A DNA stretch of 64,000 nt from assembly GCA_963727585.1 (NCBI GenBank), contig CAVSHH010000003.1:738493-802492 (forward strand), given 5' to 3'. Positions within the stretch are counted from its first letter, which is position 1, and each line of letters begins with the position of its first letter. Positions 1 through 64,000 of this stretch are shown here, piece after piece. The translations under genes were made by a program, and so were the position numbers. This stretch comes from an uncultured Chloroflexia bacterium (GTDB taxonomy: Bacteria; Chloroflexota; Limnocylindria; Limnocylindrales; CSP1-4). The notes beneath the pieces were generated by a model. The model was not told the DNA's origin, did not search any database, and worked only from the letters and a program-made list of their open reading frames with translations.

Positions 1-752
1 CCCCGGCGCTGGTTCCTCCCACACGCCGCCTCGCGCCCCGGCCGGGCCGCCCCGGCTCTCCTCGCGCAGGCCGGCGCGGGAGACACCCGCTTGTCCCGCT
101 GGGAGGGTGTATGGGCGCAGCGTGCGACGAATGACTCGCTGGGCGGGCCGGTCGACACGTCGGAGGCCTCCCAGGCTGGATTTGCCCCGCTGGGCGGGCC
201 ACCTGGCTCAGCATGCGCCGGTACACCCGCTGGGCGGGACAGGGGGAACAGGCGAGCTGGGCGAGACAGAAGGGCGGCCAAAGCTGGGCAGGCCGGTGGG
301 CGGGTGAGCTGAACGAGCCGGATTGGGCGAGGCAACGGGGCGATTGGCGGGGCGCGCGGAGGCTGTGCTCACACGGTTCGTGCGTCCTCGCATTCAGTCG
401 GGCTGCTCGTCCTCTACAGCCTCTGTGGCCGCCCCGCTGTCGCCCAGGGTGTCGCCAGGCGCCAGGTCCTGGGGTTCGCGCGTGATGGCGCGCCCGCTGA
501 TCGCGCCCGCATCGGCGGCCTCCCGAAGCGCCGCTGCGCTGACGGGGTCCTGGAGTCCCGCACCGTCGTCCCGCTTGGGACCGTCGTTCCGTGTCGCACC
601 CTCGTTCCGCGCCGCACGCTCGTCCCGCTTGGGATCCTCGCCTCCTGCTGAGCCATCCTCGTGCGGCCCGGACGGGTCCCGGCGCCGATCGACGTCATCG
701 TTGCCGTGCATGGCCAGCCTCGTGCGGTCGTTGCGGTCGTGATGCGGAGCCC

Positions 753-827
753 GCATGAAGGCCCGGAGCCAGCATGAAGGCCCGGAGCCAGCATGAGGGC
801 CCGGAGCCAGCATGAAGGCCCGGACCG
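753..827. repeat. 19-bp tandem repeat (gcatgaaggcccggagcca) x about 4
   Basis: Direct reading: three near-identical adjacent 19-bp units plus a partial fourth. Confidence 0.8.
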
Positions 828-881
828 GCACGCGATGTCGCGCGACCAGGTCCGGGCCTCACAGCCCGCTGACAGCGTTGG

Positions 882-1670
882 TTACGGGATCAGGAACGTG
901 ACCTGCACGGAGATCGTGACATCCGAGGTGCCGGCCATCACGGGCGTCGAGGCGGTGTCCTCGGACATCGCGCCGGCGCCATTCGACCGCTCGTACCAGA
1001 TCGGCGTCGACGACGACTCGGACACGGACGCGACGCCCTCGATGCGGACGCCGAGCCCCGAGGCGAGCGCATCGGCCTTGGCCTTGGCGTCGGCCACCGC
1101 TGCCTCGCGGGCCTTGGCCTCGGCGGCGACCCGGTCGGCCACGTCGAAGCTGATGCCGTTGACCGAGGTGGCGCCGGCCGTGACACCGTCATCGAGGACG
1201 TCCGAGAGCTTGTCGAGGTCGCGAACGGTGACCGTGACGGTGTTGTTGAGCTGGTAGCCGCGGATCTTCGGCGCCGAGCTGTTGGGGTAGTCGTAGACCG
1301 GGTTGAGCGAGACGTCGACGGTCTTGATGTCCTTGTCGTCGATGCCCAGCGCCTTGATGGCGGCGACGACCTTGGTCATCGCCTGCGCTGCGGCCTGGCG
1401 CGCGGCCTTGGCGTTGGGCCGCTCGATCACCACGCCCAGGTCGACCGTGGCCATGTCGGGCACGACGACGACCTTGCCCGAACCCGAGACCGAGATGGTG
1501 TGCTCGGGCGGCTGATCGGTGGCGCCGTTGGTCGTGGAGACGGTGCGCGTCGCGATCGTTCCCGCGAGCACCGGCCCGGCCACCAGGCCGACCAGCAGCG
1601 CGCCGACCGCGGTGACGATCAACCAGCGCCAGGCCGGGGTGGGGGAGACGGAACTGGGGGATGCGCTCAT
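882..1670 (-). CDS. SIMPL-domain (DUF541) periplasmic protein
   Basis: 262-aa ORF with an N-terminal TM/signal segment; the rest resembles the YggE/SIMPL family (VSGSGKVVVVPDMA...VSLNPVYDY...). Coding-like composition, unlike neighbouring frames. Confidence 0.65.
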   Translation of the reverse strand: MSASPSSVSPTPAWRWLIVTAVGALLVGLVAGPVLAGTIATRTVSTTNGATDQPPEHTISVSGSGKVVVVPDMATVDLGVVIERPNAKAARQAAAQAMTKVVAAIKALGIDDKDIKTVDVSLNPVYDYPNSSAPKIRGYQLNNTVTVTVRDLDKLSDVLDDGVTAGATSVNGISFDVADRVAAEAKAREAAVADAKAKADALASGLGVRIEGVASVSESSSTPIWYERSNGAGAMSEDTASTPVMAGTSDVTISVQVTFLIP

Positions 1671-1733
1671 CGTGGTGCCTCTCGTCTGGGTCCGGCATGT
1701 TGTCGCCGGATACCGCCCTGACGCTGCAGCGGT

Positions 1734-3638
1734 GTGTTCGGTTGCCTGCCGCCCGGTGCGTGGTGCGTGGCGGCAACACGGATCCGAACAGGCGAGGCCG
1801 GTCGGCCCGGTTCAGCGGGACGGGTGGCCGGGTCCGCCCACGAGCCGCCATCGAGTAGGGTTGGGCGAGATTCGAGACGAACGGCGCGACGGAGGAGCTG
1901 GTTGGGGGATCGGGGAAGGCAGGCCGAGCTCCGCAGCGAGGAGCAGCTTCGCACCGCGCTGCCCGCGGGCGCACGCCTGTACGCGAACGTGCGCTGGCTG
2001 GCGCCGACCCGTGATGGCGGCCCCGCGCGCAACGGCGAGATCGACCTCCTGCTCCTGCTCCCGGAGATCGGCCTGCTGGTGATCGAGACCAAGAGCGGAC
2101 CGGTCCGCCGGGACGGCTTCGGACGCTGGTACGCGGGCAATCACCGCCTCGATCCGCCGCCGTTCGAGCAGGCCGAGACGTCGGGCAGGGCGATGGCCGA
2201 GAAGATCGTCGCCGATCCCCGGTGGCAGGGCGACCTGCGTGTCATCCACGCCGTCGCCTTCCCGGACACCGATCGTGACAGCCTCGCGCTGGGCGGGCGG
2301 GACCTCGGACCCGATGCCCCGATCGACCTCGTCCTCGATCGCTCCGACCTCGCCACGCAGGAGGCCGCATCCGCGGCGCTTGCCCGCGTGGTGCGCCACT
2401 GGTCCGGCGACGGCGCCCGTGACCGGACGTTGAGCGAACGCCAGGTCGCCGTGATCGCCGACGTCATCGAGCCGGAGGTGGTCCTGCGCAGCCTCCTCCG
2501 CAGCGACATCGAGGCGGGCGAGCTCGAGCTCCGTGCCCCCACCCACATGCAGCTGAGCGTGCTGCGGACGCTGCAGTCCCGGCCCCGGGCGTCGATCGTC
2601 GGGTGTGCCGGGGCGGGCAAGAGCCTGCTGGCGATCGAGAAGGCGCGACGGCTTGCCGGCGATGGCTTCGCGACCGTCCTCGCCTGCTTCAACCAGCCGC
2701 TGGCCCGCACGTTCGCCCGGACACCCGAGCTGCAGACCGCCATCGCGGACGGGCGGCTGGTGGTCGGGACGTTCCACGACCTGTGCCTGCGCCTGGCCAC
2801 CGAGGCCGGCACGCTGCCCCCGCAGCCGGCCAATCCTGGGCGCGACTGGTTCGAGAGTGCCCTGCCCGCGGCCCTCGAGCGCGCCCTGCCGCTCGTGGGC
2901 GGGCGGACGCAGGCGCTGGTGATCGACGAAGGCCAGGACTTCGACGAGCTGTGGCTGCTGCTGCTCGAGCAGCTCCTGGCGGATCCCAAGCGCGGCGTGC
3001 TGTATGCGTTCCACGATCCCGCCCAGGCCATCTACCGGCCGGACGCCGTGGGTGCGCTCGGTCTCGAGGAGTTCCCGCTCCCGGACAACTGCCGGAACTC
3101 GCGGCCGATCCATGACTTCGCCTATCGCTTCTACGACGGAGGGCTGGCGGTTGACGCGATCCGCGAGGACGGTCGCGAGGTGCTGGTGGTGGAGGCCGAG
3201 GACCCCCAGGCGGGGCTCGACGCCCTGCGCCGCGTGCTCCACGAGCTGGTGCACACGGAGCGGGTCGACCGGCGCCAGATCGCGGTGCTGACCGGCGTCT
3301 CGCTGGAGCACAGCGCGGCCTGGCGCCAGCGGCGGTTCAAGGGCGACCTGGTGCTGTGGAACGGGAGCGTCGGCGATGATGGGAGGTCGCGGGGCCTGTC
3401 GGCCGAGCAGGTGCCGGACCAGCCCGATGGGACCATCCTGTGCGAGACCATCCACCGGTTCAAGGGGCTCGACCGGGACGTGGTGGTGCTGTGCGAGCTG
3501 CGACCCGACGACACGCGGCTGGAGCGGCTGCTCTACGTTGGGGCCACACGCGCCAAGCACCACCTCGTGGTGATCGCGTCGCCCGCGCTCGCCGCGCGGT
3601 TGGGGGCCGTGAGCCGTGACCACGACGGCGAGTCGTGA
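1734..3638 (+). CDS. NERD-domain protein fused to an SF1 (UvrD-like) helicase
   Basis: N-terminal NERD motif (GEIDLLLLLPEIGLLVIETKSG). Walker A GCAGAGKS and Walker B LVIDEGQDF. C-terminal UvrD_C-like segment HRFKGLDRDVVVL. The true start may lie downstream of 1734. Confidence 0.65.
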   Translation: MFGCLPPGAWCVAATRIRTGEAGRPGSAGRVAGSAHEPPSSRVGRDSRRTARRRSWLGDRGRQAELRSEEQLRTALPAGARLYANVRWLAPTRDGGPARNGEIDLLLLLPEIGLLVIETKSGPVRRDGFGRWYAGNHRLDPPPFEQAETSGRAMAEKIVADPRWQGDLRVIHAVAFPDTDRDSLALGGRDLGPDAPIDLVLDRSDLATQEAASAALARVVRHWSGDGARDRTLSERQVAVIADVIEPEVVLRSLLRSDIEAGELELRAPTHMQLSVLRTLQSRPRASIVGCAGAGKSLLAIEKARRLAGDGFATVLACFNQPLARTFARTPELQTAIADGRLVVGTFHDLCLRLATEAGTLPPQPANPGRDWFESALPAALERALPLVGGRTQALVIDEGQDFDELWLLLLEQLLADPKRGVLYAFHDPAQAIYRPDAVGALGLEEFPLPDNCRNSRPIHDFAYRFYDGGLAVDAIREDGREVLVVEAEDPQAGLDALRRVLHELVHTERVDRRQIAVLTGVSLEHSAAWRQRRFKGDLVLWNGSVGDDGRSRGLSAEQVPDQPDGTILCETIHRFKGLDRDVVVLCELRPDDTRLERLLYVGATRAKHHLVVIASPALAARLGAVSRDHDGES

Positions 3639-3710
3639 CAACCGAGCTGGCACAGAGACGAGGGAGGATCCGGTGCAGATGAACCAGGCTGCAGCGCGAG
3701 GAGGAGTCGC

Positions 3711-4322
3711 GTGACCGAGCCCAACCTGCCGCTGCCGCCTCCGCGGGACCCGGCGTCGGGCCAGGCGCTGCCGGCTGCCACCGCGCCGCCGTTGCCGGCT
3801 GCGGCCGCGCCGCCGGTGCCGCTGCCGGCTGCCGCCGCGCCGCCGGTGCCGCTGCCGGCTGCCACCGCGCCCGGCTGGGGTGCGCCGGGCTACGGCACGC
3901 GACTCATCGCCGAGCGCAAGGCCGGGCCCGGACTGCTGCTCCGCGCGCTGTGGTTCGTCCTGGTCGGCTGGTGGCTGACCGGGATCGTGGCCACGGTCGC
4001 GTGGCTGGCGATGATCACGATCATCGGTCTGCCGCTCGGGATTTGGCTGGTGAACCGGGTCCCCACCGCGCTCACGCTCCGGCCGCGGACGAGCTACGTG
4101 TACGCGACCACGGACGCGTACGGCCGCACCACGTTCACCGAGTCGGCGATGGACCAGCCGCCGTGGTGGGCGCGTGGCCTGTGGTTCATCTTCGTGGGCT
4201 GGTGGGCCTCGGCGGTCGTGATGGGTGCGGGCTACGTGCTGTGCCTGCTGATCATCACGCTGCCCGTCGGGCTGCTCCTGTTCAACCGCGTGCCGTTCGT
4301 GGCCTCGCTGTACCGCTACTGA
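3711..4322 (+). CDS. YccF-domain (DUF307) inner-membrane protein with a Pro/Ala-rich N-terminus
   Basis: Two YccF-like repeats (LLLRALWFVLVGWWL...IIGLPLG and GLWFIFVGWWAS...LPVGL). The N-terminus carries repeated APPVPLPAA units. Confidence 0.7.
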   Translation: MTEPNLPLPPPRDPASGQALPAATAPPLPAAAAPPVPLPAAAAPPVPLPAATAPGWGAPGYGTRLIAERKAGPGLLLRALWFVLVGWWLTGIVATVAWLAMITIIGLPLGIWLVNRVPTALTLRPRTSYVYATTDAYGRTTFTESAMDQPPWWARGLWFIFVGWWASAVVMGAGYVLCLLIITLPVGLLLFNRVPFVASLYRY

Positions 4323-4335
4323 GCAGGGACCGCCG

Positions 4336-7300
4336 GTGACCCTGACCCACACCTCCGCGCCCGCCGCCCGGAGCGCGCTGACGCCCGCGCAGTGCGCCAT
4401 CGTCGAGGCGCCCGACGGGCCGGTCGTCGTCATCGCGGGTGCCGGCACGGGCAAGACGCGGGTCATCGTGGAGCGGGTGTGCTGGCTGCTCGAGACCAAG
4501 GGCGAGCGGACCGTGGCCGGGAGCCCGATCCCCGCGGAGCCCACGCCACGGCACGGCAGACCGTTCGACGGCCCGCTCGTCCCGGAGCAGCTCCTCGTCC
4601 TGACCTACAACGTCAAGGCGGCGGCGGAGCTCGGCCAGCGCATGGACGAGGCGGTGGGGCCGGCCGTCCGGGCCCGGATGACCGTGAGCAACTTCCACAG
4701 CTTCTGCCAGCGGATCCTGACCGAGAATGCCGCCGAGGCCGGCCTGCCCAGCCGCCCCGACGTCCTCGACGGCGTGGGCCAGGTGCTCCTGCTGCGCGAG
4801 GTCGTGCCCGGCCTCGACCTCCGCTACCACGGCAGCTCGCCGTGGTCGCTCGGCGGCATGGTGGGCTTCATCAACCGGGCCAAGGACGAGCTGGTCAGCC
4901 CCGACGGCTTCGACGCCTTCGTGGCCAACGAGCGGGCCATCTACGAGCGCGACTTCGGCGGCTTCGACGCGGCCGTCGAGCGCCTGGACCGGACCGCCCA
5001 CCTGGGGCCGGTGCGAGCCGTCCGGAGCGACTACGCGAGGGTTCGCGCGAACCAGCGGGCCGAGGATGCCGGCCTCCCGGTTCGCTCCTACCGGGACGAT
5101 GAGCACGAGCGGACCGCGGAGCGCGAGGCCCGGCGCAACGTCATCGGCACCGGCGGCCTCGTCGGCCGCAACCGGCTGGACGCCGACCAGCTCGACGCCA
5201 TCGACGCGCTGGCCGACACCTACGTCCGCGACGGTGCCGCCCTCGAGGTGCTGCGCCTCGGCGAGATCGGCCGCGTCTACCGCGCCTACCAGGAGACGAT
5301 CGCCACCCGGGGCCTGCTCGACTTCGGCGAGCAGATCGCCCTGGTCACGCGCCTGTTCAAGACCCGGCCCAACGTCCTGCGGCGCTGGCAGCGCCAGTTC
5401 CGCTACCTGCTGGTGGACGAGTTCCAGGATGCCAACGTCGCCCAGATCGAGCTGATCGAGCTGCTGGGCCGCACGCCGGACCGCCCCGACAACGTGATGG
5501 TCGTGGGTGACGACGACCAGTCGATCTATCGCTTCCGGGGCGCCAGCTATGCCGCGTTCGCCGAGTTCGACGCCCGCTTCGCCCGGCCGCCCGCGCACGA
5601 CCCCGGCGCCATCCCGCCCGGCCCGCCGCCCCGGCTCCACATCGAGCAGAACTTCCGCAGCGTCCGCTTCGTGCTCGACGCCGCGAACCGCCTCATCGGG
5701 AACAACGAGACCCGCTTCGCGCCGGACAAGACGCTGCGCACCGACCGGGCGGCAGGCGACCCCATCGAGCTGCTGGTGTGCGGCGGCGCCGAGGACGAGG
5801 CCGTTGCCATCGTCGATGCCGTCCGCGCCTTCCACGACGCCGGCCGGGCCTGGAACGACGTGGCCATCCTGTACCGCAAGCACAAGCACCGCGACGCCAT
5901 CGTGGACCGCCTGCGGGCCGAGGACATCCCGTTCACCATCGTGGGTGGCCTGTCGCTGTTCGAGACCCCCGAGATCCGCGACCTCGAGCAGGCCCTGCGG
6001 GCCATCGCCGATCCCGAGAACGACCCGGCCCTGGTCCGGATGATGACCGCCGGCCCGTGGCGCCTCGACGCGCTGGAGATCCTGCGCGTCAGCCGCGACG
6101 CCCGGTTCGACCGGAGCCACCTGCTCACCGCCGTCCACCGGATGGTCGAGCGCGGCGAGGCCGCCGAGGCCGTGGCCAGCCGGGACGAGCAGCAGCGCAT
6201 GGCCCCCGTCGATCCCGCGCTGCGGGCCAAGCTCCGCAGCCTGCTCGCGGCCATCGACGAGCTCAACCCGCGGACCTGGCGTGACGGCCCGCACACCATC
6301 CTCGAGCGCTATCTCGAGCTCACCGGGACCGTGCTGGACCTGCTCGCGACCGGGACCCTGGAGGCCAAGCGGGCCGTGGTGGCGATCGCGAGCTTCCTGC
6401 GCTTCACCGCGGACTGGCAGGCGGCCCACCCGGCCGGCACCCTGGCCGGCTTCATCGACTACATCGAGGCGTACAAGGACGCCGGCGGCGAGCTGCCCAC
6501 CAGCGTGGAGCTGTCCGAGGACGTCGAGGGCGTGCGCCTGATGACCCTCTACCAGGCCAAGGGCCTCGAGTTCCCGGTCGTCGTGGTGCCGGACCTGCTC
6601 GAGGGCGAGTGGCCGGTGAAGGAGCAGGGGAGCGGCTGGTTCCCGCGCGAGCTGCTGCGCGAGCAGGTGCCGGACGGCAACCTCCATCTCGACGAGGAGC
6701 GACGGCTGCTGTACGTGGCGATCACCCGCGCCCAGGAGCGGCTGGTGCTGAGCACGCACGGCGGCACTGGGGCGAAGGCCCAGAGCGTGTTCGTGGCCGA
6801 GCTGCTCGACGGGTGCGGGCCGGAGCTGACGGTCATCGACCGCACCCTGGCGGAGGGGGCGGGGGAGGCGGCCGACGGGGACGGCCACGGCACGGGCGAT
6901 GGCGCGACCCCGGGCGACGCGAGCGACGGCACCGCCGACGCGCTGGCGGCCGCCCGCCGGGTCCTGCCGCTGCCCTCGTCGCGCGAGCGCCGGCTGGCGC
7001 TGCGCCTGCGGGCGTCGGAGCTGGTGGGCCTGGTGGAGGCGACCGCCGCCGACGACCCCGAGGCGCGCGAAGCCCGGGCCGCGTTCGAGCGGCAGCTGGC
7101 CGAGGTCGGCCGGGCGGCGGCCATGAGCGCCGACGAGGCACGCGCCGCCGGTCTCGACCCGCTGACCTTCCGGACGGTCGCCCTCGACACCGTCGCCGGC
7201 GCGAGCCTGCTCGCCGTGGCTCCCGTGCCCGACCACTTCTCGTACTCGTCGCTGTCCACGTACGAGGCGTGTCCGCTGCGCTACGCGCTCGCCTACGTCT

Positions 7301-7988
7301 ACCGGATCCCGGAGCCCGCGCGGCCCGTCGGCGCGCTCGCCTTCGGGTCCACCGCGCACGCCGCGTTCGAGGCCTTCACGAGGGAGCGCCGGGAGCGGGC
7401 CGCCCGCGGCGAGGCCCCGCCCACGCGCGAGGACCTGGGGTCGCTGTTCGCCGCCCAGTGGCAGCCCGGAGGGCTTCGCCGACGCCATGCCGAGGCCGGC
7501 TACAAGCGCCGCATCGACACCATGCTCGACAGCTTCTACGCCGGCGAGCTGGCAACCGCCGGCGAGGCCCTCCGCGAGGAGGAGCCGTTCGAGCTGGTGC
7601 TGGTCCCCGACGACGGCGGCGCGCCCGTCCGTCGTCACGGGCGAGATCGACCGCATCGACCGGCTGCCCGGCGGCGGCATCGAGGTCATCGACTACAAGA
7701 CCGGCCGGGTCACCAGCCAGAAGGACGTCCAGCGAGAATCTGCAGCTGACCGTCTACGCCCTCGCCTGCCGCGACGCCCTGGGCCTGGGCACCCCCGAGC
7801 GCGTGACCCTCTACTTCACGGAGTCCGCCCAGCGGATGTCCACGTCCCGCACGGACGACCAGCTGGATGCGGCCCGGGTCGAGATCCTGGAGCGCGTGTC
7901 CCGGATCCGCGCGGGCGAGTTCACGGCGACGCCGGGGAAGGCGTGCCAGTGGTGCGCCTATCGGTCGATGTGCCCGGAGCGGGCGTGA
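4336..7988 (+). pseudogene. UvrD/Rep-type helicase with a C-terminal RecB/Cas4-like PD-(D/E)XK nuclease (AdnB/AddA-like); two apparent +1 frameshifts near 7625 and 7735
   Basis: Walker A AGAGTGKT and UvrD motifs fill the 4336-7749 frame. The conserved nuclease motifs continue in frame +1 (GEIDRIDRLPGGGIEVIDYKTG) and then frame +2 (LQLTVYALACRD...CQWCAYRSMCPE, a Cas4-like Cys cluster). Each junction looks like a single inserted base. Confidence 0.55.
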
Positions 7989-7997
7989 TGGGGACGT

Positions 7998-9428
7998 CTA
8001 GAGGTCGCCGAGGATCTCGGCGGGCAGCCTGCGTGAGAGCCGCCTGTCGTAGTCAGCATCGACGGCCTGTATGTACTCGCTAACCGATGTCCCGCGAAGG
8101 GCCGACTCGCGAGCCACCGCCTCACCAACGTGCCTGCCGTTCAGCATGAGCAACGGGAACCGATCGGATACGACTTCTCGTTGCGCCTGCTCGCTGTAGT
8201 AGCCAGTTGTAACGAATGCGCCCAGCCAGCCTCGATCAAGCCTGGCCACCGTACGAGCCAGGTCGAGGCCACTGGTCACCGGCGCGGCGCCCGCGATGCA
8301 TTTCGCCTGTCCGAGGACGACGAGCTTGAGTGCGGCAGATCCAGATCCGATATCCAGTCGGCTCACGAAGTCGATCCCCCCGTCGCCCGCCCGCTTGGTG
8401 ATCCAGCCCGGTCTGTACTGACCGCTTTGGCGAAGCACGCTGCCGGTGATCTCGGAGGCGAGGCCTTCAAACCGATGTTCCCCGACGCCCGCGTACGGTC
8501 CGATCCGCTTGTAGTGAGAAATCACCTCGCGGAGCGCATCCTCAGCAGGGGTGCCGGCGTCCGGCCGCTGGTCGCCCGGGCTCAGCGTCGCGCTCCGGGA
8601 CATCTGCTGCCGAATGCGATCCTTGACTGACGCCCCCTCGTTGACCCATCTGCGCCAGGCCGACGGAGCCAGGAGGAGGCATTCCTCCAGCGTCTTGGTC
8701 GGATCTCGCCTCGCAGAGATCCACTCCCATGCGAGACGGAGATCCTCGTGGCTAAGATCCACCAGCATGCAGTCGAACACGTAGTTGACGAATGGTCGGG
8801 CCCGTCGATCGACCTGCGTCACCAACTCCGCCCGCTCGAGCAGTCCGACTCCCAAGAAGCGCCAGTAGCCCTTCGCGTAGCCCTCGTGGACGACACTCTC
8901 AAAGAAGAGCAGAGGGGCCGCGCGAAGGCGATCGGCCCTCGTTGTGCCTTGGTGAAGCGGCAACTGCGCGAGGACAGACCGGTTGCCGACGGCGCCGAGT
9001 GGATCAGTCCCCAGATCGGCTTTGTTGTCCCCGAAGTACCGGATGTGCCCTCGCTCTGCGTCCAGCTCGTCGTGCCAAGGGGTCCAGTCAGACCCGGCGC
9101 GGTGCGGCTTGGAGGCGATGAGGATCCCCGGCCTCCGCAGACCATCGACGGCGTCCGTCTGCTTGATGGAGTCGATCCCGTGATCGAGCTGCACGCGTCC
9201 GGCGTTCGCCAACCCCGGCCACTCGGGCCATCGAGTCGCGTGGAAGATGTTCCGGACCCCATCGATGAACTCGATGTCGGGGCCCGGACTGGGCTTCATG
9301 TAGCGGTAGAGCTCGAAGACGCGCACGCTGCCTCGATTATCGGTGATCGTCGTGCAGCTGTTCCGGCTCGTCGGCAGTAGTCGCTGGCACCGGCTCGGCC
9401 TCGGTATCGAGGACGGGTTCGGGCACAC
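7998..9428 (-). CDS. Putative modification-dependent (type IV) restriction endonuclease: N-terminal DNA-binding domain plus a C-terminal Mrr-cat-like PD-(D/E)XK domain (MspJI/Mrr-like)
   Basis: C-terminal D...QAK catalytic signature (DGGIDFVSRLD...LGQAKC). The size (about 430-476 aa) and two-domain layout match the MspJI/AspBHI family. The N-terminal start is uncertain. Confidence 0.5.
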   Translation of the reverse strand: MCPNPSSIPRPSRCQRLLPTSRNSCTTITDNRGSVRVFELYRYMKPSPGPDIEFIDGVRNIFHATRWPEWPGLANAGRVQLDHGIDSIKQTDAVDGLRRPGILIASKPHRAGSDWTPWHDELDAERGHIRYFGDNKADLGTDPLGAVGNRSVLAQLPLHQGTTRADRLRAAPLLFFESVVHEGYAKGYWRFLGVGLLERAELVTQVDRRARPFVNYVFDCMLVDLSHEDLRLAWEWISARRDPTKTLEECLLLAPSAWRRWVNEGASVKDRIRQQMSRSATLSPGDQRPDAGTPAEDALREVISHYKRIGPYAGVGEHRFEGLASEITGSVLRQSGQYRPGWITKRAGDGGIDFVSRLDIGSGSAALKLVVLGQAKCIAGAAPVTSGLDLARTVARLDRGWLGAFVTTGYYSEQAQREVVSDRFPLLMLNGRHVGEAVARESALRGTSVSEYIQAVDADYDRRLSRRLPAEILGDL

Positions 9429-9595
9429 GCTGCCGCTCCAGGTTCTGGCCTCGAGGATCGACTGGCACGGGCCCCCCTGGTGAGCGAGGCGCTGCGGTCG
9501 ATGCTTCGTGCACAGACCCGCCTCTACCGATCGCCAGCGTCGGCGCGGATGTCGAGCGCCTGGTCTCGCCAGAGGCCGAATCGCCAGCCGCGGGT

Positions 9596-9997
9596 TCAGG
9601 CCGGACGGCGCCGGATCCCGGTGATGACGTCGAAGCCGCGATCGAAGGTGAGGATGTCGTCGACACCGTGGCGGCGCATCGCCGCGACGTGCAGGGCGGC
9701 CCGGGCGGACAGGCCATCGACGCGCTCCAGGAGTCGGCTCGCGGCCAGGACGAGTTCCGTGTCGACGGGGATCACCTCGTCCGCGACGGCGAGCAGGACG
9801 TCGATTGCCGGCGCGATGGCCTCCCGTCGGCCGATCGCCGCGTAGCGGTGCAGGATCTCCTGCAGAACCTCGGCATCGGTGACCAGGCGCTCCCCGTCTG
9901 CGATCGCTCGTTCGAGGGCCACTCGAGCGGCATCCTTGTTCGGATGGTCGGCGCCGACGAGGTACATCGGGATGTTCGAGTCGACGAAGACGCTCAC
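9596..9997 (-). CDS. vapC: PIN-domain ribonuclease toxin VapC
   Basis: VFVDSNIPMYL...D...AEVLQEILHRY PIN signature. Overlaps the upstream antitoxin by 4 nt. Confidence 0.75.
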   Translation of the reverse strand: MSVFVDSNIPMYLVGADHPNKDAARVALERAIADGERLVTDAEVLQEILHRYAAIGRREAIAPAIDVLLAVADEVIPVDTELVLAASRLLERVDGLSARAALHVAAMRRHGVDDILTFDRGFDVITGIRRRPA

Positions 9998-10248
9998 CCC
10001 CCGGGGTCCGTGTAGCCCCGCTCGATGTCGGTCAGCATCGTTTCGATGTCCGCGGTCGGGAAGGCGTGCGTGGCTGCCCGGCGGACGGCCGCGAGCTTGT
10101 CCACGGTGGACGGTTCGAGCTCCGCGCGCTGGGCCCGGCGCAGCGTTTGGCGGACCCACTCGGCCGTGGTGAGTTGGTGACGGCGAGCGAGCTGCTGGAT
10201 GTCGCGCAGTTCCGTGTCGGGCAGGAGCACCTGCAGTCGCTTGGTCAT
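9994..10248 (-). CDS. vapB: Ribbon-helix-helix antitoxin (VapB-like)
   Basis: Small (about 85 aa) ORF reading MTKRLQVLLPDTELRDIQQLARRH..., coupled by ATGA to the PIN toxin. Confidence 0.65.
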   Translation of the reverse strand: MTKRLQVLLPDTELRDIQQLARRHQLTTAEWVRQTLRRAQRAELEPSTVDKLAAVRRAATHAFPTADIETMLTDIERGYTDPGG

Positions 10249-10365
10249 TGTGATGATGCTAGGTGACTCATCAGCATGAGTCAAGCCTGCCACGGCGCTC
10301 GCTCAATCCGTGGCGGGGTCATGAAGCCAGACCGCGCCATTACGTCGGCGATGTATGATGGATGC

Positions 10366-10662
10366 CCCATGGAACGAACGAACATCTACCTCGATGAACG
10401 GGAGCTGGCGGGCCTCCGCGCCGTCAGCCGGAGCACCGGACGGCCGGTGGCCGTGCTCGTGCGGGAGGCAGTGGATGCCTGGCTGGAGCAGCATGGGGTC
10501 GTCGAGATCGCGCAGGACGAGTGGAGTCGGCGGTTCGCGGCGCTGCTGGATCGTCGAGACGGGATCGCGGCGGCGGAGGGGTGGTCGCCTGACGCGGTGG
10601 ACGCGGACGTCCTCGCGGCGGTGGCCGAGGTGAGGAGCTCGCGCGCTGCGCGCCGTCGTTGA
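10366..10662 (+). CDS. CopG/RHH-family antitoxin
   Basis: MERTNIYLDERELAGLRAVSRSTGRPVAVLVREAVDAWL RHH fold. Lies immediately upstream of a PIN protein. Confidence 0.6.
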   Translation, partial: PMERTNIYLDERELAGLRAVSRSTGRPVAVLVREAVDAWLEQHGVVEIAQDEWSRRFAALLDRRDGIAAAEGWSPDAVDADVLAAVAEVRSSRAARRR

Positions 10663-11071
10663 CACGAACGTCTGGGTCTCGGGGCTGATCGCGCCGGCCG
10701 GCACTCCCGGGATGGTGATCGAGGCCGTGCGCCGGGGGAGGATCGATGCCGTCGCGTCATGGGCGCTCGCCGAGGAGATCGTGGAGGTGCTGCGCCGGCC
10801 CGCGATGCGACGCTACGGGGTGACCGAGGGCGACATCGAGGAGCTCGTGGAGGTGCTCGGTCCGCTGCTCCCCGACGTGGACGTGACCGTGGCGCTGCGG
10901 GACGCCGATGACGCCGTGGTCATCGCGGCAGCCATCGCCGGACGCGCGGAGGTGATCGTGTCGGGTGACCGGGACAGGCTGGACGATGTCGACCTCGCGA
11001 CCTGGCTGGACAAGCGCGGCATCGCGGTCATGACGCCGGCCGAGGCCCTGGCGATGCTGTCAAGTCGCTGA
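10646..11071 (+). CDS. PIN-family toxin (TIGR00305-like)
   Basis: VVDTNVWVSGLIAP...GRIDAVASWALAEE...VSGDRD typical of the PIN_3 family. No canonical start; the frame opens right at the antitoxin stop, so the exact start is unresolved. Confidence 0.6.
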   Translation: MRAVVDTNVWVSGLIAPAGTPGMVIEAVRRGRIDAVASWALAEEIVEVLRRPAMRRYGVTEGDIEELVEVLGPLLPDVDVTVALRDADDAVVIAAAIAGRAEVIVSGDRDRLDDVDLATWLDKRGIAVMTPAEALAMLSSR

Positions 11072-11102
11072 CCCGGGCACCGCCCGGGCGATACTCGGCC
11101 CC

Positions 11103-13163
11103 ATGACCAGCACCTCCGACGCCCTCCAGGCCCATCTCGAGACCATGCTCGGTCCCCGCGCCGCGTTCCACGAGGGACAGCGCGAGGCGATCGAGGCCGT
11201 CGTGGGCGATGGCTCCCGCACCCTGGTGGTCCAGCGGACGGGCTGGGGCAAGAGCCTCGTCTACTGGATCGCGACCCGGGTCCGTCGCGACCAGGGGCAC
11301 GGCCCCACGCTGATCGTGAGCCCGCTGCTGAGCCTGATGCGCAACCAGATCGAGGCGGCGGACCGCCTGGGGCTGCGGGCGGTGACCATCAACTCGGCCA
11401 ACCGCGACGACTGGGACACGATCGAGGCCGACCTGGTCGCCGACCGGATCGACGTCCTGTTCGTGTCGGCCCAGCGGTTCGCCAACCAGGACTTCAACGC
11501 CCGGCTCCTGCCCGGGATCCGGCGCTCGATCGGGATGTTCGTGGTGGACGAGGCCCACTGCATCAGCGACTGGGGCCACGAGTTCGTGCCGGACTACCGC
11601 CGGATCGGGCGGCTGCTGCCGACGCTGGGGCCGGACGTGCCCGTGCTGGGGACGACGGCAACGGCGAACGACCGCGTGGTCGAGGACGTGGCCCGCCAGC
11701 TGGGCGACGACGTGTCGGTGATCCGGGGCCCGCTCGCGCGCGACACGCTGCACCTGGACGCGATCCCGCTGCGCGACCAGGCGGAGCGGCTGGCCTGGCT
11801 GGCGGAGCACCTGCCGGGGATGCCGGGATCGGGGATCGTGTACTGCCTCACGGTGGCCGACACGCAGCGGGTGGCGGGCTGGCTGCGCGGGCGGGGGATC
11901 GACGCCCGCCCCTACAACGCGGACATCGCGCCCGAGGAGCGCGAGGCGCTGGAGCAGGACCTGCTGGCGAACCGGCTCAAGGCGCTGGTGGCGACGGTGG
12001 CACTGGGGATGGGGTTCGACAAGCCCGACCTCGGCTTCGTGGTCCACTACCAGCGCCCGGGCTCGCCGATCGCGTACTACCAGCAGGTTGGCCGGGCGGG
12101 CCGGGCTGTGGACAGCGCGTTCGGGATCCTGCTCTCGGGGCGCGAGGACGACGCGATCGCCGAGTACTTCCTCTCGACCGCGTTCCCGCCGGCGGCGCGG
12201 ATGCGCGACATCCTGGCGGCCCTCGAGGCGGTCGATTCGGCGACGATCCGCTCACTCCAGGCACAGGTGAACCTGCCGTACGGACAGATCGAGAAGGCGC
12301 TCAAGCTGCTCGAGGTGGACGGCGCGGTCAGCCGCGAGCGGGGGCGGTTCGTGCGCACGGGCGAGCCCTGGGAGCAGGACGAGGCGTGGGTCGCGGGGGT
12401 GATCGAGGCCCGCCGGCGGGAGCTGGCGTCGATGCGCGAGTACGTCGATACGGATTCCTGCCGGATGGCATTCCTCGGCCGGCTGCTCAACGATCCTGCT
12501 GCCGGCGAGTGCGAGCACTGCGCGAACGACGGGGGCGTCCGATGGCCGCGCTCGGTCTCGCCGGCCCTCGTCCAAGAGGCGGTCGCCTACCTGCGGCGCG
12601 ACGTTCGCGGGATCGAGCCGCGCAAGCAGTGGCCGGAGGGCGGGAAGATCGCGAGGCCCAACGAGATCGGCCGGGCGCTGTGCATCCTGGGCGACCCGGG
12701 GTGGGGGAGGGACGTGGCTCACGTCGTGGCCGCGGGTCCGGCGCCGGACCTGCGCTACCCGGAGCATCTCGCCGGGGCCGCGTTCGAGGTCATCCGCGGC
12801 CGCTGGCGCCCGAGCCCGATGCCGGAGTGGGTGACCTGCGTGCCGTCCACGACGCGGCCCGGGTCCGTCGAGGCGTTCGCGACGCGGCTCGCGAGTGCGC
12901 TGGCGCTGCCCTTCTCACCGTGCCTCACGTCGGCCGGGGGCGCGCCCCAGGCCCAGATGGCCAACTCCGCCACCCAGGCCGCCAACGCTCGGGTGAGGAT
13001 CGGGGTGGTGCCGGCGGCGGTTCGATCCGGACCGGTGCTCCTGGTGGACGATCTCGTGGACTCGCGCTGGACGCTCACGGTGGCAGGCGATCTGCTGCGG
13101 GAGCACGGCGGAGGCCCGGTCCTGCCGTTCGCCTTGGGGGTCGCGACGCCGCGCGGGGAGTAG
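11103..13163 (+). CDS. RecQ-family DNA helicase of the RqlH-like clade with a C-terminal ComF/PRTase-like domain
   Basis: RecQ motifs TGWGKSLVYW, DEAHCISDWGHEF and HYQRPGS. Zn/RQC region CEHC. The C-terminal 150 aa have a type-I PRTase-like signature VLLVDDLVDSRWTL. The 686-aa length is similar to mycobacterial RqlH. Confidence 0.85.
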   Translation: MTSTSDALQAHLETMLGPRAAFHEGQREAIEAVVGDGSRTLVVQRTGWGKSLVYWIATRVRRDQGHGPTLIVSPLLSLMRNQIEAADRLGLRAVTINSANRDDWDTIEADLVADRIDVLFVSAQRFANQDFNARLLPGIRRSIGMFVVDEAHCISDWGHEFVPDYRRIGRLLPTLGPDVPVLGTTATANDRVVEDVARQLGDDVSVIRGPLARDTLHLDAIPLRDQAERLAWLAEHLPGMPGSGIVYCLTVADTQRVAGWLRGRGIDARPYNADIAPEEREALEQDLLANRLKALVATVALGMGFDKPDLGFVVHYQRPGSPIAYYQQVGRAGRAVDSAFGILLSGREDDAIAEYFLSTAFPPAARMRDILAALEAVDSATIRSLQAQVNLPYGQIEKALKLLEVDGAVSRERGRFVRTGEPWEQDEAWVAGVIEARRRELASMREYVDTDSCRMAFLGRLLNDPAAGECEHCANDGGVRWPRSVSPALVQEAVAYLRRDVRGIEPRKQWPEGGKIARPNEIGRALCILGDPGWGRDVAHVVAAGPAPDLRYPEHLAGAAFEVIRGRWRPSPMPEWVTCVPSTTRPGSVEAFATRLASALALPFSPCLTSAGGAPQAQMANSATQAANARVRIGVVPAAVRSGPVLLVDDLVDSRWTLTVAGDLLREHGGGPVLPFALGVATPRGE

Positions 13164-13235
13164 GGGCCCCGGCCGAGGCCGACTCGTCGCCCACCCTCCT
13201 TGGGTGGTCTTGCGAGCCGGGCGTAGGGTGGATTC

Positions 13236-14036
13236 ATGGGCGGTGACCCAACCATCGATGACGGCGAGGCGTTCTGGCGCGACTACCTGACCCAGGGCGG
13301 CTCCCTCGAACGCCGGTTCCGCGGCGTGCTCCGGCTGCTGCCGCACGAGCCCCGGTGCCAGTTGTGTGCCGCGCCCTTCGAGGGGCCGGCCGCCCCGGTG
13401 ATGCGGGCGATGGGCAAGCGCCGGTCCGACCTGAACCCCCACGTGTGCCAGTCCTGTTTCTCGTTCGTCCAGAAGCACCATGGCGGGGCCGAGATCGAGG
13501 CCACCTTCCTGTTCGCCGACATCCGCGGTTCGACGACGCTCGCCGAAGGCATGTCGCCGGGTGCCTTCCATGACCTGCTGGATCGCTTCTACGCGACCGC
13601 TGCCAGCGTGGTCGTCGCGAACGGCGGTGGCGTGGACAAGTTCGTGGGTGACGAGATCGTCGCGATGTTCATGCCGCTCATGTCCGGCCCGCGGCACACC
13701 GCGCACGCCATCAAGGCGGCCACGGCGCTTCTCCGGGCGACCGGACATTCGGACCCTGGCGGTCCATGGGTCCCGGTCGGCGTCGGCGTCCACACCGGGC
13801 CGGCCTGGGTGGGGGCGGTGGGCGACGACACGCACACGGAGCTCACCGCGCTCGGCGACACGGTGAACGTGACCGCCCGGCTGGCATCGGCGGCCACGAC
13901 GGGCGAGGTTCTCGTGACGGCGGTCGCTGCCGGCATCGCCGGCCTGGATCCGGCACTCGAACGCCGGGCCCTGGAGCTCAAGGGCAAACAGGCAAAGACC
14001 GAGGTGGTCAGCCTGCGGGTGCGTGACGCCGGCTGA
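13236..14036 (+). CDS. Class III adenylate/guanylate cyclase with an N-terminal Cys4 zinc ribbon
   Basis: FLFADIRGSTTLAE, KFVGDEIVAMF and VGVHTGPAWVGAVG cyclase motifs. N-terminal CQLC...CQSC. Confidence 0.8.
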   Translation: MGGDPTIDDGEAFWRDYLTQGGSLERRFRGVLRLLPHEPRCQLCAAPFEGPAAPVMRAMGKRRSDLNPHVCQSCFSFVQKHHGGAEIEATFLFADIRGSTTLAEGMSPGAFHDLLDRFYATAASVVVANGGGVDKFVGDEIVAMFMPLMSGPRHTAHAIKAATALLRATGHSDPGGPWVPVGVGVHTGPAWVGAVGDDTHTELTALGDTVNVTARLASAATTGEVLVTAVAAGIAGLDPALERRALELKGKQAKTEVVSLRVRDAG

Positions 14037-14048
14037 TCCCCACCGGGC

Positions 14049-14324
14049 TCAATCGTCCTCCTCGTCCTCCTCGTCGAGCTCCTCGAGGATGGCGTCGAAG
14101 TTGATCGCCGCATCGCACTCCTCGCAGATCGGCGGGTCCCAGTCGCCGGCGGGCGCCAGGTCCGATCGGCCGCATTGCGAGCACACGAAGAACAGGCCCG
14201 CGAGCGTCGCCAGGTCGATGGCGTCCGCGTCCTGGTCCGCGTCGTCGGGCGTGGCGATGGGGCGGGCATGGGGGAGATGTGGCCCGGGAGGCTGGTCCCG
14301 GCGCCGGAACGGCCAGCGCATGTC
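14049..14324 (-). CDS. Small zinc-ribbon protein with an acidic tail (hypothetical)
   Basis: CSQCG-x14-CEEC followed by ELDEEDEEDD. Only the C-terminal 91 codons of the 363-aa ORF look coding. Confidence 0.4.
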   Translation of the reverse strand, partial: DMRWPFRRRDQPPGPHLPHARPIATPDDADQDADAIDLATLAGLFFVCSQCGRSDLAPAGDWDPPICEECDAAINFDAILEELDEEDEEDD

Positions 14325-14396
14325 CGATAGCCTGCCGTGTCCCCGTGCCACCTGTCTGTCATCGCCGATCGGGCTCCGGGGCCTACACTCGAGGGC

Positions 14397-15320
14397 ATGC
14401 GATATCTCGACATCGAAGGGATGCGGCTCTCCCGCATCGGGTTGGGCACCTGGCAGGTCGGCACCCGCGAGTGGGGCTACGGCGAGGAGTACGCGACGGT
14501 CACCGCGCCGGCGCTGATCCGCCGGGCGGCCGAGCTCGGGATCACGATGATCGACACGGCCGAGGGATACGGTCCCGGCCGCTCCGAGAAGATCCTGGGC
14601 GAGACGCTTGCCGGCCTGCCCGCGAGCCTCCGGGACCCGCTCACCATCGCCACCAAGTTCACCCCGATCGCCCCCGCAGAGCCGATCGTCGCGTGGCAGG
14701 TGAACGGCTCGCGGCGCCGCCTCCAGATGGATGCGCTCGACCTTCTCTACGTGCACTGGAAGAACCCGTTCGTGTCGGCGCGTCGCGTGATGCAGTCCGT
14801 CCGGCCCCTGGTCGAGTCGGGGGCGGTGCGCCATGCGGGAGTCTCGAACTTCACGCTCCAGCAGTGGCAGGAGGCCGAGCAGGCACTTCGCCGGCCGGTG
14901 GTTGCGAACCAGGTCCAGCTGTCGCTGGCCAAGCCGGGCGCGATCGACGACCTGGTGCCGTGGGCGGCTGGTCACGACCGGGTCGTGGTTGCCTACTCGC
15001 CACTGGGCCAGGGCGTGCTGGCGGGCCGCACGTCGTTCCCGGGCATGCTGGGGATGGGCCGGCCACAGGGATCGCAGGCGATCCGCAGGCCGGGGCTGGA
15101 GGCGCTCAACGCGGTGCTGGGCCAGGTGGCCAGGGCGCACGACGCCACGCCGGCCCAGGTCGCCCTCGCCTGGATCCTGTCGTTCCCGGCGACGATCGCG
15201 ATCCCGGGCGCCCGGACGATGGAGCAGCTCGAGGACAACGCCGCGGCTGCCGACCTGGAGCTCGACGTGGCGGAGATCGCCCGGCTCACCATGGTCGCCC
15301 GCGCGATGAGCAGCCGCTAG
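14397..15320 (+). CDS. Aldo/keto reductase
   Basis: MRLSRIGLGTWQVG...IDTAEGYGPGRSE AKR signature. Start taken at the MRYLD methionine. Confidence 0.85.
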   Translation: MRYLDIEGMRLSRIGLGTWQVGTREWGYGEEYATVTAPALIRRAAELGITMIDTAEGYGPGRSEKILGETLAGLPASLRDPLTIATKFTPIAPAEPIVAWQVNGSRRRLQMDALDLLYVHWKNPFVSARRVMQSVRPLVESGAVRHAGVSNFTLQQWQEAEQALRRPVVANQVQLSLAKPGAIDDLVPWAAGHDRVVVAYSPLGQGVLAGRTSFPGMLGMGRPQGSQAIRRPGLEALNAVLGQVARAHDATPAQVALAWILSFPATIAIPGARTMEQLEDNAAAADLELDVAEIARLTMVARAMSSR

Positions 15321-15418
15321 CCCGGTCCCGGATGGCCCGTGGATTCGGGCCGGGCGCCCGGGTACAGAACGCCCATCGGCCCCTCGAAACGGCGCACCGG
15401 GCAGCCGACACTGCGCAC

Positions 15419-15961
15419 ATGGAGGGTGACCCGCGATCCGTGGTCGAGGCCCCGGTTCGGGGCGCCCTGGCGGGGGTGATGGGGCGAGGGCTGGCGCTCG
15501 TCGCGGCGTTTGTGATGCTCGCGGCGTGGCCGTTGCTCGCCAACCCAGCGGACGAGGTCCGTGACGCCGTCATCGTCCTCGGCATCGGCCTGCTGTTCGC
15601 ATACGCCATCTGGGTGCGCATCGCCCAGCATCTGGGTACCCGGCCCAGCCCCGAGGATCGGGCGTTGGCATGGGATCGCGCCAAGGAGGTTGACGGCGAG
15701 GACGCGACCATGGGCCTGATCGTTGCCGGCTGGGTGCCCGTCGGGCTCGTGCTCGCGATGGGTCTGATGCTGTGGCCCAACCTGACCGACGAGGACCCGG
15801 TTCGCGTCTCGATCTGGGTGATCATGGCCCTGCCTCCCACGACCGTCGGGTGGCTGCTGGCGACGACCGCCTGGCTCGATTCCTGTCGCGACGACCTCGC
15901 CCGTGCGGAAGCGGAGGCACAGATCCTGCTTCGCACCTACTGGGCGAATGTCGGCCACTGA
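15419..15961 (+). CDS. Hypothetical integral membrane protein (4 predicted TM helices)
   Basis: Hydrophobic helices in the + frame. The opposing 226-aa minus-strand ORF is Arg/Pro-rich and looks non-coding. Confidence 0.5.
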   Translation: MEGDPRSVVEAPVRGALAGVMGRGLALVAAFVMLAAWPLLANPADEVRDAVIVLGIGLLFAYAIWVRIAQHLGTRPSPEDRALAWDRAKEVDGEDATMGLIVAGWVPVGLVLAMGLMLWPNLTDEDPVRVSIWVIMALPPTTVGWLLATTAWLDSCRDDLARAEAEAQILLRTYWANVGH

Positions 15962-16082
15962 CCGGATCGCAGGGGCGCGACACCCGGGCTCGGTCATCCG
16001 CGTTGCCGGCTCGCCCGGGTCGGCCCGCCACCCCGGCTCCCGGTCACGAGGCCCGCGGGCGACCGCTCCCTGTTAGCCTCGG

Positions 16083-18140
16083 GTGGTGACGCCCGTCCAG
16101 CCCGAGGAGCTCCTCGCCGATCTCGATCCCGAGCAGCGCGCTGCCGTGCTCGCCGTCTCGGGCCCGGTCGCGATCCTGGCCGGCGCGGGCTCGGGCAAGA
16201 CGCGCGTCATCAGCCGGCGAACCGCATATGCGATCGCGACCGGCGTCGTGCCGGCCGACCAGGTGCTGGTCGTGACGTTCACGGACAAGGCCGCGGCCGA
16301 GATGGTGGGGCGCCTCCGCTCGCTCGGCCTGCCCGGGGTGACGGCGCGGACGTTCCATGCCCATGCGCTGTCCCAGCTGCGGTTCTTCTGGCCGCTCCGC
16401 TACGACGGCGATCCGCTGCCCGGGCTGCTGGAGTCCAAGGGGCTGATCGTGTCCCGGCTGGCCCGCCAGCTGCCCGGCCACTACCGGTTCACGCCGGCCA
16501 AGGATCTCGCCGACGAGATCGAGTGGGCGAAGGCGCGCCGGGTGCCGCCGGACGCGTACGAGGCACGGGCGGCCGCCGGTGGGCGGCAACCCCCGATCCC
16601 GGTCGACCTGTTCGTTCGCATTTACCGGAACTACGAGCGTGAGAAGACACGCCTCGGACGCCTGGACTTCGACGACCTGCTGGCGTGGACCGCAGATCTC
16701 CTCGAAGCGGACGTCGACGCGGCCGCGACCGTCCGCGCCCGCAAGAGCTGGTTCAGCGTGGACGAATACCAGGACACGAACCCGCTCCAGCAGCGCCTGC
16801 TGGAACTGTGGCTCGGCCCCGAGCGGCAGGACCTGTGCGTGGTCGGGGACGAGGACCAGACCATCTACAGCTTCACCGGGGCGACGTCGACATTCCTCAC
16901 CACGTTCGAGGAACGGTGGCCCGGCGCGCAAGTGCTTCCGCTTACGCGGAACTATCGGTCCACGCCGCAGGTGCTGGAGCTGGCGAACCGCCTCGTGGCT
17001 GCGGAGGGCCGCACCAAGCGCCTCGTCCCGACCCGGTCGCCCGGTCCGCCGCCCACGATCTCCAAGCACCGCGACGCCTTCCAGGAGATGGCCGCGCTGG
17101 TGGCCGGGATCCGTGCCCGCCTCGCCGACGACGTCGTGGCATCCGAGATCGCGGTGCTGGTGCGGATGAACGCCCAGCTGGCCCCGCTCGAGGAGGCGCT
17201 GACCCGGGCGGGGATCGCCTACCAGGTTCGCGGCCTCCGGTTCTACGACCGGCCCGAGATCCGGTCGGCGCTCCATTCCCTGCGAAGGTCCTCGATCGAT
17301 GCCGAGGGCCCCCGCCTGCCCGGCGCGATCCGCGAGCGCCTCGCGGAAGCGCTGGGCTGGGAGGAGGACGGCAGCGGGGAGGGTGACGAGGCACGCGAAC
17401 GCCAGGCCGCGCTGGACACGCTGCTCGCGATCGTCGACGAGCATGTCGTTGCCCATCCGTTCGCCGACATGGCCTCGGTGCTGGCGGATCTCGATGCCCG
17501 GGCGGCGCACGAGCGGTCAGGCGCCGTCGAGGGCGTCAACCTGCTCACCTACCACCGCGCCAAGGGCCTCGAGTGGGACGCCGTGTTCCTGCCCGGTCTC
17601 GAGGAAGGGGTGCTGCCCATCCGCCAGGCGAAGGACGACGAGGGCGCGCTGGCCGAGGAGCGGCGCCTGCTGTATGTCGGGATCACGCGGGCCCGCGTTC
17701 ACCTCGCGCTGTCGTGGGCCGAGCGGCGCGAGCAGCGCGGTCGCCCGGTCCGCCGCGAAGTCAGCCGGTTCGTGATGGACCTTCGACCACGGCCCGGGAC
17801 CAGCTTCCGGGACCTGCCGCCGACGGGCCTGATCGCTGCACGCGAGGCGCGCGAACGGGCGATCCGCGGCAAGGAGGGCGATCCCGTGGTGGCCGCCCTC
17901 AGGGCGTGGCGAACGGCCCGCGCCAGGTCCGAGGCGGTGCCGCCGTACGTGATCGCGCATGACGCCACGCTCGCGGCCATCGCGGCTGCGCACCCACGCT
18001 CGTTGGCCGCGCTGCGGCGGGTCAAGGGGATGGGTCCGGCGAAGCTCGATGCCTACGGGGACGAGCTCCTGCAGATCATGGCTGCTGTGGACAGCGACGA
18101 GAGCGACAGGAGCAACGAGGCCGGCCCGGCGGCAGGCTAG
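16083..18140 (+). CDS. uvrD2: UvrD/PcrA-family helicase with a C-terminal HRDC domain (UvrD2-like)
   Basis: AGAGSGKT, DEYQDTNPLQ and YHRAKGLEWDAVFL motifs. C-terminal HRDC (VIAHDATLAAIAAAHPRSLAALRRVKGMGPAKLDAYGDELL). Non-ATG (GTG) start. Confidence 0.8.
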   Translation: MVTPVQPEELLADLDPEQRAAVLAVSGPVAILAGAGSGKTRVISRRTAYAIATGVVPADQVLVVTFTDKAAAEMVGRLRSLGLPGVTARTFHAHALSQLRFFWPLRYDGDPLPGLLESKGLIVSRLARQLPGHYRFTPAKDLADEIEWAKARRVPPDAYEARAAAGGRQPPIPVDLFVRIYRNYEREKTRLGRLDFDDLLAWTADLLEADVDAAATVRARKSWFSVDEYQDTNPLQQRLLELWLGPERQDLCVVGDEDQTIYSFTGATSTFLTTFEERWPGAQVLPLTRNYRSTPQVLELANRLVAAEGRTKRLVPTRSPGPPPTISKHRDAFQEMAALVAGIRARLADDVVASEIAVLVRMNAQLAPLEEALTRAGIAYQVRGLRFYDRPEIRSALHSLRRSSIDAEGPRLPGAIRERLAEALGWEEDGSGEGDEARERQAALDTLLAIVDEHVVAHPFADMASVLADLDARAAHERSGAVEGVNLLTYHRAKGLEWDAVFLPGLEEGVLPIRQAKDDEGALAEERRLLYVGITRARVHLALSWAERREQRGRPVRREVSRFVMDLRPRPGTSFRDLPPTGLIAAREARERAIRGKEGDPVVAALRAWRTARARSEAVPPYVIAHDATLAAIAAAHPRSLAALRRVKGMGPAKLDAYGDELLQIMAAVDSDESDRSNEAGPAAG

Positions 18141-18167
18141 CACCGCCGGACCCGGAGGCCGGTCGGA

Positions 18168-20216
18168 TCAGGCGACCGGGTCGAGCGCCTGCTCGAACTG
18201 GCTCGCGTACAGGTCGTGGTAGAAGCCGTGCCGCGCGAGCAGCTCCTCGTGCGAGCCCTGCTCAACGATCTGGCCCTGGTTCATCACCAGGATGATGTCC
18301 GCCTCGCGGATCGTGGACAGCCGGTGCGCGATGACGAACGACGTCCGGCCCTCCATCAGTCGGTTCATCGCCCGCTGGATGAGCACCTCGGTCCGGGTGT
18401 CCACCGACGAGGTGGCCTCGTCGAGGATCAGGACCGGCGGGTCGGCGAGGAACGCCCGGGCGATGGTCAGCAGCTGCTTCTCGCCGGCCGAGACGTTGGA
18501 CGCCTCGTCGTCGAGCACGGTCTCGTAGCCGTCCGGCAGCGTCTTCACGAAGTGGTCCACGTGGGCCGCCTCGGCCGCCTCGTGGAAGCGCTCCTCGCTG
18601 ACCTCGTCGTCCGTCCCGTAGACCATGTTCTCGCGGATGGTCCCGCTGAACAGCCAGGCATCCTGGAGGACCATGCCGAAGGTGCGCCGCAGGTTGTCGC
18701 GGGTGGCGGCCCGGGTCTCGACCCCGTCGACCGTGATCCGGCCGCCGTCAACGTCGTAGAAGCGCATCAGCAGGTTGACCAGCGTGGTCTTCCCGGCGCC
18801 GGTGGGCCCCACGATGGCCACGGTCTGGCCGGGCTCCACCGACAGCGAGAGGTCCTCGATGAGCGGCTGTTCCGGCAGGTACCGGAACGAGATGTGCTCG
18901 AACGCGACCCGGCCGGCGGCCGGCTCCACGATCTCCTGGGCGGGCACCGGGTCCGGGATCTCCTGCTCCTCGTCGAGCAGCTCGAACACGCGCTCCGCGG
19001 AGGCCACCGCGCTCTGCAGCACGTTGGCGATCGACGCAACCTGGACGATGGGGAAGGTGAACTGGCGGCTGTACTGGATGAACGCCTGCACGTCGCCGAG
19101 GGTCATCTGGCCGGTGGTCACGCGGACGCCGCCGATGACGGCGATGGCCACGTAGTTGAGGTTCGAGATGAACATCATCGCCGGCTGGATCATCCCCGAC
19201 AGGAACTGGGCCCGGTAGCTGGCCTGGTACAGCTCCTGGTTGCGGCGGTCGAACTCCTCGATCGCCTCCTCCTGCCGGCCGAACAGCTTCACGATCGCGT
19301 GCCCCGTGTGCATCTCCTCGATGTGCCCGTTGAGGATGCCGGTCCGCTCCCACTGGGCCGCGAACTGCTTTTGCGAGCGCTTCGCGATCACGACCGCCAC
19401 GAACATCGACGCGGGGACGGCCAGCAGCGAGATGAGCGCCAGGATGGGGCTGATCGTGAGCATCATGATCAGCACGCCGACCACCGTCAGCAGCGAGGTG
19501 ATGAGCTGGGTGAGGCTCTGCTGGAGCGTCTGGCTGATGTTGTCGATGTCGTTGGTGACCCGGGACAGGATGTCGCCCCGGCTCTCGCGGTCGAAGTACG
19601 ACAGGGGCAGCAGGCCGAGCTTGCGGTCGACCCGCTCGCGCAGCCGGTAGACCGTCCGCTGGGTGACGCCGGCCATGATCCAGCTCTGTCCCCACTGGAA
19701 CAGCGAGCTGGCGATGTACACGCCGGCCGCGATCCCGAGGATCTGGGCGAGCCTGCCGAAGTCGATGCCCACGCCGGGCACGACGCCCGGCATCGATGCC
19801 AGCATGTCGGCGAAGTTGTCCTGCCCGGCGGCGCGGAGGCCGGCCACGATCTGGTCGACGCTCATGTTCGCGCTGCCGGGGATCTGGCCCAGCTGCTCGC
19901 CCACCACGCCGGCGAAGATGACGTTGGTCGCCTCGCCCAGGATCTTGGGTCCGATGATCGCGAGGAACACGCTGATCACGGCCAGGACGAACACGACCAG
20001 GACGAGCAGCCGGTCCGGTCCCAGCTCGCGCATGAGGCGGCTGAACGACACCCGGAAGTTGGCGGGCTTGGCGACGGGCATCATCAGCCCCATGTGGGGA
20101 CCGCCGCCGCCCGGACCTCCCCCCGGCCTCGGCCGGCCCGGGGCGGGACCCGTGCCGGAGCCCGAGCCGGGGCCCGCGCCTGGACTCGTGCCGGCGCGAC
20201 CCGTCGGCCCGCTCAT
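18168..20216 (-). CDS. ABC transporter permease/ATP-binding fusion protein (exporter, MdlB-like)
   Basis: 6-TM domain followed by Walker A GPTGAGKTT, signature LSAGEKQLL and Walker B ILDEATS. The start overlaps the upstream ABC gene stop (ATGA). Confidence 0.85.
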   Translation of the reverse strand: MSGPTGRAGTSPGAGPGSGSGTGPAPGRPRPGGGPGGGGPHMGLMMPVAKPANFRVSFSRLMRELGPDRLLVLVVFVLAVISVFLAIIGPKILGEATNVIFAGVVGEQLGQIPGSANMSVDQIVAGLRAAGQDNFADMLASMPGVVPGVGIDFGRLAQILGIAAGVYIASSLFQWGQSWIMAGVTQRTVYRLRERVDRKLGLLPLSYFDRESRGDILSRVTNDIDNISQTLQQSLTQLITSLLTVVGVLIMMLTISPILALISLLAVPASMFVAVVIAKRSQKQFAAQWERTGILNGHIEEMHTGHAIVKLFGRQEEAIEEFDRRNQELYQASYRAQFLSGMIQPAMMFISNLNYVAIAVIGGVRVTTGQMTLGDVQAFIQYSRQFTFPIVQVASIANVLQSAVASAERVFELLDEEQEIPDPVPAQEIVEPAAGRVAFEHISFRYLPEQPLIEDLSLSVEPGQTVAIVGPTGAGKTTLVNLLMRFYDVDGGRITVDGVETRAATRDNLRRTFGMVLQDAWLFSGTIRENMVYGTDDEVSEERFHEAAEAAHVDHFVKTLPDGYETVLDDEASNVSAGEKQLLTIARAFLADPPVLILDEATSSVDTRTEVLIQRAMNRLMEGRTSFVIAHRLSTIREADIILVMNQGQIVEQGSHEELLARHGFYHDLYASQFEQALDPVA

Positions 20217-21940
20217 GCGACCTCCTCCTCGGTGACCTGGGACAGGACGATCTCGCGGTACGTCTCGCAGGTCGCCATCAGCTCGTCGTGGGTCCCGATC
20301 CCGGCGATGCCACCGTCCTCGAGGACCACGATCTGGTCGGCGTGGAGGATGGTGCCCACCCGCTGCGCGACGATCATCACCGTGGCCTGGCCCAGCTCCC
20401 GCGCGATCGCCGCACGGAGACGCGCGTCGGTCCGGAAGTCGAGCGCGCTGAAGCTGTCGTCGAACACGAAGATGTCCGGTTGCCGGGCGAGGGTCCGGGC
20501 GATCGCCAGGCGCTGGCGCTGGCCGCCCGAGACGTTGGTGCCACCCTGGGTGATGGGCGACTCGAGCTGGTCGGCCATCTCGCTCACGAAGTCGTGCCCC
20601 TGCGCGATCTGGAGCACCTGCCACAGGGTGTCGTCGCTGGCGGCCTGGTCGCCGTAGCGCAGGTTGGACCCGACGGTGCCCGAGAACAGGAATGCCTTCT
20701 GGGGCACCATCCCGATCCGCCGCCACAGGTCCTGGCGGTCCATGTCCCTGACGTTCACGCCGTCCACCAGGACCTCGCCGGCGGTGGCGTCGTACAACCG
20801 CGGCAGCAGGTTGATGAGCGTGGACTTGCCCGAGCCGGTGGAGCCGACGATCGCCGTCGTCTCGCCCGGGCGGGCCACGAAGCTGACGTGGCTCAGGACC
20901 GGCTCCTCGGCGCCCGGGTAGCGGAACTCGACGTCGCGGAACTCGACGTGGCCCCGGCGCTCGGGGGAGATCGGCGTGGGCGGATCCCAGATGGTGGGCT
21001 CGGTCTCGAGCACCTCGTTGATCCGGCCCGCGGACACAGCCGCCCGGGGGACCATCACGAACATGATCACCGCGGTCATGATCGCGAACAGGATCTGCAT
21101 GATGTACTGCAGGAAGGCGGCAAGGTTCCCGATCGGCATCTCGCCCGAGTCGACGCGGTAGGCGCCCAGCCACAGGACCGCCACGGTCGACAGGTTCATG
21201 ATCAGCATCAGCGCTGGCATGGTGATCGCGAACAGGCGGTTGACCCGCAGCCCGGTGTCCATGAGGTCGCGCGAGGCGACGTCGAACCGACGCTCCTCGT
21301 GCTCGGTGCGCACGAAGGCGCGGATCACGCGGATCCCGGTCAGCTTCTCGCGCATCACCAGGTTGATCCGGTCGAGCTTCTTCTGCATCGCCTGGAACAG
21401 CGGGATGGCGCGGCTCATCACGACGCCCACCAGGACCGCCATGATCGGGATGATGACGAGCAGGATCCCCGTGAGCGGCACGTCCTGGCGGAGCGCCATG
21501 ATCACGCCGCCGATGGCCAGGATCGGGGCGCTGATCATCATGTTCAGCGCCAGCAGCACGACCTGCTGCAGCTGCTGGACGTCGTTGGTGTTGCGGGTGA
21601 TCAGGCTCGCGGCGCCGAAGTGGTTGACCTCGACCTGGCTGAAGGTCTGGACGGAGCGGAAGATCGCCGAGCGCACGTCGCGGCCGAAGCCCATCGCGAT
21701 CCGGGCGCTGAAGAACACCGAGATGATCGACGCGATCATCAGGGCGATGGTCACCAGCAGCATGAAGCCGCCCGTTTGGATGATGTAGTCGACGTCGCCC
21801 TTGGCGATGCCGTTGTTGATGATGTCCGCGTTGAGCTCGGGCAGGTACAGGTTGGTGATCGCCTGGACCAGGAGCAGCGCCAGGACCAGCACGATCGGCC
21901 ACCGGTACGGCGCGAGGTACCGACGGAGGATGGGGATCAT
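20213..21940 (-). CDS. ABC transporter permease/ATP-binding fusion protein (exporter, MdlA-like)
   Basis: TM domain plus GSTGSGKST, LSGGQRQRL and VFDDSFSALD. Confidence 0.85.
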   Translation of the reverse strand: MIPILRRYLAPYRWPIVLVLALLLVQAITNLYLPELNADIINNGIAKGDVDYIIQTGGFMLLVTIALMIASIISVFFSARIAMGFGRDVRSAIFRSVQTFSQVEVNHFGAASLITRNTNDVQQLQQVVLLALNMMISAPILAIGGVIMALRQDVPLTGILLVIIPIMAVLVGVVMSRAIPLFQAMQKKLDRINLVMREKLTGIRVIRAFVRTEHEERRFDVASRDLMDTGLRVNRLFAITMPALMLIMNLSTVAVLWLGAYRVDSGEMPIGNLAAFLQYIMQILFAIMTAVIMFVMVPRAAVSAGRINEVLETEPTIWDPPTPISPERRGHVEFRDVEFRYPGAEEPVLSHVSFVARPGETTAIVGSTGSGKSTLINLLPRLYDATAGEVLVDGVNVRDMDRQDLWRRIGMVPQKAFLFSGTVGSNLRYGDQAASDDTLWQVLQIAQGHDFVSEMADQLESPITQGGTNVSGGQRQRLAIARTLARQPDIFVFDDSFSALDFRTDARLRAAIARELGQATVMIVAQRVGTILHADQIVVLEDGGIAGIGTHDELMATCETYREIVLSQVTEEEVA

Positions 21941-22458
21941 CGGGACGTCTCCAGGCGTTCGGGAGTGGGGGCGGGGGAGGCTTCATCGTGGGCCGCATGC
22001 AGCTCGTCGTGGAGCCGCTCGCGCACTCGGCGCATTGCCCGCGCGCCGGTGAGATAGGCGGCCAGCTCGTCATCGGTCAGCTCGTCGAGCATCCGGGCCA
22101 GGTGGTCACGCCGTTGGGCGGCCATCCCGTCGATCAGGCGATGGCCCTCGTCGGTGGCCGCGACCCGGATGATCCGGCGGTCAGCCTCGTCGCGCTGCCG
22201 CTCGACGAGCCCGCGCTGCTCCATCCGGTCGACGATGCCGGTCGCGCTGGCCTGGCTGACGTCCATCGCCTCGGCCAGGCCGCGCATCGGGAGCGCGCCG
22301 TCGGCCTCCAGGACAAGCAGCACATTGACGTGGACGAGCGACAGGCGCCCGCCCGGCCAGTGGCGCATCAGCGACATCGCCTTGGCCGGGTTGTGGGTAC
22401 CGATCTCGTCGAGGATCTCGGACAGGAGTGCCGTGCGGTTCTGTGCGTTGCGGTTCAT
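21937..22458 (-). CDS. MarR-family transcriptional regulator
   Basis: wHTH (LPMRGLAEAMDVSQASATGIVDRMEQRGLVER). Overlaps the downstream ABC gene by 4 nt, so this is a MarR-ABC-ABC operon. Confidence 0.8.
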   Translation of the reverse strand: MNRNAQNRTALLSEILDEIGTHNPAKAMSLMRHWPGGRLSLVHVNVLLVLEADGALPMRGLAEAMDVSQASATGIVDRMEQRGLVERQRDEADRRIIRVAATDEGHRLIDGMAAQRRDHLARMLDELTDDELAAYLTGARAMRRVRERLHDELHAAHDEASPAPTPERLETSR

Positions 22459-22602
22459 GTCGTGGCGCTGCGGATCCTGGCCCTTCGCGGCAGGTAGATG
22501 ATCAATGCGGCGTGAAGCATATGCCGGGACGGGGTTCGATGCAACTGCCCGGCCGTGACCCACAGGCGACCCACCGCGGAGACCCGTCGCAGAACCCCTG
22601 AG

Positions 22603-23781
22603 CTACCCGGTGATCCCCTTGCGGAACCGCCACGTCGCGAGCGTCAGCAGGACCACGGCGAAGCCGGCCAGGACCGCGAGGTCTGGCAGCACGGCCTCGA
22701 TCCCGGTGCCGTCGCGGATCGTCTCCTGGAGGCCGAGCAGGGCCCAGGAGTGGGGGACGAACCGGGCGATCGACTGCATGACCGGCGGCATCACCTGGAA
22801 CGGGACCATGCAGCCGCCCAGGGCGGCCAGCGCGAGCCCCGCGAACACGCCCACCGACGAGGCCTGGTCCGGGTTGCGTGCGATGGCGCCCACGAGCAGC
22901 GCGGTCGCGGCCGCCACCAGGCAGAACATCGCGATCAGTGCCCCCGCTGCGAGCGGGTCGCCCCACGAGACGTTGAACGCGACGGCGGTGACGATCACGA
23001 TGTAGGCCGCCTGGAGCAGCGCCACCAGGTACCTGCCCAGCGCCTCGCCGCCGATGATCGTCCAGGTGCCGGTGGGCGTGGCGGTCATCCGCCGTGACAG
23101 CCCCAGCTGCCTGGTCGCGACGAGGCGCCCGGCCGCGGTCATCGAGGTCAGGAAGGTGAACAGGACGAGCTGGGTGGACGCCCCGAAGGTGAACTGCGAG
23201 AAGCCCGCGAACATGCCCGCCTGGCCGACCTGGGTGACGTTGACCGCGATGCCGGGCACGGTGTCGTACTGGTCGATGGCCACCGCCCTCGCCTCGTCCC
23301 ACGACCCGAGGCCCTCGGCCACCGAGACCCGGGCGGCCGTGGTCTCCGCGCCCAGCCGGGCAACGGCGGCATCGATCGGCGCCCGCAGGCCGGTGGTCAG
23401 CGAGTCGATGGTGCCCAGGTACGTCACCTCGACCGCCTGGCCGCTGCCCTGCAGGTCCGCGGCGAACCCTTCGGGGATGACCAGGCCCGCCTCGAGCAGG
23501 CCGCGCTCCACCTGCGAGGTGAGCGTCTCCGGGTCGGCCACGCGGCGGATGTCGAACCGGGTGGCGTCCTGCGCGATGATCGCCACCAGCGCCTCGGCCG
23601 AGGGGTCGCCGGCGGGGGCAACGATGCCCAGCCGGGCCGCGGAGGAGCCGCCAAACTGGATCCCGAGCGCGACGATGATGATCGTCGGCAGGACGAACAC
23701 GAAGAACAGGTCGGCGCGGTCGCGCACCTGGCGCAGGAGGTTGATGCGGCCAAGCTCGAGGGCCTTGCGCAGGCCGCTCAT
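22603..23781 (-). CDS. ABC-2 family transporter permease
   Basis: N-terminal TM, large extracytoplasmic loop and C-terminal 5-TM bundle typical of ABC-2. Confidence 0.75.
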   Translation of the reverse strand: MSGLRKALELGRINLLRQVRDRADLFFVFVLPTIIIVALGIQFGGSSAARLGIVAPAGDPSAEALVAIIAQDATRFDIRRVADPETLTSQVERGLLEAGLVIPEGFAADLQGSGQAVEVTYLGTIDSLTTGLRAPIDAAVARLGAETTAARVSVAEGLGSWDEARAVAIDQYDTVPGIAVNVTQVGQAGMFAGFSQFTFGASTQLVLFTFLTSMTAAGRLVATRQLGLSRRMTATPTGTWTIIGGEALGRYLVALLQAAYIVIVTAVAFNVSWGDPLAAGALIAMFCLVAAATALLVGAIARNPDQASSVGVFAGLALAALGGCMVPFQVMPPVMQSIARFVPHSWALLGLQETIRDGTGIEAVLPDLAVLAGFAVVLLTLATWRFRKGITG

Positions 23782-24959
23782 CGGGCCCGCACCAGGCGCC
23801 GAGCGCGAAGCATGCCGATCCCGCCCGTGACCAGGCCGATCGCCAGCAGCACCGCCGCGGCCGGCAGGCCGTCGGCGAGCGTTCCGCCTCCCTGCATCTC
23901 ACCCAGTCCGCGCATGAACCAGCCGTGCGGTGTGAACAGCGCGACGGTGCCCATGACCTCGGGCGCCTGGGCCGTGGGGGAGAAGCTGCCGCCGAGGATG
24001 GCGAGGGTGATGGCCACCGCCGAGCTGGCCGCCCCGGCCGCCTCGGCGGTCGACGTGAACGAGATGACCAGCAGCGACACCCCGATCGCGGCCACGATGG
24101 CGCCGGCCACCAGCAGCGCCACGCCCACGGGCGAGCCCCATGCCGCGCCGATCAGGAGGGTCGTGGTCGCGACCAGGATCGTCATCGCCACCGCTGCCTG
24201 CACGAACGAGCCCAGTGTCTTGCCGGCCAGCACGGTCCACGGTCGCACCGGCCCGGCCAGGATCCGCCCGAGGGTGCCCTGGCGTCGCTCCTCGAACAGG
24301 CTGACCAGGCCCATCTGGGCCGAGAAGAACAGGAACAGGATCGCCATCGAGGCCGAGAAGTAGGTGGGCAGGGACAGCTGCCGGAGGTCGGCCGCCTCGT
24401 CGACGAGGACGACCGGCCGGGCTGCCGAGGCGGCCGCCCCGGCGACCGTGCCCGCCAGCGCCGGATCGGCCGACGGGCCCGCCAGCTCGGTGGCCGTCGC
24501 GATCGAGAGCTGGACCGCCACGACCCCGTCGCCGAACGCCTGCGCCACCGCCCGCGCGATCTCGGTGGCCAGCCCCGCGTCGCGGGCGCCGAGGACCTCG
24601 AGGGTTGCGGCCTGGCCCGCCTGGATCGCGGCCGTGAACCCGGGCGGGATGATGAACGCGGCGTCTGCCGAACCATCGTCCACGGCCGAGCGGGCGGCCT
24701 CCTCGGTGGGCAGCTCGGCGACGCTGAACCCGTCGCGGTCGGCGAACGATCCCAGAACGTTCACCCGGAACGTCTGCGCGAGCTCGCCGCCGTCCATGTC
24801 GGCGACGACCCAGCTCGCCCCGAACGAGGAGGTGCCGGCCAGCAGCTGGCTGAAGATCACGGCCAGCCCGAGCGGCGCCACGATCGACACCAGGAACGCC
24901 GTCCGATCCCGGAGTCGCTGGCGCAGGTCCTTGGCGGCGATCAGCAGCGCGATGCGCAT
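23778..24959 (-). CDS. ABC-2 family transporter permease
   Basis: Paralogous architecture to the adjacent permease. 4-nt overlap with it. Confidence 0.75.
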   Translation of the reverse strand: MRIALLIAAKDLRQRLRDRTAFLVSIVAPLGLAVIFSQLLAGTSSFGASWVVADMDGGELAQTFRVNVLGSFADRDGFSVAELPTEEAARSAVDDGSADAAFIIPPGFTAAIQAGQAATLEVLGARDAGLATEIARAVAQAFGDGVVAVQLSIATATELAGPSADPALAGTVAGAAASAARPVVLVDEAADLRQLSLPTYFSASMAILFLFFSAQMGLVSLFEERRQGTLGRILAGPVRPWTVLAGKTLGSFVQAAVAMTILVATTTLLIGAAWGSPVGVALLVAGAIVAAIGVSLLVISFTSTAEAAGAASSAVAITLAILGGSFSPTAQAPEVMGTVALFTPHGWFMRGLGEMQGGGTLADGLPAAAVLLAIGLVTGGIGMLRARRLVRAR

Positions 24960-24977
24960 GGACGAACGGTCCGCCGG

Positions 24978-25991
24978 CTACTCGGCGTCGCGCAGCGCGC
25001 GGCCGGTGAGATGGAGGAACACGCTCTCCAGATCGGGCGACACGAGCTCGACGCCGCGAACGTGGGCGCCGGTCGACTCCACCGCCTCGAGCAGCCGCGG
25101 CAGCAGCCGCCCGGCATCGAGCGTGATGACCTCGAGCTCGTCGCCCTTCACCGCGGCGGAGTCGAGACCGGGCAGCCGGCCGGCCGCCTGCGAGGCCGCG
25201 AGCACGTGTCCCGACAGCGCCAGCCGGATGGTCTCGCGCTGGCCGACCAGCGAGATCAGCTCCTTCTGGGACCCCTCGGCACGGATCTCACCGCCGTCGA
25301 TGATCCCCACCCGGTCGCACAGCCGCTCGGCCTCCTCCATGTAGTGGGTCGTGTACAGGATCGCCATGCCGCTGCGCCCCAGCGCGTCGATCGACTCGAG
25401 GATCGCGTTGCGGCTCTGGGGATCCACGCCCACGGTCGGCTCGTCGAGAAGCAGCAGTCGCGGCCCGTGGAGCAGCCCGATCCCGATGTTGAGCCGGCGC
25501 TGCATGCCGCCGCTGAAGTGGTCGGTGCGGTCCTTGGCCCGGTCGGTCAGCCCGATCAGCTCCAGGATCTCGTCCACGCGCGAGCGCAGCGTGGCGCCGC
25601 CGAGGCCGTACAGCCGGCCGAAGAAGACGAGGTTCTCGCGCGCGGTCAGGTCCGGGTAGATCGCCAGCTCCTGGGGCACGTACCCGATCCCGGACTTGGC
25701 GGCCACGGCACCGACGTCGATGGGATTGCCGTCGAGGGTCACCGTCCCGGCATCGCGGCGCAGCAGACCGCAAACCATCGAGATCGTGGTGGTCTTGCCC
25801 GCCCCGTTGGGCCCCAGCAGGCCGTAGGTCTCGCCCTGGTGGATGGTGAACGAGACGCCCCGCACGGCCTCGAGATCGCCGTACCGCTTGCGGAGATCGC
25901 GCACCTCGAGCACGACCGCCGGACCGCCCCGTGCGCCGGTGTGGGGCGCCCCCGGGCGCGCCTCGCTGTCAGCGGGCGTCTCGATCGACAT
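24978..25991 (-). CDS. ABC transporter ATP-binding protein
   Basis: GPNGAGKTT, FSGGMQRRLNI and LLLDEPTVGVD. Confidence 0.85.
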   Translation of the reverse strand: MSIETPADSEARPGAPHTGARGGPAVVLEVRDLRKRYGDLEAVRGVSFTIHQGETYGLLGPNGAGKTTTISMVCGLLRRDAGTVTLDGNPIDVGAVAAKSGIGYVPQELAIYPDLTARENLVFFGRLYGLGGATLRSRVDEILELIGLTDRAKDRTDHFSGGMQRRLNIGIGLLHGPRLLLLDEPTVGVDPQSRNAILESIDALGRSGMAILYTTHYMEEAERLCDRVGIIDGGEIRAEGSQKELISLVGQRETIRLALSGHVLAASQAAGRLPGLDSAAVKGDELEVITLDAGRLLPRLLEAVESTGAHVRGVELVSPDLESVFLHLTGRALRDAE

Positions 25992-26071
25992 CCCTCGTCT
26001 CCCTCACGCGCGTGTCCCCAGACCGGAATGGTGCGTGATCGTGGCCGGCGCCGCAAGGCCGGCCGGCACTC

Positions 26072-26888
26072 TCAGTCGCGCTTGCGGACCTTCCACACCT
26101 CCTCGAGCGGCCACCGGCGCCCCCACTCGTACGGCGCCCATGGGTAGCGGGTCGTCGCGCCTTCGGGGATCTGCGGCTCGAGCAGCTCGAGGATCTCGAA
26201 GCCGGCATTCCTGAACAGCCGGATCCAGGCGCCGTGGGTAGGGTGGAACTCCACGCTGGTGCCACCATCCCACTCGACCCTCGCCGGGGCGAAGAACGGC
26301 CGCGCGAGGCGCTCCTCGAGCGGGTCGTCCTCGCCCGCGTCCCCGGCGGTCGCGAGCAGGGTCAGGTGGTGGTTGGTCAGCACGTGGAGTCGGCCGCCCG
26401 GCCGCAGCAGGCGGGCGGCCTCCGCGACCCACGCGTCCGGATCGGCCCACAGGACCGCACCGTACTCGCTGATCGCGAAATCGAACGACCCGTCCGCCAT
26501 CGGCACTCGCTCGGCGTTGCCGTGGATCAGGGGGAACTCGATCCCGTGCTCGCGCTGGAGCCGGGACGCCGTCTCGAGCTGCTTCGCGGAGTTGTCGACG
26601 CCCACCGGCCGGGCTCCGCGGCGTGCCAACCAGGCCGACACGTACCCGGTGCCGCAGCCGAGCTCGATCGCGTCCAGGCCCTCGAGGTCGTCAGGGAGCA
26701 TCCGGAGCTCCGCCTCCGGGATCCCGTAGATGCCCCACGTCTCCTCGCCGGGCAAGCGGCGCCAGGCGCGCTCGCCGGCTTCGACGTAGTCGGCCGCCTC
26801 GACGTCCCACAGGGCGCGGTTGGCGGCGACATGTCCCGGGAGCTCCTCGTCGTCCCGCGACGACGGCTGATCCGCGGACCCGGTCACG
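26072..26888 (-). CDS. Class I SAM-dependent methyltransferase
   Basis: Motif I ELGCGTGYVSAWLA and the post-I acidic residue VDNS. Probable GTG start overlapping the upstream stop. Confidence 0.7.
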
Positions 26889-27777
26889 GGGTGCCCAGGC
26901 CCAGGTGACGCGCCCGCGCCGCCAGCACCAGGTCCACCGACCGCTCGTCGGCCCGGCCGAATGCGACCTGGAGGTGGCCGACACCCTCGTCGCGCCACGC
27001 GTCGAACGCGCGGGCGATGGTATCGGGGTCCTCGGGCAGGCTCGACCTGCCTTCATCACCGACCGACACGCCGGCCGTCACGAGCATGGTGGCCGGGTCG
27101 CGGCCTTCGGCCTCGCAGCCCCGCACCAGGTCAGCGCGGCGCTGCCGGAAACTCTCGTCCGGGAACCCGAACCAGGCGGCGTTCCAGGCGTCGGCCCAGC
27201 GGGCGGTCAGGCGCATCACGCGCTCGCCCTTGGCGGCGATCAGGATCGGCACCTTGCCGCCCAGGCGGGTGGGTCGGGGCGGCGGCGGGATCAGGAACGC
27301 GTCCTCCACGTGGTGATAGGTGCCCTCGAAGGTCACGTGCTCGCCGCGCAGCAGCGGGATGATGATCTCGAGGGTCTCCTCGAACCGGCTGGCCCGGTGG
27401 TCAAACGGGTAGCCGAAGGCGCGATACTCCGGCTCGTGCCAGCCGGTCCCCAGGCCCAGGATCAGCCGGCCGTTCGAGACCTCGTCGAGGGTGGCGGCCA
27501 TCTTGGCCGTGAGGGCCGGCGGCCGGAAGCCCGTGCCCAGCACGATCGTGCCCAGGGCCACCCGCTCGGTGACCGCGGCGACGGCGGACAGCAGCGTCCA
27601 CGCCTCGTGGATGCCGCCGTCCTCGTCGCCGAAGCCGCGGAAGATGAAGTGGTCGTACAGCCACAGGCTGTCGATGCCGCCGGCCTCCGCCCGCTGGGCC
27701 AGGGTCCGGATCTGTGGCCAGCGGCCAGCCCCGGGGCCGTCCGCCTCCGCCATGGGGAGCACGAGTCCAATCTGCAT
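26884..27777 (-). CDS. LLM-class F420-dependent oxidoreductase (luciferase-like)
   Basis: MQIGLVLP...GIDSLWLYDHF...LGTIVLGTGFRPPALTAKMAATLDEVSNGRLILGLGTGW. Confidence 0.8.
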   Translation of the reverse strand: MQIGLVLPMAEADGPGAGRWPQIRTLAQRAEAGGIDSLWLYDHFIFRGFGDEDGGIHEAWTLLSAVAAVTERVALGTIVLGTGFRPPALTAKMAATLDEVSNGRLILGLGTGWHEPEYRAFGYPFDHRASRFEETLEIIIPLLRGEHVTFEGTYHHVEDAFLIPPPPRPTRLGGKVPILIAAKGERVMRLTARWADAWNAAWFGFPDESFRQRRADLVRGCEAEGRDPATMLVTAGVSVGDEGRSSLPEDPDTIARAFDAWRDEGVGHLQVAFGRADERSVDLVLAARARHLGLGTP

Positions 27778-27834
27778 CGGCCGATGGTAGGCGATCGGGG
27801 AACGGCGGCCCTGCCCGGTTGCGCGGGCGACTGG

Positions 27835-28272
27835 CTACCCGCTCCGTGGCTCCAGGGTCGCCAGCGCCTCGACGATCGCCGCGGCGGCCTCGTCGACGGT
27901 CGCGAGCGGGAGCTCGATGTGGATGTCGGCGGCGCCCACCAGCATTGCGTTGTAGGGCATGTCGGCGGAATCGCCGGTGCCCCGGAAGTCGCCCCGGAAC
28001 AACACGACGGGCTTGCCGCGGCCGTAGGCATAGCCGCACTCCCAGCAGGTGCCCGAGTCCGGGTCCTCGCCGTCCATGATGGCGACCACCCCCTCGGCCC
28101 AGTCGACGCCGCCGCGGTCCTTCTCGAAGATCGATCGCGCCGTGCGCTCCGGCGCGGGGTGCAGGTGGGGGACCCAGACCTCGTGGCCGGCCGCCTCGAG
28201 CCGGTCGGCGAGCGCCTCGTTCCAGTCGCGCTCGGGCCGCGTGAACAGGGGCCCGGCCAGGTAGAGCTTCAT
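27835..28272 (-). CDS. Nucleoside 2-deoxyribosyltransferase-like protein
   Basis: MKLYLAGPLF...CWECGYAYGRGKPVVL. Family hallmark (the YLAGP P-loop-like start plus a catalytic Glu region). Confidence 0.7.
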   Translation of the reverse strand: MKLYLAGPLFTRPERDWNEALADRLEAAGHEVWVPHLHPAPERTARSIFEKDRGGVDWAEGVVAIMDGEDPDSGTCWECGYAYGRGKPVVLFRGDFRGTGDSADMPYNAMLVGAADIHIELPLATVDEAAAAIVEALATLEPRSG

Positions 28273-28283
28273 GGGCGCCTTCG

Positions 28284-29279
28284 CTAGTACATGATCGTGC
28301 GGGTCAGGTGGTGGGGCCAGAACGTGGCGTGGTACGTGCTCCACAGCCGGTAGTCCAGCTGCGGGATCACCAGCCCCTGGTCCGGGGGCCGGCGCCGGTT
28401 GACCGACTCCGTCAGGGCGGCCGTCGCGTACAGGGTGTGGGCGCGGACCTCGATCTCCTCCTCGGAGTCGCGCGGCAGCTCCACGCCCTCGTTGATCCTG
28501 CGCTCCAGCTCCGGGCTGTACTCGAAGATCCGCATCAGCCGCAGGGCGACCGGGACGATGTAGTCGGCGAACGCGCTCATGTCCGCAAGGTCCTCGAGCA
28601 CGAACCGGCCGGTCGACTGGTGCGAGGCGTGGAGCCCCCAGAGCGCGAGCTGGCCGAGCTTGAACAGCCGCACCTCGTGCCCGTGATAGTCGGAGATGTC
28701 GCGGAACCGGGGGAACTCCTCCGGCAGGCGGTCGAGCAGGCCGTCGCCGCCCGCGTACATCCGCGGTGCGCAGGAGCGCACCCAGTTCGCCCAGCGACCT
28801 CCGTACCGGTCGACCAGCACCGCCCCCACGGCATTGAGGATCGCGGTACGTTCCTCGAGCATCGGCAACCGGATGGTGCCGCTGAACACGCGCCCGACAT
28901 CGGACATGGTGGCCTCGGCCATCCAGGCGCCGGTGAGCAGCGGGACCCCCGCATCGCGGGCGTTGAGGATGTTGGCGATCATGCCCTCGCTGTCGGACCA
29001 CAGCCGGCCGTCGCGCTCGGCCTCGTACTTCACCCCGGTCTCGAAGTCGGTGAACGCGAAGTTGAGCGTGTTCACGAACAGCTGGTAGTCGGTCAGAACG
29101 TCTGGATCGTCACCGATCTCGAACGGCGGCACCGCGTGCGGCCAGCCGAACGGCTCGTAGGCGAGCCAGTCCGCGACGCGTTCCACCTCGTCGAGATTGG
29201 TGCGGACGTGGCGCGATGTCTCGACCACCGGCTGGACGGAGGCGAGGACGGGCGTTGACCAGAAGCGGCTCTCGTGCAT
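28284..29279 (-). CDS. Queuosine-salvage family protein (DUF2419/Qng1-like, queuosine-5'-phosphate N-glycosylase/hydrolase family)
   Basis: 331-aa C-terminal portion of a 793-aa ORF. Conserved blocks are FVNTLNFAFTDFETG and GHEVRLFKLGQLALW...DLADMSAFADYIVP. The N-terminal 460 aa of the ORF are low-complexity artefact. Confidence 0.7.
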   Translation of the reverse strand: MHESRFWSTPVLASVQPVVETSRHVRTNLDEVERVADWLAYEPFGWPHAVPPFEIGDDPDVLTDYQLFVNTLNFAFTDFETGVKYEAERDGRLWSDSEGMIANILNARDAGVPLLTGAWMAEATMSDVGRVFSGTIRLPMLEERTAILNAVGAVLVDRYGGRWANWVRSCAPRMYAGGDGLLDRLPEEFPRFRDISDYHGHEVRLFKLGQLALWGLHASHQSTGRFVLEDLADMSAFADYIVPVALRLMRIFEYSPELERRINEGVELPRDSEEEIEVRAHTLYATAALTESVNRRRPPDQGLVIPQLDYRLWSTYHATFWPHHLTRTIMY

Positions 29280-29363
29280 GGCGGGGACCTCGGAGGGACG
29301 ACATTCACGAGCGGGCCGCCCCGCCCCTGAGGATGCCGGACGTGGCAGCATGTCGCGCGCCGG

Positions 29364-30341
29364 TTGCGCGGGCGCTCCCGGCTGGTCGCCGCCCCTGGTG
29401 CCGACCCGGGCACAATGGCGCCCGACGATGCCGCCCCCTGCCGCAGCCCGATGACCGTCGCCTCGACCGCCCGTGCCCTGCCGCGCCCGCGTGTGCTGGC
29501 GGGGATCGCGCTGGCCGTGGTCATGTGGGTCCTGGTCGTGCTCGGCTCCGATCCGACGGTCGACGTCCGGGAGCCGTTCTCGGGCTGGGTCACCGCCCAG
29601 GACGCGCGCTCCTACTACGGCCTCCACCTGGCAGACCTGTACGCCGGGCGGACCGACTGGAACACGATCGGCGCGTACCCGTACTCGCCTGCGTTCGCCC
29701 AGCTGGTGTGGCCGCTCGATCTCCTGCCGTGGCCCGTGTTCGTGGCTGCCTGGACCGCGCTCCTCATCGGCGCGGTGTGGCTGCTGACCGGTCCCGACCT
29801 GTTCCTGGTCGGGCTGCTGGTGGGGGCCATGGAGATCGCAGGCGGCAACATCAGCCTGCTGCTCACCGTGGCGATCGTGTGGGGCTTCCGTTGGCCCGCG
29901 ACGTGGGCGTTCGTCCTGCTGACCAAGATCACGCCCGGCATCGGCCTGCTGTGGTTCCCCCTCCGGCGCGAGTGGCGCCAGCTGGGGATCGCGCTGGGGG
30001 CGACGGCGGCGGTGGTCGGCGTGTCGTTCCTGCTGCTGCCCGGGGCATGGCGCGACTGGATCGACCTGCTCCTCGCGAACACCGGCAAGGGCGGCACCTG
30101 GGCGGCCATCCCGATCCCGCTGCTCGTTCGCGGCCCGGTGGGGGTGGCCCTCCTCGTCTGGGGCGCGCCACGCAACCAGCGCTGGGTGGTGCCGGTCGCC
30201 GCGATGCTGGCGCTGCCGGCCCTGTGGTACGGGTCGCTGTCGATGCTGCTGGGTGTGCTCCCGTTGACGACGCCGGAGGAGCGTCGCCGGGGATGGGCGC
30301 GGTTCCTGGCACTGCTGGGGCGGGGGCGTGCGCCGCGCTGA
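29364..30341 (+). CDS. DUF2029/GT87-family integral membrane glycosyltransferase-like protein
   Basis: Polytopic membrane protein with YPYSPAF and an acidic loop resembling polyprenol-P-sugar dependent GT87 (DUF2029). Start uncertain. Confidence 0.6.
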   Translation: MRGRSRLVAAPGADPGTMAPDDAAPCRSPMTVASTARALPRPRVLAGIALAVVMWVLVVLGSDPTVDVREPFSGWVTAQDARSYYGLHLADLYAGRTDWNTIGAYPYSPAFAQLVWPLDLLPWPVFVAAWTALLIGAVWLLTGPDLFLVGLLVGAMEIAGGNISLLLTVAIVWGFRWPATWAFVLLTKITPGIGLLWFPLRREWRQLGIALGATAAVVGVSFLLLPGAWRDWIDLLLANTGKGGTWAAIPIPLLVRGPVGVALLVWGAPRNQRWVVPVAAMLALPALWYGSLSMLLGVLPLTTPEERRRGWARFLALLGRGRAPR

Positions 30342-30382
30342 TCCAGGAGCCGGCCGGGCCTGCCGCGGGCCCGGGATCGTGC

Positions 30383-31591
30383 CTACGAGCTCGCGATCAC
30401 CGTGGCCAGTGCGTCGGCGAACGGCTCGAGGTTGGCCGCCGTGAAGCCGGCGACGTTGATCCGGCCGCGACCGACGACGTACACGCCATGCTCGCTCCGC
30501 AGCCGGGCCACCTGCTCGGTCGTGAGGCCCAGGAGCGCGAACATGCCGCGCTGGTCCGCGATGGCCGACCAGTCGCCCGGGATCGAGCGTTCCTCGAGCG
30601 CCGCCACCAGCGCCCGCCGGTTGTCGTTGATCCGGTCGCGCATCCCGGCCAGCTCCTGCTCCCATTGGGCGCGCAGCGCCGGGTCGGCAAGGACGGTTCG
30701 CACCACGTCGGCGCCATGGGCGGGCGGGTTGGAGTAGTTGGTCCGGATGGCGAGCTTGACATGGCTCTGGGCGGATGCCGCGTCCTCGGACGACCGGGCG
30801 ACGACGATCAACGCCCCCACCCGCTCGGCGTACAGCGAGAACGTCTTGGAGAACGAGGTCGAGACCAGCAGCTCGGCGCCCGGCCGGACGAGCTCGCGCA
30901 GCCCCGCGGCGTCTTCGGCGAGGCCGTTGCCGAAGCCCTGGTAGGCGAGATCCACGAGCGGCAGCAGACGCCGTTCCTCGATGATGTCACCGACCTGCTT
31001 CCACAGGGCCGGCGACGGATCGACGCCGGTGGGATTGTGGCAGGCGCCGTGGAGCAGCACGATGTCTCCCGGGCTGGCGCCGCGAAGCGCTTGGAGCATC
31101 GCCCCCTCGTCGATCCGCCGGCCCGTGGGATCGGTGTATGGGTAGGTCCGGATCCGGAACCCGGCCGCCTGGAACAGCTGCGGGTGGTTGGGCCACGTGG
31201 GCTCGCTCATCCACAGCGTCTGGCCGGATCCGGTCTGGCGCAGCAGGTCGGCCGCGACCCGGAGACCGCCGGTGCCGCCGGGGGTCTGCGTGGCCAGGGC
31301 GCGGTCCGAGGTCACCGCCTCGTGGCCTGCACCCAGCGCGAGGGATCGGACCAGCTCCCGGTACGCCGCCTCGCCGTCGATGGGCCGGTACAGCTTGGTG
31401 CCCGCCGCGGCGGCCAGCCGGCGCTCGGCCTCCACGACCGTGGGCAGGACGGGAGTCTTGCCGGTCTCGTCCACGAACACGCCGGTGCTGAGGTTGATCT
31501 TGCCTTCGCGCGGATCGGCCTTGTAGGCCTCGGCCAGGCCGAGGATCGGGTCGGGCGGGGCGGGGATGCGGGCGAGCGACGGCAGCGACAC
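30383..31591 (-). CDS. aspC: Aspartate/aromatic aminotransferase (class I)
   Basis: APPDPILGL...GKINLSTGVF...SFSKTFSLYAERVG...NYSNPPAHG. Probable GTG start. The ORF N-terminal extension overlaps ldh and was rejected. Confidence 0.85.
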   Translation of the reverse strand: MSLPSLARIPAPPDPILGLAEAYKADPREGKINLSTGVFVDETGKTPVLPTVVEAERRLAAAAGTKLYRPIDGEAAYRELVRSLALGAGHEAVTSDRALATQTPGGTGGLRVAADLLRQTGSGQTLWMSEPTWPNHPQLFQAAGFRIRTYPYTDPTGRRIDEGAMLQALRGASPGDIVLLHGACHNPTGVDPSPALWKQVGDIIEERRLLPLVDLAYQGFGNGLAEDAAGLRELVRPGAELLVSTSFSKTFSLYAERVGALIVVARSSEDAASAQSHVKLAIRTNYSNPPAHGADVVRTVLADPALRAQWEQELAGMRDRINDNRRALVAALEERSIPGDWSAIADQRGMFALLGLTTEQVARLRSEHGVYVVGRGRINVAGFTAANLEPFADALATVIASS

Positions 31592-31739
31592 GGGCGTGAC
31601 CTCGAGGACGGTGAAGGGGGCGCCGATGAGGAGTCTAGACGGACCGCCGGGTTGCGGGCCGGTGGCGGCGACGGCCGGGTGCTCGTCAACGCCCCGATGG
31701 AACGGGACGGCCGCCATCGGTTCGGGGTACGGTTCCGCC

Positions 31740-32738
31740 ATGGATGCGTCCCAGTCGCCCGGTCCCGCCGCCATGTCCGCACCGGGCCCGCCGGCGGCCC
31801 ATCCGACCCGGGTCGCCGTGGTCGGCACCGGCGCCGTCGGCTCGACCTTCGCCTTCGGCCTGCTGCTGTCGGGGCTCGCCTCCGAGATCGTCCTGAGCGA
31901 CGCCAACGCGCGCAAGGCCGAGGGCGAGGCGATGGATCTGCTCCACGCGGTGCCGTTCGCGCGCACGGCCCGGGTGTGGTCGGGCCCCGTCTCGGAGTGC
32001 CGGGGTGCGGCGGTCACGGTGGTGGCGGCCGGGGCGGCGCAGAAGCCGGGTGAGACGCGCATCGACCTGGTCCGGAAGAACGCCGTCATCTTCCGGGAGC
32101 TGGTGCCCCAGATCGCCGAGGCGAACCCGGACGGGATCATCCTCGTGGCCACCAACCCAGTGGACGTGCTGGCCTATCTCACCTACCGGATCGCGGGGCT
32201 GCCGGCCCAGCGCGTGATCGGCTCGGGGACGATCCTCGACACCGCGCGCTTCCGGGCGCTGCTCGCCGACCACTACGGCGTGGACCCGCGCTCCGTCCAC
32301 GCGCACATCGCGGGCGAGCACGGCGACTCCGAGGTGCCGGTGTGGTCCTCCGCCAACATCGCGGGGATGCCGATCGGGGACTTCGCGGCGGCAGCGGGGA
32401 TCGGTCACGATGACGAAGCGCTGCGCGCGATCTTCGAGGGCACCCGTGACGCCGCCTACCGGATCATCGAGCGGAAGGGGGCAACCTACTACGCGGTCGC
32501 GGCGGGACTGGTCCGGATCGTCCAGGCGATCCTGCGCGACCAGCGGACGGTGCTCTCGGTCAGCACCCTGATCAGCGACTACTACGGGATCGACGACGTC
32601 TACCTGTCGCTGCCGACCGTGGTCGGCCGGCGTGGCATCGAGCGGACGCTCCGGCTGGGTCTGTCGGCCGAGGAGGCATCGGGACTGCGCCGGTCGGCCT
32701 CGCTGCTGCGTGAGGCCAATGCGGCGATCGGGCTGTAG
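31740..32738 (+). CDS. ldh: L-lactate dehydrogenase
   Basis: VAVVGTGAVGSTFAF, DANARKAEGEAMDL, GEHGDSEVPVWS. Start chosen at MDAS; MSAP at 31773 is an alternative. Confidence 0.85.
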   Translation: MDASQSPGPAAMSAPGPPAAHPTRVAVVGTGAVGSTFAFGLLLSGLASEIVLSDANARKAEGEAMDLLHAVPFARTARVWSGPVSECRGAAVTVVAAGAAQKPGETRIDLVRKNAVIFRELVPQIAEANPDGIILVATNPVDVLAYLTYRIAGLPAQRVIGSGTILDTARFRALLADHYGVDPRSVHAHIAGEHGDSEVPVWSSANIAGMPIGDFAAAAGIGHDDEALRAIFEGTRDAAYRIIERKGATYYAVAAGLVRIVQAILRDQRTVLSVSTLISDYYGIDDVYLSLPTVVGRRGIERTLRLGLSAEEASGLRRSASLLREANAAIGL

Positions 32739-32800
32739 CGCCGCGTGTCCGGGCGATCCGCCGGATTGCCCCGGCAGGGAACCTGTCTCACAATCGCCCC

Positions 32801-33088
32801 GTGACCGATCCTGCCGCCCTGCCCGATCCTGCCGCCCTGCCCGTCGCGTCCACCATCACCGTCTACGGCGCGGACTGGTGCGGCGACTGCCGGCGGACGA
32901 AGCGCTGGCTCGAGCGCTCCGGTCTGGCCTGGACGTGGATCGACCGCGACGCGGACCCGGCGATCAGGGCAATGCTCGCGGACGCGGGCTATCTCGCGAT
33001 CCCGGTGGTGGTCGTGCCCGGCGGCGGGGTGCTGGTGGAGCCGTCGGACGCGGAGCTGGCAGCCGCCATCGGGGCCGGCGACGCCTGA
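32801..33088 (+). CDS. Glutaredoxin-like/NrdH-like small redoxin (CGDC active site)
   Basis: ITVYGADWCGDCRR...AIPVVVV thioredoxin-fold signature. N-terminus has an in-frame 18-bp duplication (DPAALP x2). Confidence 0.7.
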   Translation: MTDPAALPDPAALPVASTITVYGADWCGDCRRTKRWLERSGLAWTWIDRDADPAIRAMLADAGYLAIPVVVVPGGGVLVEPSDAELAAAIGAGDA

Positions 33089-33133
33089 CCGACGACGAGA
33101 GCAGCCGGCCGGGCATCGCCTGGTGGTCGGCCG

Positions 33134-33484
33134 CTACTCGATCCCCGCGGCGTCCAGCTCGACCAGTCGCTCGTAGGCGTCCTCGCCCAGGAAGCTGCGC
33201 GCAGCCGCCTCGGCCCGGTCCTCGGCCCTGTTGCCGTCCTCGTCCTCGATCTCGCCCCCGGCGAGGACGGAGAGCACGCGCGACGGGCTGGGCTCCACGG
33301 CCCACTCGTCGCCCGTGTCGGGGTCGACGTCGAAGAACGTCACCGAGTCGATCTCGTAGGTCTCACCGTCGGGCCGGGCCAGGGTGCAGGCCCATCCGTC
33401 CTCCTCGTCCTCGGCGGCGCGGACGGACAGCGTGAGCCCGAGCGATCGGAACAGCTCGCTCAGGCTGGTCGGGATGACGGCCAT
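33134..33484 (-). CDS. Hypothetical acidic protein
   Basis: 116-aa ORF with coding-like composition; no recognisable family. Confidence 0.35.
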   Translation of the reverse strand: MAVIPTSLSELFRSLGLTLSVRAAEDEEDGWACTLARPDGETYEIDSVTFFDVDPDTGDEWAVEPSPSRVLSVLAGGEIEDEDGNRAEDRAEAAARSFLGEDAYERLVELDAAGIE

Positions 33485-33638
33485 TCGGGGATACCTCGGG
33501 AACGGTGCATGTAGGCAACAACGCTACCCCGGACCGCGCCGCGGCGTCGCGATGTTCTCCCGTCCCCCGGTGCGGCGGTCCCGGTCCGCCGTCCCCGGTG
33601 CGCCGTCCCCCGTGCGGCGGTCCCGGGGCAGCGCCGGA

Positions 33639-33785
33639 TCACGTGGCGCGGCGACCCTGCAGCAGCTGCACGACGAACACCACGAGCGCCACGACGAGCA
33701 GGAGGTGGATGAGCCCGCCGGCGACGTTCGCGACGAAGCCCAGGAGCCAGAGCAGCAACAGGAGGCCGATGATCGCCCAGAGCAT
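33639..33785 (-). CDS. Small membrane protein (lmo0937-family-like, about 48 aa)
   Basis: MLWAIIGLLLLLWLLGFV...IHLLLVVALVVFVVQLLQGRR. Confidence 0.45.
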   Translation of the reverse strand: MLWAIIGLLLLLWLLGFVANVAGGLIHLLLVVALVVFVVQLLQGRRAT

Positions 33786-33962
33786 GGAAGCACCTCGTTG
33801 ACCGGAGCCCGCTCGGTGCGGGCCATTGAGCGACGATCGCAAGTCACCGGTCACGGCTGGGCAACAGCCGCCACGACTGGTGGTGCGGAAGAGTTGCAGC
33901 CTGCGTTCCACCGGGCGGCCCGAACGCCTCCTCTCCCGGGGGTGTGACTACCATCGGGGACC

Positions 33963-35348
33963 ATGACACGGGCGCCAACCTTCTGGCTCGAGACGTCCGG
34001 GGACGACCTGGCGCCGCGGCCGCCGCTCGACGGTTCGCTGACCACCGACGTCGCCATTCTGGGTGCCGGCCTGACGGGGCTGTGGACGGCGTGGTACCTC
34101 GCGCGCCGGGATCCGTCCCTGCGGATCGTGGTTGTCGAGCGCGAGATCGCGGGTTTCGGCGCGTCCGGCCGGAACGGTGCCTGGTGCGCCCCCGACCTCA
34201 ACATCTCGATCAGCAGGCTCGCCCGGCTGCATGGCGATGACGCGGCCCGGGCGATGCAGCAGGCCACCTACGACGCCGTGGACGAGGTGGCGCGGGCGGC
34301 CGACGAGGCGGCGATCGACGCCGGGTTCCACAAGGGTGGCTCGATCATCGTCTCCCGCGGTCCGGCGGGGCTGCCCTCCCTCGAGGCGTCGCTCCGCGAG
34401 TACGAGCGGTTCGGGTTCGGAGAGAGGTACCGGCTCGTCGACACCCCTGAGCTCGCGGGACGGATCCGGATCGCCGGGGCCACTCGCGCCCTGGTGTCGG
34501 ATGACGCTGCGGTCGTCCACCCGGGGCGCCTGGTGCGGGGCCTGGCCCGCGCCGCCGAGCGGCAGGGTGTCCGGATCGTGGAGGGCACCGAGGTCACCGC
34601 GTTCCGGCCGCGCGATGCCACCGGCCACGCGACCCTGGTCACGCCCCGCGGCGACGTCCGGGCTCCGGTCGTGGTGCTCGCCGGCGAGGCCTGGCTGGCG
34701 GGCCTGCCCGGCCTGCGGCGCCAGCTGATCCCGGTCTACTCGCTGATCGTGCTCACCGAGCCGCTGGGTGATGCCCGGTGGGCCGAGATCGGCTGGGCGG
34801 GGCGTGAGGTCGTGGCGTCCACCCGGCTCTCCGTCGACTACCTGTCGCGGACGGAGGACGGACGGATCCTGTTCGGAGGGAGAGGAGCGCCGTACCGGCT
34901 CGGCTCGCGGGTCCGCCCCGAGCTCGACCGCCATGACCCGACCCACGAGCGCCTGCGCGGGTTCGTCCGGGATTGGTTCCCGGTCCTGCGCGACGTGCGG
35001 TTCACCCATGCCTGGGGCGGGCCGCTGGGCATGCCGCGCGACTGGCACCCGACCGTGGCCTTTGACCCCTCGACCGGGATCGCCACGGCTCGCGGCTACA
35101 TCGGCCATGGCGTCTCGACGAGCAACCTCGCCGGGCGCATCCTGGCCGAGCTGGTCACGGAGGGGGACGGGCCGCTGACCCGGCTGCCCATCGTCAACCA
35201 CCGGTCACGCAACTGGGAGGTGGAGCCATTCCGCTACCTGGGCGTGCGCTACACCCAGTGGGCCATCGGCCGGCTGGACCATGCCGCCGCCCGGACCGGG
35301 AGGCCGCCCACCGGGCGCAGTCTCGCCGAGCGCATGTCGAGCCACTGA
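33963..35348 (+). CDS. FAD-dependent oxidoreductase (DAO family)
   Basis: VAILGAGLTGLWTAWYLARR...ERE..GFGASGRNGAW. Confidence 0.8.
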   Translation: MTRAPTFWLETSGDDLAPRPPLDGSLTTDVAILGAGLTGLWTAWYLARRDPSLRIVVVEREIAGFGASGRNGAWCAPDLNISISRLARLHGDDAARAMQQATYDAVDEVARAADEAAIDAGFHKGGSIIVSRGPAGLPSLEASLREYERFGFGERYRLVDTPELAGRIRIAGATRALVSDDAAVVHPGRLVRGLARAAERQGVRIVEGTEVTAFRPRDATGHATLVTPRGDVRAPVVVLAGEAWLAGLPGLRRQLIPVYSLIVLTEPLGDARWAEIGWAGREVVASTRLSVDYLSRTEDGRILFGGRGAPYRLGSRVRPELDRHDPTHERLRGFVRDWFPVLRDVRFTHAWGGPLGMPRDWHPTVAFDPSTGIATARGYIGHGVSTSNLAGRILAELVTEGDGPLTRLPIVNHRSRNWEVEPFRYLGVRYTQWAIGRLDHAAARTGRPPTGRSLAERMSSH

Positions 35349-35391
35349 CCGGCCTGTTCCCGGGAGCAGGCCCCGCGGGGGTGCGGGTCGC

Positions 35392-35530
35392 AACCGCGCC
35401 GGCGATCACCTGACCGCGCCGGGACTCACGCGACCGCGCCGGCGATCACCTGACCGCGCCGGGACTCACGCGACCGCGCCGGGACTCACGCGACCGCGCC
35501 GGGACTCACCGACCCGCGCCGGCGATCACC
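35392..35530. repeat. Intergenic 20-bp tandem repeat array, about 7 units in two alternating variants
   Basis: accgcgccggcgatcacctg and accgcgccgggactcacgcg units read directly. Confidence 0.8.
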
Positions 35531-35752
35531 GCTGATGCTATGCGGCGACTCTTCGGCGGAATTTTGAGCCGGGCCGCGGCGAATCACGTCGGACCGGTCA
35601 TCGAAATCATGGGCCGTGCTAAGGGTGCGGAGTCAGGACCTGGTGGGCGTCGCCGCGGGCGTCAAACACGACCAATAGCACCGGTGGTGATGCGCGGCAC
35701 GAGTCCGGGGCCTGGTGATGCGCGGCACACGCGCGGCTCGGGTGGTGCGGCG

Positions 35753-36274
35753 TCAGGCCTCGGCCAGCTCCATTGCGAGCCTCGTTTCGGCCCGCCGAAC
35801 CACCGCGTCGGCGGATTCACCCTGGCGGGGGCTCGCCCAGCCGAAGCTGAAGCGCAGGTCGTCGAAGCCGCGCGGCATCGAGCGCGGCCCATTCTCGCGA
35901 ACTCGCTCCACGAAGTTGATCGCGGCGATCTCGTCCGTGTCGGTCAGGACCACGCCGAACCGCGCCGGCCCGATCCTCGTGGCGTAGTCGCTCGTCCGCG
36001 AGGTCCGGCGCAGACACTGGGCAGCCTCGCGCACCGCGTGGCGGGCGACGTCCATCCCCCACGTCTCGCCTAGGGACTCGAGCCCGGCGAGCTCGACGAT
36101 CACCACGGCCAGCGACCGCCGGTAGCGGGCGCTGCGCCCGACCTCGGCCACGAGGATTCGCTGCCAGAAGTCGGGCCCGTTCAGGCCCGTAAGCGGGTCC
36201 TCCCAGCCGGCAGGCTCGGAAATGCCGGTCGCGTCCAAGCGGTCTCTCCCATTCCACTGGGCACGCCACCCCAT
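35753..36274 (-). CDS. Stand-alone GGDEF-domain protein with a degenerate active site
   Basis: DPLTGLNG...RYRRSLAVVIVELAG...RIGPARFGVVL, where canonical GG(D/E)EF is replaced by GPARF. Confidence 0.6.
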   Translation of the reverse strand: MGWRAQWNGRDRLDATGISEPAGWEDPLTGLNGPDFWQRILVAEVGRSARYRRSLAVVIVELAGLESLGETWGMDVARHAVREAAQCLRRTSRTSDYATRIGPARFGVVLTDTDEIAAINFVERVRENGPRSMPRGFDDLRFSFGWASPRQGESADAVVRRAETRLAMELAEA

Positions 36275-36467
36275 AGGACCCCGGAGGGGCGACGCGCAGG
36301 CACTCGGTTCCGGCGGTCATGCTCTGCCGTGGTGCGCCCCCGCGCCAGTGGACCGTCGTAGGGGCCGCGTCGCCGAACGTACCAGTCGGGGGCCGTGCCG
36401 GCTGCGCCGCGCCCCGGCCCGCCGGACGCGGCGCCCCCGGCCCGCCGGCGGCGCCGCGTCCCGGGGA

Positions 36468-37382
36468 CTATCCGAACAACGCCTCGACCGACAGGTACCG
36501 CTCGCCGGTGTCGTAGCTGAAGGTCAGGATCCGCGAGCCGTCCGGGACCTGCGGAAGGAGCTCGGCGACCGCGGCCAGCGAGGCGCCCGACGACACGCCC
36601 ACCAGGAGCCCCTCCTCGCGCGCAGCCCGCTGCGCGTACGCGAACGCGTCCGGGGGCTCCACCTGGAGGATCCCGTCCAGCAGGTCCGTGCGCATGACGC
36701 CCGGGACGAACCCGGCGCCGATGCCCTGGATCGGGTGGGGCCCCGGCTCGCCGCCGGACAGGACCGCGGACAGCGTCGGCTCGACGGCGTACACCTTGAG
36801 GTTCGGCCAGCGGGGCTTGAGCACCTCGGCGACCCCCGTGATGTGGCCGCCGGTGCCCACCCCGGTGACGATGTAGTCAAGCCCGTCGGGGAAGTCGCGG
36901 GCGATCTCCTCGGCCGTCGTCCGGCGGTGGATATCGACGTTGGCCGGGTTGTCGAACTGCATCGGGACCCAGGCGCCGGGGGTCTGCTCGGCGATCTCGT
37001 TCGCACGCGCGATCGCCCCCTTCATCCCCAGCTCGCGCGGCGTGAGGTCGAGCTCGGCGCCGTACAGCTGCATCAGCTTCCGCCGCTCGATCGACATCGA
37101 TTCGGGCATGACGAGGATGAGGCGGTATCCCTTGATGGCGGCCACCAGGGCGAGGCCGATGCCGGTGTTGCCGGAGGTGGGCTCGACGATGACCGAGCCG
37201 GCCTTGAGCACGCCGCGCGCCTCGGCGTCCTCGATCATCGACAGGCCGATGCGGTCCTTGATCGAGCCGCCAGGATTCTGGCGCTCCAGCTTGGCCCAGA
37301 CGGTGACCCGGGGGTCATAGAGCTTGTTGATCCGGACATGCGGCGTGTTGCCGATGACCTCGAGCATGGAGTTGAAGGGCAC
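36468..37382 (-). CDS. cysK: Cysteine synthase A (O-acetylserine sulfhydrylase)
   Basis: [11 protein letters not shown]-lysine motif; [10 protein letters not shown]; GTGGHITGV. Confidence 0.9.
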
Positions 37383-37395
37383 GGGACGCTTCCTT

Positions 37396-38295
37396 TCAGA
37401 TCACGAAATCGACGGAATCGACAACCTCGGCCACGGTCCGGACCCGGACCTGGCTCTGGTGGTACACGAGCGAGTTGGCCGGTACCGAGTGGGTCAGCCA
37501 CACGTTGCCGCCGATGACCGAGTCGGCGCCCACGACGGTGTCGCCGCCGAGCACCGTGGCGTTGGCGTAGATCACCACCCGGTCCTCGATGGTCGGGTGG
37601 CGCTTGGTCCCCGACGCCTGCTTGGTCACCGAGAGCGCTCCGAGGGTGACGCCCTGGTACAGCTTGACGTTGTCGCCGATGAGCGCGGTCTCACCGATCA
37701 CGACGCCGGTGCCGTGGTCGATGCAGCAGCCGCGGCCGATCGTGGCGCCGGGGTGGATGTCGACCCCGGTCCGACCGTGGGCGATCTCGGAGATGATGCG
37801 CGGCACCAGCGGGATCCCGGCGCGGTGCAGGGTGTTGGCGATCCGGTGGAAGGCCAGGGCGAGAAATCCGGGGTAGGCGAGAACGACCTCCATCGTCCCG
37901 TGCGCCGCCGGGTCGCCTGCCTCGATCGCCTCCGCGTCGAGGGTCACCTGCTCGTGGATCTCGGGCAGGGCGAGATGGAAGTCGTGCGCCAGCTCCTCGG
38001 GCGTCGCCGGCAGCTTGTCGCGGAGCGACGCGAGAACCGGGACCAGCGCCCGGCAGCGGGCGTCCAGCTCGGCATGAATGCCGGCCGGGGTCCGCGGCGC
38101 GTGGCGGCCGTCGGGGAACAGCAGCGAGACGATGCCGTCGGCGAAGGCCCCGACCTGGTCGCGGTCGGGGAGCCGGTGGAACATCGCCGCCTCATCCTCG
38201 GCGATGTGCGCGGAGAGGGCCGCGAGGTCGGCTGGGTGGGCAATCTCCTCGTCATGCGGATGGACGAAACGACGTGATGACATGGGCAGCACCAA
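37396..38295 (-). CDS. cysE: Serine O-acetyltransferase
   Basis: Left-handed beta-helix hexapeptide repeats and the SAT N-terminal domain. Lies 14 nt upstream of cysK. Confidence 0.85.
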
Positions 38296-38608
38296 GTGGT
38301 GGGAACGGAAACGTGGCGAGGTCGGGGCCCGGGCGCGGGTCGGGCGGTCCGGGTCACCGTGCTCGGCCGGAGGCGACGCCAGGTGGACGTGACGCCAAGC
38401 GGAGGTTGGGCCGGCGTGCGTGGCGCGTCAGGCGCGCGGAGGAGGCGGCGTTATCGCCGCCGAGGACACGCGCAGGAGAGTCGCAGGGACGCCATGGCGC
38501 AAGGGTGCCGGGGAACTGGGCGCACGTCAACCGGCGGCGGATCGTCAACCGGCGGCGGATCGTCAAGGCGAGGTCGAGGGCCCGTTGGCACATGTATGCT
38601 CCGGGCAG

Positions 38609-39082
38609 ATGACAGACGAGCACCGACCCGCCGCGCGCGGCGAGGGGTCTGCGTCCGACGCCGGCTCCCCGCTTCGCATCGCCTCCGCCCTCGATGTCCA
38701 TGGCGCCCCGGTTCACCGCGGCTGGGCCCAGGTCGGCTCGCACCACCGGTGGATGGAGCCGTTCGTGCTCGCCCTGCTGGCCAACGGGACCGGCCACGGC
38801 TACGCGATCGTCGGCGAGCTCGCCCAGCTGGGCATCACCAACGGGCCGGTGGACGTCGGCCAGGTGTACCGGACGCTGCGCGACCTGGAGCGGACGGGCC
38901 AGGCCCGCTCGACCTGGGCGACCGGCACGGGCCCCGCGCGACGCGACTACCAGCTGACCGAGACGGGGTGGGATGCGCTCGACGAGTGGGCGGCCGTGAT
39001 GAAGGAGCGGGGCCGGCTGGTGGCGGAGTTCGACGCCCTCTACCTCCCGTGGGTCGCGATGTCCCGCAAGGTGGCCCGGTGA
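38609..39082 (+). CDS. PadR-family transcriptional regulator
   Basis: FVLALLANGTGHGYAIVGEL...VYRTLRDLERTG. The true start may be the internal Met (MEPF). Confidence 0.7.
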   Translation: MTDEHRPAARGEGSASDAGSPLRIASALDVHGAPVHRGWAQVGSHHRWMEPFVLALLANGTGHGYAIVGELAQLGITNGPVDVGQVYRTLRDLERTGQARSTWATGTGPARRDYQLTETGWDALDEWAAVMKERGRLVAEFDALYLPWVAMSRKVAR

Positions 39083-39699
39083 ACGATGCGGCGGCGGGGC
39101 CGCAGCCGTCGCGCCAGGAGCTGTGGGATGCGCGCCACGCGGCTCACGACCCGATCGAGTCGCACGATCCCGACCCGACCCTGGTCATGGTGGCCGGCGG
39201 TCTCAAGCCGGGTCGCGCCCTGGATCTCGGGACGGGCGACGGGCGGAACGCCGCGTGGCTCGCGGCGAACGGCTGGCGGGTGGTCGCCGTGGACTTCTCC
39301 CGGGTGGCCCTCGAGCGGGCCGGCGCGAGCGCGCGTGCGCGGGGGCTGGAGGTCGAGTGGCGCCAGGCCGACCTGCTCGGGTGGCGCCCCGACCCCGCGG
39401 CCTTCGACCTCGTCATCCTGGTGTTCATCCATCTCCCGCCCGTCGAGCGCGACGTCGTCTACCGGGCGGCGGCCGAGGCGGTGGCTCCCGGCGGCCGGCT
39501 GCTGGTGGTGGGCCATGATCGGGACAACATCGCCCATGGGGAGGGAGGGCCGCAGGACCCGGAGCTGCTGCTCACGCCGGCCGGCGTGACCAGTGGCCTG
39601 CCGGCGGGCTTCGTGGTGGAACGCGCCGAGACGATCCGGCGCGACGGCGGCGCGAGCGGCCCGATCGACACGGTGGTGCTCGCTCGCCGCGACGCCTGA
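39079..39699 (+). CDS. Class I SAM-dependent methyltransferase
   Basis: ALDLGTGDGRNAAWLAANGWRVVAVDFS. GTG start overlapping the padR stop. Confidence 0.75.
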   Translation: MNDAAAGPQPSRQELWDARHAAHDPIESHDPDPTLVMVAGGLKPGRALDLGTGDGRNAAWLAANGWRVVAVDFSRVALERAGASARARGLEVEWRQADLLGWRPDPAAFDLVILVFIHLPPVERDVVYRAAAEAVAPGGRLLVVGHDRDNIAHGEGGPQDPELLLTPAGVTSGLPAGFVVERAETIRRDGGASGPIDTVVLARRDA

Positions 39700-39891
39700 C
39701 CCGGCCGGGCTTCGCCGCCCACCGGCCGAGCTTCGCCGCGCCCCGCCCGCGGCGTCGGGGACGGACCGTGACCTCCGGCAAGGCTCCACGAGCGCTCCAC
39801 TGTCACTCCATGTCCCAGGCGGATCGTGAGCTCCGGCGCCGAGATCCGGGCCGCCGCACTTGCGGCACACCAGCAAGGACACCTGCCGACG

Positions 39892-40548
39892 ATGAAGCGT
39901 CTCGCCATCCCGCTCACCATCGGGGCCCTCGCCGCGCTTGGCGCGGTCGCAGCCGTCTCGGCCGCCGATCCCGATGCCACGCCGGCCCCGGTCGCCACCG
40001 AGGCCCCGGTCGCCACCGCCCCGGTCGCCACCGAGGCCCCGGCGGCAACTCCCGCACCCGTCGCCAATCCGCCCCTGGTCCGTGGTCCGGACACCGGCAC
40101 GCTGAGCGGCATCCTGGGGATCAGCCAGTCCGAGCTCGCCCAGCTGCGCGCCCAGGGCCAGACGCTTGCCCAGGTCGCCGAAAGCCGGGGCATCGATCCC
40201 CAGCGGCTGATCGAGGCGCTGGTCGCCCAGTGGGGCGCCCGCATCGACGCCCGCGCCGCCGCCGGAGCACTGACCGCCGACCAGGCCGCGGCGCTCAAGG
40301 CCAATCTCCAGGTCGAGGCCAAGGCCATGGTCAACCAGGCCACGCCGGGCGGCATGCGCGGTGGCGCCGTCGGTGCAGGTCCGGGAGCCATGGGCGGCCG
40401 CGGGCCAGGCAACGGCACGGGCGGCGGCATGGGCCGCTGGAGCACCGACGACGGCGGCCAGCCCCGGGGCATGGGCCGCTGGGGCAACGGCTCGGGCGCC
40501 GGGAACGGCACCTGCCCGATGACCACTGCTCCGGGCACCGCTTCCTGA
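39892..40548 (+). CDS. Secreted protein with a Thr/Pro/Ala-rich linker and a Gly-rich C-terminus (hypothetical)
   Basis: Signal peptide MKRLAIPLTIGALAALGAVAAVSA. Sits upstream of the two-component system. Confidence 0.5.
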   Translation: MKRLAIPLTIGALAALGAVAAVSAADPDATPAPVATEAPVATAPVATEAPAATPAPVANPPLVRGPDTGTLSGILGISQSELAQLRAQGQTLAQVAESRGIDPQRLIEALVAQWGARIDARAAAGALTADQAAALKANLQVEAKAMVNQATPGGMRGGAVGAGPGAMGGRGPGNGTGGGMGRWSTDDGGQPRGMGRWGNGSGAGNGTCPMTTAPGTAS

Positions 40549-40616
40549 TCCGTCTCGAGGCGGGACGGCCGAGCGAGCTTGACGCTGCCCGGCCGTTCCC
40601 GCCTATGCTCGCGACC

Positions 40617-41324
40617 ATGCCGCGCATCCTGGTCGTCGACGACGAGCCCCACATCACCGAGGTCGTGGGGGCATATCTGGTCCGCGATGGCCACGAGGTG
40701 CTCACGGCGGCCGACGGCGACGCCGCTCTCGACCTCGCCCTCAACGGTTCGCCCGATCTCGTGGTTCTCGACGTGATGCTCCCCGGGCGGGGCGGGTTCG
40801 ACGTCCTGCGAGCGCTGCGCCGGGCCGGCAGCGAGGTGCCGGTCGTGATGCTGACGGCGCGCGACGATGTGATCGACCGGGTGGCCGGCCTCGAGATCGG
40901 CGCCGACGACTACGTCACCAAGCCGTTCGAACCCCGGGAGCTGGTCGCCCGGGTGAGCGCCATCCTGCGCCGCACGGGCGGGATCGCGATCGCTCCGCTG
41001 GCGGCAGCCGGCGACGGCCCCGATCCCACCCGCTGGTTCGACCTGCACATCGACACGGCCGCGCGCGAGGTGCGCCGCGGTCCGGGCGCGCTGCCCCTCA
41101 CCCGGGCCGAGTTCGACCTGCTGGTGGCGTTCGTGGAGCGGGCCGGCATCGCCCTCACGCGCGAGCAGCTGGGGGAGCGGGTGTTCGGCGAGGCGTTCGA
41201 CGCCTTCGACCGCACCATGGACAGCCACGTCAAGAACCTCCGCCACAAGCTGGGCTCTCGGCCCGGTGGCGGCGCCTACATCGAGACCGTGCGCGGGGTC
41301 GGCTACCGGGGCGCCCGGCCGTGA
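40617..41324 (+). CDS. OmpR-family response regulator
   Basis: Receiver domain (ILVVDDE...DLVVLDVMLP) plus a winged-helix output domain (VETVRGVGYR). Confidence 0.9.
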   Translation: MPRILVVDDEPHITEVVGAYLVRDGHEVLTAADGDAALDLALNGSPDLVVLDVMLPGRGGFDVLRALRRAGSEVPVVMLTARDDVIDRVAGLEIGADDYVTKPFEPRELVARVSAILRRTGGIAIAPLAAAGDGPDPTRWFDLHIDTAAREVRRGPGALPLTRAEFDLLVAFVERAGIALTREQLGERVFGEAFDAFDRTMDSHVKNLRHKLGSRPGGGAYIETVRGVGYRGARP

Positions 41325-42472
41325 GCCTCCGGGTCCGGCTGGCCGCGGCGATGGCCCTGGTGGCCGTGCTGACAGCTGCGGCCGTCGCACTGGCGGCGCC
41401 GGCCATCGTGGGGCGCGGGTTCGCCACGGCACTGTCCGGGGTGACCGGCGTGCCGGGCGCCGGGCCCGGCGTCGGGCCCGGCGGGATGGGCAATGGCATG
41501 GGACCCGGCGGGGGCGCGGTCGGCGGCATGGGTCCGGGCGCCATGTACTGGCAGCAGGTCCAGCAGGACACCATCGTTGCCCTGCTCCTGGTTGCGGCCG
41601 GGGCCGCCCTGATCGCCTCGCTGGTCGGGGTCGTGATCGCGGCCCGGACCGTGCGACCTCTCGGCCGGCTCCAGGCCACCGCCGACGCGGTCGCGCGCGG
41701 CGACCTCGACGCCCGGTCCGGGCTCGGGGACCGTACCGACGAGATCGGAGCCCTCGGCCGCTCGTTCGATGCCATGGCGGCCGACCTGGGGGCGACCGAG
41801 GCCGCCCGGCGGCGGTTCTTCGCCGACGCGGCCCACGAGCTCAAGACGCCCCTCTCGGTGATCGATGCGACCACGTCCGCCGTGATCGACGGCGTCTACC
41901 GGCACGAGGACCGGCATCTCGGGACGATCCGCGACCAGGCCCGGCTGCTGAGCCGGATCGTGGACGACCTGCGCACCGTGTCGCTCGCCGAGACCGGGTC
42001 GCTGCCGCTCCGGTCGGAGGTCGTGCCGCTGGCGCCGGTCCTGGCCGCCGTGGCCCAGGATCTGGCCGCGCGCGCATCGGTCGCGGGCGTGCGGGTCGAC
42101 GCGACTGACGCCGGCGTTCTCGCCGTGCGCACGGACCCGGACCGGCTGCGCCAGGTGCTCAACGCGCTGGGCGACAACGCCCTCCGCTACGCAGGCCCAG
42201 GGGGCTGGATCCGGCTGTCCGCCGCCGCGGCGACCCCGGGACGAGTGTGGCTGTCGGTGGTCGATTCCGGCCCTGGCATCGCGCAGGCGGACCTGGCCCA
42301 CGTGTTCGATCGCTTCTACCAGGCCGACCAGGCGCGCGACCGGGCGACCGGGACCAGCGGACTGGGGCTCGCCATCGTGCGGGCCCTGGTCGAGGCGTCC
42401 GGTGGGCACGTCCGAGCCGCCAACGAGCCCGGGGCCGGCGCCCGGATCGACCTGGACTTGCCGGCCGCCTGA
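41321..42472 (+). CDS. Sensor histidine kinase (HAMP + HisKA + HATPase)
   Basis: H-box AAHELKTPLSVI. N, G1 and G2 boxes present. Two TM helices flank a periplasmic loop. Confidence 0.85.
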   Translation: MSLRVRLAAAMALVAVLTAAAVALAAPAIVGRGFATALSGVTGVPGAGPGVGPGGMGNGMGPGGGAVGGMGPGAMYWQQVQQDTIVALLLVAAGAALIASLVGVVIAARTVRPLGRLQATADAVARGDLDARSGLGDRTDEIGALGRSFDAMAADLGATEAARRRFFADAAHELKTPLSVIDATTSAVIDGVYRHEDRHLGTIRDQARLLSRIVDDLRTVSLAETGSLPLRSEVVPLAPVLAAVAQDLAARASVAGVRVDATDAGVLAVRTDPDRLRQVLNALGDNALRYAGPGGWIRLSAAAATPGRVWLSVVDSGPGIAQADLAHVFDRFYQADQARDRATGTSGLGLAIVRALVEASGGHVRAANEPGAGARIDLDLPAA

Positions 42473-42702
42473 GCCGGGCGTCCCGGCCGGCTCAGCTCGC
42501 GGGAGCGGCAGGCACCGGGTCGACGTGCCGGCGGCGCCACCGGCTGACGAGCCAGATCGCCGCGACCATCAGGGCCGCCACGTCGGCGAAGCCCAGGATC
42601 GCCTCCACCGGCGGCGACACGTCGCACGGTGCCGGTGACGTGACGATGCGCATGTCCGGTCGGGTCCGGGTCCCGGTCCGATCATGACCTCCGGCCCGAG
42701 TC

Positions 42703-42745
42703 TGATATATGTCACAAGCATATAGATATGCATGACAGACATCAG
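42703..42745. promoter_or_regulatory. AT-rich imperfect inverted repeat overlapping the ArsR start (putative ArsR/SmtB operator)
   Basis: tgatATATGTCAcaagcatatagATATGCATGACAgac in an otherwise 70% GC context. Confidence 0.5.
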
Positions 42746-43135
42746 CGCATTGGCAGGAGCCACGTGTTCGACCCCGTCAGCGAGATTGACCTGATCCAGA
42801 TCGGGCTCATCCGGGCGCTCGCCGGCACACACCGGCTGCGGATCGTCCACCTCCTCGGTGCGCAGCGGATGGAGGTGCGGGAGCTGGCCCTGGCGCTCGA
42901 CCTCCCACAGGCCACTGTCTCGCAGAACCTCGCCGCCATGCGGGCCGCCGGGCTGGTGGAGGCGACCCGTGAGGGCCGTACCGTCACCTATCGCCTCGCC
43001 GATCCCGAGATCCTCGCCGCCTGCGACCTCATGCGCAGCGTCATCATGCGACGGCTCTCGGCCATGGGCAGCCTCGCGGCGGCCGCCAACGATGTCCCGG
43101 CCATTCCCCAACCCGCGCAGGTGACCCACCGATGA
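42728..43135 (+). CDS. ArsR/SmtB-family transcriptional regulator with a single Cys
   Basis: HTH (RLRIVHLLGAQRMEVRELALALDLPQATVSQNLAAMRAAGLV). Alternative GTG start at 42764. Confidence 0.8.
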   Translation: MHDRHQRIGRSHVFDPVSEIDLIQIGLIRALAGTHRLRIVHLLGAQRMEVRELALALDLPQATVSQNLAAMRAAGLVEATREGRTVTYRLADPEILAACDLMRSVIMRRLSAMGSLAAAANDVPAIPQPAQVTHR

Positions 43136-43542
43136 GCGACGCGCCTCTCAACCTCGTCCTGTTCTCCGGGACCGCCGACAAGCTGCATGCGGCGGCCACG
43201 CTGGCCGCCGGCGCGGCGGCCATGGACCGGCCGGTGAACATCCTGCTCCAGTACTGGGCTCTCGACGCGTTCCGCACCGAGCGGCTGGCCGAGAGCCACG
43301 GCCTGGCCTGGGACAGCACCGCCGACGGTGCCAGCCGCCCGGTCAACGGTGTCCGATCCATTCCCTGGCTGGACACGTTCCGGATGGCCAAGGAGCTCGG
43401 GACGATCTCGATCAACGCCTGCTCGGGCTCGCTCGACACGCTCGGGATCGAGGTCACCGAGCTCGACCCGATCGTGGACTCCGCCGGCGGGATCGCCACC
43501 TTCCTCATGACCGCCGACGACGGTCAGATCGTCTTCATCTAG
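43132..43542 (+). CDS. DsrE/DsrF-like sulfur-relay family protein
   Basis: LVLFSGTADKLHAA...INACSGS. ATGA overlap with arsR. Confidence 0.65.
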   Translation: MSDAPLNLVLFSGTADKLHAAATLAAGAAAMDRPVNILLQYWALDAFRTERLAESHGLAWDSTADGASRPVNGVRSIPWLDTFRMAKELGTISINACSGSLDTLGIEVTELDPIVDSAGGIATFLMTADDGQIVFI

Positions 43543-43570
43543 CCCGCGTCGGGAGCAGCAAGGAGCCCCA

Positions 43571-43939
43571 ATGGCCGACAACGAGAAGCTGGTGTTCATG
43601 GTCACGCACGGTCCCGACCACCCGGAGCACGCCACGATCCCGTTCGTGATGGCGGCGGCCGCGCTGGCGTCCGACGTGGCCGTCTCGATCGGCCTCCAGG
43701 CCGACGCCGTGACGATCGTCAAGCGGGGCGTCGCCGAGACCGTCGAGGCACCGGGCTTCCCACCCCTGGCCAAGCTGCTGGCCGACGTCCGCGAGCTGGG
43801 AGCCTCCCTGCTCGTCTGCAACCCGTGTCTCAAGAGCCGGGGCATCGCCCCGGACGAGCTCGTCGAGGGTGCCGAGATCGTCGCGGCCGCCCGCTTCGTC
43901 GTCGAGCTGACCTCTGCCACCAACGCGCTGTCCTACTAG
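43571..43939 (+). CDS. DsrE-family protein (TusD/DsrE-like, Cys-containing)
   Basis: LVFMVTHGPDHPE...LLVCNPCLKSRG. Confidence 0.7.
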   Translation: MADNEKLVFMVTHGPDHPEHATIPFVMAAAALASDVAVSIGLQADAVTIVKRGVAETVEAPGFPPLAKLLADVRELGASLLVCNPCLKSRGIAPDELVEGAEIVAAARFVVELTSATNALSY

Positions 43940-43954
43940 GAGGATTCCAGCACC

Positions 43955-44215
43955 ATGACCACCACCGCGACCGAGCTCGAGGCCATCACCGACGCTGCTG
44001 TCATCGACGCACGGGGCACCGCCTGCCCCGGCCCGCTGCTCGAGGCCAAGAAGGGCATGACCGGCGTTCCCGTGGGATCGACGATCGAGATCTGGTCGAC
44101 CGACCCCGCCACCAAGAACGACATCTCGGCCTGGTCCGCCAAGGTCGGGCACGACTTCCTGGGCGTGCTCGAGGCCGACGGCTACGACCGCGTGTTCGTC
44201 GTCCGCCGCAAGTAG
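43955..44215 (+). CDS. tusA: TusA-like sulfurtransferase
   Basis: IDARGTACPGPLLEAKKGM, the canonical CPxP motif. Confidence 0.8.
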   Translation: MTTTATELEAITDAAVIDARGTACPGPLLEAKKGMTGVPVGSTIEIWSTDPATKNDISAWSAKVGHDFLGVLEADGYDRVFVVRRK

Positions 44216-44300
44216 CCAACCCATTCCAGGTCGCCGCGGCGCGCTGCCACTTCGGGGGAGGCGCGTCGCGGCGGCACCACCGCGCAGGAGCCAGGCGTCG

Positions 44301-44756
44301 ATGACCGTACCCGTCGCGACGGAGCCACCCGCACCCGGGGACACGTTCACCCCCCGGATCCTCGTGTTCTCCACCAACAACATCAGTGACCCCGGCATCG
44401 ACTTGGCCGGCAGCTCCCACATGCACTACTCGCCCGGCGTGAACGTGATCGGGCTGCCGTGCACCAGCGGCATCCGCCCATCGTGGATCGTCCACGCGTT
44501 CGAGGCCGGGTTCGACGGCGTGTTCATCGCCACGGACGGCGAGGAGTGCTCGTACCTGCCCGATTGCGCCAAGCGCTCCAACCGGATCGTGCAGAGCGCC
44601 CAGAAGACCCTCAAGGAGCGTGGCCTGGACGCCGGCCGCGTCCGGGTCGCGGCGATCTGCTCGGTCTGCGCCGAACCGTTCACCAAGCACATGGTCACGT
44701 TCGCCGAGGCGCTCAAGGGGATGGGTCACGCCACGTTCCAGGGAGCAGCCCGATGA
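44301..44756 (+). CDS. MvhD/FlpD-like hydrogenase iron-sulfur subunit domain protein
   Basis: PRILVFSTNN...GVNVIGLPCTSGIRPSWIVHAFEAGFDGVFIATDGEECSYLPDC resembles pfam02662. Confidence 0.6.
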   Translation: MTVPVATEPPAPGDTFTPRILVFSTNNISDPGIDLAGSSHMHYSPGVNVIGLPCTSGIRPSWIVHAFEAGFDGVFIATDGEECSYLPDCAKRSNRIVQSAQKTLKERGLDAGRVRVAAICSVCAEPFTKHMVTFAEALKGMGHATFQGAAR

Positions 44757-47527
44757 CCGAGACGCTCGACGTCTGCGCGACGCGCGACGAGACGGCCCCG
44801 CTCGACTACGACGTGCTCGTGGTGGGCGCCGGCATCGGCGGCATGGAGTCCGCGCTCAAGCTGGGCGACATGGGCTACAAGGTCCTGCTCGTGGAGAAGG
44901 AGGCCTCGGTCGGCGGCAAGATGATCCTGCTGTCCAAGGTGTTCCCCACGCTCGACTGCGCGTCCTGCATCTCGACGCCCAAGATGGCCTCGACGATCCA
45001 CCACCCGAACATCACCCCCTACACCTACAGCCACGTCGACTCGATCAAGACCCGGGCCGACGGCTCGTTCACGGCCACGGTGATCCGCCAGGCCCGGTTC
45101 GTCGACATCGACGCCTGCACCGGGTGCCAGAAGTGCGAGACGGCCTGCACGGTCGCGGTGCCCGACCAGTTCAACGCCGACCTGGTCGCCCGGCGCGCGG
45201 CGCACATCACGTTCCCCCAGGCGGTGCCCAAGAAGGCCGTCATCGACCGCCAGGGCTCCTCGCCCTGCTCGTTTGCCTGTCCGGCCGGCATCGCCGCCCA
45301 CGGCTACGTGAGCCTCATCCGCAGCGGGCTCGACGAGGAGGCCTACCGGCTGGTGCTCGAGGCGACCCCGCTCGTCGGCACCCTCGGGCGCGCCTGCTAT
45401 GCGCCGTGCGAGGGCGAGTGCACCCGGGGCAGCCTGGAGGGAACGCTGCCGATCCGCCGTCTCAAGCGGTTCGCCTCCGACGCGCACGACGCGTCGGGCA
45501 GCGACAACGGGATCGAGCTTCCCGAGCCCAACGGCAAGCGGGTCGCGATCGTCGGCTCCGGGCCCACCGGCCTGACCGCCGCCTTCCAGCTCGCCCGCCG
45601 AGGATACGGCGTCAAGATGTTCGAGGCGGCCCCGGTCGCCGGCGGGTTCCTGCGCCTGGGCATCCCGGCCTACCGCCTGCCTGCCGCGGTCGTCGAGCGT
45701 GACATCGAGAACGTCACCGGGCTGGGCGTCGAGATCGCCGTCAACACCCCGGTCAATGACCCTGGCGCCCTGCGGGCCGACGGCTTCGACGCTGTGCTGG
45801 TGGCGACCGGCACCCACCGGTCGACCGGCCTGGGCGTGCCCGGCGAGGACCGCCTGGGTGTCATGGGCGGCACCGACTTCCTGCGCAAGGTCAACCTCGG
45901 CGAGCCGATGGATGTCGCCGGCAGGCGCGTGGTCGTGGTCGGCGGCGGCAACGTCGCGATGGACGCCGCGCGCGTCGCCCGCCGGCTGGGGGCCGCCTCG
46001 GTGACGGTCGCCTACCGGCGGTCGCGCGACGAGATGCCCGCCCACCACGTGGAGTCGGTGGACGCGGAGAAGGAGGGGGTCCAGTTCCGCCTCCTGGTCG
46101 CCCCGGCCGAGGTCATCGGCAACGCCGACGGTGCGGTCACCGGCCTTCGCTGCACCGAGATGCGTCTGGGCGCTCCCGATGCCTCGGGCCGCAAGTCGGT
46201 CCAGCCTGTCCCGGGCTCCTCGGTCACCATCGGCGCCGACCTGATCGTCGCCGCCATCGGCATGAAGCCCGACACCACCGCCTTCGGCGACCGGGTCGCG
46301 GTCCTGCCCAACGGGCGGCTCGCGGTCGACACGGCCAGCTGCCAGACCGCCGTCGAGCACGTGTTCGCCGCGGGCGACGCGGTCAACGGGCCCACCGACA
46401 TCACCCGGGCCGTGGGCGAGGGCCGCAAGGCCGCGTACCAGATCGACGCCTGGCTCAACGATCGCCCGTTCGACAGCTGGGACGACCGGCTGCCGGTGGT
46501 CGACAAGGAGCAGGTGCTGGCCCGCCAGAAGGCGTACACGGCCTCTGCGCCCACGCCCGACGGCATGGATCTGCAGCCGAGGCCCACCGACTTCCACGAG
46601 ATCGAGGCGCCGCTCACCGAGGCCGAAGCCCGGCGCGCCTCCGGCCGGTGCATCGACTGTGCCACCTGCTCCGAGTGCCGCGAGTGCGTCAACGCCTGCC
46701 CCGTCGACGGCTGCATCGACCTCCGCGCCACCGACCAGGAGCAGGAGATCCGGGTGGGGGCCGTCGTGGTCTCGACAGGGTTCAAGCTGTTCCCGGCCGA
46801 CCTCAAGCCGGAGTATGGGTACGGCGTGTACAACAACGTCATCACCGGGATGCAGATGGACCGGCTGCTCGCCCCGACGCGACCGTTCAACACCATCCTG
46901 CGGCCGGGCGATGGCAAGGTCCCCGAGCGGATCGCGTACATCCTGTGCACCGGGTCGCGCGACCAGACCGTCGGCAACCCGCTCTGCTCGCGCTTCTGCT
47001 GCATGTACTCGATCAAGCAGAACCAGCTGCTCATGGGGGCCCTGCCGCTGGCCGACGTGACCGTCCACTACATGGACATCCGCGCCCCCGGCAAGCGCTA
47101 CGACGAGTTCTACGAGCAGGCCAAGGCAATGGGCGCCAACTACGTGAAGGGCCGCGTCGCGGACGTCACGGAGACGCCCGCCGGCGACCTGGTGCTCAAG
47201 TACGAGGACATCGAGAACGGCGGCGCGATCACCGAGGCCGAGTACGACCTGGTCGTGCTCGCGGTGGGCGTGCAGCCCAACAGGGACGCCGAGCGGCTGT
47301 TCAACGTCGGCGAGCTGGCACTCGACGAGTGGCGGTACGTCGACGAGCCGGAGGAGGACGTGAACCCGGGCCAGACCAGCATCCCGGGCGTCTACGTGGC
47401 GGGGGCCGCGTCGGGCGCCAAGGACATCGCGGACTCGATCCTCCACGCGGGCGCGGCGGTGGCCCAGGTCGCCGCTCACCTCGAGCGGACCAAGCCGCTG
47501 CCGACGATCGAGATGGTGCCGGCATGA
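44753..47527 (+). CDS. HdrA-like flavoprotein with an inserted GltD-like NAD(P)H-dependent oxidoreductase module (QmoA-like + GltD)
   Basis: N-terminal HdrA FAD domain (VLVVGAGIGGMESAL...EKEASVGGKM), then a GltD Fe-S domain and two Rossmann folds (KRVAIVGSGPTGL...VVVVGGGNVAMD...AAGDAV), then the HdrA C-terminal ferredoxin and CSRFCCMYS signature. Confidence 0.8.
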   Translation: MTETLDVCATRDETAPLDYDVLVVGAGIGGMESALKLGDMGYKVLLVEKEASVGGKMILLSKVFPTLDCASCISTPKMASTIHHPNITPYTYSHVDSIKTRADGSFTATVIRQARFVDIDACTGCQKCETACTVAVPDQFNADLVARRAAHITFPQAVPKKAVIDRQGSSPCSFACPAGIAAHGYVSLIRSGLDEEAYRLVLEATPLVGTLGRACYAPCEGECTRGSLEGTLPIRRLKRFASDAHDASGSDNGIELPEPNGKRVAIVGSGPTGLTAAFQLARRGYGVKMFEAAPVAGGFLRLGIPAYRLPAAVVERDIENVTGLGVEIAVNTPVNDPGALRADGFDAVLVATGTHRSTGLGVPGEDRLGVMGGTDFLRKVNLGEPMDVAGRRVVVVGGGNVAMDAARVARRLGAASVTVAYRRSRDEMPAHHVESVDAEKEGVQFRLLVAPAEVIGNADGAVTGLRCTEMRLGAPDASGRKSVQPVPGSSVTIGADLIVAAIGMKPDTTAFGDRVAVLPNGRLAVDTASCQTAVEHVFAAGDAVNGPTDITRAVGEGRKAAYQIDAWLNDRPFDSWDDRLPVVDKEQVLARQKAYTASAPTPDGMDLQPRPTDFHEIEAPLTEAEARRASGRCIDCATCSECRECVNACPVDGCIDLRATDQEQEIRVGAVVVSTGFKLFPADLKPEYGYGVYNNVITGMQMDRLLAPTRPFNTILRPGDGKVPERIAYILCTGSRDQTVGNPLCSRFCCMYSIKQNQLLMGALPLADVTVHYMDIRAPGKRYDEFYEQAKAMGANYVKGRVADVTETPAGDLVLKYEDIENGGAITEAEYDLVVLAVGVQPNRDAERLFNVGELALDEWRYVDEPEEDVNPGQTSIPGVYVAGAASGAKDIADSILHAGAAVAQVAAHLERTKPLPTIEMVPA

Positions 47528-49326
47528 GCGAGCAGCAGCTGCCCGCCGGCACGCGGCCGGTCGTCGCGGCGCCCGAGGGCAACAGCGAGGGTGGGGCCGG
47601 CGGACGCCGGATCGGCGTCTACGTCTGTCACTGCGGCGGCAACATCTCGGACTACGTCGACGTGGACAAGGTCATCGACGGGATCAAGGACGACGGCGAC
47701 GTCGTGGTGTCCCGGACCACGATGTTCGCCTGCTCCGACGCGTCGCAGCAGGAGATCGAGGCCGACATCAGGACCAACGACCTCGACGGCCTGGTCGTCG
47801 CCTCGTGCTCGCCCAAGCTCCACACCTACACCTTCCGGGGAGTAGCCTCGCGAGCCGGGCTGAACCCCTACGAGTACACCCAGGTCAACATCCGGGAGCA
47901 GTGCTCCTGGGTCCACACCGACGACCACGAGGGCGCCACGGCCAAGGCCACCGCGCTCGTCGCGGCCGGCATCGGGCGGACACGGAACACCGTGCCGCTC
48001 GAGCCGATGGTCGTGGACACGATCCCGCACACGCTCGTCGTCGGGGGTGGCATCGCCGGTCTCCGGGCTGCGATCGGCCTGTCCGACATCGGTCTCAAGG
48101 TCACCCTCATCGAGCGCGAGCTCGAGCTGGGTGGCTGGGTCCGCGAGCTGGGCCCGATGTACCCCCACGACCGCAAGGGCGCCGACCTGATCGAGGGCCT
48201 GGTCGCCGAGGTCCACAAGCGCGAGGCGATCACCGTCCTCACCGGGACCGAGCTGGCCGGCAAGTCCGGCAGCTTCGGCAACTACCGCGTCAGTCTCCGG
48301 GTCGGGGGCGAGGGCGCAGGCACGATCGACGTCGCGGTGGGCACGATCGTCGTGGCCACCGGCTTCGACGAGTACCGGCCCGAGGAGGGCGAGCTCGGCT
48401 TCGGGCTCGACGGTGTCGTCACCCTGTCGCAGTTCAAGGCACTGGTGGACGGATCCGAGCGGGAACGCCTCGCCTGGAACGGCCGCCCGGTCCGCAGCGT
48501 GGCCTACGTCTATTGCGTCGGCAGTCGCGGCACGGCCGGCTGCGCGAACCAGTACTGCTCCCGGTTCTGCTGCGCGGCAACGGTGCAGACTGCGGTGCAG
48601 GTCTCGGGCCTGGACCCGTCTATCCGCCAGTTCCATCTCTACCGCGACATGCGGACCTACGGCAAGTTCGAGCCGCTGTACACCGAGGCCCGCGACCGCG
48701 GGTCGGTGTTCCTCAAGTTCGACAACGACGAGCCACCGGTGGTCGCGACGGCTCCTGGCGGATCGCTCACCGTGACCGTCCGGGACCTGCTCACCGAGCG
48801 GACCCAGCTCGATCTGCCGGTCGATCTCGTGGTCCTCGTCACGGGCATGGTCCCGCGCGAGAACCAGGGGCTGGTCGACATCCTCAAGCTGCCGGCCGGC
48901 AGCGACGGGTTCTTCAACGAGATCCATCCCAAGCTGCGGCCGGTCGAGACCGTGGTCGACGGCGTGCTGATCGCGGGCGCCTGCCAGGGCCCCAAGACGT
49001 CGGCCGAGTCGGTCACCTCGGGCCTGGCCGCCGTGACCCAGAGCGCCGCGATCCTCAAGAAGGGCTTCACCGAGCTCGATCCGCTGGTGGCGGTCGTCGA
49101 GCCCGATGCCTGCACGGCCTGCGGCGACTGCCTCACGGCGTGTCCCTATGACGCGATCTCGATGGCCGAGGGGGCCGACCGGCACATCGCGGCCATCAGC
49201 GCCACCGGCTGCAAGGGCTGCGGCGGCTGCGTGCCGATCTGTCCCGAGAACGCGATCGACCTGCTCGGCTACACCGACGCCGAGATCACCTCGATGATCG
49301 AGGGCCTGGTGGAGGTGCCCGTCTGA
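47524..49326 (+). CDS. hdrA: Heterodisulfide reductase subunit A-like protein (HdrA/QmoB-like)
   Basis: N-terminal Cys cluster VYVCHCGGNI...MFACSD...VVASCSPK. FAD domain LVVGGGIAGLRAA. C-terminal 2x[4Fe-4S] CTACGDCLTACP / CKGCGGCVPICP. Confidence 0.85.
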   Translation: MSEQQLPAGTRPVVAAPEGNSEGGAGGRRIGVYVCHCGGNISDYVDVDKVIDGIKDDGDVVVSRTTMFACSDASQQEIEADIRTNDLDGLVVASCSPKLHTYTFRGVASRAGLNPYEYTQVNIREQCSWVHTDDHEGATAKATALVAAGIGRTRNTVPLEPMVVDTIPHTLVVGGGIAGLRAAIGLSDIGLKVTLIERELELGGWVRELGPMYPHDRKGADLIEGLVAEVHKREAITVLTGTELAGKSGSFGNYRVSLRVGGEGAGTIDVAVGTIVVATGFDEYRPEEGELGFGLDGVVTLSQFKALVDGSERERLAWNGRPVRSVAYVYCVGSRGTAGCANQYCSRFCCAATVQTAVQVSGLDPSIRQFHLYRDMRTYGKFEPLYTEARDRGSVFLKFDNDEPPVVATAPGGSLTVTVRDLLTERTQLDLPVDLVVLVTGMVPRENQGLVDILKLPAGSDGFFNEIHPKLRPVETVVDGVLIAGACQGPKTSAESVTSGLAAVTQSAAILKKGFTELDPLVAVVEPDACTACGDCLTACPYDAISMAEGADRHIAAISATGCKGCGGCVPICPENAIDLLGYTDAEITSMIEGLVEVPV

Positions 49327-49571
49327 TGACTGTCGCGAACCGGGACATCCGGGAGGTGATCCGGGAGGAGCCCGTGATGCGTCCCAGGATCCTTGCCGCG
49401 CTGGCGGGCGGACCGCTGTCCGTGCCCCAGATCGCCGAGGCGATCGGCGCCCCGACCCACGAGGTCGTGTTCTGGGTCATGGGGATGCGCCGCTACGGCT
49501 GGCTGGCGGAGATCAAGGGGTCCGACGCCGACGGCTTCTTCACCTACGAGACCACGGGGCGGAACCACTGA
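49326..49571 (+). CDS. Small winged-helix DNA-binding-like protein (hypothetical)
   Basis: 81 aa; start/stop overlap both neighbours; helix-turn-helix-like PRILAALAGGPLSVPQIAEAIGAPTHEV. Confidence 0.45.
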   Translation: MTVANRDIREVIREEPVMRPRILAALAGGPLSVPQIAEAIGAPTHEVVFWVMGMRRYGWLAEIKGSDADGFFTYETTGRNH

Positions 49572-50800
49572 TGACCGCGACCACCGTTCCGGCCGGCAGC
49601 ACGCCGGCCGCACCCGCCGCCGTCCGGCTCGACCTCGGGCTGTATCCCGAGATCCAGCGGTACGGGGCCAGCGACATTTCCGCCTGCTTCTCGTGCGGGA
49701 CCTGCTCCGCGACCTGCCCCATGAGCCAGACCGACGGAACCTTCCCGCGGCGGATCATCCGCTACGCCCAGCTGGGCATGAAGGACGCGCTGCTGAGCTC
49801 CAAGGAGCTCTGGACCTGCTACCAGTGCGGCGAGTGCGCGGAGACCTGCCCCACCCAGGCCGACCCGTCCGAGTTCATGGCCGCGACCCGGCGCTACGCC
49901 ATCGCCGGCTATGACAGGACCCGCCTGGCCGCCACGATGTACACGCGCCCCGTCCTGGCAACCGTCGTCGCCGTCGCCCTGGCGCTGTTCTTCGCCGCGT
50001 TCATGCTCTCGGCGCGCGGGCCGATGGACTCGGCCACGCTCGCGATCTTCGAGTGGATCCCGTCCGAGCTGATCCACAACCTGGGCATCGTGCTCATGGT
50101 CCTGGTCGTGCTCGCCGGGGTCGTCGGAATCGCCTCCATGGCACGTGGCATCGCCCGGCGCGAGGGCGAGAGCCTACGCTCCGTGCTGGGCTCCCGGGCC
50201 GCGCTCGCGCGGACCGGCCGCGCGCTGGCGTACTCCGTGGGCCGCGAGTCCCTGGCCCAGGCCCGCTTCCGGGGGGAGTGCGAGGCCGACGACGTCGCCA
50301 TGGCGGTGCCCTGGTACCGCCGCCGGTGGCTGGTTCACGCGCTCGTCGTGTGGGGCTTCCTGGGGCTGCTCGCGGCCACCGGGCTGGACTACGGCCTGGC
50401 CCTCATGGGCATCAAGGAGACGGGGACGCCGGTGCCGATCTGGTATCCGGTCCGGCTCCTGGGCACGGTCGCCGGTGCGGCGCTGGTGTACGGATCCACG
50501 GTCCTGATCGTCGACCGCTACCGCGCGGCCAACCGGTCCGTGGTCAAGTCGACGACGGCCGACTGGCTGCTGCTGGCCCTGTTGTGGGTCACCGCGGTCA
50601 CCGGCTTCGCGATCGAGCTCGCGCTCTACCTGCCGGGCGCCCCGGTGTGGGGCTACTGGCTGTTCCTGGTCCACGTGGCGGTCGCGATGGAGCTCGTGCT
50701 CCTCGCCCCGTTCATGAAACTCGCCCACGCGGTGTACCGCCCCGTGGCCCTGTTCTTCGTGTCGCTGGCGCGAGAGCCCAAGGAAGGAGCCCAGGCATGA
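49571..50800 (+). CDS. HdrC-like 2x[4Fe-4S] domain fused to an HdrE/DsrM/NarI-like membrane domain (QmoC-like)
   Basis: CFSCGTCSATCP and CYQCGECAETCP, followed by 5-6 TM helices with conserved His. Confidence 0.75.
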   Translation: MTATTVPAGSTPAAPAAVRLDLGLYPEIQRYGASDISACFSCGTCSATCPMSQTDGTFPRRIIRYAQLGMKDALLSSKELWTCYQCGECAETCPTQADPSEFMAATRRYAIAGYDRTRLAATMYTRPVLATVVAVALALFFAAFMLSARGPMDSATLAIFEWIPSELIHNLGIVLMVLVVLAGVVGIASMARGIARREGESLRSVLGSRAALARTGRALAYSVGRESLAQARFRGECEADDVAMAVPWYRRRWLVHALVVWGFLGLLAATGLDYGLALMGIKETGTPVPIWYPVRLLGTVAGAALVYGSTVLIVDRYRAANRSVVKSTTADWLLLALLWVTAVTGFAIELALYLPGAPVWGYWLFLVHVAVAMELVLLAPFMKLAHAVYRPVALFFVSLAREPKEGAQA

Positions 50801-51288
50801 CCACGCAGTCGCTGCCGAAGGCGGCCCACGACCATCACGATCGACTCCTGGAGCAGGTGAACCGCATCCCCGATGCGGCCGACGCGCTCCTCGTCGACAA
50901 GCCGACCGAAGCGTGCGCCCGGATCGCGGACATCCGCCGGTTCCTCGAGGGGATGCTCCTGCCGCACATGGCCGCTGCCGAGCGGGCCCTGTATCCGGAG
51001 CTCGAGCGGATGTTCCAGAACCGGCACTCGATGGCGCCCATGCGCCGGGAGCACGACCGGATCCGCGAGCTGGCCGCGGAGTTCGGAGCCATGGTCGACA
51101 AGGACCGCGGCTCGGTGAGCCTGGGGCGCGTCCTGGCCATGCGCCGGGTGCTGTTCCAGCTGTACGCGTTGCTCAAGGTCCACATCGCCGAGGAGGAGGC
51201 CTACCTCCGGATCGTCGAGCACGGCGTGTCGGACGACGTGGCCGAGGCGGTGACCGCCGCGCTCGCGCATCCCGTGGCGGGCTCCTGA
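50797..51288 (+). CDS. Hemerythrin-like HHE cation-binding domain protein
   Basis: H...HxxxE...H...HxxxE spacing (HDHHDRLLE, HMAAAERALYPE, HDRIRE, HIAEEE). ATGA-coupled to the qmoC-like gene. Confidence 0.6.
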   Translation: MTTQSLPKAAHDHHDRLLEQVNRIPDAADALLVDKPTEACARIADIRRFLEGMLLPHMAAAERALYPELERMFQNRHSMAPMRREHDRIRELAAEFGAMVDKDRGSVSLGRVLAMRRVLFQLYALLKVHIAEEEAYLRIVEHGVSDDVAEAVTAALAHPVAGS

Positions 51289-51346
51289 GCCTGCTCCGGG
51301 TCAGGATCTCCGGGCCGGCTGGAGCGTGACGGACTAGGATGCGGGG

Positions 51347-51889
51347 GTGACCGACAACCCTCCTCCTGCCGACGCGGCCACGGCCGAGCTGGCAGCCGAC
51401 CCGGGGCTTGACTCGCTGCTCGCCACCAGCGAGGCATACCACGCGCTCCTGATGCCGCACGTTGACCGGCTCCTGACCCTCGCCGAGATGGTCGGGCGCG
51501 TGGATTGCTCGGCACTGCACGCGCTCTACAACGAGGAGTACCGGTTCATCTCCGGCCAGTACCTGCCGCACCAGGACGCCGTCGAGGCGAACCTGTACGA
51601 CCGGCTGGAGTCGATCATGGGACCGCGCCACACGATGGCTCCCATGCGCGAGGAGCACAAGATCGTCCGGGCCCTGATCGACGAGCTGGGCAGCTACCAG
51701 GTCCACGAGGACAACTGCAGCTGGGATGAGCTGCAGGGCCTCGCCGTCCGGCGTGTCCTGTACCGCCTGCACGCCCTGCTCAAGGTGCATCTCGCCGAGG
51801 AGGAGCAGTACCTCGCCGTCCTCGATCGGAGCCTCCCGGACATCGAGAAGGACGAGCTGGCGCGGCGCCTCGACCACGCCACGATCTAG
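51347..51889 (+). CDS. Hemerythrin-like domain protein (paralog of 50797-51288)
   Basis: Shares the TMAPMREEH...LHALLKVHLAEEE blocks with the upstream gene. Confidence 0.65.
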   Translation: MTDNPPPADAATAELAADPGLDSLLATSEAYHALLMPHVDRLLTLAEMVGRVDCSALHALYNEEYRFISGQYLPHQDAVEANLYDRLESIMGPRHTMAPMREEHKIVRALIDELGSYQVHEDNCSWDELQGLAVRRVLYRLHALLKVHLAEEEQYLAVLDRSLPDIEKDELARRLDHATI

Positions 51890-51910
51890 CCACCCCAGGA
51901 GCTGCTCACG

Positions 51911-52201
51911 ATGGCCCGCTACCGCGTTCTTGGCTGGCGCGACATCCCCACCCAGGTCCAGGTCGCCGACCCTGCGGGGACGACGGTCAACCGCCAGATG
52001 GCGCGCTGGTTCATGCACGAGATCAGCCGGGTGACGATGCGCGAGGGCCTTGCCGGAACCGACGATTACCTCGCGGAGTTCGCGTGGAGCGACTGGACCG
52101 AGCGCGACGGGGAGCCGGAGGCCGTGGCCGACGCCGTCGTCGAGGAGCTGGCGGCCCGCTTCGGACGACGCGCCGACGGCCACACCGTGCGCGACGTCTG
52201 A
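51911..52201 (+). CDS. Hypothetical protein
   Basis: 96-aa ORF with coding-like composition; no family recognised. Confidence 0.35.
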   Translation: MARYRVLGWRDIPTQVQVADPAGTTVNRQMARWFMHEISRVTMREGLAGTDDYLAEFAWSDWTERDGEPEAVADAVVEELAARFGRRADGHTVRDV

Positions 52202-52255
52202 TCCCGGTCGGTCCTGTCGGCCGGGGTCGAGCGCCCTGGAACGCGACCCGCCGGC

Positions 52256-53191
52256 TCAGGCGGCCGGCCGCCGCCCGTAGCCGCGTCCGGCCCGGAACAG
52301 GACCACGTGCAGGAACGCGATGTAGAGCAGGAGCAGCACGAGGGCGAGGGCGACCATCGTGATCGCGCTCGTGAGCGTCGATGCGAAGTCGGCGACGTTG
52401 GTGCGCAGCTGCTCGATCCGACCTGCGATGTCGTCGAACCCGCCGCTGACCGAGTCGAGCGAGGCTTCGATTGCGCGGGCGCGGTCCGCGATCCGCCCGG
52501 CGGCGCCGGTCACGGCTCCCAGGTCCTGCCCGGCCGAGATGAGCGCCATGACCTTGTCGTCGATGGCCTGCACCTGCTGGTCGATGGCCGCCAGCCGGTC
52601 CGTGGGACCCTGCGGCACGGCGATCCCCGGCGCAAACTGGGCGACCATCTGCAGTCGGTCGCCGACCGAGACCACTTTCTCGCGCAGGCCCGCATAGGCG
52701 TCGTGGAGGGCGAGGAAGCGCGAGGAGGCGGCGGTCAGCCGCTCGGCGATGGCCTGCAGCGCCGGCGGTGCCGCCTCGGGACTGGCGGCGACGGCATCGG
52801 CCGTGTCCGCGAGGTTCGCCATGCGCTCGGCGACCCCATCGATGGCGAACTTCGCGGCGCCCACGAAGGGCAGCGTGCGGGCGATGGTGGCATCGACCTC
52901 GCCCGCGGCGGCGTCGACCCGGTCGACCAGCCAGCCGCGTCCCAGGATCACGCCCGCCACCAGCACCAATGCGACCACGATCCCGATCATGCCGACCGCC
53001 TGGCCGGCCAGCCCTGCCGTCTGCCGGCGGCGGCTCCGGGCGGCGGGCGCAGCCGGCTCCGGTGAATCGACAGGGGCGGGTGAACCGGCGGGGGCGGGGG
53101 AACCGGCCGCGACGGGTGCGGGTTCGGGCACGGGTTCGGGCGCCGGCGTTGTGGGATCCGGTCCGGAGCCGACAGTGGGATCGTCGTGCAT
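52256..53191 (-). CDS. Hypothetical membrane protein with a Pro-rich N-terminus and two TM helices flanking a helical domain
   Basis: TM at about residues 65-90 and 275-300. Repeated PAPxxS units near the N-terminus. Confidence 0.45.
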   Translation of the reverse strand: MHDDPTVGSGPDPTTPAPEPVPEPAPVAAGSPAPAGSPAPVDSPEPAAPAARSRRRQTAGLAGQAVGMIGIVVALVLVAGVILGRGWLVDRVDAAAGEVDATIARTLPFVGAAKFAIDGVAERMANLADTADAVAASPEAAPPALQAIAERLTAASSRFLALHDAYAGLREKVVSVGDRLQMVAQFAPGIAVPQGPTDRLAAIDQQVQAIDDKVMALISAGQDLGAVTGAAGRIADRARAIEASLDSVSGGFDDIAGRIEQLRTNVADFASTLTSAITMVALALVLLLLYIAFLHVVLFRAGRGYGRRPAA

Positions 53192-53329
53192 GTTGGTGCT
53201 CCAGGTGCGTGCCCGCCGGCGGGTGACGGTGCCGTGGCGAGCCGTCGAAGCCTACCGCACGGTGGACCGCCTCATGGCGCCCGCCGGGGCGGCACCCCGT
53301 CTCATCCATCGATCGGGCACGATGTGCAC

Positions 53330-54604
53330 ATGCCGTCAGCCCGGGTCGCGCGCGCCGCCCTGGTCCGTGGAATCACGCGCAACGTCGTCGTCCTGGGCCT
53401 GGTCAGCCTGCTGACCGACGTCTCGAGCGAGCTGCTCGTGGTCGTGGTGCCGCTGTTCCTCGCCAACGTCCTCGCCGCCACGCCGGTGGTCATCGGCCTC
53501 ATCGAGGGGATCGCGGAGTCGATCGGCGCATTGCTCAGGCTCGTGTCCGGCGCGCTCTCGGACCGGTTCCGGCGCCGGACGATCCTGGTGGGTGCTGGCT
53601 ACACGACCTCGGTTGTCGCCAAGTCCCTCTACCTCGTGGCTGCGACCTGGCCCATCGTGCTGGCCGCCCGGGTGGGGGACCGGCTGGGCAAGGGGATCCG
53701 GACCGCGCCACGGGATGCCCTGATCGCCGACTCGACCCGGCCCGAGGCGCGCGGACGCGCCTTCGGGCTGCACCGGGCGATGGACACCGCGGGAGCGGTG
53801 ATCGGGGTGGCCCTGGCCGCGCTCGTGATCGACCGCGCGCAGGGTGGCGACCTGCTGCTGGAGGCGGAGACCTTTCACCAGCTTGCACTCGTCGCGCTCG
53901 TGCCGGGGGTGCTGGCGGTGGTGGTCATCGCGGTCGGGGTGCGTGACGTGCCGCGACGGAAGCCGGCCATCCCGGTGGAGCCTTCGGCGCAGGCGGAGAT
54001 CGTGCCCGGTCCGTCGGCCACCACCGGCCAGCGGGGTGTCCGCGACCTGCCGCGGGCATTCTGGCTGCTCACGCTGGCGATCGGGCTGTTCACCCTCGGC
54101 AACTCGTCGGATGCGTTCCTGAGCCTGCGATCCCAGGACCTGGGCGTGGGGGTCCGTGACCTGGTGCTGATCGTGGTCGCGTTCAACATCGTGGATGCCG
54201 TCATCGCGTGGCCGGTGGGAGCACTCTCGGACCGCGTCGGCCGGCGGCGGCTGATCGCCCTCGCCTGGGGCCTCTATGTCGTCGCCTACGCCGGGTTCGC
54301 GCTGGTCGCCGGACCCGGGGCGGTGCTGCCGTTGTGGCTCCTGTACGGCGTGTACTACGGGGTCAACGAGGGCGTGGGCCGGGCGCTGGTGGCCGACCTC
54401 GCGACGCCCGAGCGCCGGGCGACCGCGTACGGGATCGTGAACGCGGTCACCGGCCTCGCGATCCTGCCGGCCTCGGTGGTGGCCGGGCTGCTGTGGGACG
54501 GCATCGGTCCAGCGGCGCCGTTCTGGTTCGGGGCCCTGTGCGCGGCCGCGGGGATCGTCGTGCTCGCCTTCGTACGGCCCGCCCCCGCGCCGCACGACGG
54601 CTGA
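53330..54604 (+). CDS. MFS transporter
   Basis: 12 predicted TM helices; GDRLGKGIRTAPRDALIAD and SDRVGRRRLI MFS loop motifs. Confidence 0.8.
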   Translation: MPSARVARAALVRGITRNVVVLGLVSLLTDVSSELLVVVVPLFLANVLAATPVVIGLIEGIAESIGALLRLVSGALSDRFRRRTILVGAGYTTSVVAKSLYLVAATWPIVLAARVGDRLGKGIRTAPRDALIADSTRPEARGRAFGLHRAMDTAGAVIGVALAALVIDRAQGGDLLLEAETFHQLALVALVPGVLAVVVIAVGVRDVPRRKPAIPVEPSAQAEIVPGPSATTGQRGVRDLPRAFWLLTLAIGLFTLGNSSDAFLSLRSQDLGVGVRDLVLIVVAFNIVDAVIAWPVGALSDRVGRRRLIALAWGLYVVAYAGFALVAGPGAVLPLWLLYGVYYGVNEGVGRALVADLATPERRATAYGIVNAVTGLAILPASVVAGLLWDGIGPAAPFWFGALCAAAGIVVLAFVRPAPAPHDG

Positions 54605-54728
54605 GGAATCGCCCGCCGCGGCCGACGAATTCGCCCGCCGTGGATGATGCGCACGGACCCCCCGGGTACCGCAGAATGGTGACCTACATGAGGGGCTCCC
54701 GTTGCGGCCCACATAACGAGGTGAGGGA

Positions 54729-55094
54729 ATGTTCGGCGATCTATTCCAGTTCTTCTGGGGCCTGATGATCCTGTTCTTCTGGATCACGGCCTTCATGATC
54801 TGGTTCCAGTGCTTCTTCGACCTGTTCCGGCGCGACGACCTGAGCGGCGTCTGGAAGGGGATCTGGGTGGTGGTGCTCGTGATCCTGCCCTGGCTGGGGG
54901 CCCTGATCTACATCATCTCGCGGCCGAAGGTCACGGCGACCGACGTCCAGACCATGGTCCGCGCCGATGCAGCGTCCAAGGCGGCATCCGGCGTGTCCAC
55001 GGCGGACGAGCTGCAGAAGCTCGCCGCGCTCAAGGCAGCCGGCACCATCAACGACCAGCAGTACGAGGATCTCAAGGCCAAGCTGCTCGCCTGA
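54729..55094 (+). CDS. PLDc_N-domain + SHOCT-domain small membrane protein
   Basis: GLMILFFWITAFMIWFQCFFD...RPK (PLD-nuclease N-terminal TM domain), and a C-terminal SHOCT (ELQKLAALKAAGTINDQQYEDLKAKLL). Confidence 0.7.
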   Translation: MFGDLFQFFWGLMILFFWITAFMIWFQCFFDLFRRDDLSGVWKGIWVVVLVILPWLGALIYIISRPKVTATDVQTMVRADAASKAASGVSTADELQKLAALKAAGTINDQQYEDLKAKLLA

Positions 55095-55278
55095 CCTTCG
55101 AGCTCTGCGCGCCGGCCCGACCACCAGGAAGGGCCGGCGTCTTCATGTCCTGCCAGCGTCACCCTGGGAGGTGGCGACGGAGGTGGCGGTCCTGCCCGGC
55201 AGGCGTCCCTCGGCAGCCGCCACGCGGACGACAAGTCGGGAGCGGCCGTGCCTGCACCGTGCCCCGCAGCCGGATGTG

Positions 55279-55707
55279 TCAGGCGCCCAGCGCGGACCGC
55301 ACGGGGCCGAGGAGCACCCGGGTCGCCTCGGCTTTGGCGACGATCGCCACCACCGAGGGGATGGCCCGGGCCACGTCATCCAGGGCGGGGTCGGCGACCA
55401 GGACGATGACCCCCAGGCCGGACGCGTGGTCGGCGATCCGGCGGGCCAGCTCCAGGCCGTCGATGCCGCCCGGCATGTCGGTGTCGGTGATCACCAGCGC
55501 GAAGCCCGGTCCGTCGGCGGCCAGGAGGGCGAGCGCGTCGTCGGCGCCGCCGCAGGTCACCACCCCGTACCCGGCGTGCTCCAGCAGCCGGGCCACGGCA
55601 CCTCGCACCCGCTCCTCGTCGTCGACGACCAGGATCCGCCGGCCACGATCGGGCGAGCGGCGGCGGGCGCGGCGTGACGACCCCGGCAGTGCCATGGCGC
55701 GCAGCAT
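55279..55707 (-). CDS. Single-domain response-regulator receiver protein
   Basis: RILVVDDEERVR...LVITDTDMPGGIDGLEL...AKA. Confidence 0.65.
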   Translation of the reverse strand: MLRAMALPGSSRRARRRSPDRGRRILVVDDEERVRGAVARLLEHAGYGVVTCGGADDALALLAADGPGFALVITDTDMPGGIDGLELARRIADHASGLGVIVLVADPALDDVARAIPSVVAIVAKAEATRVLLGPVRSALGA

Positions 55708-55769
55708 GGCGGGTGGTGCGCGGACGCGCCACTCGGGCGATGTGCGTACCCGTGGTGGGGAGGCCGTCC

Positions 55770-56723
55770 CTATCGTTCCGGGAGGGGGCCCACCACCGTC
55801 ACCCACGGGTGCACGAGCTGCTCGAACAGCTCCTCCGGGATCGCCGACCGGTAGCGCATGGCGGCCCACGCGTTCCACAGCGCCACCAGGCCATGCTGGC
55901 CGGGCTCGCCGGCGCGGTCCATGACCGACGCGGCCTCGTTGGCGACCGGATCCGCGCGTGGCAGCAGCGACCCGAACAGGGAGCCCATCAGGCCCGGCGA
56001 CGATGCCTGGGGTTCGGCCCGCAGGTCGTGGCCGGCGAGCACTCCGCAGACCGTGACCTGGAGCTCCGTGAAGGCGTGGAACGTCGCCTCGAAGCCCGAT
56101 CCGGGCACGTGGACGCCGCCGGTCCAGGTGACCCCGAATCCGCGCGCGAGGTCCTTCGACCCGCCACGGGCGATCATGTCGCCGACGACGCGGCCGATGG
56201 TCAGGATCTCGTCCCGCGTCAACCGGCCTGCCCAGCCGAACATCGCGTCCGGGTCCAGCGTGATGTCGCCGGCAGCCACCATGGCCGCCGAGCGCGCCAG
56301 GAGCATCGAGCGGACGGGAACGGCGTCGCCGGCGGCCCCGTCCCCCACGGGCTCGCCGGCGGTCTTGTCCCCCGCGGGCGGGACAGGGGAGCGGGCGGCG
56401 TCGATCGTGGCCGTTTCGGTTTCCCCCGCCGGCTCAGGGTTGTCGAGAGCCTCGAGCAGCCGCCGGGCCCGGTCCGGGTGCTCGAGGCCCAGCCGCAGGC
56501 CGACCGCCAGCGTGGCCCGGTCGACGGTGGCCCGCTCGATCGCCCCCGGGTCGATCCCGGCCACGGCCAGCGCGGCGGACAGCGCCTCGTCGTCGTGCAG
56601 CCCGGCCTCGCCGCCCGGCCGATCGCCGGGGGCCGGCCCGTCCTGGTTCAACATGGCCTGACGATACTCCGCCGGCGAGCCGGGCGAACCTGCGCCCGGC
56701 CCCAGGCGGTCGTGCAACATCAC
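55770..56723 (-). CDS. Hypothetical protein
   Basis: 317-aa ORF with coding-like composition, divergent from dnaG. Confidence 0.4.
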   Translation of the reverse strand: MMLHDRLGPGAGSPGSPAEYRQAMLNQDGPAPGDRPGGEAGLHDDEALSAALAVAGIDPGAIERATVDRATLAVGLRLGLEHPDRARRLLEALDNPEPAGETETATIDAARSPVPPAGDKTAGEPVGDGAAGDAVPVRSMLLARSAAMVAAGDITLDPDAMFGWAGRLTRDEILTIGRVVGDMIARGGSKDLARGFGVTWTGGVHVPGSGFEATFHAFTELQVTVCGVLAGHDLRAEPQASSPGLMGSLFGSLLPRADPVANEAASVMDRAGEPGQHGLVALWNAWAAMRYRSAIPEELFEQLVHPWVTVVGPLPER

Positions 56724-56751
56724 GGGTCACGACGATTTGCGTGGTCGTCCA

Positions 56752-56832
56752 GGGGCTTGACACGGGCGTCTTGTCAAGCCCCCTGACCGGGGGTACCCTC
56801 GGCCGCGGCGAGGCCTGTCAAGACTTGACAGG
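56752..56832. promoter_or_regulatory. Two palindromes sharing a CTTGACA/TGTCAAG core in the divergent promoter region upstream of dnaG
   Basis: GGGGCTTGACA-n9-TGTCAAGCCCC (56752-56782) and CCTGTCAAG-ac-CTTGACAGG (56814-56832). Confidence 0.6.
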
Positions 56833-56884
56833 TCCGCAGTCATTTCCGCCGGAGCGCGTGTCCTGAACCGGGGAGGAGCTGCGG

Positions 56885-58807
56885 TTGGCCGTCGGCGTCG
56901 TCGCCGAGATCAAGGGCCGTCTGCCCGTCGCCGACGTGGTGGGCGAGGTGGTCCAGCTGAAGAAGGCGGGCACCACCCTCAAGGGGCTGTGCCCGTTCCA
57001 CGGCGAGAAGACCCCGTCGTTCGTGGTGACGCCGGCGCGCGACACCTGGCACTGCTTCGGCTGCGGCAAGCACGGCGACATCTTCACGTTCGTGATGGAG
57101 CGGGACTCGGTCGGCTTCCCCGAGGCGCTCAAGCAGCTGGCCGCACGGGCGGGCGTCGAGCTCGACGAGCGGACCAAGGCCGAGGACGCGCGCAACGCCC
57201 GACTGCGCACGGTGCTCGAGGCGGCGATCGCCTTCTACCACGCGGTGCTCACCAGGTCCAGGACGGGCGAGGCGGCGCTGGCGTATCTCCGCGACCGCGG
57301 GTTCACCGACGAGACCATCGAGAAGCACCAGCTGGGGTGGGCGCCTGGCGGCTGGGACACGCTGGTCCGCCAGCTGGCCACGAAGCGCCAGATCAACCCA
57401 CCCGAGCTGCTCGACGTCGGCCTGGCGAGCCCTCGCCAGCGCGGCGGTGGGGTCTACGACCGGTTCCGGGAGCGGGTGATCTTCCCGATCCGCGACGCCA
57501 ACGGGCACCCGGTCGGCCTGGGCGGGCGGATCCTGGGCAAGGAGGGCTCGGCGCCGGACGGGAGCGACCGCGGGCCGAAGTACCTCAATTCGCCGGCGAC
57601 CCCGCTGTTCGACAAGAGCCGCACGCTGTACCTCATCGATCGCGCCAAGACCTCGATCCGCAAGACCGGGCAGGCGGTGATCGTCGAGGGGTACACGGAC
57701 GCCCTGATGGCGCACCAGGCGGGCTTCGAGAACGTGATCGCGAGCCTGGGCACGGCGCTGACCCCCGGACAGGTGGCGCTCATCACCCGCTACGGCAAGC
57801 GGATCGCGCTCGCCTACGACGTCGACGCGGCCGGCGAGAAGGCAGGCACCTTCGGGGCCACCGCGCTCGAGGAGCTCATCCGGCAGCTGGCCGCCGACTC
57901 CTCGGGCGTCGAGCTCGACGACGTGCGGGTCGTCCGCCTGCCCGAGGGCAGGGACCCCGACGAGGTCCTCCGCGACGACCCCGACCGGTGGCGCGAGGAG
58001 GTCCGGACGGCACGACCTATCGTCGACCACCTGGTCGATGTCCACGCCCGGGCGAACGACCTCAAGGCGGCCGGCGGCAAGGCCCGCTTCGCGGAAGCGG
58101 CCCTGGACGTGGTCCGCAGTCTGCCGCCGCTGATGCGCGACCCGTATCTCCAGCAGATCGCCCAGCTCTCGGGCATCGGGCCGGGCGCGCTGATGGTGGC
58201 CCTCCGGGAGGGGAGTGGCAAGCGCTCGGACACCCGGTTCACCGCGAGCGCCGTGGTGGCCGCGGCGGACGCGCTCCCGGTCAACGACATCCTGCGCGGC
58301 GTCTCCCGCACGGAGCAGGAGCTGCTGCGCCTGGTCCTGCTCGTGCCCGAGGCGCACGACGAGCTGCTCGACGGCGTGGGGCCGGACCGGATGGCCAGCC
58401 AGGTCGCGCGCGAGCTGTTCCGGGCGGTGGCCGTGGCCCGCGCCCGCGACGACCACGGGGTCCGCCCGCCGTTCGCCCTGGCCGCAATCCTCGAGGGCCT
58501 CGACGAGGAGAGCCGGGCGCTGGGACAGGCGCTGGTGTCCCGGCCAGGACCCGATTCCCGCGGCCACTCCGACCGGTCGCTGGCCTACGAGATCCAGCGC
58601 CTCGTGCTCGAGCTCGACGACGCGGACTGGGACGAGAAGAGCGGCTACAACCGGGACGCCCTCGGCGAGGCCGAGCGCGACGGTGACGCGCCCGCCGTCG
58701 AGCGACTGATGCTCGAGCGTCGGCTGCTCAACGAGCAGCGCCGGTCCCTCGACCGCCGCCGTGACCAGACCCGCCTCCTCAACCGCACCGCCGCCGCAGC
58801 GAGGTGA
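56885..58807 (+). CDS. dnaG: DNA primase
   Basis: Zn-ribbon [11 protein letters not shown]...CFGCG, TOPRIM ([10 protein letters not shown]), DnaB-binding C-terminal domain. Non-ATG (TTG) start. Confidence 0.9.
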
Positions 58808-58874
58808 ACCCGATGCCCCAGTCCATTCCCCGCGTCCCCCCGCACGGCGAACCCGATCTCCGGAGGTCCCGCTG

Positions 58875-60635
<1,761 letters not shown>

Positions 60636-60648
60636 GAGGAGACAGTTC

Positions 60649-61029
60649 ATGAAGTTCGTCGTCGGGTTCCTGGGGGGCATGATCGTGGGTGCCGTGGGTG
60701 CCGTCGCATACTCGGTCCAGACTGGGCGCGACCTGCGCGAGGAGTTCGAGGGAGTCCGCTCGGATCTGGCCCGGCGCGACCTTGATGCGCTGGGCTCACG
60801 CCTCGAGTCGCGCGTCACGGAGATGCAGGCGCAGTTCGAGACCCGCATGAACCAGGTCCGTGAGCGGGCCGGCGCAGCGGTCGATGAGGCACGGTCGGGC
60901 GGGACCGATGAGGCCGGGGTCGCCGAGGCCGCGGAAGGGGCGGTGACCGCCGCCGCCGATGCCGCCGAGGCGGCCAGCGAGGCCGTCGCCGAACAGGCCG
61001 AGGCGGCGAAGGAGCAGGCGGAGGGCTAG
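60649..61029 (+). CDS. YtxH-like membrane-anchored coiled-coil protein
   Basis: MKFVVGFLGGMIVGAVGAVAYSVQTGRDLREEF, then a Glu/Ala-rich helix. Confidence 0.5.
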   Translation: MKFVVGFLGGMIVGAVGAVAYSVQTGRDLREEFEGVRSDLARRDLDALGSRLESRVTEMQAQFETRMNQVRERAGAAVDEARSGGTDEAGVAEAAEGAVTAAADAAEAASEAVAEQAEAAKEQAEG

Positions 61030-61234
61030 ACCCCGCACTCGGAGTATCCCGCCACGCCGCCGGCTCGCTCGAGCCGGCGGCGTTGTCATGTCCGCGGAGG
61101 GATGGCCTCGACGGGTGGCGACACTGGTCGCCCCGGCGTGTGGTGCGGCTTCCTTCCAACCAAGCGGAACCACGAGCGCGAACCATCCCGGCCAGGCCGG
61201 TGATCCGGCGGTGCCACGGTGGCAGGCACGGGTG

Positions 61235-61636
61235 CTACCAGTCCATCCTCCAGTCACCACCTCGTAGCGATGCGGCGACATCGGGTTCCCTTGCCAGTTC
61301 CTCGGCCAGGCTCGATCCCGCACTCAGCTTGCGTCCACCTGCCCGGACCCGCTCATCGAGGCCGACCTCGGTGCCGGCCAGCCAGGCGACGATCCGGCCG
61401 ATCTCGGCGGGATTCAGCCCGAACAGGGCGCCACGACGGTCGTGCGGGACCGGAAGCTCCCGGATGATCCCGGCCTCCCGCAGGATGCGCAGCTGGCGGC
61501 TCATCGCGGGTCGACTGCGACCCACAAGGAGGGCGAGCGCGGAAGGTCGACGGGGCCTGACCGCGATGAGTTGAACGATCCGGCGGCGCGTCGGGTCCGC
61601 CAGTAGCGCGACCCCGCTGCCATTGTGCCTGGGCAT
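61235..61636 (-). CDS. ArsR-family-like HTH transcriptional regulator
   Basis: LADPTRRRIVQLIA...MSRQLRILREAGII. Confidence 0.55.
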   Translation of the reverse strand: MPRHNGSGVALLADPTRRRIVQLIAVRPRRPSALALLVGRSRPAMSRQLRILREAGIIRELPVPHDRRGALFGLNPAEIGRIVAWLAGTEVGLDERVRAGGRKLSAGSSLAEELAREPDVAASLRGGDWRMDW

Positions 61637-62019
61637 CGACGAAGCATTGCACCGTGGCCTTGGCCGGCGCTTATGGGATTGGCTCGTTCACGCTCGTCGT
61701 TCCGCTTGCGTGGAACGATGTGCCGCCGGCGCCGAGAGCGAAGGTCCCGCCCCCGCTGGCTGCGGGTGGACGCTGCGGACGGATGCTGCGGACGGACGCC
61801 GCGGGTGCACGGCGCACCAGCCGGCCCCAACCGGGACGCTCGTCCGGGGTGCGAAGCCCACCCGACCGCACCCCACCATCCTTCACCGGGCCCAGCGGCA
61901 GTGGCAGGCCGCGGGACCAAAGTCTGGCCCCGATGGCTCCCACGGGCGATCCCGGCGAGCAACGCGAGAGCGGACGCTTCCACTGCATCCCCGCGCGCAT
62001 CTGAACTGACCGGAGCCAC

Positions 62020-64000
62020 ATGCGTCACGCCCTGCACGTCCTCGCTGCAACCCTGCTCGCCGCCATGGTCGCGGCACCAGCCGCCGCCGTCACAGTGGGT
62101 GGCGCCGCCGAGGAGACGCTCACGGGCATCGTCGAGAGCGCCTATGTCGAGCTGGGGGACGGCCGGGACCACTTCCTCTACTCGCTGCGCGACCGGGACG
62201 GCCGGATTACGCCCCTCGAGTTCGCGAAGGGCAACCCACGCTCCCTGTCGGGCGCCAGGGTGACGCTGACGGGCATCCGCGACAAGGGTGCGCTGCGGGT
62301 CAGATCGACGGAGCCGGGCGCCGGCCTGCGGGTGCGCGCGAGGGGCAGGAACACGGGGACTGGCACATGGGCGGCGGAGACGGGCGGCACCGCGACCCTC
62401 TCGGGCGGCACGGGGACGAATGCGACCACCTCGTCGGGCGAGACCGTGGCGAAGTCGGTCGCGGTCGTCCTGTTCAACTTCACCGACCTCAGGACGACCC
62501 CGTTCACCAGGTCGCAGGTCTCCCAGGCCCTCCTCGGCAGCTCGACCGGCACAAGCCGGTTCTTTGAGGAGGAGTCGAAGGGCCGGATGAGCATGACGGG
62601 TTCGGTGTTCGGCTGGTACACGATCAACGACACGACGGCCGGCTGCGACTGGCCCACCTGGACGACGCTCGCCTGGGACGCGGCCGCGGCGGCCGGACAC
62701 GATCTCAACGCCTACACCAACGTGATGTTCGTGTTCCCCAACACGAGCGCGTGCGGCTGGGCCGGCCTGGGCTACGTCCCCGGGCGCTACACGTACCTCA
62801 ACGGCAACATCAGCGTGCAGGTGATGACCCATGAGCTCGGCCACAACTTCGGGCTGAGCCACAGCAACGCCGACGACTGCAGGGTCAACGGGACGCGGGT
62901 GATGATCGCGGCCCCGGCCGACTGCCAGACCGTCGGCTACGCGGACCCGTTCTCGACCATGGGCAACAACGCCCTCCGACACAATCATGGATCCCACCTG
63001 GGCGAGCTGGGCTGGCTGGCACCGGGCGACAAGGTGATCGGCGTCCCTGGCAACAGCTACACGATCACGCCGTACTTCGGTGGCTCGGGGATCAAGCTGG
63101 TGCGCCTGCCGCGAGGCGACGGCTCCTACTTCGATCTCGACGTGCGGGCGACCTACGGCGCCTTCGACACGTTCGGGGCGGGATCGCCGGCGACCGTGGG
63201 GACGACGATCCGGATCGGGCTGGGGAGCGCGAGTCCCACGACCTCGCCCAAGGCGACGTTGCTGCTCGACTCGACGCCCGGTACTTCGTCCCTGGCCGAC
63301 GCCCCGCTGCTGGTGGGCAAGACCCTGACGGACCCGGTCTCGACGATCTCGATCAGGACGATGGCCTCGGACGGCTCCGGCGTCGTGGTCCGGATCCGCG
63401 AGGGCATCGATCCCACCGCGCCCCGCAGCCTGCAGGCCGGGTCAACGGCCGATGGCGTGGCTCTGACCTGGACGGCTGCGACCGACAACACGGCCGTGAC
63501 CGGATACCGCGTGAGCCGTGACGGGACGCTGCTGGCCACGATCGGTGGCGACCGAACGGGTTGGACCGATGGCACCGTGGTTCCCGGCTCGCGGTACACG
63601 TACAGCGTCGTCGCCGTGGACGGGTCGACCAACCAGGGACCGGCCGCGACGGTCGCGGTCACCGTGGCCGGCGATGCGGGAGCGAGCCTGTCTCCGACCC
63701 CCACGGCAAGCCCGACCCCCACGGCCAGCCCGGTCCCCACCGCAACCCCGGCTGCAACGCCGACGCCGACGGCCCCGCCGAGGCACGACGTCCAGGCGCC
63801 CACGCCGCCCGATGCGGTGAGTGGCGACGCCACGGCGACGACCGTGGCCCTGACATGGGAGCCGGCCACGGACGACACCGGCGTGGTTGGCTACCGCGTC
63901 ACGCGTGACGGCCAGCTGGTCGCCTCGCCCTCGAACGTGACCTTCAAGGACACGGCCCTCCGGCCCCGGACCACGTACCGGTACACCGTCGCGGCGCTCG
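62020..64000 (+). CDS. Secreted M11 (gametolysin)-like zinc metalloprotease with C-terminal fibronectin type III repeats (partial, 3' end outside window)
   Basis: Signal peptide MRHALHVLAATLLAAMVAAPAAA. HELGHNFGLSHSN zinc motif. Two or more FN3-like modules (TAVTGYRVSRDG, GVVGYRVTRDG) separated by a PT-rich linker. The frame stays open to position 64000. Confidence 0.6.
   Translation, partial: MRHALHVLAATLLAAMVAAPAAAVTVGGAAEETLTGIVESAYVELGDGRDHFLYSLRDRDGRITPLEFAKGNPRSLSGARVTLTGIRDKGALRVRSTEPGAGLRVRARGRNTGTGTWAAETGGTATLSGGTGTNATTSSGETVAKSVAVVLFNFTDLRTTPFTRSQVSQALLGSSTGTSRFFEEESKGRMSMTGSVFGWYTINDTTAGCDWPTWTTLAWDAAAAAGHDLNAYTNVMFVFPNTSACGWAGLGYVPGRYTYLNGNISVQVMTHELGHNFGLSHSNADDCRVNGTRVMIAAPADCQTVGYADPFSTMGNNALRHNHGSHLGELGWLAPGDKVIGVPGNSYTITPYFGGSGIKLVRLPRGDGSYFDLDVRATYGAFDTFGAGSPATVGTTIRIGLGSASPTTSPKATLLLDSTPGTSSLADAPLLVGKTLTDPVSTISIRTMASDGSGVVVRIREGIDPTAPRSLQAGSTADGVALTWTAATDNTAVTGYRVSRDGTLLATIGGDRTGWTDGTVVPGSRYTYSVVAVDGSTNQGPAATVAVTVAGDAGASLSPTPTASPTPTASPVPTATPAATPTPTAPPRHDVQAPTPPDAVSGDATATTVALTWEPATDDTGVVGYRVTRDGQLVASPSNVTFKDTALRPRTTYRYTVAAL

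What the first reader, a model, noticed from the sequence alone, without database searches (positions are those of the whole stretch)
26072..29279. Candidate queuine/queuosine salvage operon: Qng1-like, nucleoside 2-deoxyribosyltransferase-like, F420-dependent LLM oxidoreductase, SAM methyltransferase
Four minus-strand genes are closely packed with gaps of about 11, 57 and -4 nt. The first is a DUF2419/Qng1-family protein; Qng1 releases queuine from queuosine-5'-phosphate. It is followed by an Rcl/NDT-family N-glycosidase-like enzyme, an F420-dependent luciferase-like oxidoreductase and a methyltransferase. This association suggests an undescribed nucleoside/nucleobase salvage or modification route, possibly for 7-deazapurine.
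Basis: partly seen in the sequence, partly recalled or inferred. Interest (0 to 1): 0.65.

Follow-up and report, generated by a model that had tools for sequence, protein, structure and literature searches.

The report
Two gene pairs, not one operon
The four genes are real, but they form two separate pairs: a divergent queuine-salvage-type glycosidase with a nucleoside deoxyribosyltransferase, and an unrelated oxidoreductase-methyltransferase pair, so no new four-step 7-deazapurine pathway is supported.

Summary
All four minus-strand genes, their coordinates, the gaps (11, 57 and -4 nt) and the family assignments are confirmed. The single-pathway reading does not hold.

In one syntenic backbone of a Chloroflexota lineage, gene content is nested. 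LLM-MT occurs alone, NDT-LLM-MT occurs without Qng1, and Qng1-NDT-LLM occurs without MT. Outside this lineage, none of 78 further Qng1 loci carries an LLM or MT ortholog next to Qng1.

An invariant TACCAT lies 6-7 nt upstream of the LLM start codon in all 13 loci compared. It looks like the -10 box of a leaderless transcript, which would give LLM-MT its own promoter.

The Qng1-NDT adjacency recurs: 22 of 80 Qng1 loci, in three Qng1 clades plus one extra locus, in several orientations. From the NDT side it is rare (2 of 61 informative loci).

The Qng1 homolog keeps the catalytic core and the 7-deazaguanine contacts. It lacks the residues that hold queuosine's cyclopentenediol side chain, the Asp-Asp proton relay and one phosphate-binding lysine. 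Its substrate is therefore uncertain.

The NDT-like protein has the complete catalytic residue set of a nucleoside 2'-deoxyribosyltransferase and is not Rcl-like.

Best reading: a nucleos(t)ide base-salvage pair lying next to an independent F420 reductase-methyltransferase pair. Interest is modest.

The parts
28284..29279 (-). Qng1-family (PF10343/DUF2419) N-glycosidase, a divergent subfamily, 331 aa. A GAGG Shine-Dalgarno-like motif lies about 9 nt upstream of the ATG.
   Evidence: Pfam E=5.5e-46. StQng1 7UK3 E=5e-41. AlphaFold pLDDT 89 and TM 0.84-0.87 to 7UK3. Residue mapping: D239, K207, N73, F76, Y240, D309, W313, E275, H324 and C-terminal Y331 are kept. D69->N70, D207->G215, W48->A49, H53->E54, Y93->S97, W94->E98 and K233->I241 are changed.
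27835..28272 (-). Nucleoside 2'-deoxyribosyltransferase-type enzyme (PF05014), 145 aa. It starts 11 nt after the Qng1 stop codon and has a GAAGG Shine-Dalgarno-like motif at 28278-28282. It is probably translated from the same mRNA as Qng1.
   Evidence: Pfam E=8e-25. CtNDT E=1e-9. AlphaFold pLDDT 83; Foldseek top hits are DpNDT 7O62 (TM 0.74-0.78), CtNDT and BpNDT. The CtNDT catalytic residues Y7/D62/D82/E88/D111/N118/M120 correspond to Y4/D52/D72/E78/D101/N108/M110. All are invariant among close homologs (A4). N108 alone is not kept in the Nanopelagicales-type copies (A2). CtNDT residues.
27784..27789 (-). TACCAT hexamer 6 nt upstream of the LLM ATG. Candidate -10 box of a leaderless LLM-MT transcript.
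   Evidence: Invariant in all 13 homologous loci while the rest of the intergenic region diverges. The spacing is 6 or 7 nt, so the conservation is not due to coding. It is also present in L167-169, where no co-directional gene lies upstream. No Shine-Dalgarno motif precedes the LLM start.
26884..27777 (-). Luciferase-like (LLM) oxidoreductase, predicted F420-dependent (TIGR03619, Rv2161c family), 297 aa.
   Evidence: PF00296 E=6.5e-57. TIGR03619 172.2 bits against a cut-off of 166.9. Orthologs at 66% identity or more occur with and without Qng1/NDT upstream.
26072..26887 (-). Class I SAM-dependent methyltransferase, 271 aa. Its GTG start overlaps the LLM stop codon by 4 nt (GTGA), which suggests translational coupling to LLM.
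   Evidence: Methyltransf_11 E=5.7e-22. The 4-nt overlap with LLM is also seen in L164, L165, L166 and L171, and a 1-nt gap in L167-170. The gene is absent in L002 and L094.
29364..30341 (+). Divergent neighbour: GT87-family membrane glycosyltransferase. It belongs to the syntenic backbone, not to the feature itself.
   Evidence: PF09594 E=2e-8. It holds the same position in L002, L097, L164-170.
22603..25991 (-). Downstream neighbours on the same strand: an ABC ATPase (24978..25991) and two ABC-2 permeases (23778..24959, 22603..23781). They are part of the syntenic backbone and may be associated with LLM-MT.
   Evidence: Pfam. They follow LLM or MT in every related locus.

Best explanation
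The region holds two independent units that lie next to each other in one Chloroflexota (Limnocylindrales-like) lineage.

Unit 1 is a Qng1-NDT bicistron, a pair of N-glycosidic-bond enzymes for salvaging bases from scavenged or recycled nucleos(t)ides.
- The Qng1-like enzyme uses the HhH Asp/Lys and C-terminal carboxylate machinery (shown by sequence) to release a guanine-shaped, probably 7-deazaguanine-type base from a nucleotide or nucleoside (inferred).
- Whether that base is queuine or another 7-substituted base is open, because the side-chain pocket is remodelled.
- The NDT-type enzyme forms a covalent (deoxy)ribosyl-Glu78 intermediate. It exchanges or releases bases at the nucleoside level (inferred from the complete catalytic residue set).

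Unit 2 is LLM-MT, transcribed from its own leaderless promoter (inferred from the TACCAT element).
- It encodes an F420H2-dependent reductase translationally coupled to a SAM methyltransferase.
- It acts on an unidentified substrate unrelated to queuosine.
- By analogy with Rv2951c/Rv2952, it may reduce a keto group and then O-methylate the product. The substrate could be a lipid or metabolite, and the product may be handled by the adjacent ABC-2 exporter (speculative).
For: Nested presence and absence in one syntenic backbone (AAT, GT87, [Qng1], [NDT], LLM, [MT], ABC):
- Four genes in the window, L001, L084, L097 and L171.
- Qng1-NDT-LLM without MT in L094.
- Qng1-NDT, an opposite-strand protease, then LLM in L002.
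- NDT-LLM-MT without Qng1 in L164-166 and L170.
- LLM-MT alone in L167-169.

Outside the window's clade, none of the other 78 genome loci of this Qng1 subfamily has an LLM or MT ortholog nearby. Only 32-40% identical LLM paralogs occur, in 8 loci (7 genome loci and L083), at variable distance and strand.

Promoter and translation signals:
- Invariant TACCAT plus 6-7 nt plus ATG before LLM in 13 of 13 loci.
- A 4-nt LLM/MT overlap is conserved.
- Qng1 and NDT both have Shine-Dalgarno-like motifs and sit 10-16 nt apart throughout the clade.

NDT adjacency to Qng1:
- 21 of 80 loci by HMM, plus L078 by tblastn.
- Three separate clades of the Qng1 tree, in three arrangements: co-directional, convergent and divergent.
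- Also L083, with a 223-aa NDT.

The usual neighbours of this Qng1 subfamily are nucleoside-uptake and nucleoside-catabolism genes. Loci out of 80: BPD_transp_2 permeases 33, ribokinase-like PfkB 28, MFS 28, double ABC ATPase 28, IU_nuc_hydro 26, PNP_UDP_1 24, Bmp/PnrA 21.

Active sites are documented (Qng1; NDT).

A precedent for an F420H2 LLM ketoreductase working with a methyltransferase is Rv2951c/Rv2952.
Against: - All genomes that carry both pairs are close relatives, so read-through co-transcription of the four genes cannot be excluded.
- No terminator consensus was found, and the NDT-LLM intergenic hairpins fold no better than shuffled sequence.
- The TACCAT element is a promoter only by inference. 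Leaderless transcription has not been shown in this lineage.
- Most Qng1 loci (58 of 80) have no NDT nearby, and most NDT homologs have no Qng1 (2 of 61 informative loci). The Qng1-NDT link is therefore facultative.
- No tgt gene, queuosine transporter or preQ1 riboswitch was found in the window or any locus.
- The substrates of all four enzymes are untested.
Confidence: 0.68

Rival explanations
1. All four genes form one operon encoding a single undescribed salvage or modification route for queuine or another 7-deazapurine. Qng1 and NDT release or transfer the base, and LLM and MT then reduce and methylate it.
For: Same strand and tight spacing of 11, 57 and -4 nt. The four-gene order is retained in five related genomes: the window, L001, L084, L097 and L171. 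No terminator was detected between NDT and LLM.
Against: LLM-MT occurs at the same locus without Qng1 (L164-166, L170) and without Qng1 and NDT (L167-169). Qng1-NDT occurs without MT (L002, L094). In L002 an opposite-strand gene separates NDT from LLM. None of the 78 more distant Qng1 loci has LLM or MT orthologs. None of the 37 informative NDT loci below 65% identity has LLM. A conserved promoter-like TACCAT precedes LLM. The one apparent NDT-LLM fusion (P0255/L164) is a frameshift read-through of a disrupted NDT gene.
Confidence: 0.06
2. There is no functional coupling at all. Qng1-like and NDT-like are two independent nucleoside-salvage enzymes that happen to be neighbours, and LLM and MT are likewise unrelated neighbours of both.
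For: 58 of 80 Qng1 loci lack NDT. Only 2 of 61 informative NDT loci have Qng1. NDT sits in unrelated contexts in L172 (with peptidase M20) and L174 (with PfkB). In sister genomes NDT is present at the same position without Qng1.
Against: The adjacency recurs in three separate Qng1 clades plus L083, with different NDT subtypes and orientations, and is kept across the whole Nanopelagicales clade despite an inversion. Spacing is 0-20 nt in most cases. Both enzymes cleave N-glycosidic bonds, and both families are separately found next to ribokinase-like PfkB genes.
Confidence: 0.2
3. The functional unit is NDT-LLM-MT, with a nucleoside or base processed by all three enzymes. Qng1 is a later insertion upstream of this trio.
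For: NDT-LLM-MT occurs without Qng1 in L164-166 and L170. The gene caller reported one NDT-LLM fusion protein, P0255.
Against: L167-169 have LLM-MT without NDT. NDT homologs outside the lineage have no LLM: 0 of 37 informative loci below 65% identity, and L172 and L174. The fusion is an artefact or pseudogene: it has a TAG at codon 4 of NDT and a frameshift over the stop codon. LLM has its own TACCAT element.
Confidence: 0.06

Closest known systems
Qng1/QNG1 (DUF2419, PF10343): queuosine-5'-monophosphate N-glycosylase of Sphaerobacter thermophilus and human (PMC9881137)
   Same: Same fold (TM 0.84-0.87, 30% identity). Same HhH catalytic Asp and Lys (D239, K207), general-acid Asn (N73) and ribose-stacking F76/Y240. 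Same C-terminal Tyr carboxylate with its partners E275 and H324. Same 7-deazaguanine ring contacts (D309, W313, L211).
   Different: The D69/D207 members of the proton relay, which starts at queuosine's secondary amine, are N70/G215 and vary across the subfamily. The aromatic cyclopentenediol pocket W48/H53/Y93/W94 is A49/E54/S97/E98. The phosphate ligand K233 is an invariant Ile. Q306 is Ser here, and Lys in most of the subfamily. No tgt gene is nearby. The subfamily usually sits in general nucleoside uptake and catabolism clusters.
Bacterial type II nucleoside 2'-deoxyribosyltransferases (CtNDT of Chroococcidiopsis thermalis, DpNDT of Desulfotalea psychrophila, BpNDT)
   Same: PF05014 domain and flavodoxin-like fold. 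Complete catalytic set: Y4, D52, D72, nucleophile E78, leaving-group acid D101, N108 and M110.
   Different: Only 25-30% identity. S10 of CtNDT is Gly here. Activity, sugar preference (deoxyribose or ribose) and base range are untested. The genomic pairing with a Qng1 homolog is not described in the papers I could search.
   Same: Same superfamily and fold. DNPH1 structures are retrieved at Foldseek E of about 1e-4.
   Different: Not retrieved by sequence at E<=0.01. It ranks well below the NDTs structurally. The N-terminal motif is YLAGPLF, as in NDTs. From my own memory, and not tested here, Rcl has a GSIRGG phosphate loop at that position.
Rv2951c/Rv2952 of Mycobacterium tuberculosis: an F420H2-dependent LLM phthiodiolone ketoreductase plus a methyltransferase
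   Same: Adjacent F420-type LLM reductase and class I SAM methyltransferase acting in sequence, first reducing and then methylating. It is a plausible working model for LLM-MT.
   Different: No orthology is shown. The MT matches the phthiotriol methyltransferase model at only 41 bits against a cut-off of 300. The LLM falls in the Rv2161c family (TIGR03619). The substrate here is unknown.
Published Qng1/QueK/TGT neighbourhood survey for queuosine-precursor transporters (PMC11130926)
   Same: That survey already reports PnrA-like ABC binding proteins (PF02608) and MFS transporters clustering with Qng1. I see the same in 21 and 28 of 80 loci.
   Different: Its held supplementary files do not mention PF05014. 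PfkB appears there only as an entry in the neighbourhood tables for two UPS candidates. It treats the whole InterPro family as Qng1, without noting the subfamily's altered pocket.

Membership tests
Qng1/QNG1 queuosine-5'-monophosphate N-glycosylase | PF10343 domain and HhH glycosylase-like fold | tested here: met
   Pfam 157.8 bits against a cut-off of 25. 7UK3 E=5e-41. TM 0.84/0.87.
Qng1/QNG1 queuosine-5'-monophosphate N-glycosylase | Catalytic HhH Asp (D231) and Lys (K199), Asn general acid (N72), and the C-terminal Tyr carboxylate (Y323) with E267 and H316 | tested here: met
   D239, K207, N73, Y331 (the last residue), E275 and H324. All are invariant in 25 subfamily members.
Qng1/QNG1 queuosine-5'-monophosphate N-glycosylase | 7-deazaguanine ring recognition (D298, W302, aliphatic I203) | tested here: met
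   D309, W313 and L211, all invariant.
Qng1/QNG1 queuosine-5'-monophosphate N-glycosylase | Strictly conserved H-bond relay D69-N72-D207 that carries a proton from queuosine's secondary amine | tested here: not met
   D69 is N70 (N/S/A/G in the subfamily). D207 is G215 (S/G/T/Q in the subfamily). Only N72 is kept.
Qng1/QNG1 queuosine-5'-monophosphate N-glycosylase | Aromatic specificity pocket for the cyclopentenediol side chain (P46, W48, H53, Y93, W94, W299) | tested here: not met
   P47 is kept and W299 is Y310. W48 is A49, H53 is E54, Y93 is S97 and W94 is E98. The same pattern holds across the subfamily.
Qng1/QNG1 queuosine-5'-monophosphate N-glycosylase | 5'-phosphate contacts R80, K233, Q306 and Y232 | tested here: inconclusive
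   R80 is K84 (invariant) and Y232 is Y240. K233 is I241 (invariant Ile). Q306 is S314, and Lys in 16 of 25 members, which could compensate.
Qng1/QNG1 queuosine-5'-monophosphate N-glycosylase | Hydrolyses Q-5'MP to queuine, in an organism that has a queuine-using TGT | not testable with these tools
   No enzyme assay is possible. No TGT motif was found in the 64-kb window or in any fetched locus.
Nucleoside 2'-deoxyribosyltransferase (PF05014) | Pfam domain above threshold and NDT fold | tested here: met
   87.7 bits against a cut-off of 28.8. Foldseek top hits are DpNDT, CtNDT and BpNDT at TM 0.65-0.78.
Nucleoside 2'-deoxyribosyltransferase (PF05014) | Glu nucleophile with its Tyr and Asp partners and the leaving-group Asp (CtNDT Y7, D62, D82, E88, D111, N118, M120) | tested here: met
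   Y4, D52, D72, E78, D101, N108 and M110. All are invariant in A4. In A2, N108 alone is nearly invariant, because it is lost in the Nanopelagicales-type NDTs.
Nucleoside 2'-deoxyribosyltransferase (PF05014) | Transglycosylation between (deoxy)nucleoside and free base | not testable with these tools
   This needs an enzyme assay.
Rcl/DNPH1 dNMP N-hydrolase | Closer to DNPH1 than to the NDTs, with a phosphate-binding loop | tested here: not met
   No DNPH1 or Rcl chain at E<=0.01 by sequence. Foldseek E is about 1e-4 against 3e-8 for the NDTs. The N-terminal motif is NDT-like.
F420-dependent LLM oxidoreductase (TIGR03619, Rv2161c family) | Score above the curated cut-off | tested here: met
   172.2 bits against 166.9. 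Actual cofactor use is not testable here.
Single four-gene operon or pathway | Co-directional genes with short or overlapping junctions | tested here: met
   Gaps of 11, 57 and -4 nt.
Single four-gene operon or pathway | The genes co-occur beyond close relatives and are gained or lost together | tested here: not met
   Nested, independent presence and absence. None of 78 distant Qng1 loci has LLM or MT orthologs.
Single four-gene operon or pathway | No internal promoter | tested here: inconclusive
   A conserved TACCAT -10-like element lies 6-7 nt before the LLM ATG in 13 of 13 loci. This argues for an internal promoter, but there are no transcript data and no terminator was found.

The most novel reading that the evidence does not exclude
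The window's Qng1 homolog represents a widespread, uncharacterised subfamily found in Chloroflexota, Acidimicrobiia and Nanopelagicales. Its enlarged, acidic 7-substituent pocket and lost Asp-Asp relay would give it a substrate other than Q-5'MP. Candidates are a preQ1- or preQ0-type nucleotide or another modified guanine nucleotide. In some lineages it would work together with an NDT-type transferase, and in others with a ribokinase-like PfkB kinase. That would make a previously undescribed base-salvage module for scavenged modified nucleosides.
Probability: 0.2. Interest if true: 0.6.

Novelty: new variant of a known kind. Interest (0 to 1): 0.33.

Why it matters
If the four-gene pathway had been real, it would have been a new 7-deazapurine modification route. 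The evidence says it is not, so that lead can be dropped.

Three smaller leads remain:
- A large environmental subfamily of 'queuosine salvage' proteins lacks the residues that define queuosine recognition. Automatic annotation as Qng1, and genome-based predictions of queuine salvage in Chloroflexota, Acidimicrobiia and freshwater acI Actinobacteria, may therefore be wrong or incomplete.
- These proteins recurrently pair with an NDT-type enzyme and with ribokinase-like kinases. This offers testable candidates for the missing steps around Qng1, including the unidentified kinase that makes the 5'-monophosphate.
- The conserved TACCAT-N6-7-ATG element is a clean candidate for leaderless transcription in this Chloroflexota lineage.

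Tried and rejected
- Rfam scan of the whole window for a preQ1, purine or other riboswitch: no hit at gathering score.
- Sigma-70 promoter and intrinsic terminator consensus scans of 21500-30500: none found.
- Folding of the NDT-LLM intergenic regions of four loci: only L170 beats its shuffles, marginally (z = -2.0). The other three, including the window, give z of -0.70 to +0.45. There is no consistent terminator evidence.
- Motif search for TGT and other queuosine-biosynthesis genes in the window and in about 170 fetched loci: nothing credible.
- The NDT-LLM 'fusion' protein P0255 looked like Rosetta-stone evidence. The DNA shows a TAG at NDT codon 4 and a frameshift over the NDT stop codon, so it is an assembly error or a pseudogene.
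- The methyltransferase near Qng1 in L083 shares only the generic SAM motif with the window's MT (32% over 111 aa), so it is not an ortholog.
- LLM hits near Qng1 in 8 loci (7 genome loci and L083) are 32-40% identical paralogs at variable distance and strand.
- No strongly conserved neighbour of NDT emerged from 80 metagenome loci. The commonest candidate was a possible GNAT-like ORF in 24 loci, identified by eye and not scanned.
- Zallot et al. 2014, the original DUF2419 paper, is not held in the library, so I could not check whether it mentions NDT neighbours.

Full report
**1. What is in the sequence**

The window is about 72% G+C. Its closest relatives are uncultured Chloroflexota; related NDT and LLM homologs are labelled Candidatus Limnocylindrales.

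| Gene | Coordinates | Length | Junction to next gene |
|---|---|---|---|
| Qng1-like | 28284..29279 | 331 aa | 11-nt gap |
| NDT-like | 27835..28272 | 145 aa | 57-nt gap |
| LLM | 26884..27777 | 297 aa | 4-nt overlap (GTGA) |
| MT | 26072..26887 | 271 aa, GTG start | n/a |

All four family assignments pass:
- Qng1-like: PF10343, E=5.5e-46.
- NDT-like: PF05014, E=8e-25.
- LLM: PF00296, E=6.5e-57, and TIGR03619 (F420-dependent LLM, Rv2161c family) at 172.2 bits against a cut-off of 166.9.
- MT: Methyltransf_11, E=5.7e-22.

**2. Is it one conserved unit? The view from Qng1**

I fetched 80 genome loci, from 80 species-level genomes, that encode this Qng1 subfamily. I searched them with the window's neighbouring proteins.
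- LLM and MT follow Qng1 only in L001 (Qng1 86% identical).
- LLM alone follows in L002 (81% identical).
- In L002 an opposite-strand, secreted protease-like gene lies between NDT and LLM, and MT is absent, so LLM is followed directly by the ABC ATPase.
- None of the other 78 loci has an ortholog of either gene. There are only 32-40% identical LLM paralogs, in 8 loci (7 of these genome loci and L083), at variable distance and strand. This is expected for a very large family.

**3. The view from LLM and from NDT**

Orthologs of LLM at 66% identity or more are numerous. Annotated contigs show the same chromosomal backbone each time: aminotransferase, GT87 membrane protein, then a variable part, then ABC ATPase, two ABC-2 permeases, MarR and ABC exporters. 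The variable part is nested:

| Content of the variable part | Loci |
|---|---|
| Qng1-NDT-LLM-MT | window, L001, L084, L097, L171 |
| Qng1-NDT-LLM, no MT | L094 |
| Qng1-NDT, protease (-), LLM | L002 |
| NDT-LLM-MT, no Qng1 | L164, L165, L166, L170 |
| LLM-MT only | L167-169 |

LLM-MT therefore needs neither Qng1 nor NDT. Qng1-NDT does not need MT. The four genes are not gained and lost together.

Among 80 metagenome loci found with an NDT alignment:
- Qng1 is present in 2 of the 61 loci with at least 600 nt upstream.
- LLM is present in 3 of the 43 loci with at least 600 nt downstream.
- All of these have NDT at 65% identity or more, so they belong to the window's own clade.

Close NDT homologs elsewhere sit in unrelated contexts: L172 with a peptidase, and L174 with a divergent PfkB gene.

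The one apparent NDT-LLM fusion protein (P0255) is not real evidence. Its DNA has a TAG at NDT codon 4. A frameshift over the NDT stop codon lets translation read through the intergenic region.

**4. Signals in the junctions**

I aligned the 70 nt upstream of LLM from 13 loci. A TACCAT hexamer is invariant, lying 6 or 7 nt before the ATG, while everything around it diverges.
- The variable spacing rules out coding conservation.
- There is no Shine-Dalgarno motif.
- The element is also present in L167-169, where the upstream gene is divergent.

The simplest reading is a TANNNT -10 box driving a leaderless LLM-MT mRNA. This is an inference from established knowledge of leaderless promoters in high-G+C bacteria and is not shown for this lineage.

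The LLM/MT 4-nt overlap recurs in L164-166 and L171, which suggests translational coupling.

Qng1 and NDT, in contrast, each have a GAGG- or GAAGG-type Shine-Dalgarno motif, and they sit 10-16 nt apart throughout the clade.

No terminator was found between NDT and LLM. Read-through therefore remains possible.

**5. The Qng1-NDT link**

An HMM built from the NDT homologs found an NDT gene directly next to Qng1 in 21 of 80 loci. L078, which is cut at the contig end, makes 22.

On a neighbour-joining tree of the Qng1 proteins, these loci fall in three clades:
- The window's clade.
- The single Chloroflexota locus L008, where NDT is divergent and about 600 nt upstream.
- Essentially the whole Nanopelagicales/acI clade. 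One sub-clade has NDT co-directional with a gap of a few nt, and the other has it convergent and overlapping.

L083 adds a fourth case, with a 223-aa NDT 329 nt downstream of Qng1 and a divergent PfkB gene.

The Nanopelagicales NDTs are only 37-39% identical to the window's, but they keep the catalytic residues other than N108.

Recurrence across clades, subtypes and orientations argues for a real but facultative association. About 45 Acidimicrobiia loci and several Chloroflexota loci have Qng1 without NDT.

I found no mention of this pairing in the searchable literature or in the supplements of the published Qng1 neighbourhood survey.

**6. What the Qng1 homolog is**

The AlphaFold model (pLDDT 89) superposes on StQng1 with TM 0.84-0.87 at 30% identity.

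I mapped the residues described in the StQng1 structure paper (PMC9881137) through a pairwise HMMER alignment and a 26-sequence MAFFT alignment.

| Role in StQng1 | StQng1 residues | Window protein | State |
|---|---|---|---|
| Catalytic Asp, HhH Lys, general-acid Asn | D231, K199, N72 | D239, K207, N73 | kept, invariant |
| Ribose stacking | F75, Y232 | F76, Y240 | kept |
| C-terminal Tyr and partners | Y323, E267, H316 | Y331, E275, H324 | kept |
| 7-deazaguanine contacts | D298, W302, I203 | D309, W313, L211 | kept |
| Proton relay from the queuosine amine | D69, D207 | N70, G215 | lost, variable in the subfamily |
| Cyclopentenediol pocket | W48, H53, Y93, W94 | A49, E54, S97, E98 | lost |
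| 5'-phosphate contacts | K233, Q306, R80 | I241 (invariant Ile), S314 (Lys in 16 of 25), K84 | partly lost |

The protein is a member of the Pfam family with an intact glycosidase core. It fails two features that the authors describe as strictly or highly conserved and that account for queuosine specificity. Its substrate may still be a queuosine nucleotide bound differently, or it may be another guanine-shaped base.

The subfamily's usual neighbours are general nucleoside uptake and catabolism genes:

| Neighbour | Loci out of 80 |
|---|---|
| BPD_transp_2 permeases | 33 |
| Ribokinase-like PfkB (256-270 bits against a cut-off of 299.65) | 28 |
| MFS_1 transporter | 28 |
| Double ABC ATPase | 28 |
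| IU_nuc_hydro | 26 |
| PNP_UDP_1 | 24 |
| Bmp/PnrA binding protein | 21 |

No tgt gene and no preQ1 riboswitch was seen anywhere.

**7. What the NDT-like protein is**

By sequence, only bacterial and protozoan NDTs are retrieved from the PDB. By structure (pLDDT 83), the top hits are DpNDT, CtNDT and BpNDT. DNPH1/Rcl comes four orders of magnitude weaker.

The CtNDT catalytic residues are Y7, D62, D82, nucleophile E88, leaving-group acid D111, N118 and M120. They align with Y4, D52, D72, E78, D101, N108 and M110. All are invariant among the close homologs, and N108 alone is lost in the Nanopelagicales-type copies.

It is therefore best described as a nucleoside (2'-deoxy)ribosyltransferase acting on nucleosides through a covalent glycosyl-Glu intermediate. 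It is not an Rcl-type nucleotide hydrolase.

**8. LLM-MT**

Nothing ties this pair to nucleosides. It is a conserved, apparently translationally coupled pair that is always followed by an ABC-2 exporter cluster.

The only mechanistic precedent I can offer is the mycobacterial pair Rv2951c/Rv2952. There an F420H2-dependent LLM ketoreductase acts first and a methyltransferase then methylates the product. That is an analogy, not orthology: the MT scores 41 bits against a cut-off of 300 on that model.

**9. Verdict**

The DUF2419-NDT association is real and recurrent, though facultative. It involves a Qng1 subfamily whose queuosine specificity is doubtful.

Including the F420 oxidoreductase and the methyltransferase in a 7-deazapurine route is contradicted by three lines of evidence:
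- Their independent presence and absence.
- Their absence from all distant Qng1 and NDT loci.
- The internal promoter-like element before LLM.

The region is best described as two adjacent two-gene units in a syntenic block.

Noticed in passing
window 27784-27789 (minus strand); same element in L001, L002, L084, L094, L097, L164-170: An invariant TACCAT lies 6-7 nt upstream of the LLM start codon, with no Shine-Dalgarno motif. It is a candidate -10 box of a leaderless mRNA in a Chloroflexota lineage.
   Followed up: partly
L003:5839-6849 (-), L083:6947-7831 (-), L174:4973-5851 (-), and 28 of 80 Qng1 loci: A ribokinase-like PfkB kinase (256-270 bits, just below the TIGR02152 cut-off of 299.65) sits divergently next to Qng1 homologs. 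In a few loci it sits next to NDT homologs. It could be a plain ribokinase, or a candidate for the unidentified kinase that makes the 5'-monophosphate substrate of Qng1.
   Followed up: partly
L164:7001-8362: The gene caller reports a 453-aa NDT-LLM fusion (P0255). The DNA shows a premature TAG at NDT codon 4 and a frameshift over the NDT stop codon, so this is an assembly error or a pseudogene.
   Followed up: yes
L002:9512-10615 (-): A secreted, trypsin-like protease-type ORF lies on the opposite strand between NDT and LLM in one close relative. It breaks the four-gene arrangement. It was identified by eye and not scanned against Pfam.
   Followed up: no
window 18168-25991 (minus strand): Downstream of MT lie an ABC ATPase, two ABC-2 permeases, a MarR regulator and ABC exporter gene(s). 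The 18168..22073 ORF shows an ABC exporter sequence by eye, and the homologous loci carry PF00664+PF00005 genes there. The block is conserved in order in all related loci and may be functionally tied to LLM-MT.
   Followed up: partly
L007, L013, L058, L060 (record titles): MAGs labelled Bifidobacterium breve or Clavibacter carry Qng1 loci that cluster inside the freshwater Nanopelagicales/Planktophila clade. The taxonomic labels are probably wrong.
   Followed up: no
L042:6598-7377 (-) and 11 other Acidimicrobiia loci: A Cu-oxidase_4 (YfiH/PgeF-type 'laccase domain') gene lies directly upstream of Qng1 in 12 loci. From memory, members of that family act on purine nucleosides. This is another nucleoside-metabolism neighbour.
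   Followed up: no

Follow-up and report, generated by a model that had tools for sequence, protein, structure and literature searches.

A recurrent TusA-linked HdrL/HdrA module with a QmoC-like membrane end in a soil Chloroflexota genome

An eleven-gene cluster from a soil Chloroflexota genome belongs to a real and abundant variant of Hdr/Qmo-type complexes, in which the sulfur carrier TusA is encoded beside MvhD, an HdrL-type subunit, HdrA and a minimal winged-helix protein (wH). On balance, we lean toward reading it as a sulfur relay joined to an NADPH/quinone-linked Hdr/Qmo complex that would process carrier-bound sulfur. The electron-carrying part may run from NADP(H) through the HdrL/HdrA flavins and QmoC to quinone, a predicted wiring that is well supported by homology, whereas what the sulfur carriers do, and which way electrons flow, is inferred.

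The genes were called by GC3 frame plot and ORF translation within a stretch of 64,000 nucleotides (the window), and domains were assigned by Pfam and NCBIfam profile searches. The eleven co-directional genes occupy 42728-51889; they are listed here with the region upstream and the gene that follows.

42704..42741, no strand: AT-rich imperfect palindrome TGATATATGTCACAAGCATATAGATATGCATGACAGACAT, overlapping the annotated ArsR start
42728..43135, + strand: ArsR/SmtB-family regulator, 135 aa (Pfam HTH_5, 7e-10)
43132..43542, + strand: DsrE2B-like sulfurtransferase, 136 aa (Pfam DrsE_2, 2.3e-10)
43571..43939, + strand: DsrE3-like sulfurtransferase, 122 aa (Pfam DsrE, 1.6e-16)
43955..44215, + strand: TusA sulfur carrier, 86 aa (Pfam TusA, 2.9e-18)
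44301..44756, + strand: MvhD/FlpD-like [2Fe-2S] protein, 151 aa (Pfam FlpD, 2.5e-28 over the full profile)
44753..47527, + strand: HdrL-type subunit, HdrA with a GltD/NfnB insert, 924 aa (Pfam Fer4_20 and Pyr_redox_2)
47524..49326, + strand: HdrA, 600 aa (phmmer against 5odc_A, 2.4e-103)
49326..49571, + strand: wH protein, 81 aa
49571..50800, + strand: QmoC-like membrane subunit, 409 aa (Pfam Fer4_8 and Nitrate_red_gam)
50797..51288, + strand: hemerythrin HHE-domain protein, 163 aa (Pfam Hemerythrin, 3.6e-15)
51347..51889, + strand: second hemerythrin-like protein, 180 aa (Pfam Hemerythrin, 1.4e-4)
51911..52201, + strand: PF13769 ('Virulence_fact') protein, 96 aa (Pfam, 2.6e-14), the twelfth co-directional gene

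All six overlap junctions that the sequence-only reading had described are present: 4-nt ATGA overlaps at 43132, 44753, 47524 and 50797 (the last between the qmoC-like and first hemerythrin genes), and 1-nt overlaps at 49326 and 49571, which join the wH gene to hdrA and to the qmoC-like gene. Its eleven gene identities also hold, but with two amendments: ArsR starts at 42728, the first ATG of its ORF, not at 42703, where the codon is TGA, and the second hemerythrin match (22.8 bits) lies below the Pfam cutoff of 25.3. The PF13769 gene begins 21 nt behind the second hemerythrin-like gene, and its protein has no homologue in any of the related loci listed; its membership in the operon is uncertain.

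Overlapping start and stop codons are by themselves ordinary in operons, and gaps of 28, 15 and 85 nt without overlap surround dsrE3, tusA and mvhD, the 85 nt between tusA and mvhD leaving room for separate transcription. TusA has housekeeping roles too. These points would suit a chance neighborhood, in which DsrE and TusA, unconnected to the Hdr-like genes, work in molybdopterin synthesis or in the thiolation of tRNA. The comparison of loci contradicts it. The distribution figures come from a sample, and every locus count is to be read as among the loci listed. Loci with unrelated flanks (L001, L002, L003) share the ten-gene order, with HdrL identities of 72-79%, and the core order TusA-MvhD-HdrL-HdrA-wH recurs across many phyla; because gene order is conserved in this way, the grouping goes beyond chance. 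In 17/17 listed loci of the group, from about ten phylum-level lineages, mvhD is immediately preceded by tusA, whereas tusA is adjacent in 0/64 other HdrL loci. In two Actinomycetota MAGs (L004, L007), the DsrE2B-like gene is located inside the core, between mvhD and hdrL, which bears out the earlier assignment of the carriers to the Hdr-like genes. Moreover, the TusA scored 34.5 against the NCBIfam equivalog for E. coli-type TusA (cutoff 78), and the two DsrE-family carriers resemble those of dissimilatory clusters, namely the DsrE2B and DsrE3A types. We give a chance neighborhood almost no credence.

In a neighbor-joining HdrL tree without support values, 16 of the 17 listed TusA-linked loci form one clade. 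No flanking gene family is conserved around these 16 loci besides the module's own. The other HdrL clades listed are without TusA.

HdrL comprises the thioredoxin-reductase-like FAD domain of HdrA and an inserted ferredoxin domain, which is split by a GltD/NfnB-like module with two [4Fe-4S] clusters, FAD and an NADP(H) site bearing the YRR motif; the N-terminal domain and the C-terminal ferredoxin domain of HdrA are absent. NCBIfam placed PRK12771 on residues 140-667 and HdrA2 on 630-911, while residues 165-645 resemble Stn/Nfn-type GltD modules (PDB 9bov, 8oh5, 9n5u) and residues 634-912 resemble positions 288-567 of HdrA 5odc. The subunit has invariant Cys residues. Binding of NADP(H) by the GltD/NfnB-type insert is a well-supported prediction, YRR being an indicator of NADP(H) (PMC7596348). 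HdrA itself has the N-terminal Cys-cluster domain, the FAD domain and, at its C-terminus, a 2x[4Fe-4S] ferredoxin domain; the inserted ferredoxin domain is missing. It is close to 5odc, a structurally characterised bifurcating HdrA (residues 29-258 aligned to 5-234 and 268-595 to 317-649, with about 80 insert residues missing), and scored 455 bits with NCBIfam HdrA2. In methanogen HdrA, the C-terminal ferredoxin domain is the ferredoxin site. The NCBIfam matches of MvhD are the MvhD-like C-terminus of HdrA2 and VhuD. From these domain matches, HdrL and HdrA are predicted to form an HdrA-type flavin pair, comparable to an HdrA dimer or to QmoA with QmoB, and MvhD would supply the [2Fe-2S] bridge; this assignment is well supported. 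The HdrA-GltD fusion is not new, since it was described in 2009 as the 'HdrL' type of Desulfobacterium autotrophicum, always beside mvhD (PMC2702500). For the whole TusA-MvhD-HdrL-HdrA-wH module we found no description in the literature.

The QmoC-like subunit combines an HdrC-like 2x[4Fe-4S] domain (two CxxCxxCxxxCP motifs with eight cluster Cys; 2.5e-14 against HdrC 8rvv_C) with a NarI/HdrE-like cytochrome b domain of six hydrophobic helices. His169, His256, His368 and His386 are invariant in six homologues, and the NCBIfam qmoC model aligned end to end (2-360 of 360 positions), in agreement with the proposed QmoC-like membrane subunit. It is a well-supported prediction that the HdrC-like domain passes electrons via two b haems to the menaquinone pool. 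This alignment, together with two HdrA paralogues and an MvhD module as in QmoA/QmoB, might indicate a divergent QmoABC whose true partner AprAB is encoded elsewhere, serving dissimilatory sulfate reduction or sulfite oxidation, with the carriers only feeding the pathway. However, the qmoC score was 211.6 bits against a cutoff of 300, and the QmoA equivalent carries an NADP(H) module that is absent from canonical Qmo. When the called genes of the 64-kb window were scanned with Pfam, no domain of the CCG/HdrB, AprA/B, Sat or GcvH/LbpA type appeared, so that the absence of HdrB, LbpA and AprAB noted earlier extends throughout the window. The conserved partners of the clade are TusA and DsrE, and its sister loci use HdrBC. 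We regard a divergent QmoABC as very improbable.

Those sister loci define the family. Six of the loci listed (L005, L006, L008, L014, L068, L077) encode HdrC and a CCG-domain HdrB-like protein in the QmoC position, while the loci with the QmoC-like end are that of the window, three of Chloroflexota type, two from Actinomycetota MAGs and one from a low-GC genome. Within one family, two interchangeable high-potential ends exist: a soluble HdrC/HdrB-like disulfide reductase and a QmoC-like quinone coupler. Because the closest sister loci carry HdrC and the HdrB-like gene, the window architecture is one of two such ends, and the distinct, HdrB-independent route once proposed is not upheld. Rather than having been invented separately, the 'HdrB-less' state appears to reflect an exchange of the high-potential end in particular lineages. 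An analogous alternation between QmoC and HdrBC exists among the Qmo complexes of Gram-positive sulfate reducers. An acidobacterial locus (L021) has a QmoC-like anchor, an HdrL/HdrA fusion and an MvhD joined to an MvhGA hydrogenase; this hydrogenase link shows that a third redox partner docks on the MvhD side.

Between hdrA and hdrC/qmoC, 12/17 listed loci encode the wH protein, whose family comprises 2669 clusters. It had no Pfam or NCBIfam match. Its AF2 model (pLDDT 86.5, topology H-H-H-H-E-E) and the best Foldseek matches, SmtB/ArsR/MarR winged-helix domains (E ~3e-4, TM ~0.65), agree on the winged-helix fold originally proposed. The protein is probably a subunit or assembly factor. The first hemerythrin follows the QmoC-like gene only in L001, L002 and L003 among the loci listed. 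The second hemerythrin-like gene is accessory and not syntenic elsewhere; in L001 and L003 its homologues are encoded a few kb off, on the other strand.

The DsrE2B-like protein matched PDB 2qs7 best (1.1e-15, full length), cited as an archaeal DsrE2B (PMC11094781), with its 'ACS' Cys aligned and conserved in seven of the loci listed. The best match of the DsrE3-like protein was 3mc3, an S. solfataricus DsrE3A-type protein, whose Cys aligned with Cys83; its CxPC motif (Cys83, Cys86) is clade-conserved as V/I-C-x-P-C in five listed loci. DsrE3 is missing from both Actinomycetota QmoC-type loci. Cys24 of TusA lies within a CPGP motif, and DARGxxCPGPLL is invariant in ten of the loci listed. Were TusA/DsrE the substrates of HdrB in the sister loci, their retention where HdrB has been lost would lack an explanation; beside the missing DsrE3, this is a point against the carrier-processing reading.

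The same trio of TusA, DsrE2 and DsrE3 carriers occurs in shdr clusters, and experiments link it to the sHdr system (PMC11094781). The window might then encode a third sHdr type, oxidizing TusA/DsrE-delivered sulfane sulfur and passing electrons to NADP+ and menaquinone. Type II sHdr is indeed proposed to deliver electrons to menaquinone through Etf/EMO (PMC11094781), and an sHdr/TusA cluster is strongly induced during persistence in a related Chloroflexota organism (PMC6776052). Yet the operon has no HdrB, LbpA, lipoate-ligase gene or sHdrA-type short HdrA; the HdrA matches methanogen HdrA at 2.4e-103 versus only 6.9e-30 for sHdrA (6tjr), and no catalytic site for sulfur oxidation is identifiable. 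A third sHdr type appears distinctly unlikely.

Nor does the QmoC-type complex itself contain a recognisable sulfur-reactive site, because it is without a CCG/noncubane cluster; this weighs against our preferred reading as well. Its NADPH, quinone and ferredoxin modules are complete, including the C-terminal ferredoxin domain of HdrA, and other HdrL clades operate without TusA. It could accordingly be a sulfur-independent NADPH:menaquinone:ferredoxin bifurcating enzyme, like EtfABCX or Nfn, with TusA/DsrE only supplying sulfur for cofactors or Fe-S clusters, or acting in regulation. Against this stand the TusA adjacency described above, which would be unusual for a housekeeping sulfur donor, the recurrence of two further DsrE families, one inside the core, and the disulfide-reductase-type HdrB of sister loci. 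We consider a sulfur-independent enzyme rather unlikely, and return to the reading of a complex that processes carrier-bound sulfur.

Upstream, the palindrome contains an inverted repeat (I5, 42715-42734), and in L001 and L003, too, an ATATGTC-type motif precedes the ArsR gene. A sigma-70 consensus scan gave no match. The palindrome is a candidate ArsR operator/promoter region. ArsR scored 74.7 bits with NCBIfam HTH_metalloreg (cutoff 55) but only 39 with the BigR model (cutoff 155), and it has a single Cys, Cys99, in contrast to the persulfide-sensing Cys pair of SqrR/BigR. The gene is present in 8/16 of the related loci listed, with Cys99 kept in 7/8.

In the proposed mechanism, ArsR would control a cytoplasmic sulfur relay of the DsrE2B-like protein, the CxPC-bearing DsrE3-like protein and TusA, while MvhD, HdrL, HdrA, the wH subunit and the QmoC-like protein would form a membrane-anchored flavo-iron-sulfur oxidoreductase. 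This complex may be a flavin-based bifurcating or confurcating enzyme with NADPH as mid-potential partner and menaquinone replacing the disulfide as high-potential partner. The low-potential third partner could be ferredoxin, via the HdrA C-terminal domain, and/or TusA/DsrE3-bound persulfide or thiosulfonate sulfur, via MvhD. As first suggested, such bifurcation or confurcation could plausibly couple sulfane sulfur to both NAD(P)H and quinone, which we infer purely from these parts. The hemerythrin may be a lineage-specific O2-related accessory. As a best guess at the physiology, the system would process carrier-bound sulfane sulfur reductively, driven by NADPH, and may serve reactive-sulfur stress or scavenging in aerobic soil Chloroflexota.

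The window has a GC content of 72%, and its raw ORF lists are swamped by spurious frames; genes were therefore called from third-position GC, and each candidate was then translated together with its junction. Eleven plus-strand genes, spanning 42728 to 51889, encode an ArsR-type regulator, a DsrE2B-like and a DsrE3-like protein, TusA, MvhD, HdrL, HdrA, the winged-helix protein wH, a QmoC-like protein and two hemerythrin-like proteins. The eleven-gene operon proposed in the sequence-only reading is present in full and co-directional, and the start/stop overlaps described there were located as ATGA at 43132, 44753, 47524 and 50797 and as one-base overlaps at 49326 and 49571. Its start had been placed at 42703, but this position reads TGA, and the ArsR ORF starts at the ATG at 42728. 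The domain assignments were all supported by Pfam and NCBIfam; within the hemerythrin pair, the first protein was confirmed, whereas the second was sub-threshold in Pfam and is a weaker, hemerythrin-like protein. A twelfth co-directional gene follows the eleven. The genes of the redox core and the neighbours of the operon are as follows.

1722-18140: DNA-repair or defence-like cluster with a NERD/UvrD-like helicase, an AddA-like UvrD/PD-(D/E)XK protein of ~1165 aa, two PIN-domain toxins, a DEAD-box helicase, a UvrD/HRDC helicase and, in a lower-GC stretch at 8-10 kb (66.6% GC), an AspBHI-N/Mrr-type restriction endonuclease
32714-33088 (+): glutaredoxin gene, farther upstream of the operon than the next pair
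36468-38295 (-): PALP enzyme (CysK-like) and serine acetyltransferase-like (cysE) genes with a 5-nt overlap, ~4.4 kb upstream of the operon
39768-42472 (+): OmpR-type response regulator and HAMP/HisKA histidine kinase with a 4-nt overlap, ending 256 nt before ArsR
42492-42653 (-): 53-aa ORF lying after the histidine kinase gene and before ArsR; its one strongly hydrophobic segment precedes RWRRRH
44753-47527 (+): HdrL, 924 aa
47524-49326 (+): HdrA, 600 aa
49326-49571 (+): wH, 81 aa
49571-50800 (+): QmoC-like protein, 409 aa
51911-52201 (+): 96-aa PF13769 ('Virulence factor') protein, 21 nt past the second hemerythrin-like gene

The GC3 frame signal of the 53-aa ORF fits a minus-strand gene, and its product is possibly a small membrane protein. 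The response regulator probably starts near 40605, because its receiver domain begins at about residue 287 of the long ORF; the response regulator/histidine kinase pair is not conserved beside the module in other loci. The sulfide-consuming cysteine synthesis genes may or may not be related to the operon. Neither they nor the glutaredoxin gene are conserved in L001 or L003, two related HdrL loci from other genomes, and the PF13769 protein has a counterpart in no related locus.

The 600-aa HdrA matched the Methanothermococcus HdrA (5odc) at 2.4e-103 and sHdrA (6tjr) at 6.9e-30 only. Aligned to 5odc, it has kept the Cys-cluster domain at the N-terminus, the FAD domain and, at the C-terminus, the ferredoxin domain with two clusters, and it lacks the inserted ferredoxin domain of ~80 residues; the domains and cluster ligands that it shares with bifurcating HdrA are conserved. 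HdrL contains, among the HdrA domains, only the FAD domain. The inserted-ferredoxin motif occurs in HdrL in two halves, Cys122-132 and Cys633-649, both invariant among the aligned homologues, and a complete GltD/NfnB-type module, a 480-aa insert, sits between them. This module carries Fer4_20 and the FAD and NAD(P)H Rossmann folds, all inserted in the HdrA FAD domain, and its nearest structural relatives are Stn and NfnABC transhydrogenase subunits (9bov, 8oh5, 9n5u). It also carries a YRR motif (VAYRRSRDEMPA), which in NfnB and DsrL-2 makes room for the 2'-phosphate and is correlated with a specificity for NADP(H) (PMC7596348). The 'HdrL' architecture was first described in Desulfobacterium autotrophicum, where mvhD is always adjacent (PMC2702500). 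MvhD is encoded in the window by a separate gene upstream of hdrL, with a 4-nt overlap between the end of mvhD and hdrL.

The 409-aa protein contains two CxxCxxCxxxCP motifs homologous to HdrC (8rvv_C, 2.5e-14) and six hydrophobic segments, and it matches Pfam Nitrate_red_gam. Four histidines (169, 256, 368 and 386), invariant in six homologues, are consistent with ligation of two bis-His b haems. The NCBIfam qmoC model (NF038018) aligned over positions 2-360 of 360 with a score of 211.6 bits against a cutoff of 300; the protein is QmoC-like by architecture and outside the curated QmoC equivalog. The 81-aa wH had no family match. AlphaFold2, run with database homologues, modelled it as a minimal winged helix (pLDDT 86.5), and its fold matches were generic ArsR/SmtB/MarR DNA-binding domains with E values of about 3e-4. 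DsrD, a small winged-helix activator of DsrAB, was considered as a relative of wH and is absent from the top 50 fold matches; the likeness may be kept as a loose functional analogy only.

The first DsrE protein aligned over its full length with the archaeal DsrE2B structure 2qs7, and the second matched the DsrE3A-type structure 3mc3, each with the active-site Cys aligned; the DsrE types of these two structures are given in PMC11094781. In TusA, Cys24 lies within CPGP and is invariant in 10 orthologues, and the protein scored 65.9 bits in Pfam against a cutoff of 28.6. The operon thus has TusA and the DsrE2/DsrE3 families with their active-site Cys, the carrier set that accompanies sHdr (PMC11094781). 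A CxPC cysteine pair (Cys83 and Cys86) in the DsrE3-like protein is conserved across the clade of related loci, which suggests a redox-active dithiol and could give DsrE3 a DsrC-like role as a protein 'heterodisulfide' for HdrB-type variants. We rejected the ArsR protein as a canonical persulfide sensor of the SqrR/BigR type: these repressors have two conserved sensing cysteines, whereas the window protein has one (Cys99) and scored 39 bits against the BigR cutoff of 155. No sigma-70 promoter was found for the operon by a scan that is ill-suited to a Chloroflexota genome of 72% GC, and a terminator scan returned a single terminator-like site, inside a gene, whereas shuffled controls had more. 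An AT-rich palindrome (42704-42741) lies at the ArsR gene start. Taken together with the carrier set, the ArsR protein and the palindrome suggest that reactive sulfur species both control the operon and are what it processes.

HdrL homologues with 76-92% identity form more than 120 database clusters, of which the named ones are Chloroflexota or Candidatus Limnocylindrales MAGs. This lineage is the most probable source of the window, as judged from homologues at 85-92% identity. The related loci L001 and L002 carry an HdrL homologue 79% identical to that of the window and share its order of ten genes, which begins with ArsR and ends with the first hemerythrin, despite unrelated flanks; these ten genes were therefore taken as the unit that is conserved. 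Scanning GTDB species representatives with a profile gave at least 80 HdrL loci, against which all window proteins were compared. The order TusA-MvhD-HdrL-HdrA is common to the window and 16 fetched loci, with wH as the next gene in most of those listed. The co-occurrence of the HdrA-GltD fusion with sulfur carriers, which the sequence-only reading had proposed as a check, was borne out for TusA: it was found in all 17 loci of the group and in none of the 64 other HdrL loci. No TusA, DsrE or wH homologue lay within 10 kb in any of these 64 among those listed. In a neighbour-joining tree of HdrL, calculated with no support values, the TusA-linked loci, of which 16 could be included, group into a single, well-separated clade. 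When all ORFs of the clade loci (n=16) were clustered, only ArsR, the two DsrE types, TusA, MvhD, HdrL, HdrA, wH and the terminal gene or genes recurred, and no gene family beyond the module's own was conserved in the flanks of the 16 related loci. These results show that the sulfur carriers belong with the Hdr core.

The TusA-linked loci occur in Chloroflexia, Actinomycetota (including Thermoleophilia and Gaiellales), Ignavibacteriales, Aminicenantes, Bacteroidales, Zixibacteria, Deferrimicrobium and Acidobacteriota, and in one Thermoplasmata archaeon. As a marker, wH was found in 2669 clusters. Among the loci compared, hemerythrins accompany the module only in Chloroflexota, and they have the look of an O2-related accessory. 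Two Actinomycetota MAGs have their DsrE2B-like gene within the redox core, after mvhD and before hdrL (L004:8703-10001 and L007:8746-10001), and both loci lack DsrE3 and hemerythrin genes; this variant could reveal which sulfur carrier is essential.

The loci of this group end in one of two ways. The QmoC-like end is found in the window, in L001-L003, in the two Actinomycetota MAGs L004 and L007 and in L013 (a low-GC genome), whereas L005, L006, L008, L014, L068 and L077 end in HdrC and an HdrB-like protein. In these sister loci, an HdrC-like two-cluster ferredoxin of ~103 aa is followed by a CCG protein of 322-343 aa (PF02754, to 9e-13), and a DsrE3 gene often lies downstream of the pair. The HdrB-like protein has intact cysteines in the C-terminal CCG motif only. 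Its N-terminal equivalent reads, for example in L014:15075-16106, 'itvdPHttn' against 'vvtcPHCfn' in 9ojn; since this region is without cysteines, the protein would hold at most one noncubane cluster and be an unusual single-site HdrB. In the neighbour-joining tree, the QmoC-type loci from soil Chloroflexota and Actinomycetota sit next to Actinomycetota of the HdrBC type and are flanked on either side by HdrBC-type loci. This placement makes the QmoC end a probable derived replacement, judged from a tree with no support values; the tree suggests that HdrBC was replaced once, with L013 as a possible further case. We conclude that HdrBC and the QmoC-like protein are alternative, interchangeable output ends of a single family.

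This bears on the HdrB-less architecture, which the sequence-only reading had taken to suggest a distinct route. That reading had named an HdrB or AprAB gene close by the operon as a refutation, and none was found: a Pfam scan of the genes called across the 64-kb window gave no CCG/HdrB, AprA/B, Sat, GcvH/LbpA-like or lipoate-ligase domain. The locus is truly without HdrB; its architecture, however, is one of two ends within a single family.

QmoC-like anchors were also found with another HdrL clade, in L021 from the peat acidobacterium SbA4 (a Solibacteraceae MAG). The gene order there (L021:8808-17987) is QmoC-like, an HdrL/HdrA fusion of ~1500 aa, MvhD, MvhG (Oxidored_q6), MvhA (NiFeSe_Hases) and HycI, with a hydrogenase as the MvhD-side partner. 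This cluster would encode an HdrB-free hydrogenase complex of Mvh-Hdr type, anchored in the membrane and linked to NAD(P)H. It shares with the window a QmoC-like anchor gene adjoining HdrL/HdrA and MvhD, but its third partner is a [NiFe] hydrogenase of group-3c type, it has HdrL and HdrA in one fused protein and no TusA, DsrE or winged-helix protein, and the identity between the QmoC-like proteins is ~28% only. QmoC-like genes similar to that of L021 precede HdrL in three further loci (L027, L031 and L057).

Among described systems, the membrane end most resembles QmoABC. Each combines a pair of paralogous HdrA-type flavoproteins and an MvhD-type module with a membrane subunit in which an HdrC-like 2x[4Fe-4S] domain is joined to a six-helix di-haem cytochrome b, and neither has HdrB. 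QmoC and HdrBC alternate across lineages with Qmo complexes. The differences are that the window protein misses the curated qmoC threshold (211.6 against 300 bits), that MvhD is unfused whereas Qmo has an MvhD-like C-terminus fused to QmoB, and that the QmoA equivalent bears the 480-aa GltD/NfnB NADP(H) insert whereas QmoA is an FAD-only HdrA-like protein. The aprBA/sat linkage of Qmo was not found within the 64-kb window, and the window adds the 81-aa winged-helix protein and the TusA/DsrE linkage. With a sub-cutoff QmoC, no apr linkage, a separate MvhD and the NADP(H) insert, the complex is Qmo-like at its membrane end and fails Qmo membership. HdrL-MvhD of Desulfobacterium autotrophicum and other anaerobes (PMC2702500) likewise has an HdrA with a GltD-like NAD(P)H/FAD/2x[4Fe-4S] insert, an adjacent mvhD and often a second HdrA nearby, and has been proposed to be NAD(P)H-linked. 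The window's clade is well separated from it (about 900 aa, 35-44% identity to other HdrL), the window protein lacks selenocysteine, and the TusA/DsrE/winged-helix linkage is unique to this clade among the loci compared, here together with the QmoC-like anchor. We assign the window pair, from its domain architecture, to the HdrL-MvhD class as a distinct clade.

Types I and II of sHdr have in common with the window the carrier families beside Hdr-type genes, a cytoplasmic relay and a nearby ArsR-type regulator, and type II is proposed to feed menaquinone. The window nevertheless lacks sHdrB1/B2, sHdrC1/C2, LbpA and lipoate-assembly genes; its HdrA is of the long methanogen type (600 aa), whereas sHdrA has ~350 aa and one [4Fe-4S] cluster, and the NADP(H) module and QmoC-like anchor are further differences. 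The methanogen MvhADG-HdrABC and Fdh-Hdr complexes (5odc, 7bkb, 8rvu) share MvhD, the N-terminal, FAD and C-terminal ferredoxin domains of HdrA and an HdrC-like domain downstream. The window differs in lacking hydrogenase, formate dehydrogenase and HdrB with its disulfide site of two noncubane [4Fe-4S] clusters; the inserted ferredoxin domain is gone from the 600-aa HdrA and relocated, split, into HdrL, and the complex is predicted to be membrane-anchored. In the literature searched we found no description of the TusA-MvhD-HdrL-HdrA module or its QmoC-type variant, and an earlier mention is possible.

Homology identifies the redox parts: HdrL has an NADP(H) entry site in its GltD insert, and there are two flavin domains of HdrA type, the [2Fe-2S] protein MvhD, a pair of HdrC-like clusters and a cytochrome b with two haems that faces the quinone. 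Following the logic of HdrA enzymes, electrons from mid-potential NADPH would be bifurcated between a high- and a low-potential arm, or confurcated in the reverse direction. The high-potential arm would lead to menaquinone in the window type and to HdrBC with a thiol/disulfide substrate in the sister loci. The low-potential arm would end at ferredoxin, at the C-terminal domain of HdrA, or at carrier-bound sulfur arriving at the MvhD side. The MvhD side is the docking side for hydrogenase or formate dehydrogenase in related complexes. The likely reading is an HdrA-type complex linked to NADP(H) and quinone, with a functional tie to the TusA/DsrE relay. The main weakness is that a sulfur-reactive centre is not recognisable in the QmoC-type complex.

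A bolder proposal, which we consider unlikely, is that the TusA-MvhD-HdrL-HdrA-wH family is an unrecognised flavin-based bifurcating class with carrier-bound sulfur as the redox substrate at MvhD/HdrA, and that its QmoC branch is a membrane-coupled, sulfur-processing bifurcase in aerobes. Candidate forms of this sulfur are a persulfide on TusA or DsrE3, a thiosulfonate, and a di- or trisulfide of CxPC, and in the QmoC branch NADPH electrons would be split between menaquinone, as the exergonic arm, and low-potential reductive cleavage of the bound sulfur. The QmoC-type branch is abundant in aerobic soil Chloroflexota and Actinomycetota.

The system is real, conserved, abundant and uncharacterised, and it is a variant of Hdr/Qmo-type complexes rather than a categorically new kind. 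What replaces the methanogen heterodisulfide in bacterial Hdr-type systems is a long-standing question. The HdrL/HdrA core is genetically tied to TusA and the CxPC DsrE3 in roughly ten phylum-level lineages, and this linkage provides concrete candidates for the thiol/sulfur partner. The alternation of HdrBC and QmoC offers a natural comparison for how the high-potential arm of HdrA is rewired to serve the quinone pool in place of a disulfide. In metagenomes, the QmoC-type version is very common among soil Chloroflexota of the Limnocylindria/Ellin6529 type, abundant and uncultured bacteria whose energy and sulfur metabolism is poorly known. The value of the system lies in its tight TusA/DsrE linkage, in the HdrBC/QmoC alternation and in its prevalence among these uncultured soil Chloroflexota.

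Follow-up and report, generated by a model that had tools for sequence, protein, structure and literature searches.

Flavoproteins that combine HdrA with a glutamate synthase-type module have been called HdrL since 2009, when a "heterodisulfide reductase/glutamate synthase fusion" was described in Desulfobacterium autotrophicum (Strittmatter 2009, PMC2702500). In this organism and in Syntrophobacter fumaroxidans, hdrL always has an adjacent mvhD (PMC2702500; Sedano-Nunez 2018, PMC5947623), and the published versions are found in strict anaerobes with HdrABC, DsrABC, Fdh-like proteins or POR as partners. The ANME-1 proteins HdrA9, HdrA10 and HdrA11 carry an NfnB-like insertion in their inserted ferredoxin domain (Chadwick 2022, PMC9012536). 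In methanogen Hdr, electrons come in through MvhD/VhuD; from the bifurcating FAD they leave at low potential by the inserted ferredoxin domain and at high potential by the HdrC route (PMC13518236). Two further systems are relevant here. QmoABC, a quinone-interacting membrane-bound oxidoreductase found in sulfur oxidisers and sulfate reducers, and its HdrA-like "type II" form contain two HdrA-related flavoproteins and an MvhD-type module (PMC10504309); QmoC consists of an HdrC-like domain and a di-haem membrane domain, and is interchangeable with HdrBC in relatives (PMC8477390). The sHdr system, which also occurs in Chloroflexota and Actinomycetota, is an operon of Hdr-type flavoproteins with TusA and DsrE-family sulfurtransferases (Tanabe 2024, PMC11094781).

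Comparison with described systems

We compared these systems with an operon in a 64-kb stretch of Limnocylindria DNA, the whole of which is called the window below. As in published HdrL, a single polypeptide joins HdrA to a GltD-type module for NAD(P)H binding, and mvhD is adjacent (an FlpD-family gene at 44301-44756). The large form of HdrL, of about 1500 aa with a second HdrA-like half in the chain, is represented here by two separate genes that are translationally coupled; the second half is encoded at 47524-49326. Unlike published HdrL, the protein has a QmoC-like membrane subunit and TusA/DsrE carriers as partners, and there is no selenocysteine. The ANME-1 proteins share the insertion topology mapped here, as judged from their published description; they differ in being archaeal, in belonging to Hdr/Fdh gene clusters and in their proposed role in CoM-SH/CoB-SH oxidation.

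The operon resembles QmoABC in its pair of HdrA-related flavoproteins and its MvhD-type module, and it has a candidate QmoC subunit that scores below the family cutoff. MvhD forms the C-terminus of QmoB, whereas it is a separate protein here, and one of the two flavoproteins has an NADPH module that QmoA and QmoB lack. QmoABC is tied genetically and functionally to the APS reductase AprBA, but no aprBA or Apr-type domains were found in the scanned ORFs of the window or in the flanks of the related loci L078, L077 and L081. TusA and DsrE-family proteins are shared with sHdr, but sHdrA (6tjr_A) is only a distant match to HdrL and the second HdrA; profile searches found sHdrB1/B2 (CCG), sHdrC1/C2, LbpA and the lipoate machinery absent from the operon, which has the NADPH module and a quinone subunit instead. 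The HdrA/GltD fusion architecture is thus already known. Since it has been published both as HdrL (PMC2702500) and as the ANME-1 insertion (PMC9012536), the novelty implied by an earlier, sequence-only reading of this DNA was overstated.

Domain organisation of HdrL

The hdrL gene (44753-47527, + strand) encodes 924 aa with no internal stops. Its translation contains all motifs quoted by the sequence-only reading: CSFACP at residues 172-177, CYAPCEGECTRG at 215-226, GSGPTGL at 268-274, GGGNVAMD at 397-404, CIDCATCSECRECVNACP at 633-650, CSRFCCMYS at 745-753 and GVYVAGAASGAKD at 879-891. The proposed order, an N-terminal part of HdrA, a GltD-like module, then the remainder of the inserted ferredoxin domain and the C-terminal part of HdrA, is borne out by profile and structure-sequence alignments.

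Residues 1-165 (44753-45247, + strand) align with residues 146-290 of HdrA (5odc_A) and hold the start of the thioredoxin-reductase-like FAD domain, with GAGIGG at 25-30 and a DCxxC pair (DCASC; C69 and C72), as well as C122-C132, the first of two CxxCxxCxxxC motifs in the inserted ferredoxin domain. Residues 633-924 (46649-47527, + strand) align with 5odc_A 288-566; they hold RCxxC and the second ferredoxin motif (C639-C649) and complete the FAD domain, including its G(A/V)xxGxKD motif (GAASGAKD, 884-891). The DCxxC pair and the C...CxxxCC cluster motif (C732, C745, C749 and C750) both align with cysteines of 5odc_A. In silico removal of residues 166-600 leaves a sequence colinear with 5odc_A 146-290 and 288-566, so that the insertion point lies between the two ferredoxin motifs, C122-C132 and C639-C649. 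HdrL matches 5odc_A at 9e-96 in a PDB sequence search and NCBIfam HdrA2 at 2.5e-137 (best stretch 630-911). The FAD domain and Fe-S motifs ascribed to HdrA are present, but in the alignment to 5odc_A its N-terminal domain and C-terminal ferredoxin domain are missing; HdrL does not have the full four-domain architecture and stays below the HdrA equivalog cutoffs (NF040770, 459 bits against 1100; NF041778, 312 against 1400).

The segment between the two ferredoxin motifs, residues 166-632 (45248-46648, + strand), is a nested GltD/NfnB/StnC-like module. Its Fe-S domain (C172, C176, C215, C219 and C223) is followed by Rossmann motifs for FAD (GSGPTGL) and NAD(P)H (GGGNVAMD ... YRRS); the YRR motif in the predicted pyridine-nucleotide site favours NADPH. 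Pfam assigns Fer4_20 to residues 170-247 (3e-15, 56.4 bits, cutoff 25.8) and Pyr_redox_2 to 263-557 (9e-45, 153.7 bits, cutoff 26.1), and NCBIfam gives PRK12771 (1.3e-142, 140-667) and gltA (4e-86, 168-568). In the PDB search, StnC (8oh5_C, 9bov_A) matches HdrL 165-645 at 1e-103 to 1e-105, with 357 and 352 bits for residues 102-574 of 9bov_A/8oh5_C against the nested module; NfnB-type 5jca_L matches at 1e-69, and GltD and NfnB-type chains match HdrL 168-570 at 1e-56 to 1e-75. Together, the Pfam, NCBIfam and PDB matches confirm that a whole GltD-like module is inserted in HdrA. Because the middle segment matches StnC, NfnB and GltD so strongly (1e-57 to 1e-105), it is not simply the normal thioredoxin-reductase domain of HdrA, which the sequence-only reading had named as the alternative.

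The canonical GltD order with an N-terminal RCxxC is not found: the Fer4_20 match begins at profile position 30, the linker of the module stops just short of RCIDC, and this RCxxC pair (C633, C636) sits after the module body. Residues 621-655 align weakly (E 0.09) with N-terminal residues 18-52 of canonical GltD (7mfm_I), and the GltD-family equivalog score is not reached (TIGR01316, 289.5 bits against a cutoff of 471.75). StnC likewise has its EA..RCxxC segment after the body. The nested module shares with StnC, NfnB and GltD (8oh5_C, 9bov_A, 5jca_L, 2vdc_G) an Fe-S domain with FAD/NADPH Rossmann folds; unlike them, it is not free-standing but embedded in the ferredoxin-domain loop of another protein, and has no NfnA/PyrK-like or GltB partner.

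Judged by its sequence, HdrL has sites for two FAD and one pyridine nucleotide and ligands for about five [4Fe-4S] clusters. The cluster cysteines of both the HdrA and the GltD parts are kept in colinear fusions at 37-49% identity. On this evidence, the HdrL-type subunit is an HdrA core whose predicted 2x[4Fe-4S] inserted ferredoxin domain holds a putative NAD(P)H:FAD:2x[4Fe-4S] module. Of the 150 best-matching cluster representatives (50% identity), 60 show this nested order, and the gene occurs in 80 genome loci. The AF2 model of HdrL was poor (pLDDT 61.5, pTM 0.44, Fe-S segments below 50).

Other genes of the operon

The gene downstream of hdrL (47524-49326, + strand; stop and start overlap as ATGA) encodes a second HdrA paralogue of 600 aa, whose FAD domain lies between an N-terminal 4-Cys domain and a C-terminal 2x[4Fe-4S] ferredoxin domain. 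It aligns to 5odc_A 5-234 and 317-649, skips 235-316 and has neither the inserted ferredoxin domain nor the DCxxC pair. The two proteins are complementary: the paralogue has the domains missing in HdrL and lacks one that HdrL has. In a Syntrophaceae HdrL of 1495 aa (P0124), residues 8-912 are colinear with HdrL 21-913 at about 40% identity and residues 924-1487 with the second HdrA at 36% identity (E 1e-106), so that the two genes here correspond to a single chain there.

Upstream of hdrL, all on the + strand, lie genes for an ArsR/SmtB-family regulator (42728-43135; Pfam HTH_5 7e-10; NCBIfam HTH_metalloreg 3.7e-21, 74.7 bits, cutoff 55), a DsrE-family DrsE_2-like protein of 136 aa (43132-43542; Pfam DrsE_2 2.3e-10, residues 6-53 only), a DsrE/DsrF-like sulfurtransferase of 122 aa (43571-43939; Pfam DsrE 1.6e-16), a TusA sulfur carrier of 86 aa with a CPGP Cys motif (43955-44215; Pfam TusA 2.9e-18) and the MvhD/FlpD-like [2Fe-2S] subunit of 151 aa (44301-44756; Pfam FlpD 2.5e-28). 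Within NCBIfam HdrA2, the last of these proteins hits the C-terminal MvhD portion (model positions 647-774). The stop of the ArsR-family gene overlaps the start of the next gene and that of mvhD the start of hdrL; such overlaps point to translational coupling of the operon genes. The regulator has a single cysteine (C99) and therefore lacks the two-Cys BigR/SqrR pattern of persulfide sensors. Further upstream in the window, at a distance of 4 kb, are cysK and a cysE-like gene, a neighbourhood not kept in L081.

Downstream of the HdrA paralogue are a cysteine-free protein of 81 aa (49326-49571, + strand) and a QmoC-like subunit of 409 aa (49571-50800, + strand). Pfam and NCBIfam searches gave no match for the small protein, which is conserved in position and has a predicted winged-helix fold (AF2 model H-H-H-E-E, pLDDT 65; Foldseek matches only to generic wHTH). 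The QmoC-like protein combines an HdrC-like 2x[4Fe-4S] domain with a six-helix, di-haem-b-type membrane domain (Pfam Fer4_8 and Nitrate_red_gam) and spans positions 2-360 of the 360 in NCBIfam qmoC (NF038018) with 211.6 bits, below the cutoff of 300. Eight cysteines and four transmembrane histidines (H169, H256, H368, H386) are invariant in 69 orthologues, as ligands for two clusters and two haems. ORF profile searches of the operon revealed no HdrB/CCG catalytic subunit or other obvious sulfur-transforming enzyme.

Conservation of the operon

The set tusA-mvhD-hdrL-hdrA-wHTH-qmoC with a DsrE-family gene is kept in 80 of 80 loci from Chloroflexota, Dormibacterota and Actinomycetota as far as the contigs reach, with unrelated flanks. 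TusA matches upstream of mvhD-hdrL in all but one locus (79/80; the contig of L060 ends before this position), and the 81-aa protein occurs at 53-85% identity in 75/80, the remaining five contigs ending earlier. The ArsR-family gene is found upstream in most Chloroflexota loci, most of which also keep the gene for the 122-aa DsrE/DsrF-like protein; Actinomycetota loci have no ArsR-family gene, and in them mvhD and hdrL are separated by a gene for a 159-aa DrsE_2 protein of full length (5e-64). Actinotalea lenta and Propionicimonas are cultured carriers.

In two distant loci, L082 and L087, the QmoC slot is filled by HdrC plus HdrB or by an HdrD-like protein, mirroring the known exchange of QmoC and HdrBC (PMC8477390). 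Both retain TusA, MvhD, HdrL, HdrA and a small protein (78 aa and 94 aa, respectively) homologous to the 81-aa protein; the operon frame of L087 additionally includes a rhodanese gene. L085 has a PyrK/NfnA-like gene alongside hdrL. Related HdrL/HdrA/MvhD trios occur in non-sulfur settings as well, linked to AOR or Hdr, which suggests that the module is a general redox adaptor whose sulfur link in this operon comes from synteny.

Proposed function and alternatives

The sequence-only reading held that electrons would pass directly between the pyridine-nucleotide site and the HdrA FAD. This is not upheld, because the path would cross four predicted [4Fe-4S] clusters, one pair in the GltD module and another in the inserted ferredoxin domain. 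The wire would run from NADPH to the GltD-type FAD, the two GltD clusters, the two inserted-ferredoxin clusters and the HdrA-type FAD. Gene fusions and synteny suggest that HdrL forms a pseudo-dimer with the downstream, complementary HdrA paralogue, that MvhD docks on this paralogue, and that the QmoC-like subunit uses its HdrC-like clusters and two haems b to link this pair with menaquinone. If the roles known from methanogen Hdr are carried over by homology, the assembly may be a three-terminal, Qmo-like oxidoreductase in which NADP(H) serves the low-potential arm and menaquinone the high-potential one; a third partner of intermediate potential would enter via MvhD, with coupling by flavin-based bifurcation or confurcation. 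This partner is most likely persulfide or disulfide chemistry on TusA and the DsrE-family carriers, the least secure step of the scheme. We give a probability of roughly 55% to this Qmo-like reading, a membrane complex connecting NADPH with menaquinone and a third partner, probably TusA/DsrE-bound sulfur.

A more specific version, in which MvhD, HdrL, HdrA, the winged-helix protein and QmoC form a hitherto uncharacterised membrane complex that couples TusA/DsrE sulfur to menaquinone and NADP+ by HdrA-type bifurcation or confurcation, and in which the operon type is common across soil and freshwater Terrabacteria with an aerobic or facultative lifestyle, is a tentative proposal with well under an even chance. 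The TusA/DsrE persulfide or disulfide would lie at about -200 to -270 mV; in one direction, for example, NADPH could be made from reduced sulfur without reverse electron flow, and in the other, sulfane sulfur could be reduced by NADPH plus menaquinol. Given the related trios in non-sulfur contexts, it is synteny that ties sulfur to the HdrL complex. The missing CCG subunit in the window and the regulator without a two-Cys persulfide-sensor signature count against a sulfur function in either version, and the qmoC score below the cutoff counts against the Qmo-like reading.

GltD-type modules are simple NADPH input devices in glutamate synthase and dihydropyrimidine dehydrogenase. The matches of the nested module to such PDB proteins, the lack of an NfnA-like partner in the operon (unlike L085) and the absence of a catalytic sulfur enzyme would suit a plain, non-bifurcating NADPH or NADH:menaquinone oxidoreductase, in which electrons from GltD reach QmoC linearly by way of the Fe-S chain and the two HdrA flavins, and TusA/DsrE are co-regulated rather than substrates. 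We consider this unlikely: co-regulation alone hardly explains why TusA is linked to mvhD-hdrL-hdrA in three phyla, even where HdrB/HdrD replaces QmoC, and two HdrA-type flavins plus MvhD would be an elaborate scaffold for a linear dehydrogenase.

Alternatively, the complex could be an NADPH-dependent reductase of sulfane sulfur or disulfides on proteins, here TusA-SSH or a TusA/DsrE disulfide, and serve to detoxify or assimilate reactive sulfur; QmoC would then be mainly a membrane anchor or overflow. The translationally coupled ArsR-dsrE-dsrE-tusA genes immediately upstream, the cysK and cysE-like genes, the HdrB/HdrD CCG disulfide-reductase subunits of L082 and L087 and the rhodanese of L087 are consistent with such a role. 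It is nevertheless distinctly unlikely, given that the version in the window has no CCG domain, that L081 lacks the cysK/cysE neighbourhood, and that QmoC shows no variation in any haem or cluster ligand, a pattern that speaks for a functional quinone site rather than a mere anchor.

Bifurcation at the GltD/NfnB-like FAD instead of the HdrA FAD, as in NfnAB and StnABC, which would give the protein two bifurcation sites in series, was raised for the ANME-1 fusions (Chadwick et al., PMC9012536). It draws on the closeness of the module to StnC and NfnB-type proteins and on the PyrK/NfnA-like gene beside HdrL in L085. Nfn-type bifurcation requires a second acceptor branch near the flavin, namely the [2Fe-2S] cluster and FAD of NfnA. 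An NfnA-type subunit was found neither in the operon nor in the 80 related loci, and this reading is very improbable.

An assembly error or frameshift that fused pieces of a split hdrA with a gltD-like gene, the mis-join that the sequence-only reading had itself considered, has practically no chance and found no support: continuous, colinear ORFs occur in more than 120 clusters (90% identity) covering 97-100% of the HdrL query at 76-92% identity and in 80 independently assembled loci, isolates and closed chromosomes among them, GC3 is 0.91 in a single frame throughout, and the HdrA halves would be non-functional alone because the ferredoxin motifs are split between them.

The fusion itself, called HdrL since 2009, is not a discovery. 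Less ordinary is its context, a split HdrL/HdrA pair with a QmoC-like quinone-binding subunit and always with TusA and a DsrE-family protein, kept from Limnocylindria to Dormibacterota and Actinomycetota, cultured strains included. If the Qmo-like complex proposed here is real, it would offer a genetically tractable system outside the strict anaerobes for HdrA/Qmo-type coupling of quinone to a low-potential partner, for the role of the NADPH module of HdrL and for the feeding of Hdr-like complexes by sulfur carriers without HdrB. It would also be a candidate sulfur-linked redox trait of abundant, poorly understood soil lineages. Should the coupling of sulfur, menaquinone and NADP+ hold as well, these bacteria would provide a cultivable, oxygen-tolerant model of the long-debated confurcation mechanism of Qmo.

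HdrL is an HdrA subunit interrupted by a GltD-like module

The hdrL gene lies on the forward strand at 44753-47527, in a window with a G+C content of about 72%. Codon-position GC marks a single long coding frame at 44390-47527 (+; GC3 0.91), within which HdrL extends over 924 aa from the ATG at 44753. A sequence-only reading had described this protein as an HdrA-like subunit split by a complete GltD-like insertion, and all of the motifs it named were located at the expected places in the translation. In Pfam, a Fer4_20 Fe-S domain (residues 170-247) and a Pyr_redox_2 flavin/NAD(P)H domain (263-557) follow a separate FAD Rossmann start at residues 20-58, with ferredoxin-type motifs at residues 115-133 and 634-666. 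The NCBIfam models split the protein in the same way: GltD, NfnB and PRK12771 models cover residues 140-667, and HdrA models hit in two stretches, the best of which is 630-911. Among PDB sequences, StnC (8oh5_C, 9bov_A) matches residues 165-645 at about 1e-104, NfnB- and GltD-type chains match residues 170-570, and residues 288-567 of the HdrA reference chain 5odc_A match residues 634-912. To map the insertion point, HdrL residues 166-600 were removed in silico and the remainder was searched again; it is colinear with 5odc_A residues 146-290 and 288-566. The two CxxCxxCxxxC motifs, C122-C132 and C639-C649, are the two halves of the HdrA inserted ferredoxin domain, and the GltD-like module with its linker is nested between them. 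Neither the N-terminal domain nor the C-terminal ferredoxin domain of HdrA is found in HdrL in the alignment to 5odc_A. The proposed HdrA/GltD/HdrA architecture is thus borne out by the Pfam, NCBIfam and PDB matches and by the in-silico deletion.

The closest relative of the nested module is StnC, a likeness that includes the linker and an EA...RCxxC segment after the flavin body; StnC places this segment behind its GltD body just as HdrL does. The segment TDFHEIEAPLTEAEARRASGRCIDC (window 46610-46660, HdrL residues ~621-636) resembles the N-terminal segment of GltD, and the EA...RCxxC region gives a weak alignment (E 0.09) to canonical GltD (7mfm_I) near the N-terminus, at residues 18-52. Because of this alignment and of a Fer4_20 match that is truncated by its first 29 profile positions, the nested module resembles a circular permutant in which the first GltD cluster is probably completed by C633 and C636. 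The support consists of the weak alignment and motif logic, and we keep the permutation as a suggestion only.

Nearly all HdrL cysteines are conserved in colinear fusions at 37-49% identity, namely C69/C72, C122-C132, C172/C176/C215/C219/C223, C467, C633/C636, C639-C649 and C732/C745/C749/C750. This set fits a cofactor complement of two FAD and about five [4Fe-4S] clusters, together with one NAD(P)H site. The YRRS motif past the second Rossmann fold of HdrL recurs in the StnC chains, and in this family such a motif suggests NADPH as the nucleotide. An AF2 model of HdrL (30-sequence alignment; mean pLDDT 61.5, pTM 0.44, Fe-S segments below 50) was too poor for domain packing or cofactor distances.

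The fusion is widespread and of a known kind

More than 120 clusters (90% identity), mostly labelled Chloroflexota or Ca. Limnocylindrales, span HdrL end to end at 76-92% identity; an exact look-up in the contig index gave no copy of the window protein itself. With each species represented by one genome, a scan found 404 loci that encode an HdrL relative; the best 80 of these belong to Chloroflexota/Limnocylindria, Dormibacterota and Actinomycetota, with Actinotalea lenta and a Propionicimonas strain as cultured carriers. Among 50%-identity representatives, 5214 proteins match HdrL at E < 1e-30, and the nested order HdrA-N, GltD, HdrA-C occurs in 60 of the best 150. Eighteen of these 60 are short forms of at most about 970 aa, including several shorter fragments, 25 exceed 1300 aa, and 17 also contain the N- and C-terminal HdrA domains. 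Named members of the nested-order clusters come from Syntrophaceae/Syntrophobacterales, Dehalogenimonas and Caldisericota. The HdrL fusion is neither an artefact nor rare.

The fusion is of a known kind, termed HdrL or an HdrA-NfnB insertion. Strittmatter et al. described the HdrL fusion, which always adjoins mvhD, and suggested NADH as its electron donor (PMC2702500); the name was taken up for Syntrophobacter fumaroxidans (PMC5947623) and Desulfurivibrio. [quoted passage not shown] The sequence-only reading, which had implied electron transfer between the pyridine-nucleotide site and the HdrA flavin, is therefore supported, yet both its architecture and this implication were already in print.

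HdrL and the adjacent HdrA paralogue form a split large HdrL

The ATG of the following hdrA paralogue (47524-49326, +) overlaps the hdrL stop codon (ATGA). Its 600-aa product matches 5odc_A residues 5-234 and 317-649, and in this alignment the inserted ferredoxin domain and the DCxxC pair are exactly what it lacks, so that the two proteins are complementary. In P0124, a 1495-aa HdrL-type representative from Syntrophaceae, residues 8-912 are colinear with the window HdrL and residues 924-1487 with the second HdrA (36% identity, E 1e-106). This natural fusion of both halves is strong comparative evidence that HdrL and the second HdrA would act as one pseudo-dimeric unit, and the window pair corresponds to the large HdrL divided between two genes. 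In the second HdrA and the matching half of P0124, PHDRKGAD or HTIEGKD replaces the DCxxC pair kept in HdrA and HdrL; the pseudo-dimer would thus be asymmetric at this cluster-ligand position.

A conserved operon with sulfur-carrier genes and a QmoC-like protein

The pair is part of a forward-strand operon with many stop/start overlaps. Upstream are genes for an ArsR-family regulator (42728-43135), a DsrE-family (DrsE_2-like) protein (43132-43542), DsrE (43571-43939), TusA (43955-44215) and MvhD (44301-44756); downstream are those for an 81-aa protein (orf81, 49326-49571) and a QmoC-like protein (49571-50800). The latter aligns along the whole NCBIfam qmoC model with a score of 211.6 bits, below the cutoff of 300, and has eight invariant cysteines, four invariant transmembrane histidines and about six transmembrane segments. 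By tblastn, the order tusA-mvhD-hdrL-hdrA-orf81-qmoC recurs in the best 80 related loci wherever the contig reaches. In Chloroflexota this block is usually preceded by arsR and by one or two genes of the DsrE family; in Actinomycetota and Dormibacterota, mvhD and hdrL are separated by a full-length DrsE_2 gene. We found no description of the tusA-mvhD-hdrL-hdrA-qmoC cluster in the literature searched; an earlier description is possible.

The 81-aa protein is cysteine-free and has the invariant motif R..RE..R...EE...IL...P.T.P.IA...P..E...W.MGMRRYG...E...GYF.Y. with no family match in Pfam or NCBIfam. In TusA-linked HdrL operons its gene invariably follows the second hdrA and precedes qmoC (or HdrC/HdrD), and non-sulfur HdrL operons do not have it. 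A single-sequence model (pLDDT 65) predicts a winged helix; Foldseek against the PDB returned generic wHTH matches only (E > 0.04), and a specific structural likeness, for example to DsrD, was not established by this search.

The genes flanking the operon differ and are unrelated between the window and the related loci L081, L078 and L077. A cysK-like gene (PALP domain, 1.5e-70) and an adjoining hexapeptide-repeat acetyltransferase gene (cysE-like) lie ~4 kb upstream of the operon at 36468-38427 (-); an assimilatory role suggested by them is disfavored, as this neighborhood is not conserved in these three loci. A BigR/SqrR-type persulfide sensor is likewise a poor reading of the ArsR regulator, which has one cysteine only and scores 39 bits with the BigR model (cutoff 155). 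Directly upstream of arsR, an OmpR-type response regulator and a HAMP/HisKA histidine kinase are encoded at 39768-42472 (+), and around a dozen Chloroflexota loci (e.g. L004, L005, L009, L011, L020, L023, L028) also have homologues upstream; the response-regulator ORF as listed carries a ~280-aa N-terminal extension that is probably not translated. Hemerythrin-domain genes follow just downstream of the operon in the window (51347-51889, +) and in L081 (15997-16485 and 17107-17667). Most Chloroflexota loci have homologues on one strand or the other close to the cluster, and Actinomycetota loci have none there; these genes may be an O2/NO or iron-sensing accessory. In L081, a close relative, chlorite-dismutase-like HemQ/ChdC and ferrochelatase genes immediately precede the operon (6306-8104), which fits a haem-containing QmoC. 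Elsewhere in the window, dnaG (primase) and, behind it, a primary sigma-70-type factor gene form an unrelated housekeeping pair at 56867-60635 (+), G+C falls to 0.67-0.69 at 8001-10000 and 18001-22000 (window mean about 0.72), and scans of the window found no tRNA or Rfam elements.

A possible route for electrons

The cofactor inventory of HdrL and its nested wiring can be read from the protein sequence. In solved methanogen complexes, electrons leave the bifurcating FAD at low potential through the inserted ferredoxin domain and at high potential through the HdrA/HdrC clusters; they enter by the MvhD/VhuD [2Fe-2S] cluster, which is bound via the HdrA N- and C-terminal regions (PMC13518236). 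By homology, NADP(H) would sit on the low-potential arm via the GltD module and menaquinone on the high-potential arm via QmoC, and MvhD docked on the second HdrA would provide a third port. Possibly, the operon encodes a linear NADPH:menaquinone dehydrogenase instead. If MvhD does serve as a third port, a fitting partner would have a potential between those of menaquinone (about -74 mV) and NADP (-320 mV), a range that includes thiol/disulfide or persulfide/sulfide couples on TusA and DsrE; the reaction could run in either direction. Because the window version of the operon has no CCG/HdrB site and no other sulfur-active enzyme, its link to sulfur is one of synteny only. An NADPH-dependent sulfane-sulfur reductase is another possible function.

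HdrL in distant gene contexts

Two more distant short HdrLs also occur with TusA. At 49% identity the gene order is DrsE_2-TusA-MvhD-HdrL-HdrA-78 aa-HdrC-HdrB(CCG), and at 43% identity it is rhodanese-TusA-MvhD-HdrL-HdrA-94 aa-HdrD-like; the 78-aa and 94-aa proteins are homologues of the window 81-aa protein. Elsewhere, HdrL/HdrA/MvhD trios without TusA or the small protein adjoin either an aldehyde:ferredoxin oxidoreductase and a PyrK/NfnA-like gene or further Hdr genes. In one distant locus (L085, 3980-13940), the trio is located between the oxidoreductase and the PyrK/NfnA-like flavoprotein, an arrangement in which its GltD module could make up a full Nfn-like unit. In Dehalogenimonas, an HdrD-like gene adjoins a complete HdrA containing the nested module.

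Within the sulfur-carrier-linked subfamily, one and the same slot is taken either by QmoC or by HdrCB/HdrD. The same exchange of QmoC for HdrBC is already known from QmoABC and QmoAB-HdrBC (PMC8477390), and Qmo complexes with HdrA-like flavoproteins are known, including in organisms without Dsr or Apr (PMC10504309). Given the varied gene contexts of the distant HdrLs, HdrL/HdrA/MvhD is a reusable redox module, and the window case is a split, QmoC-anchored, TusA/DsrE-associated HdrL variant kept across three Terrabacteria phyla.
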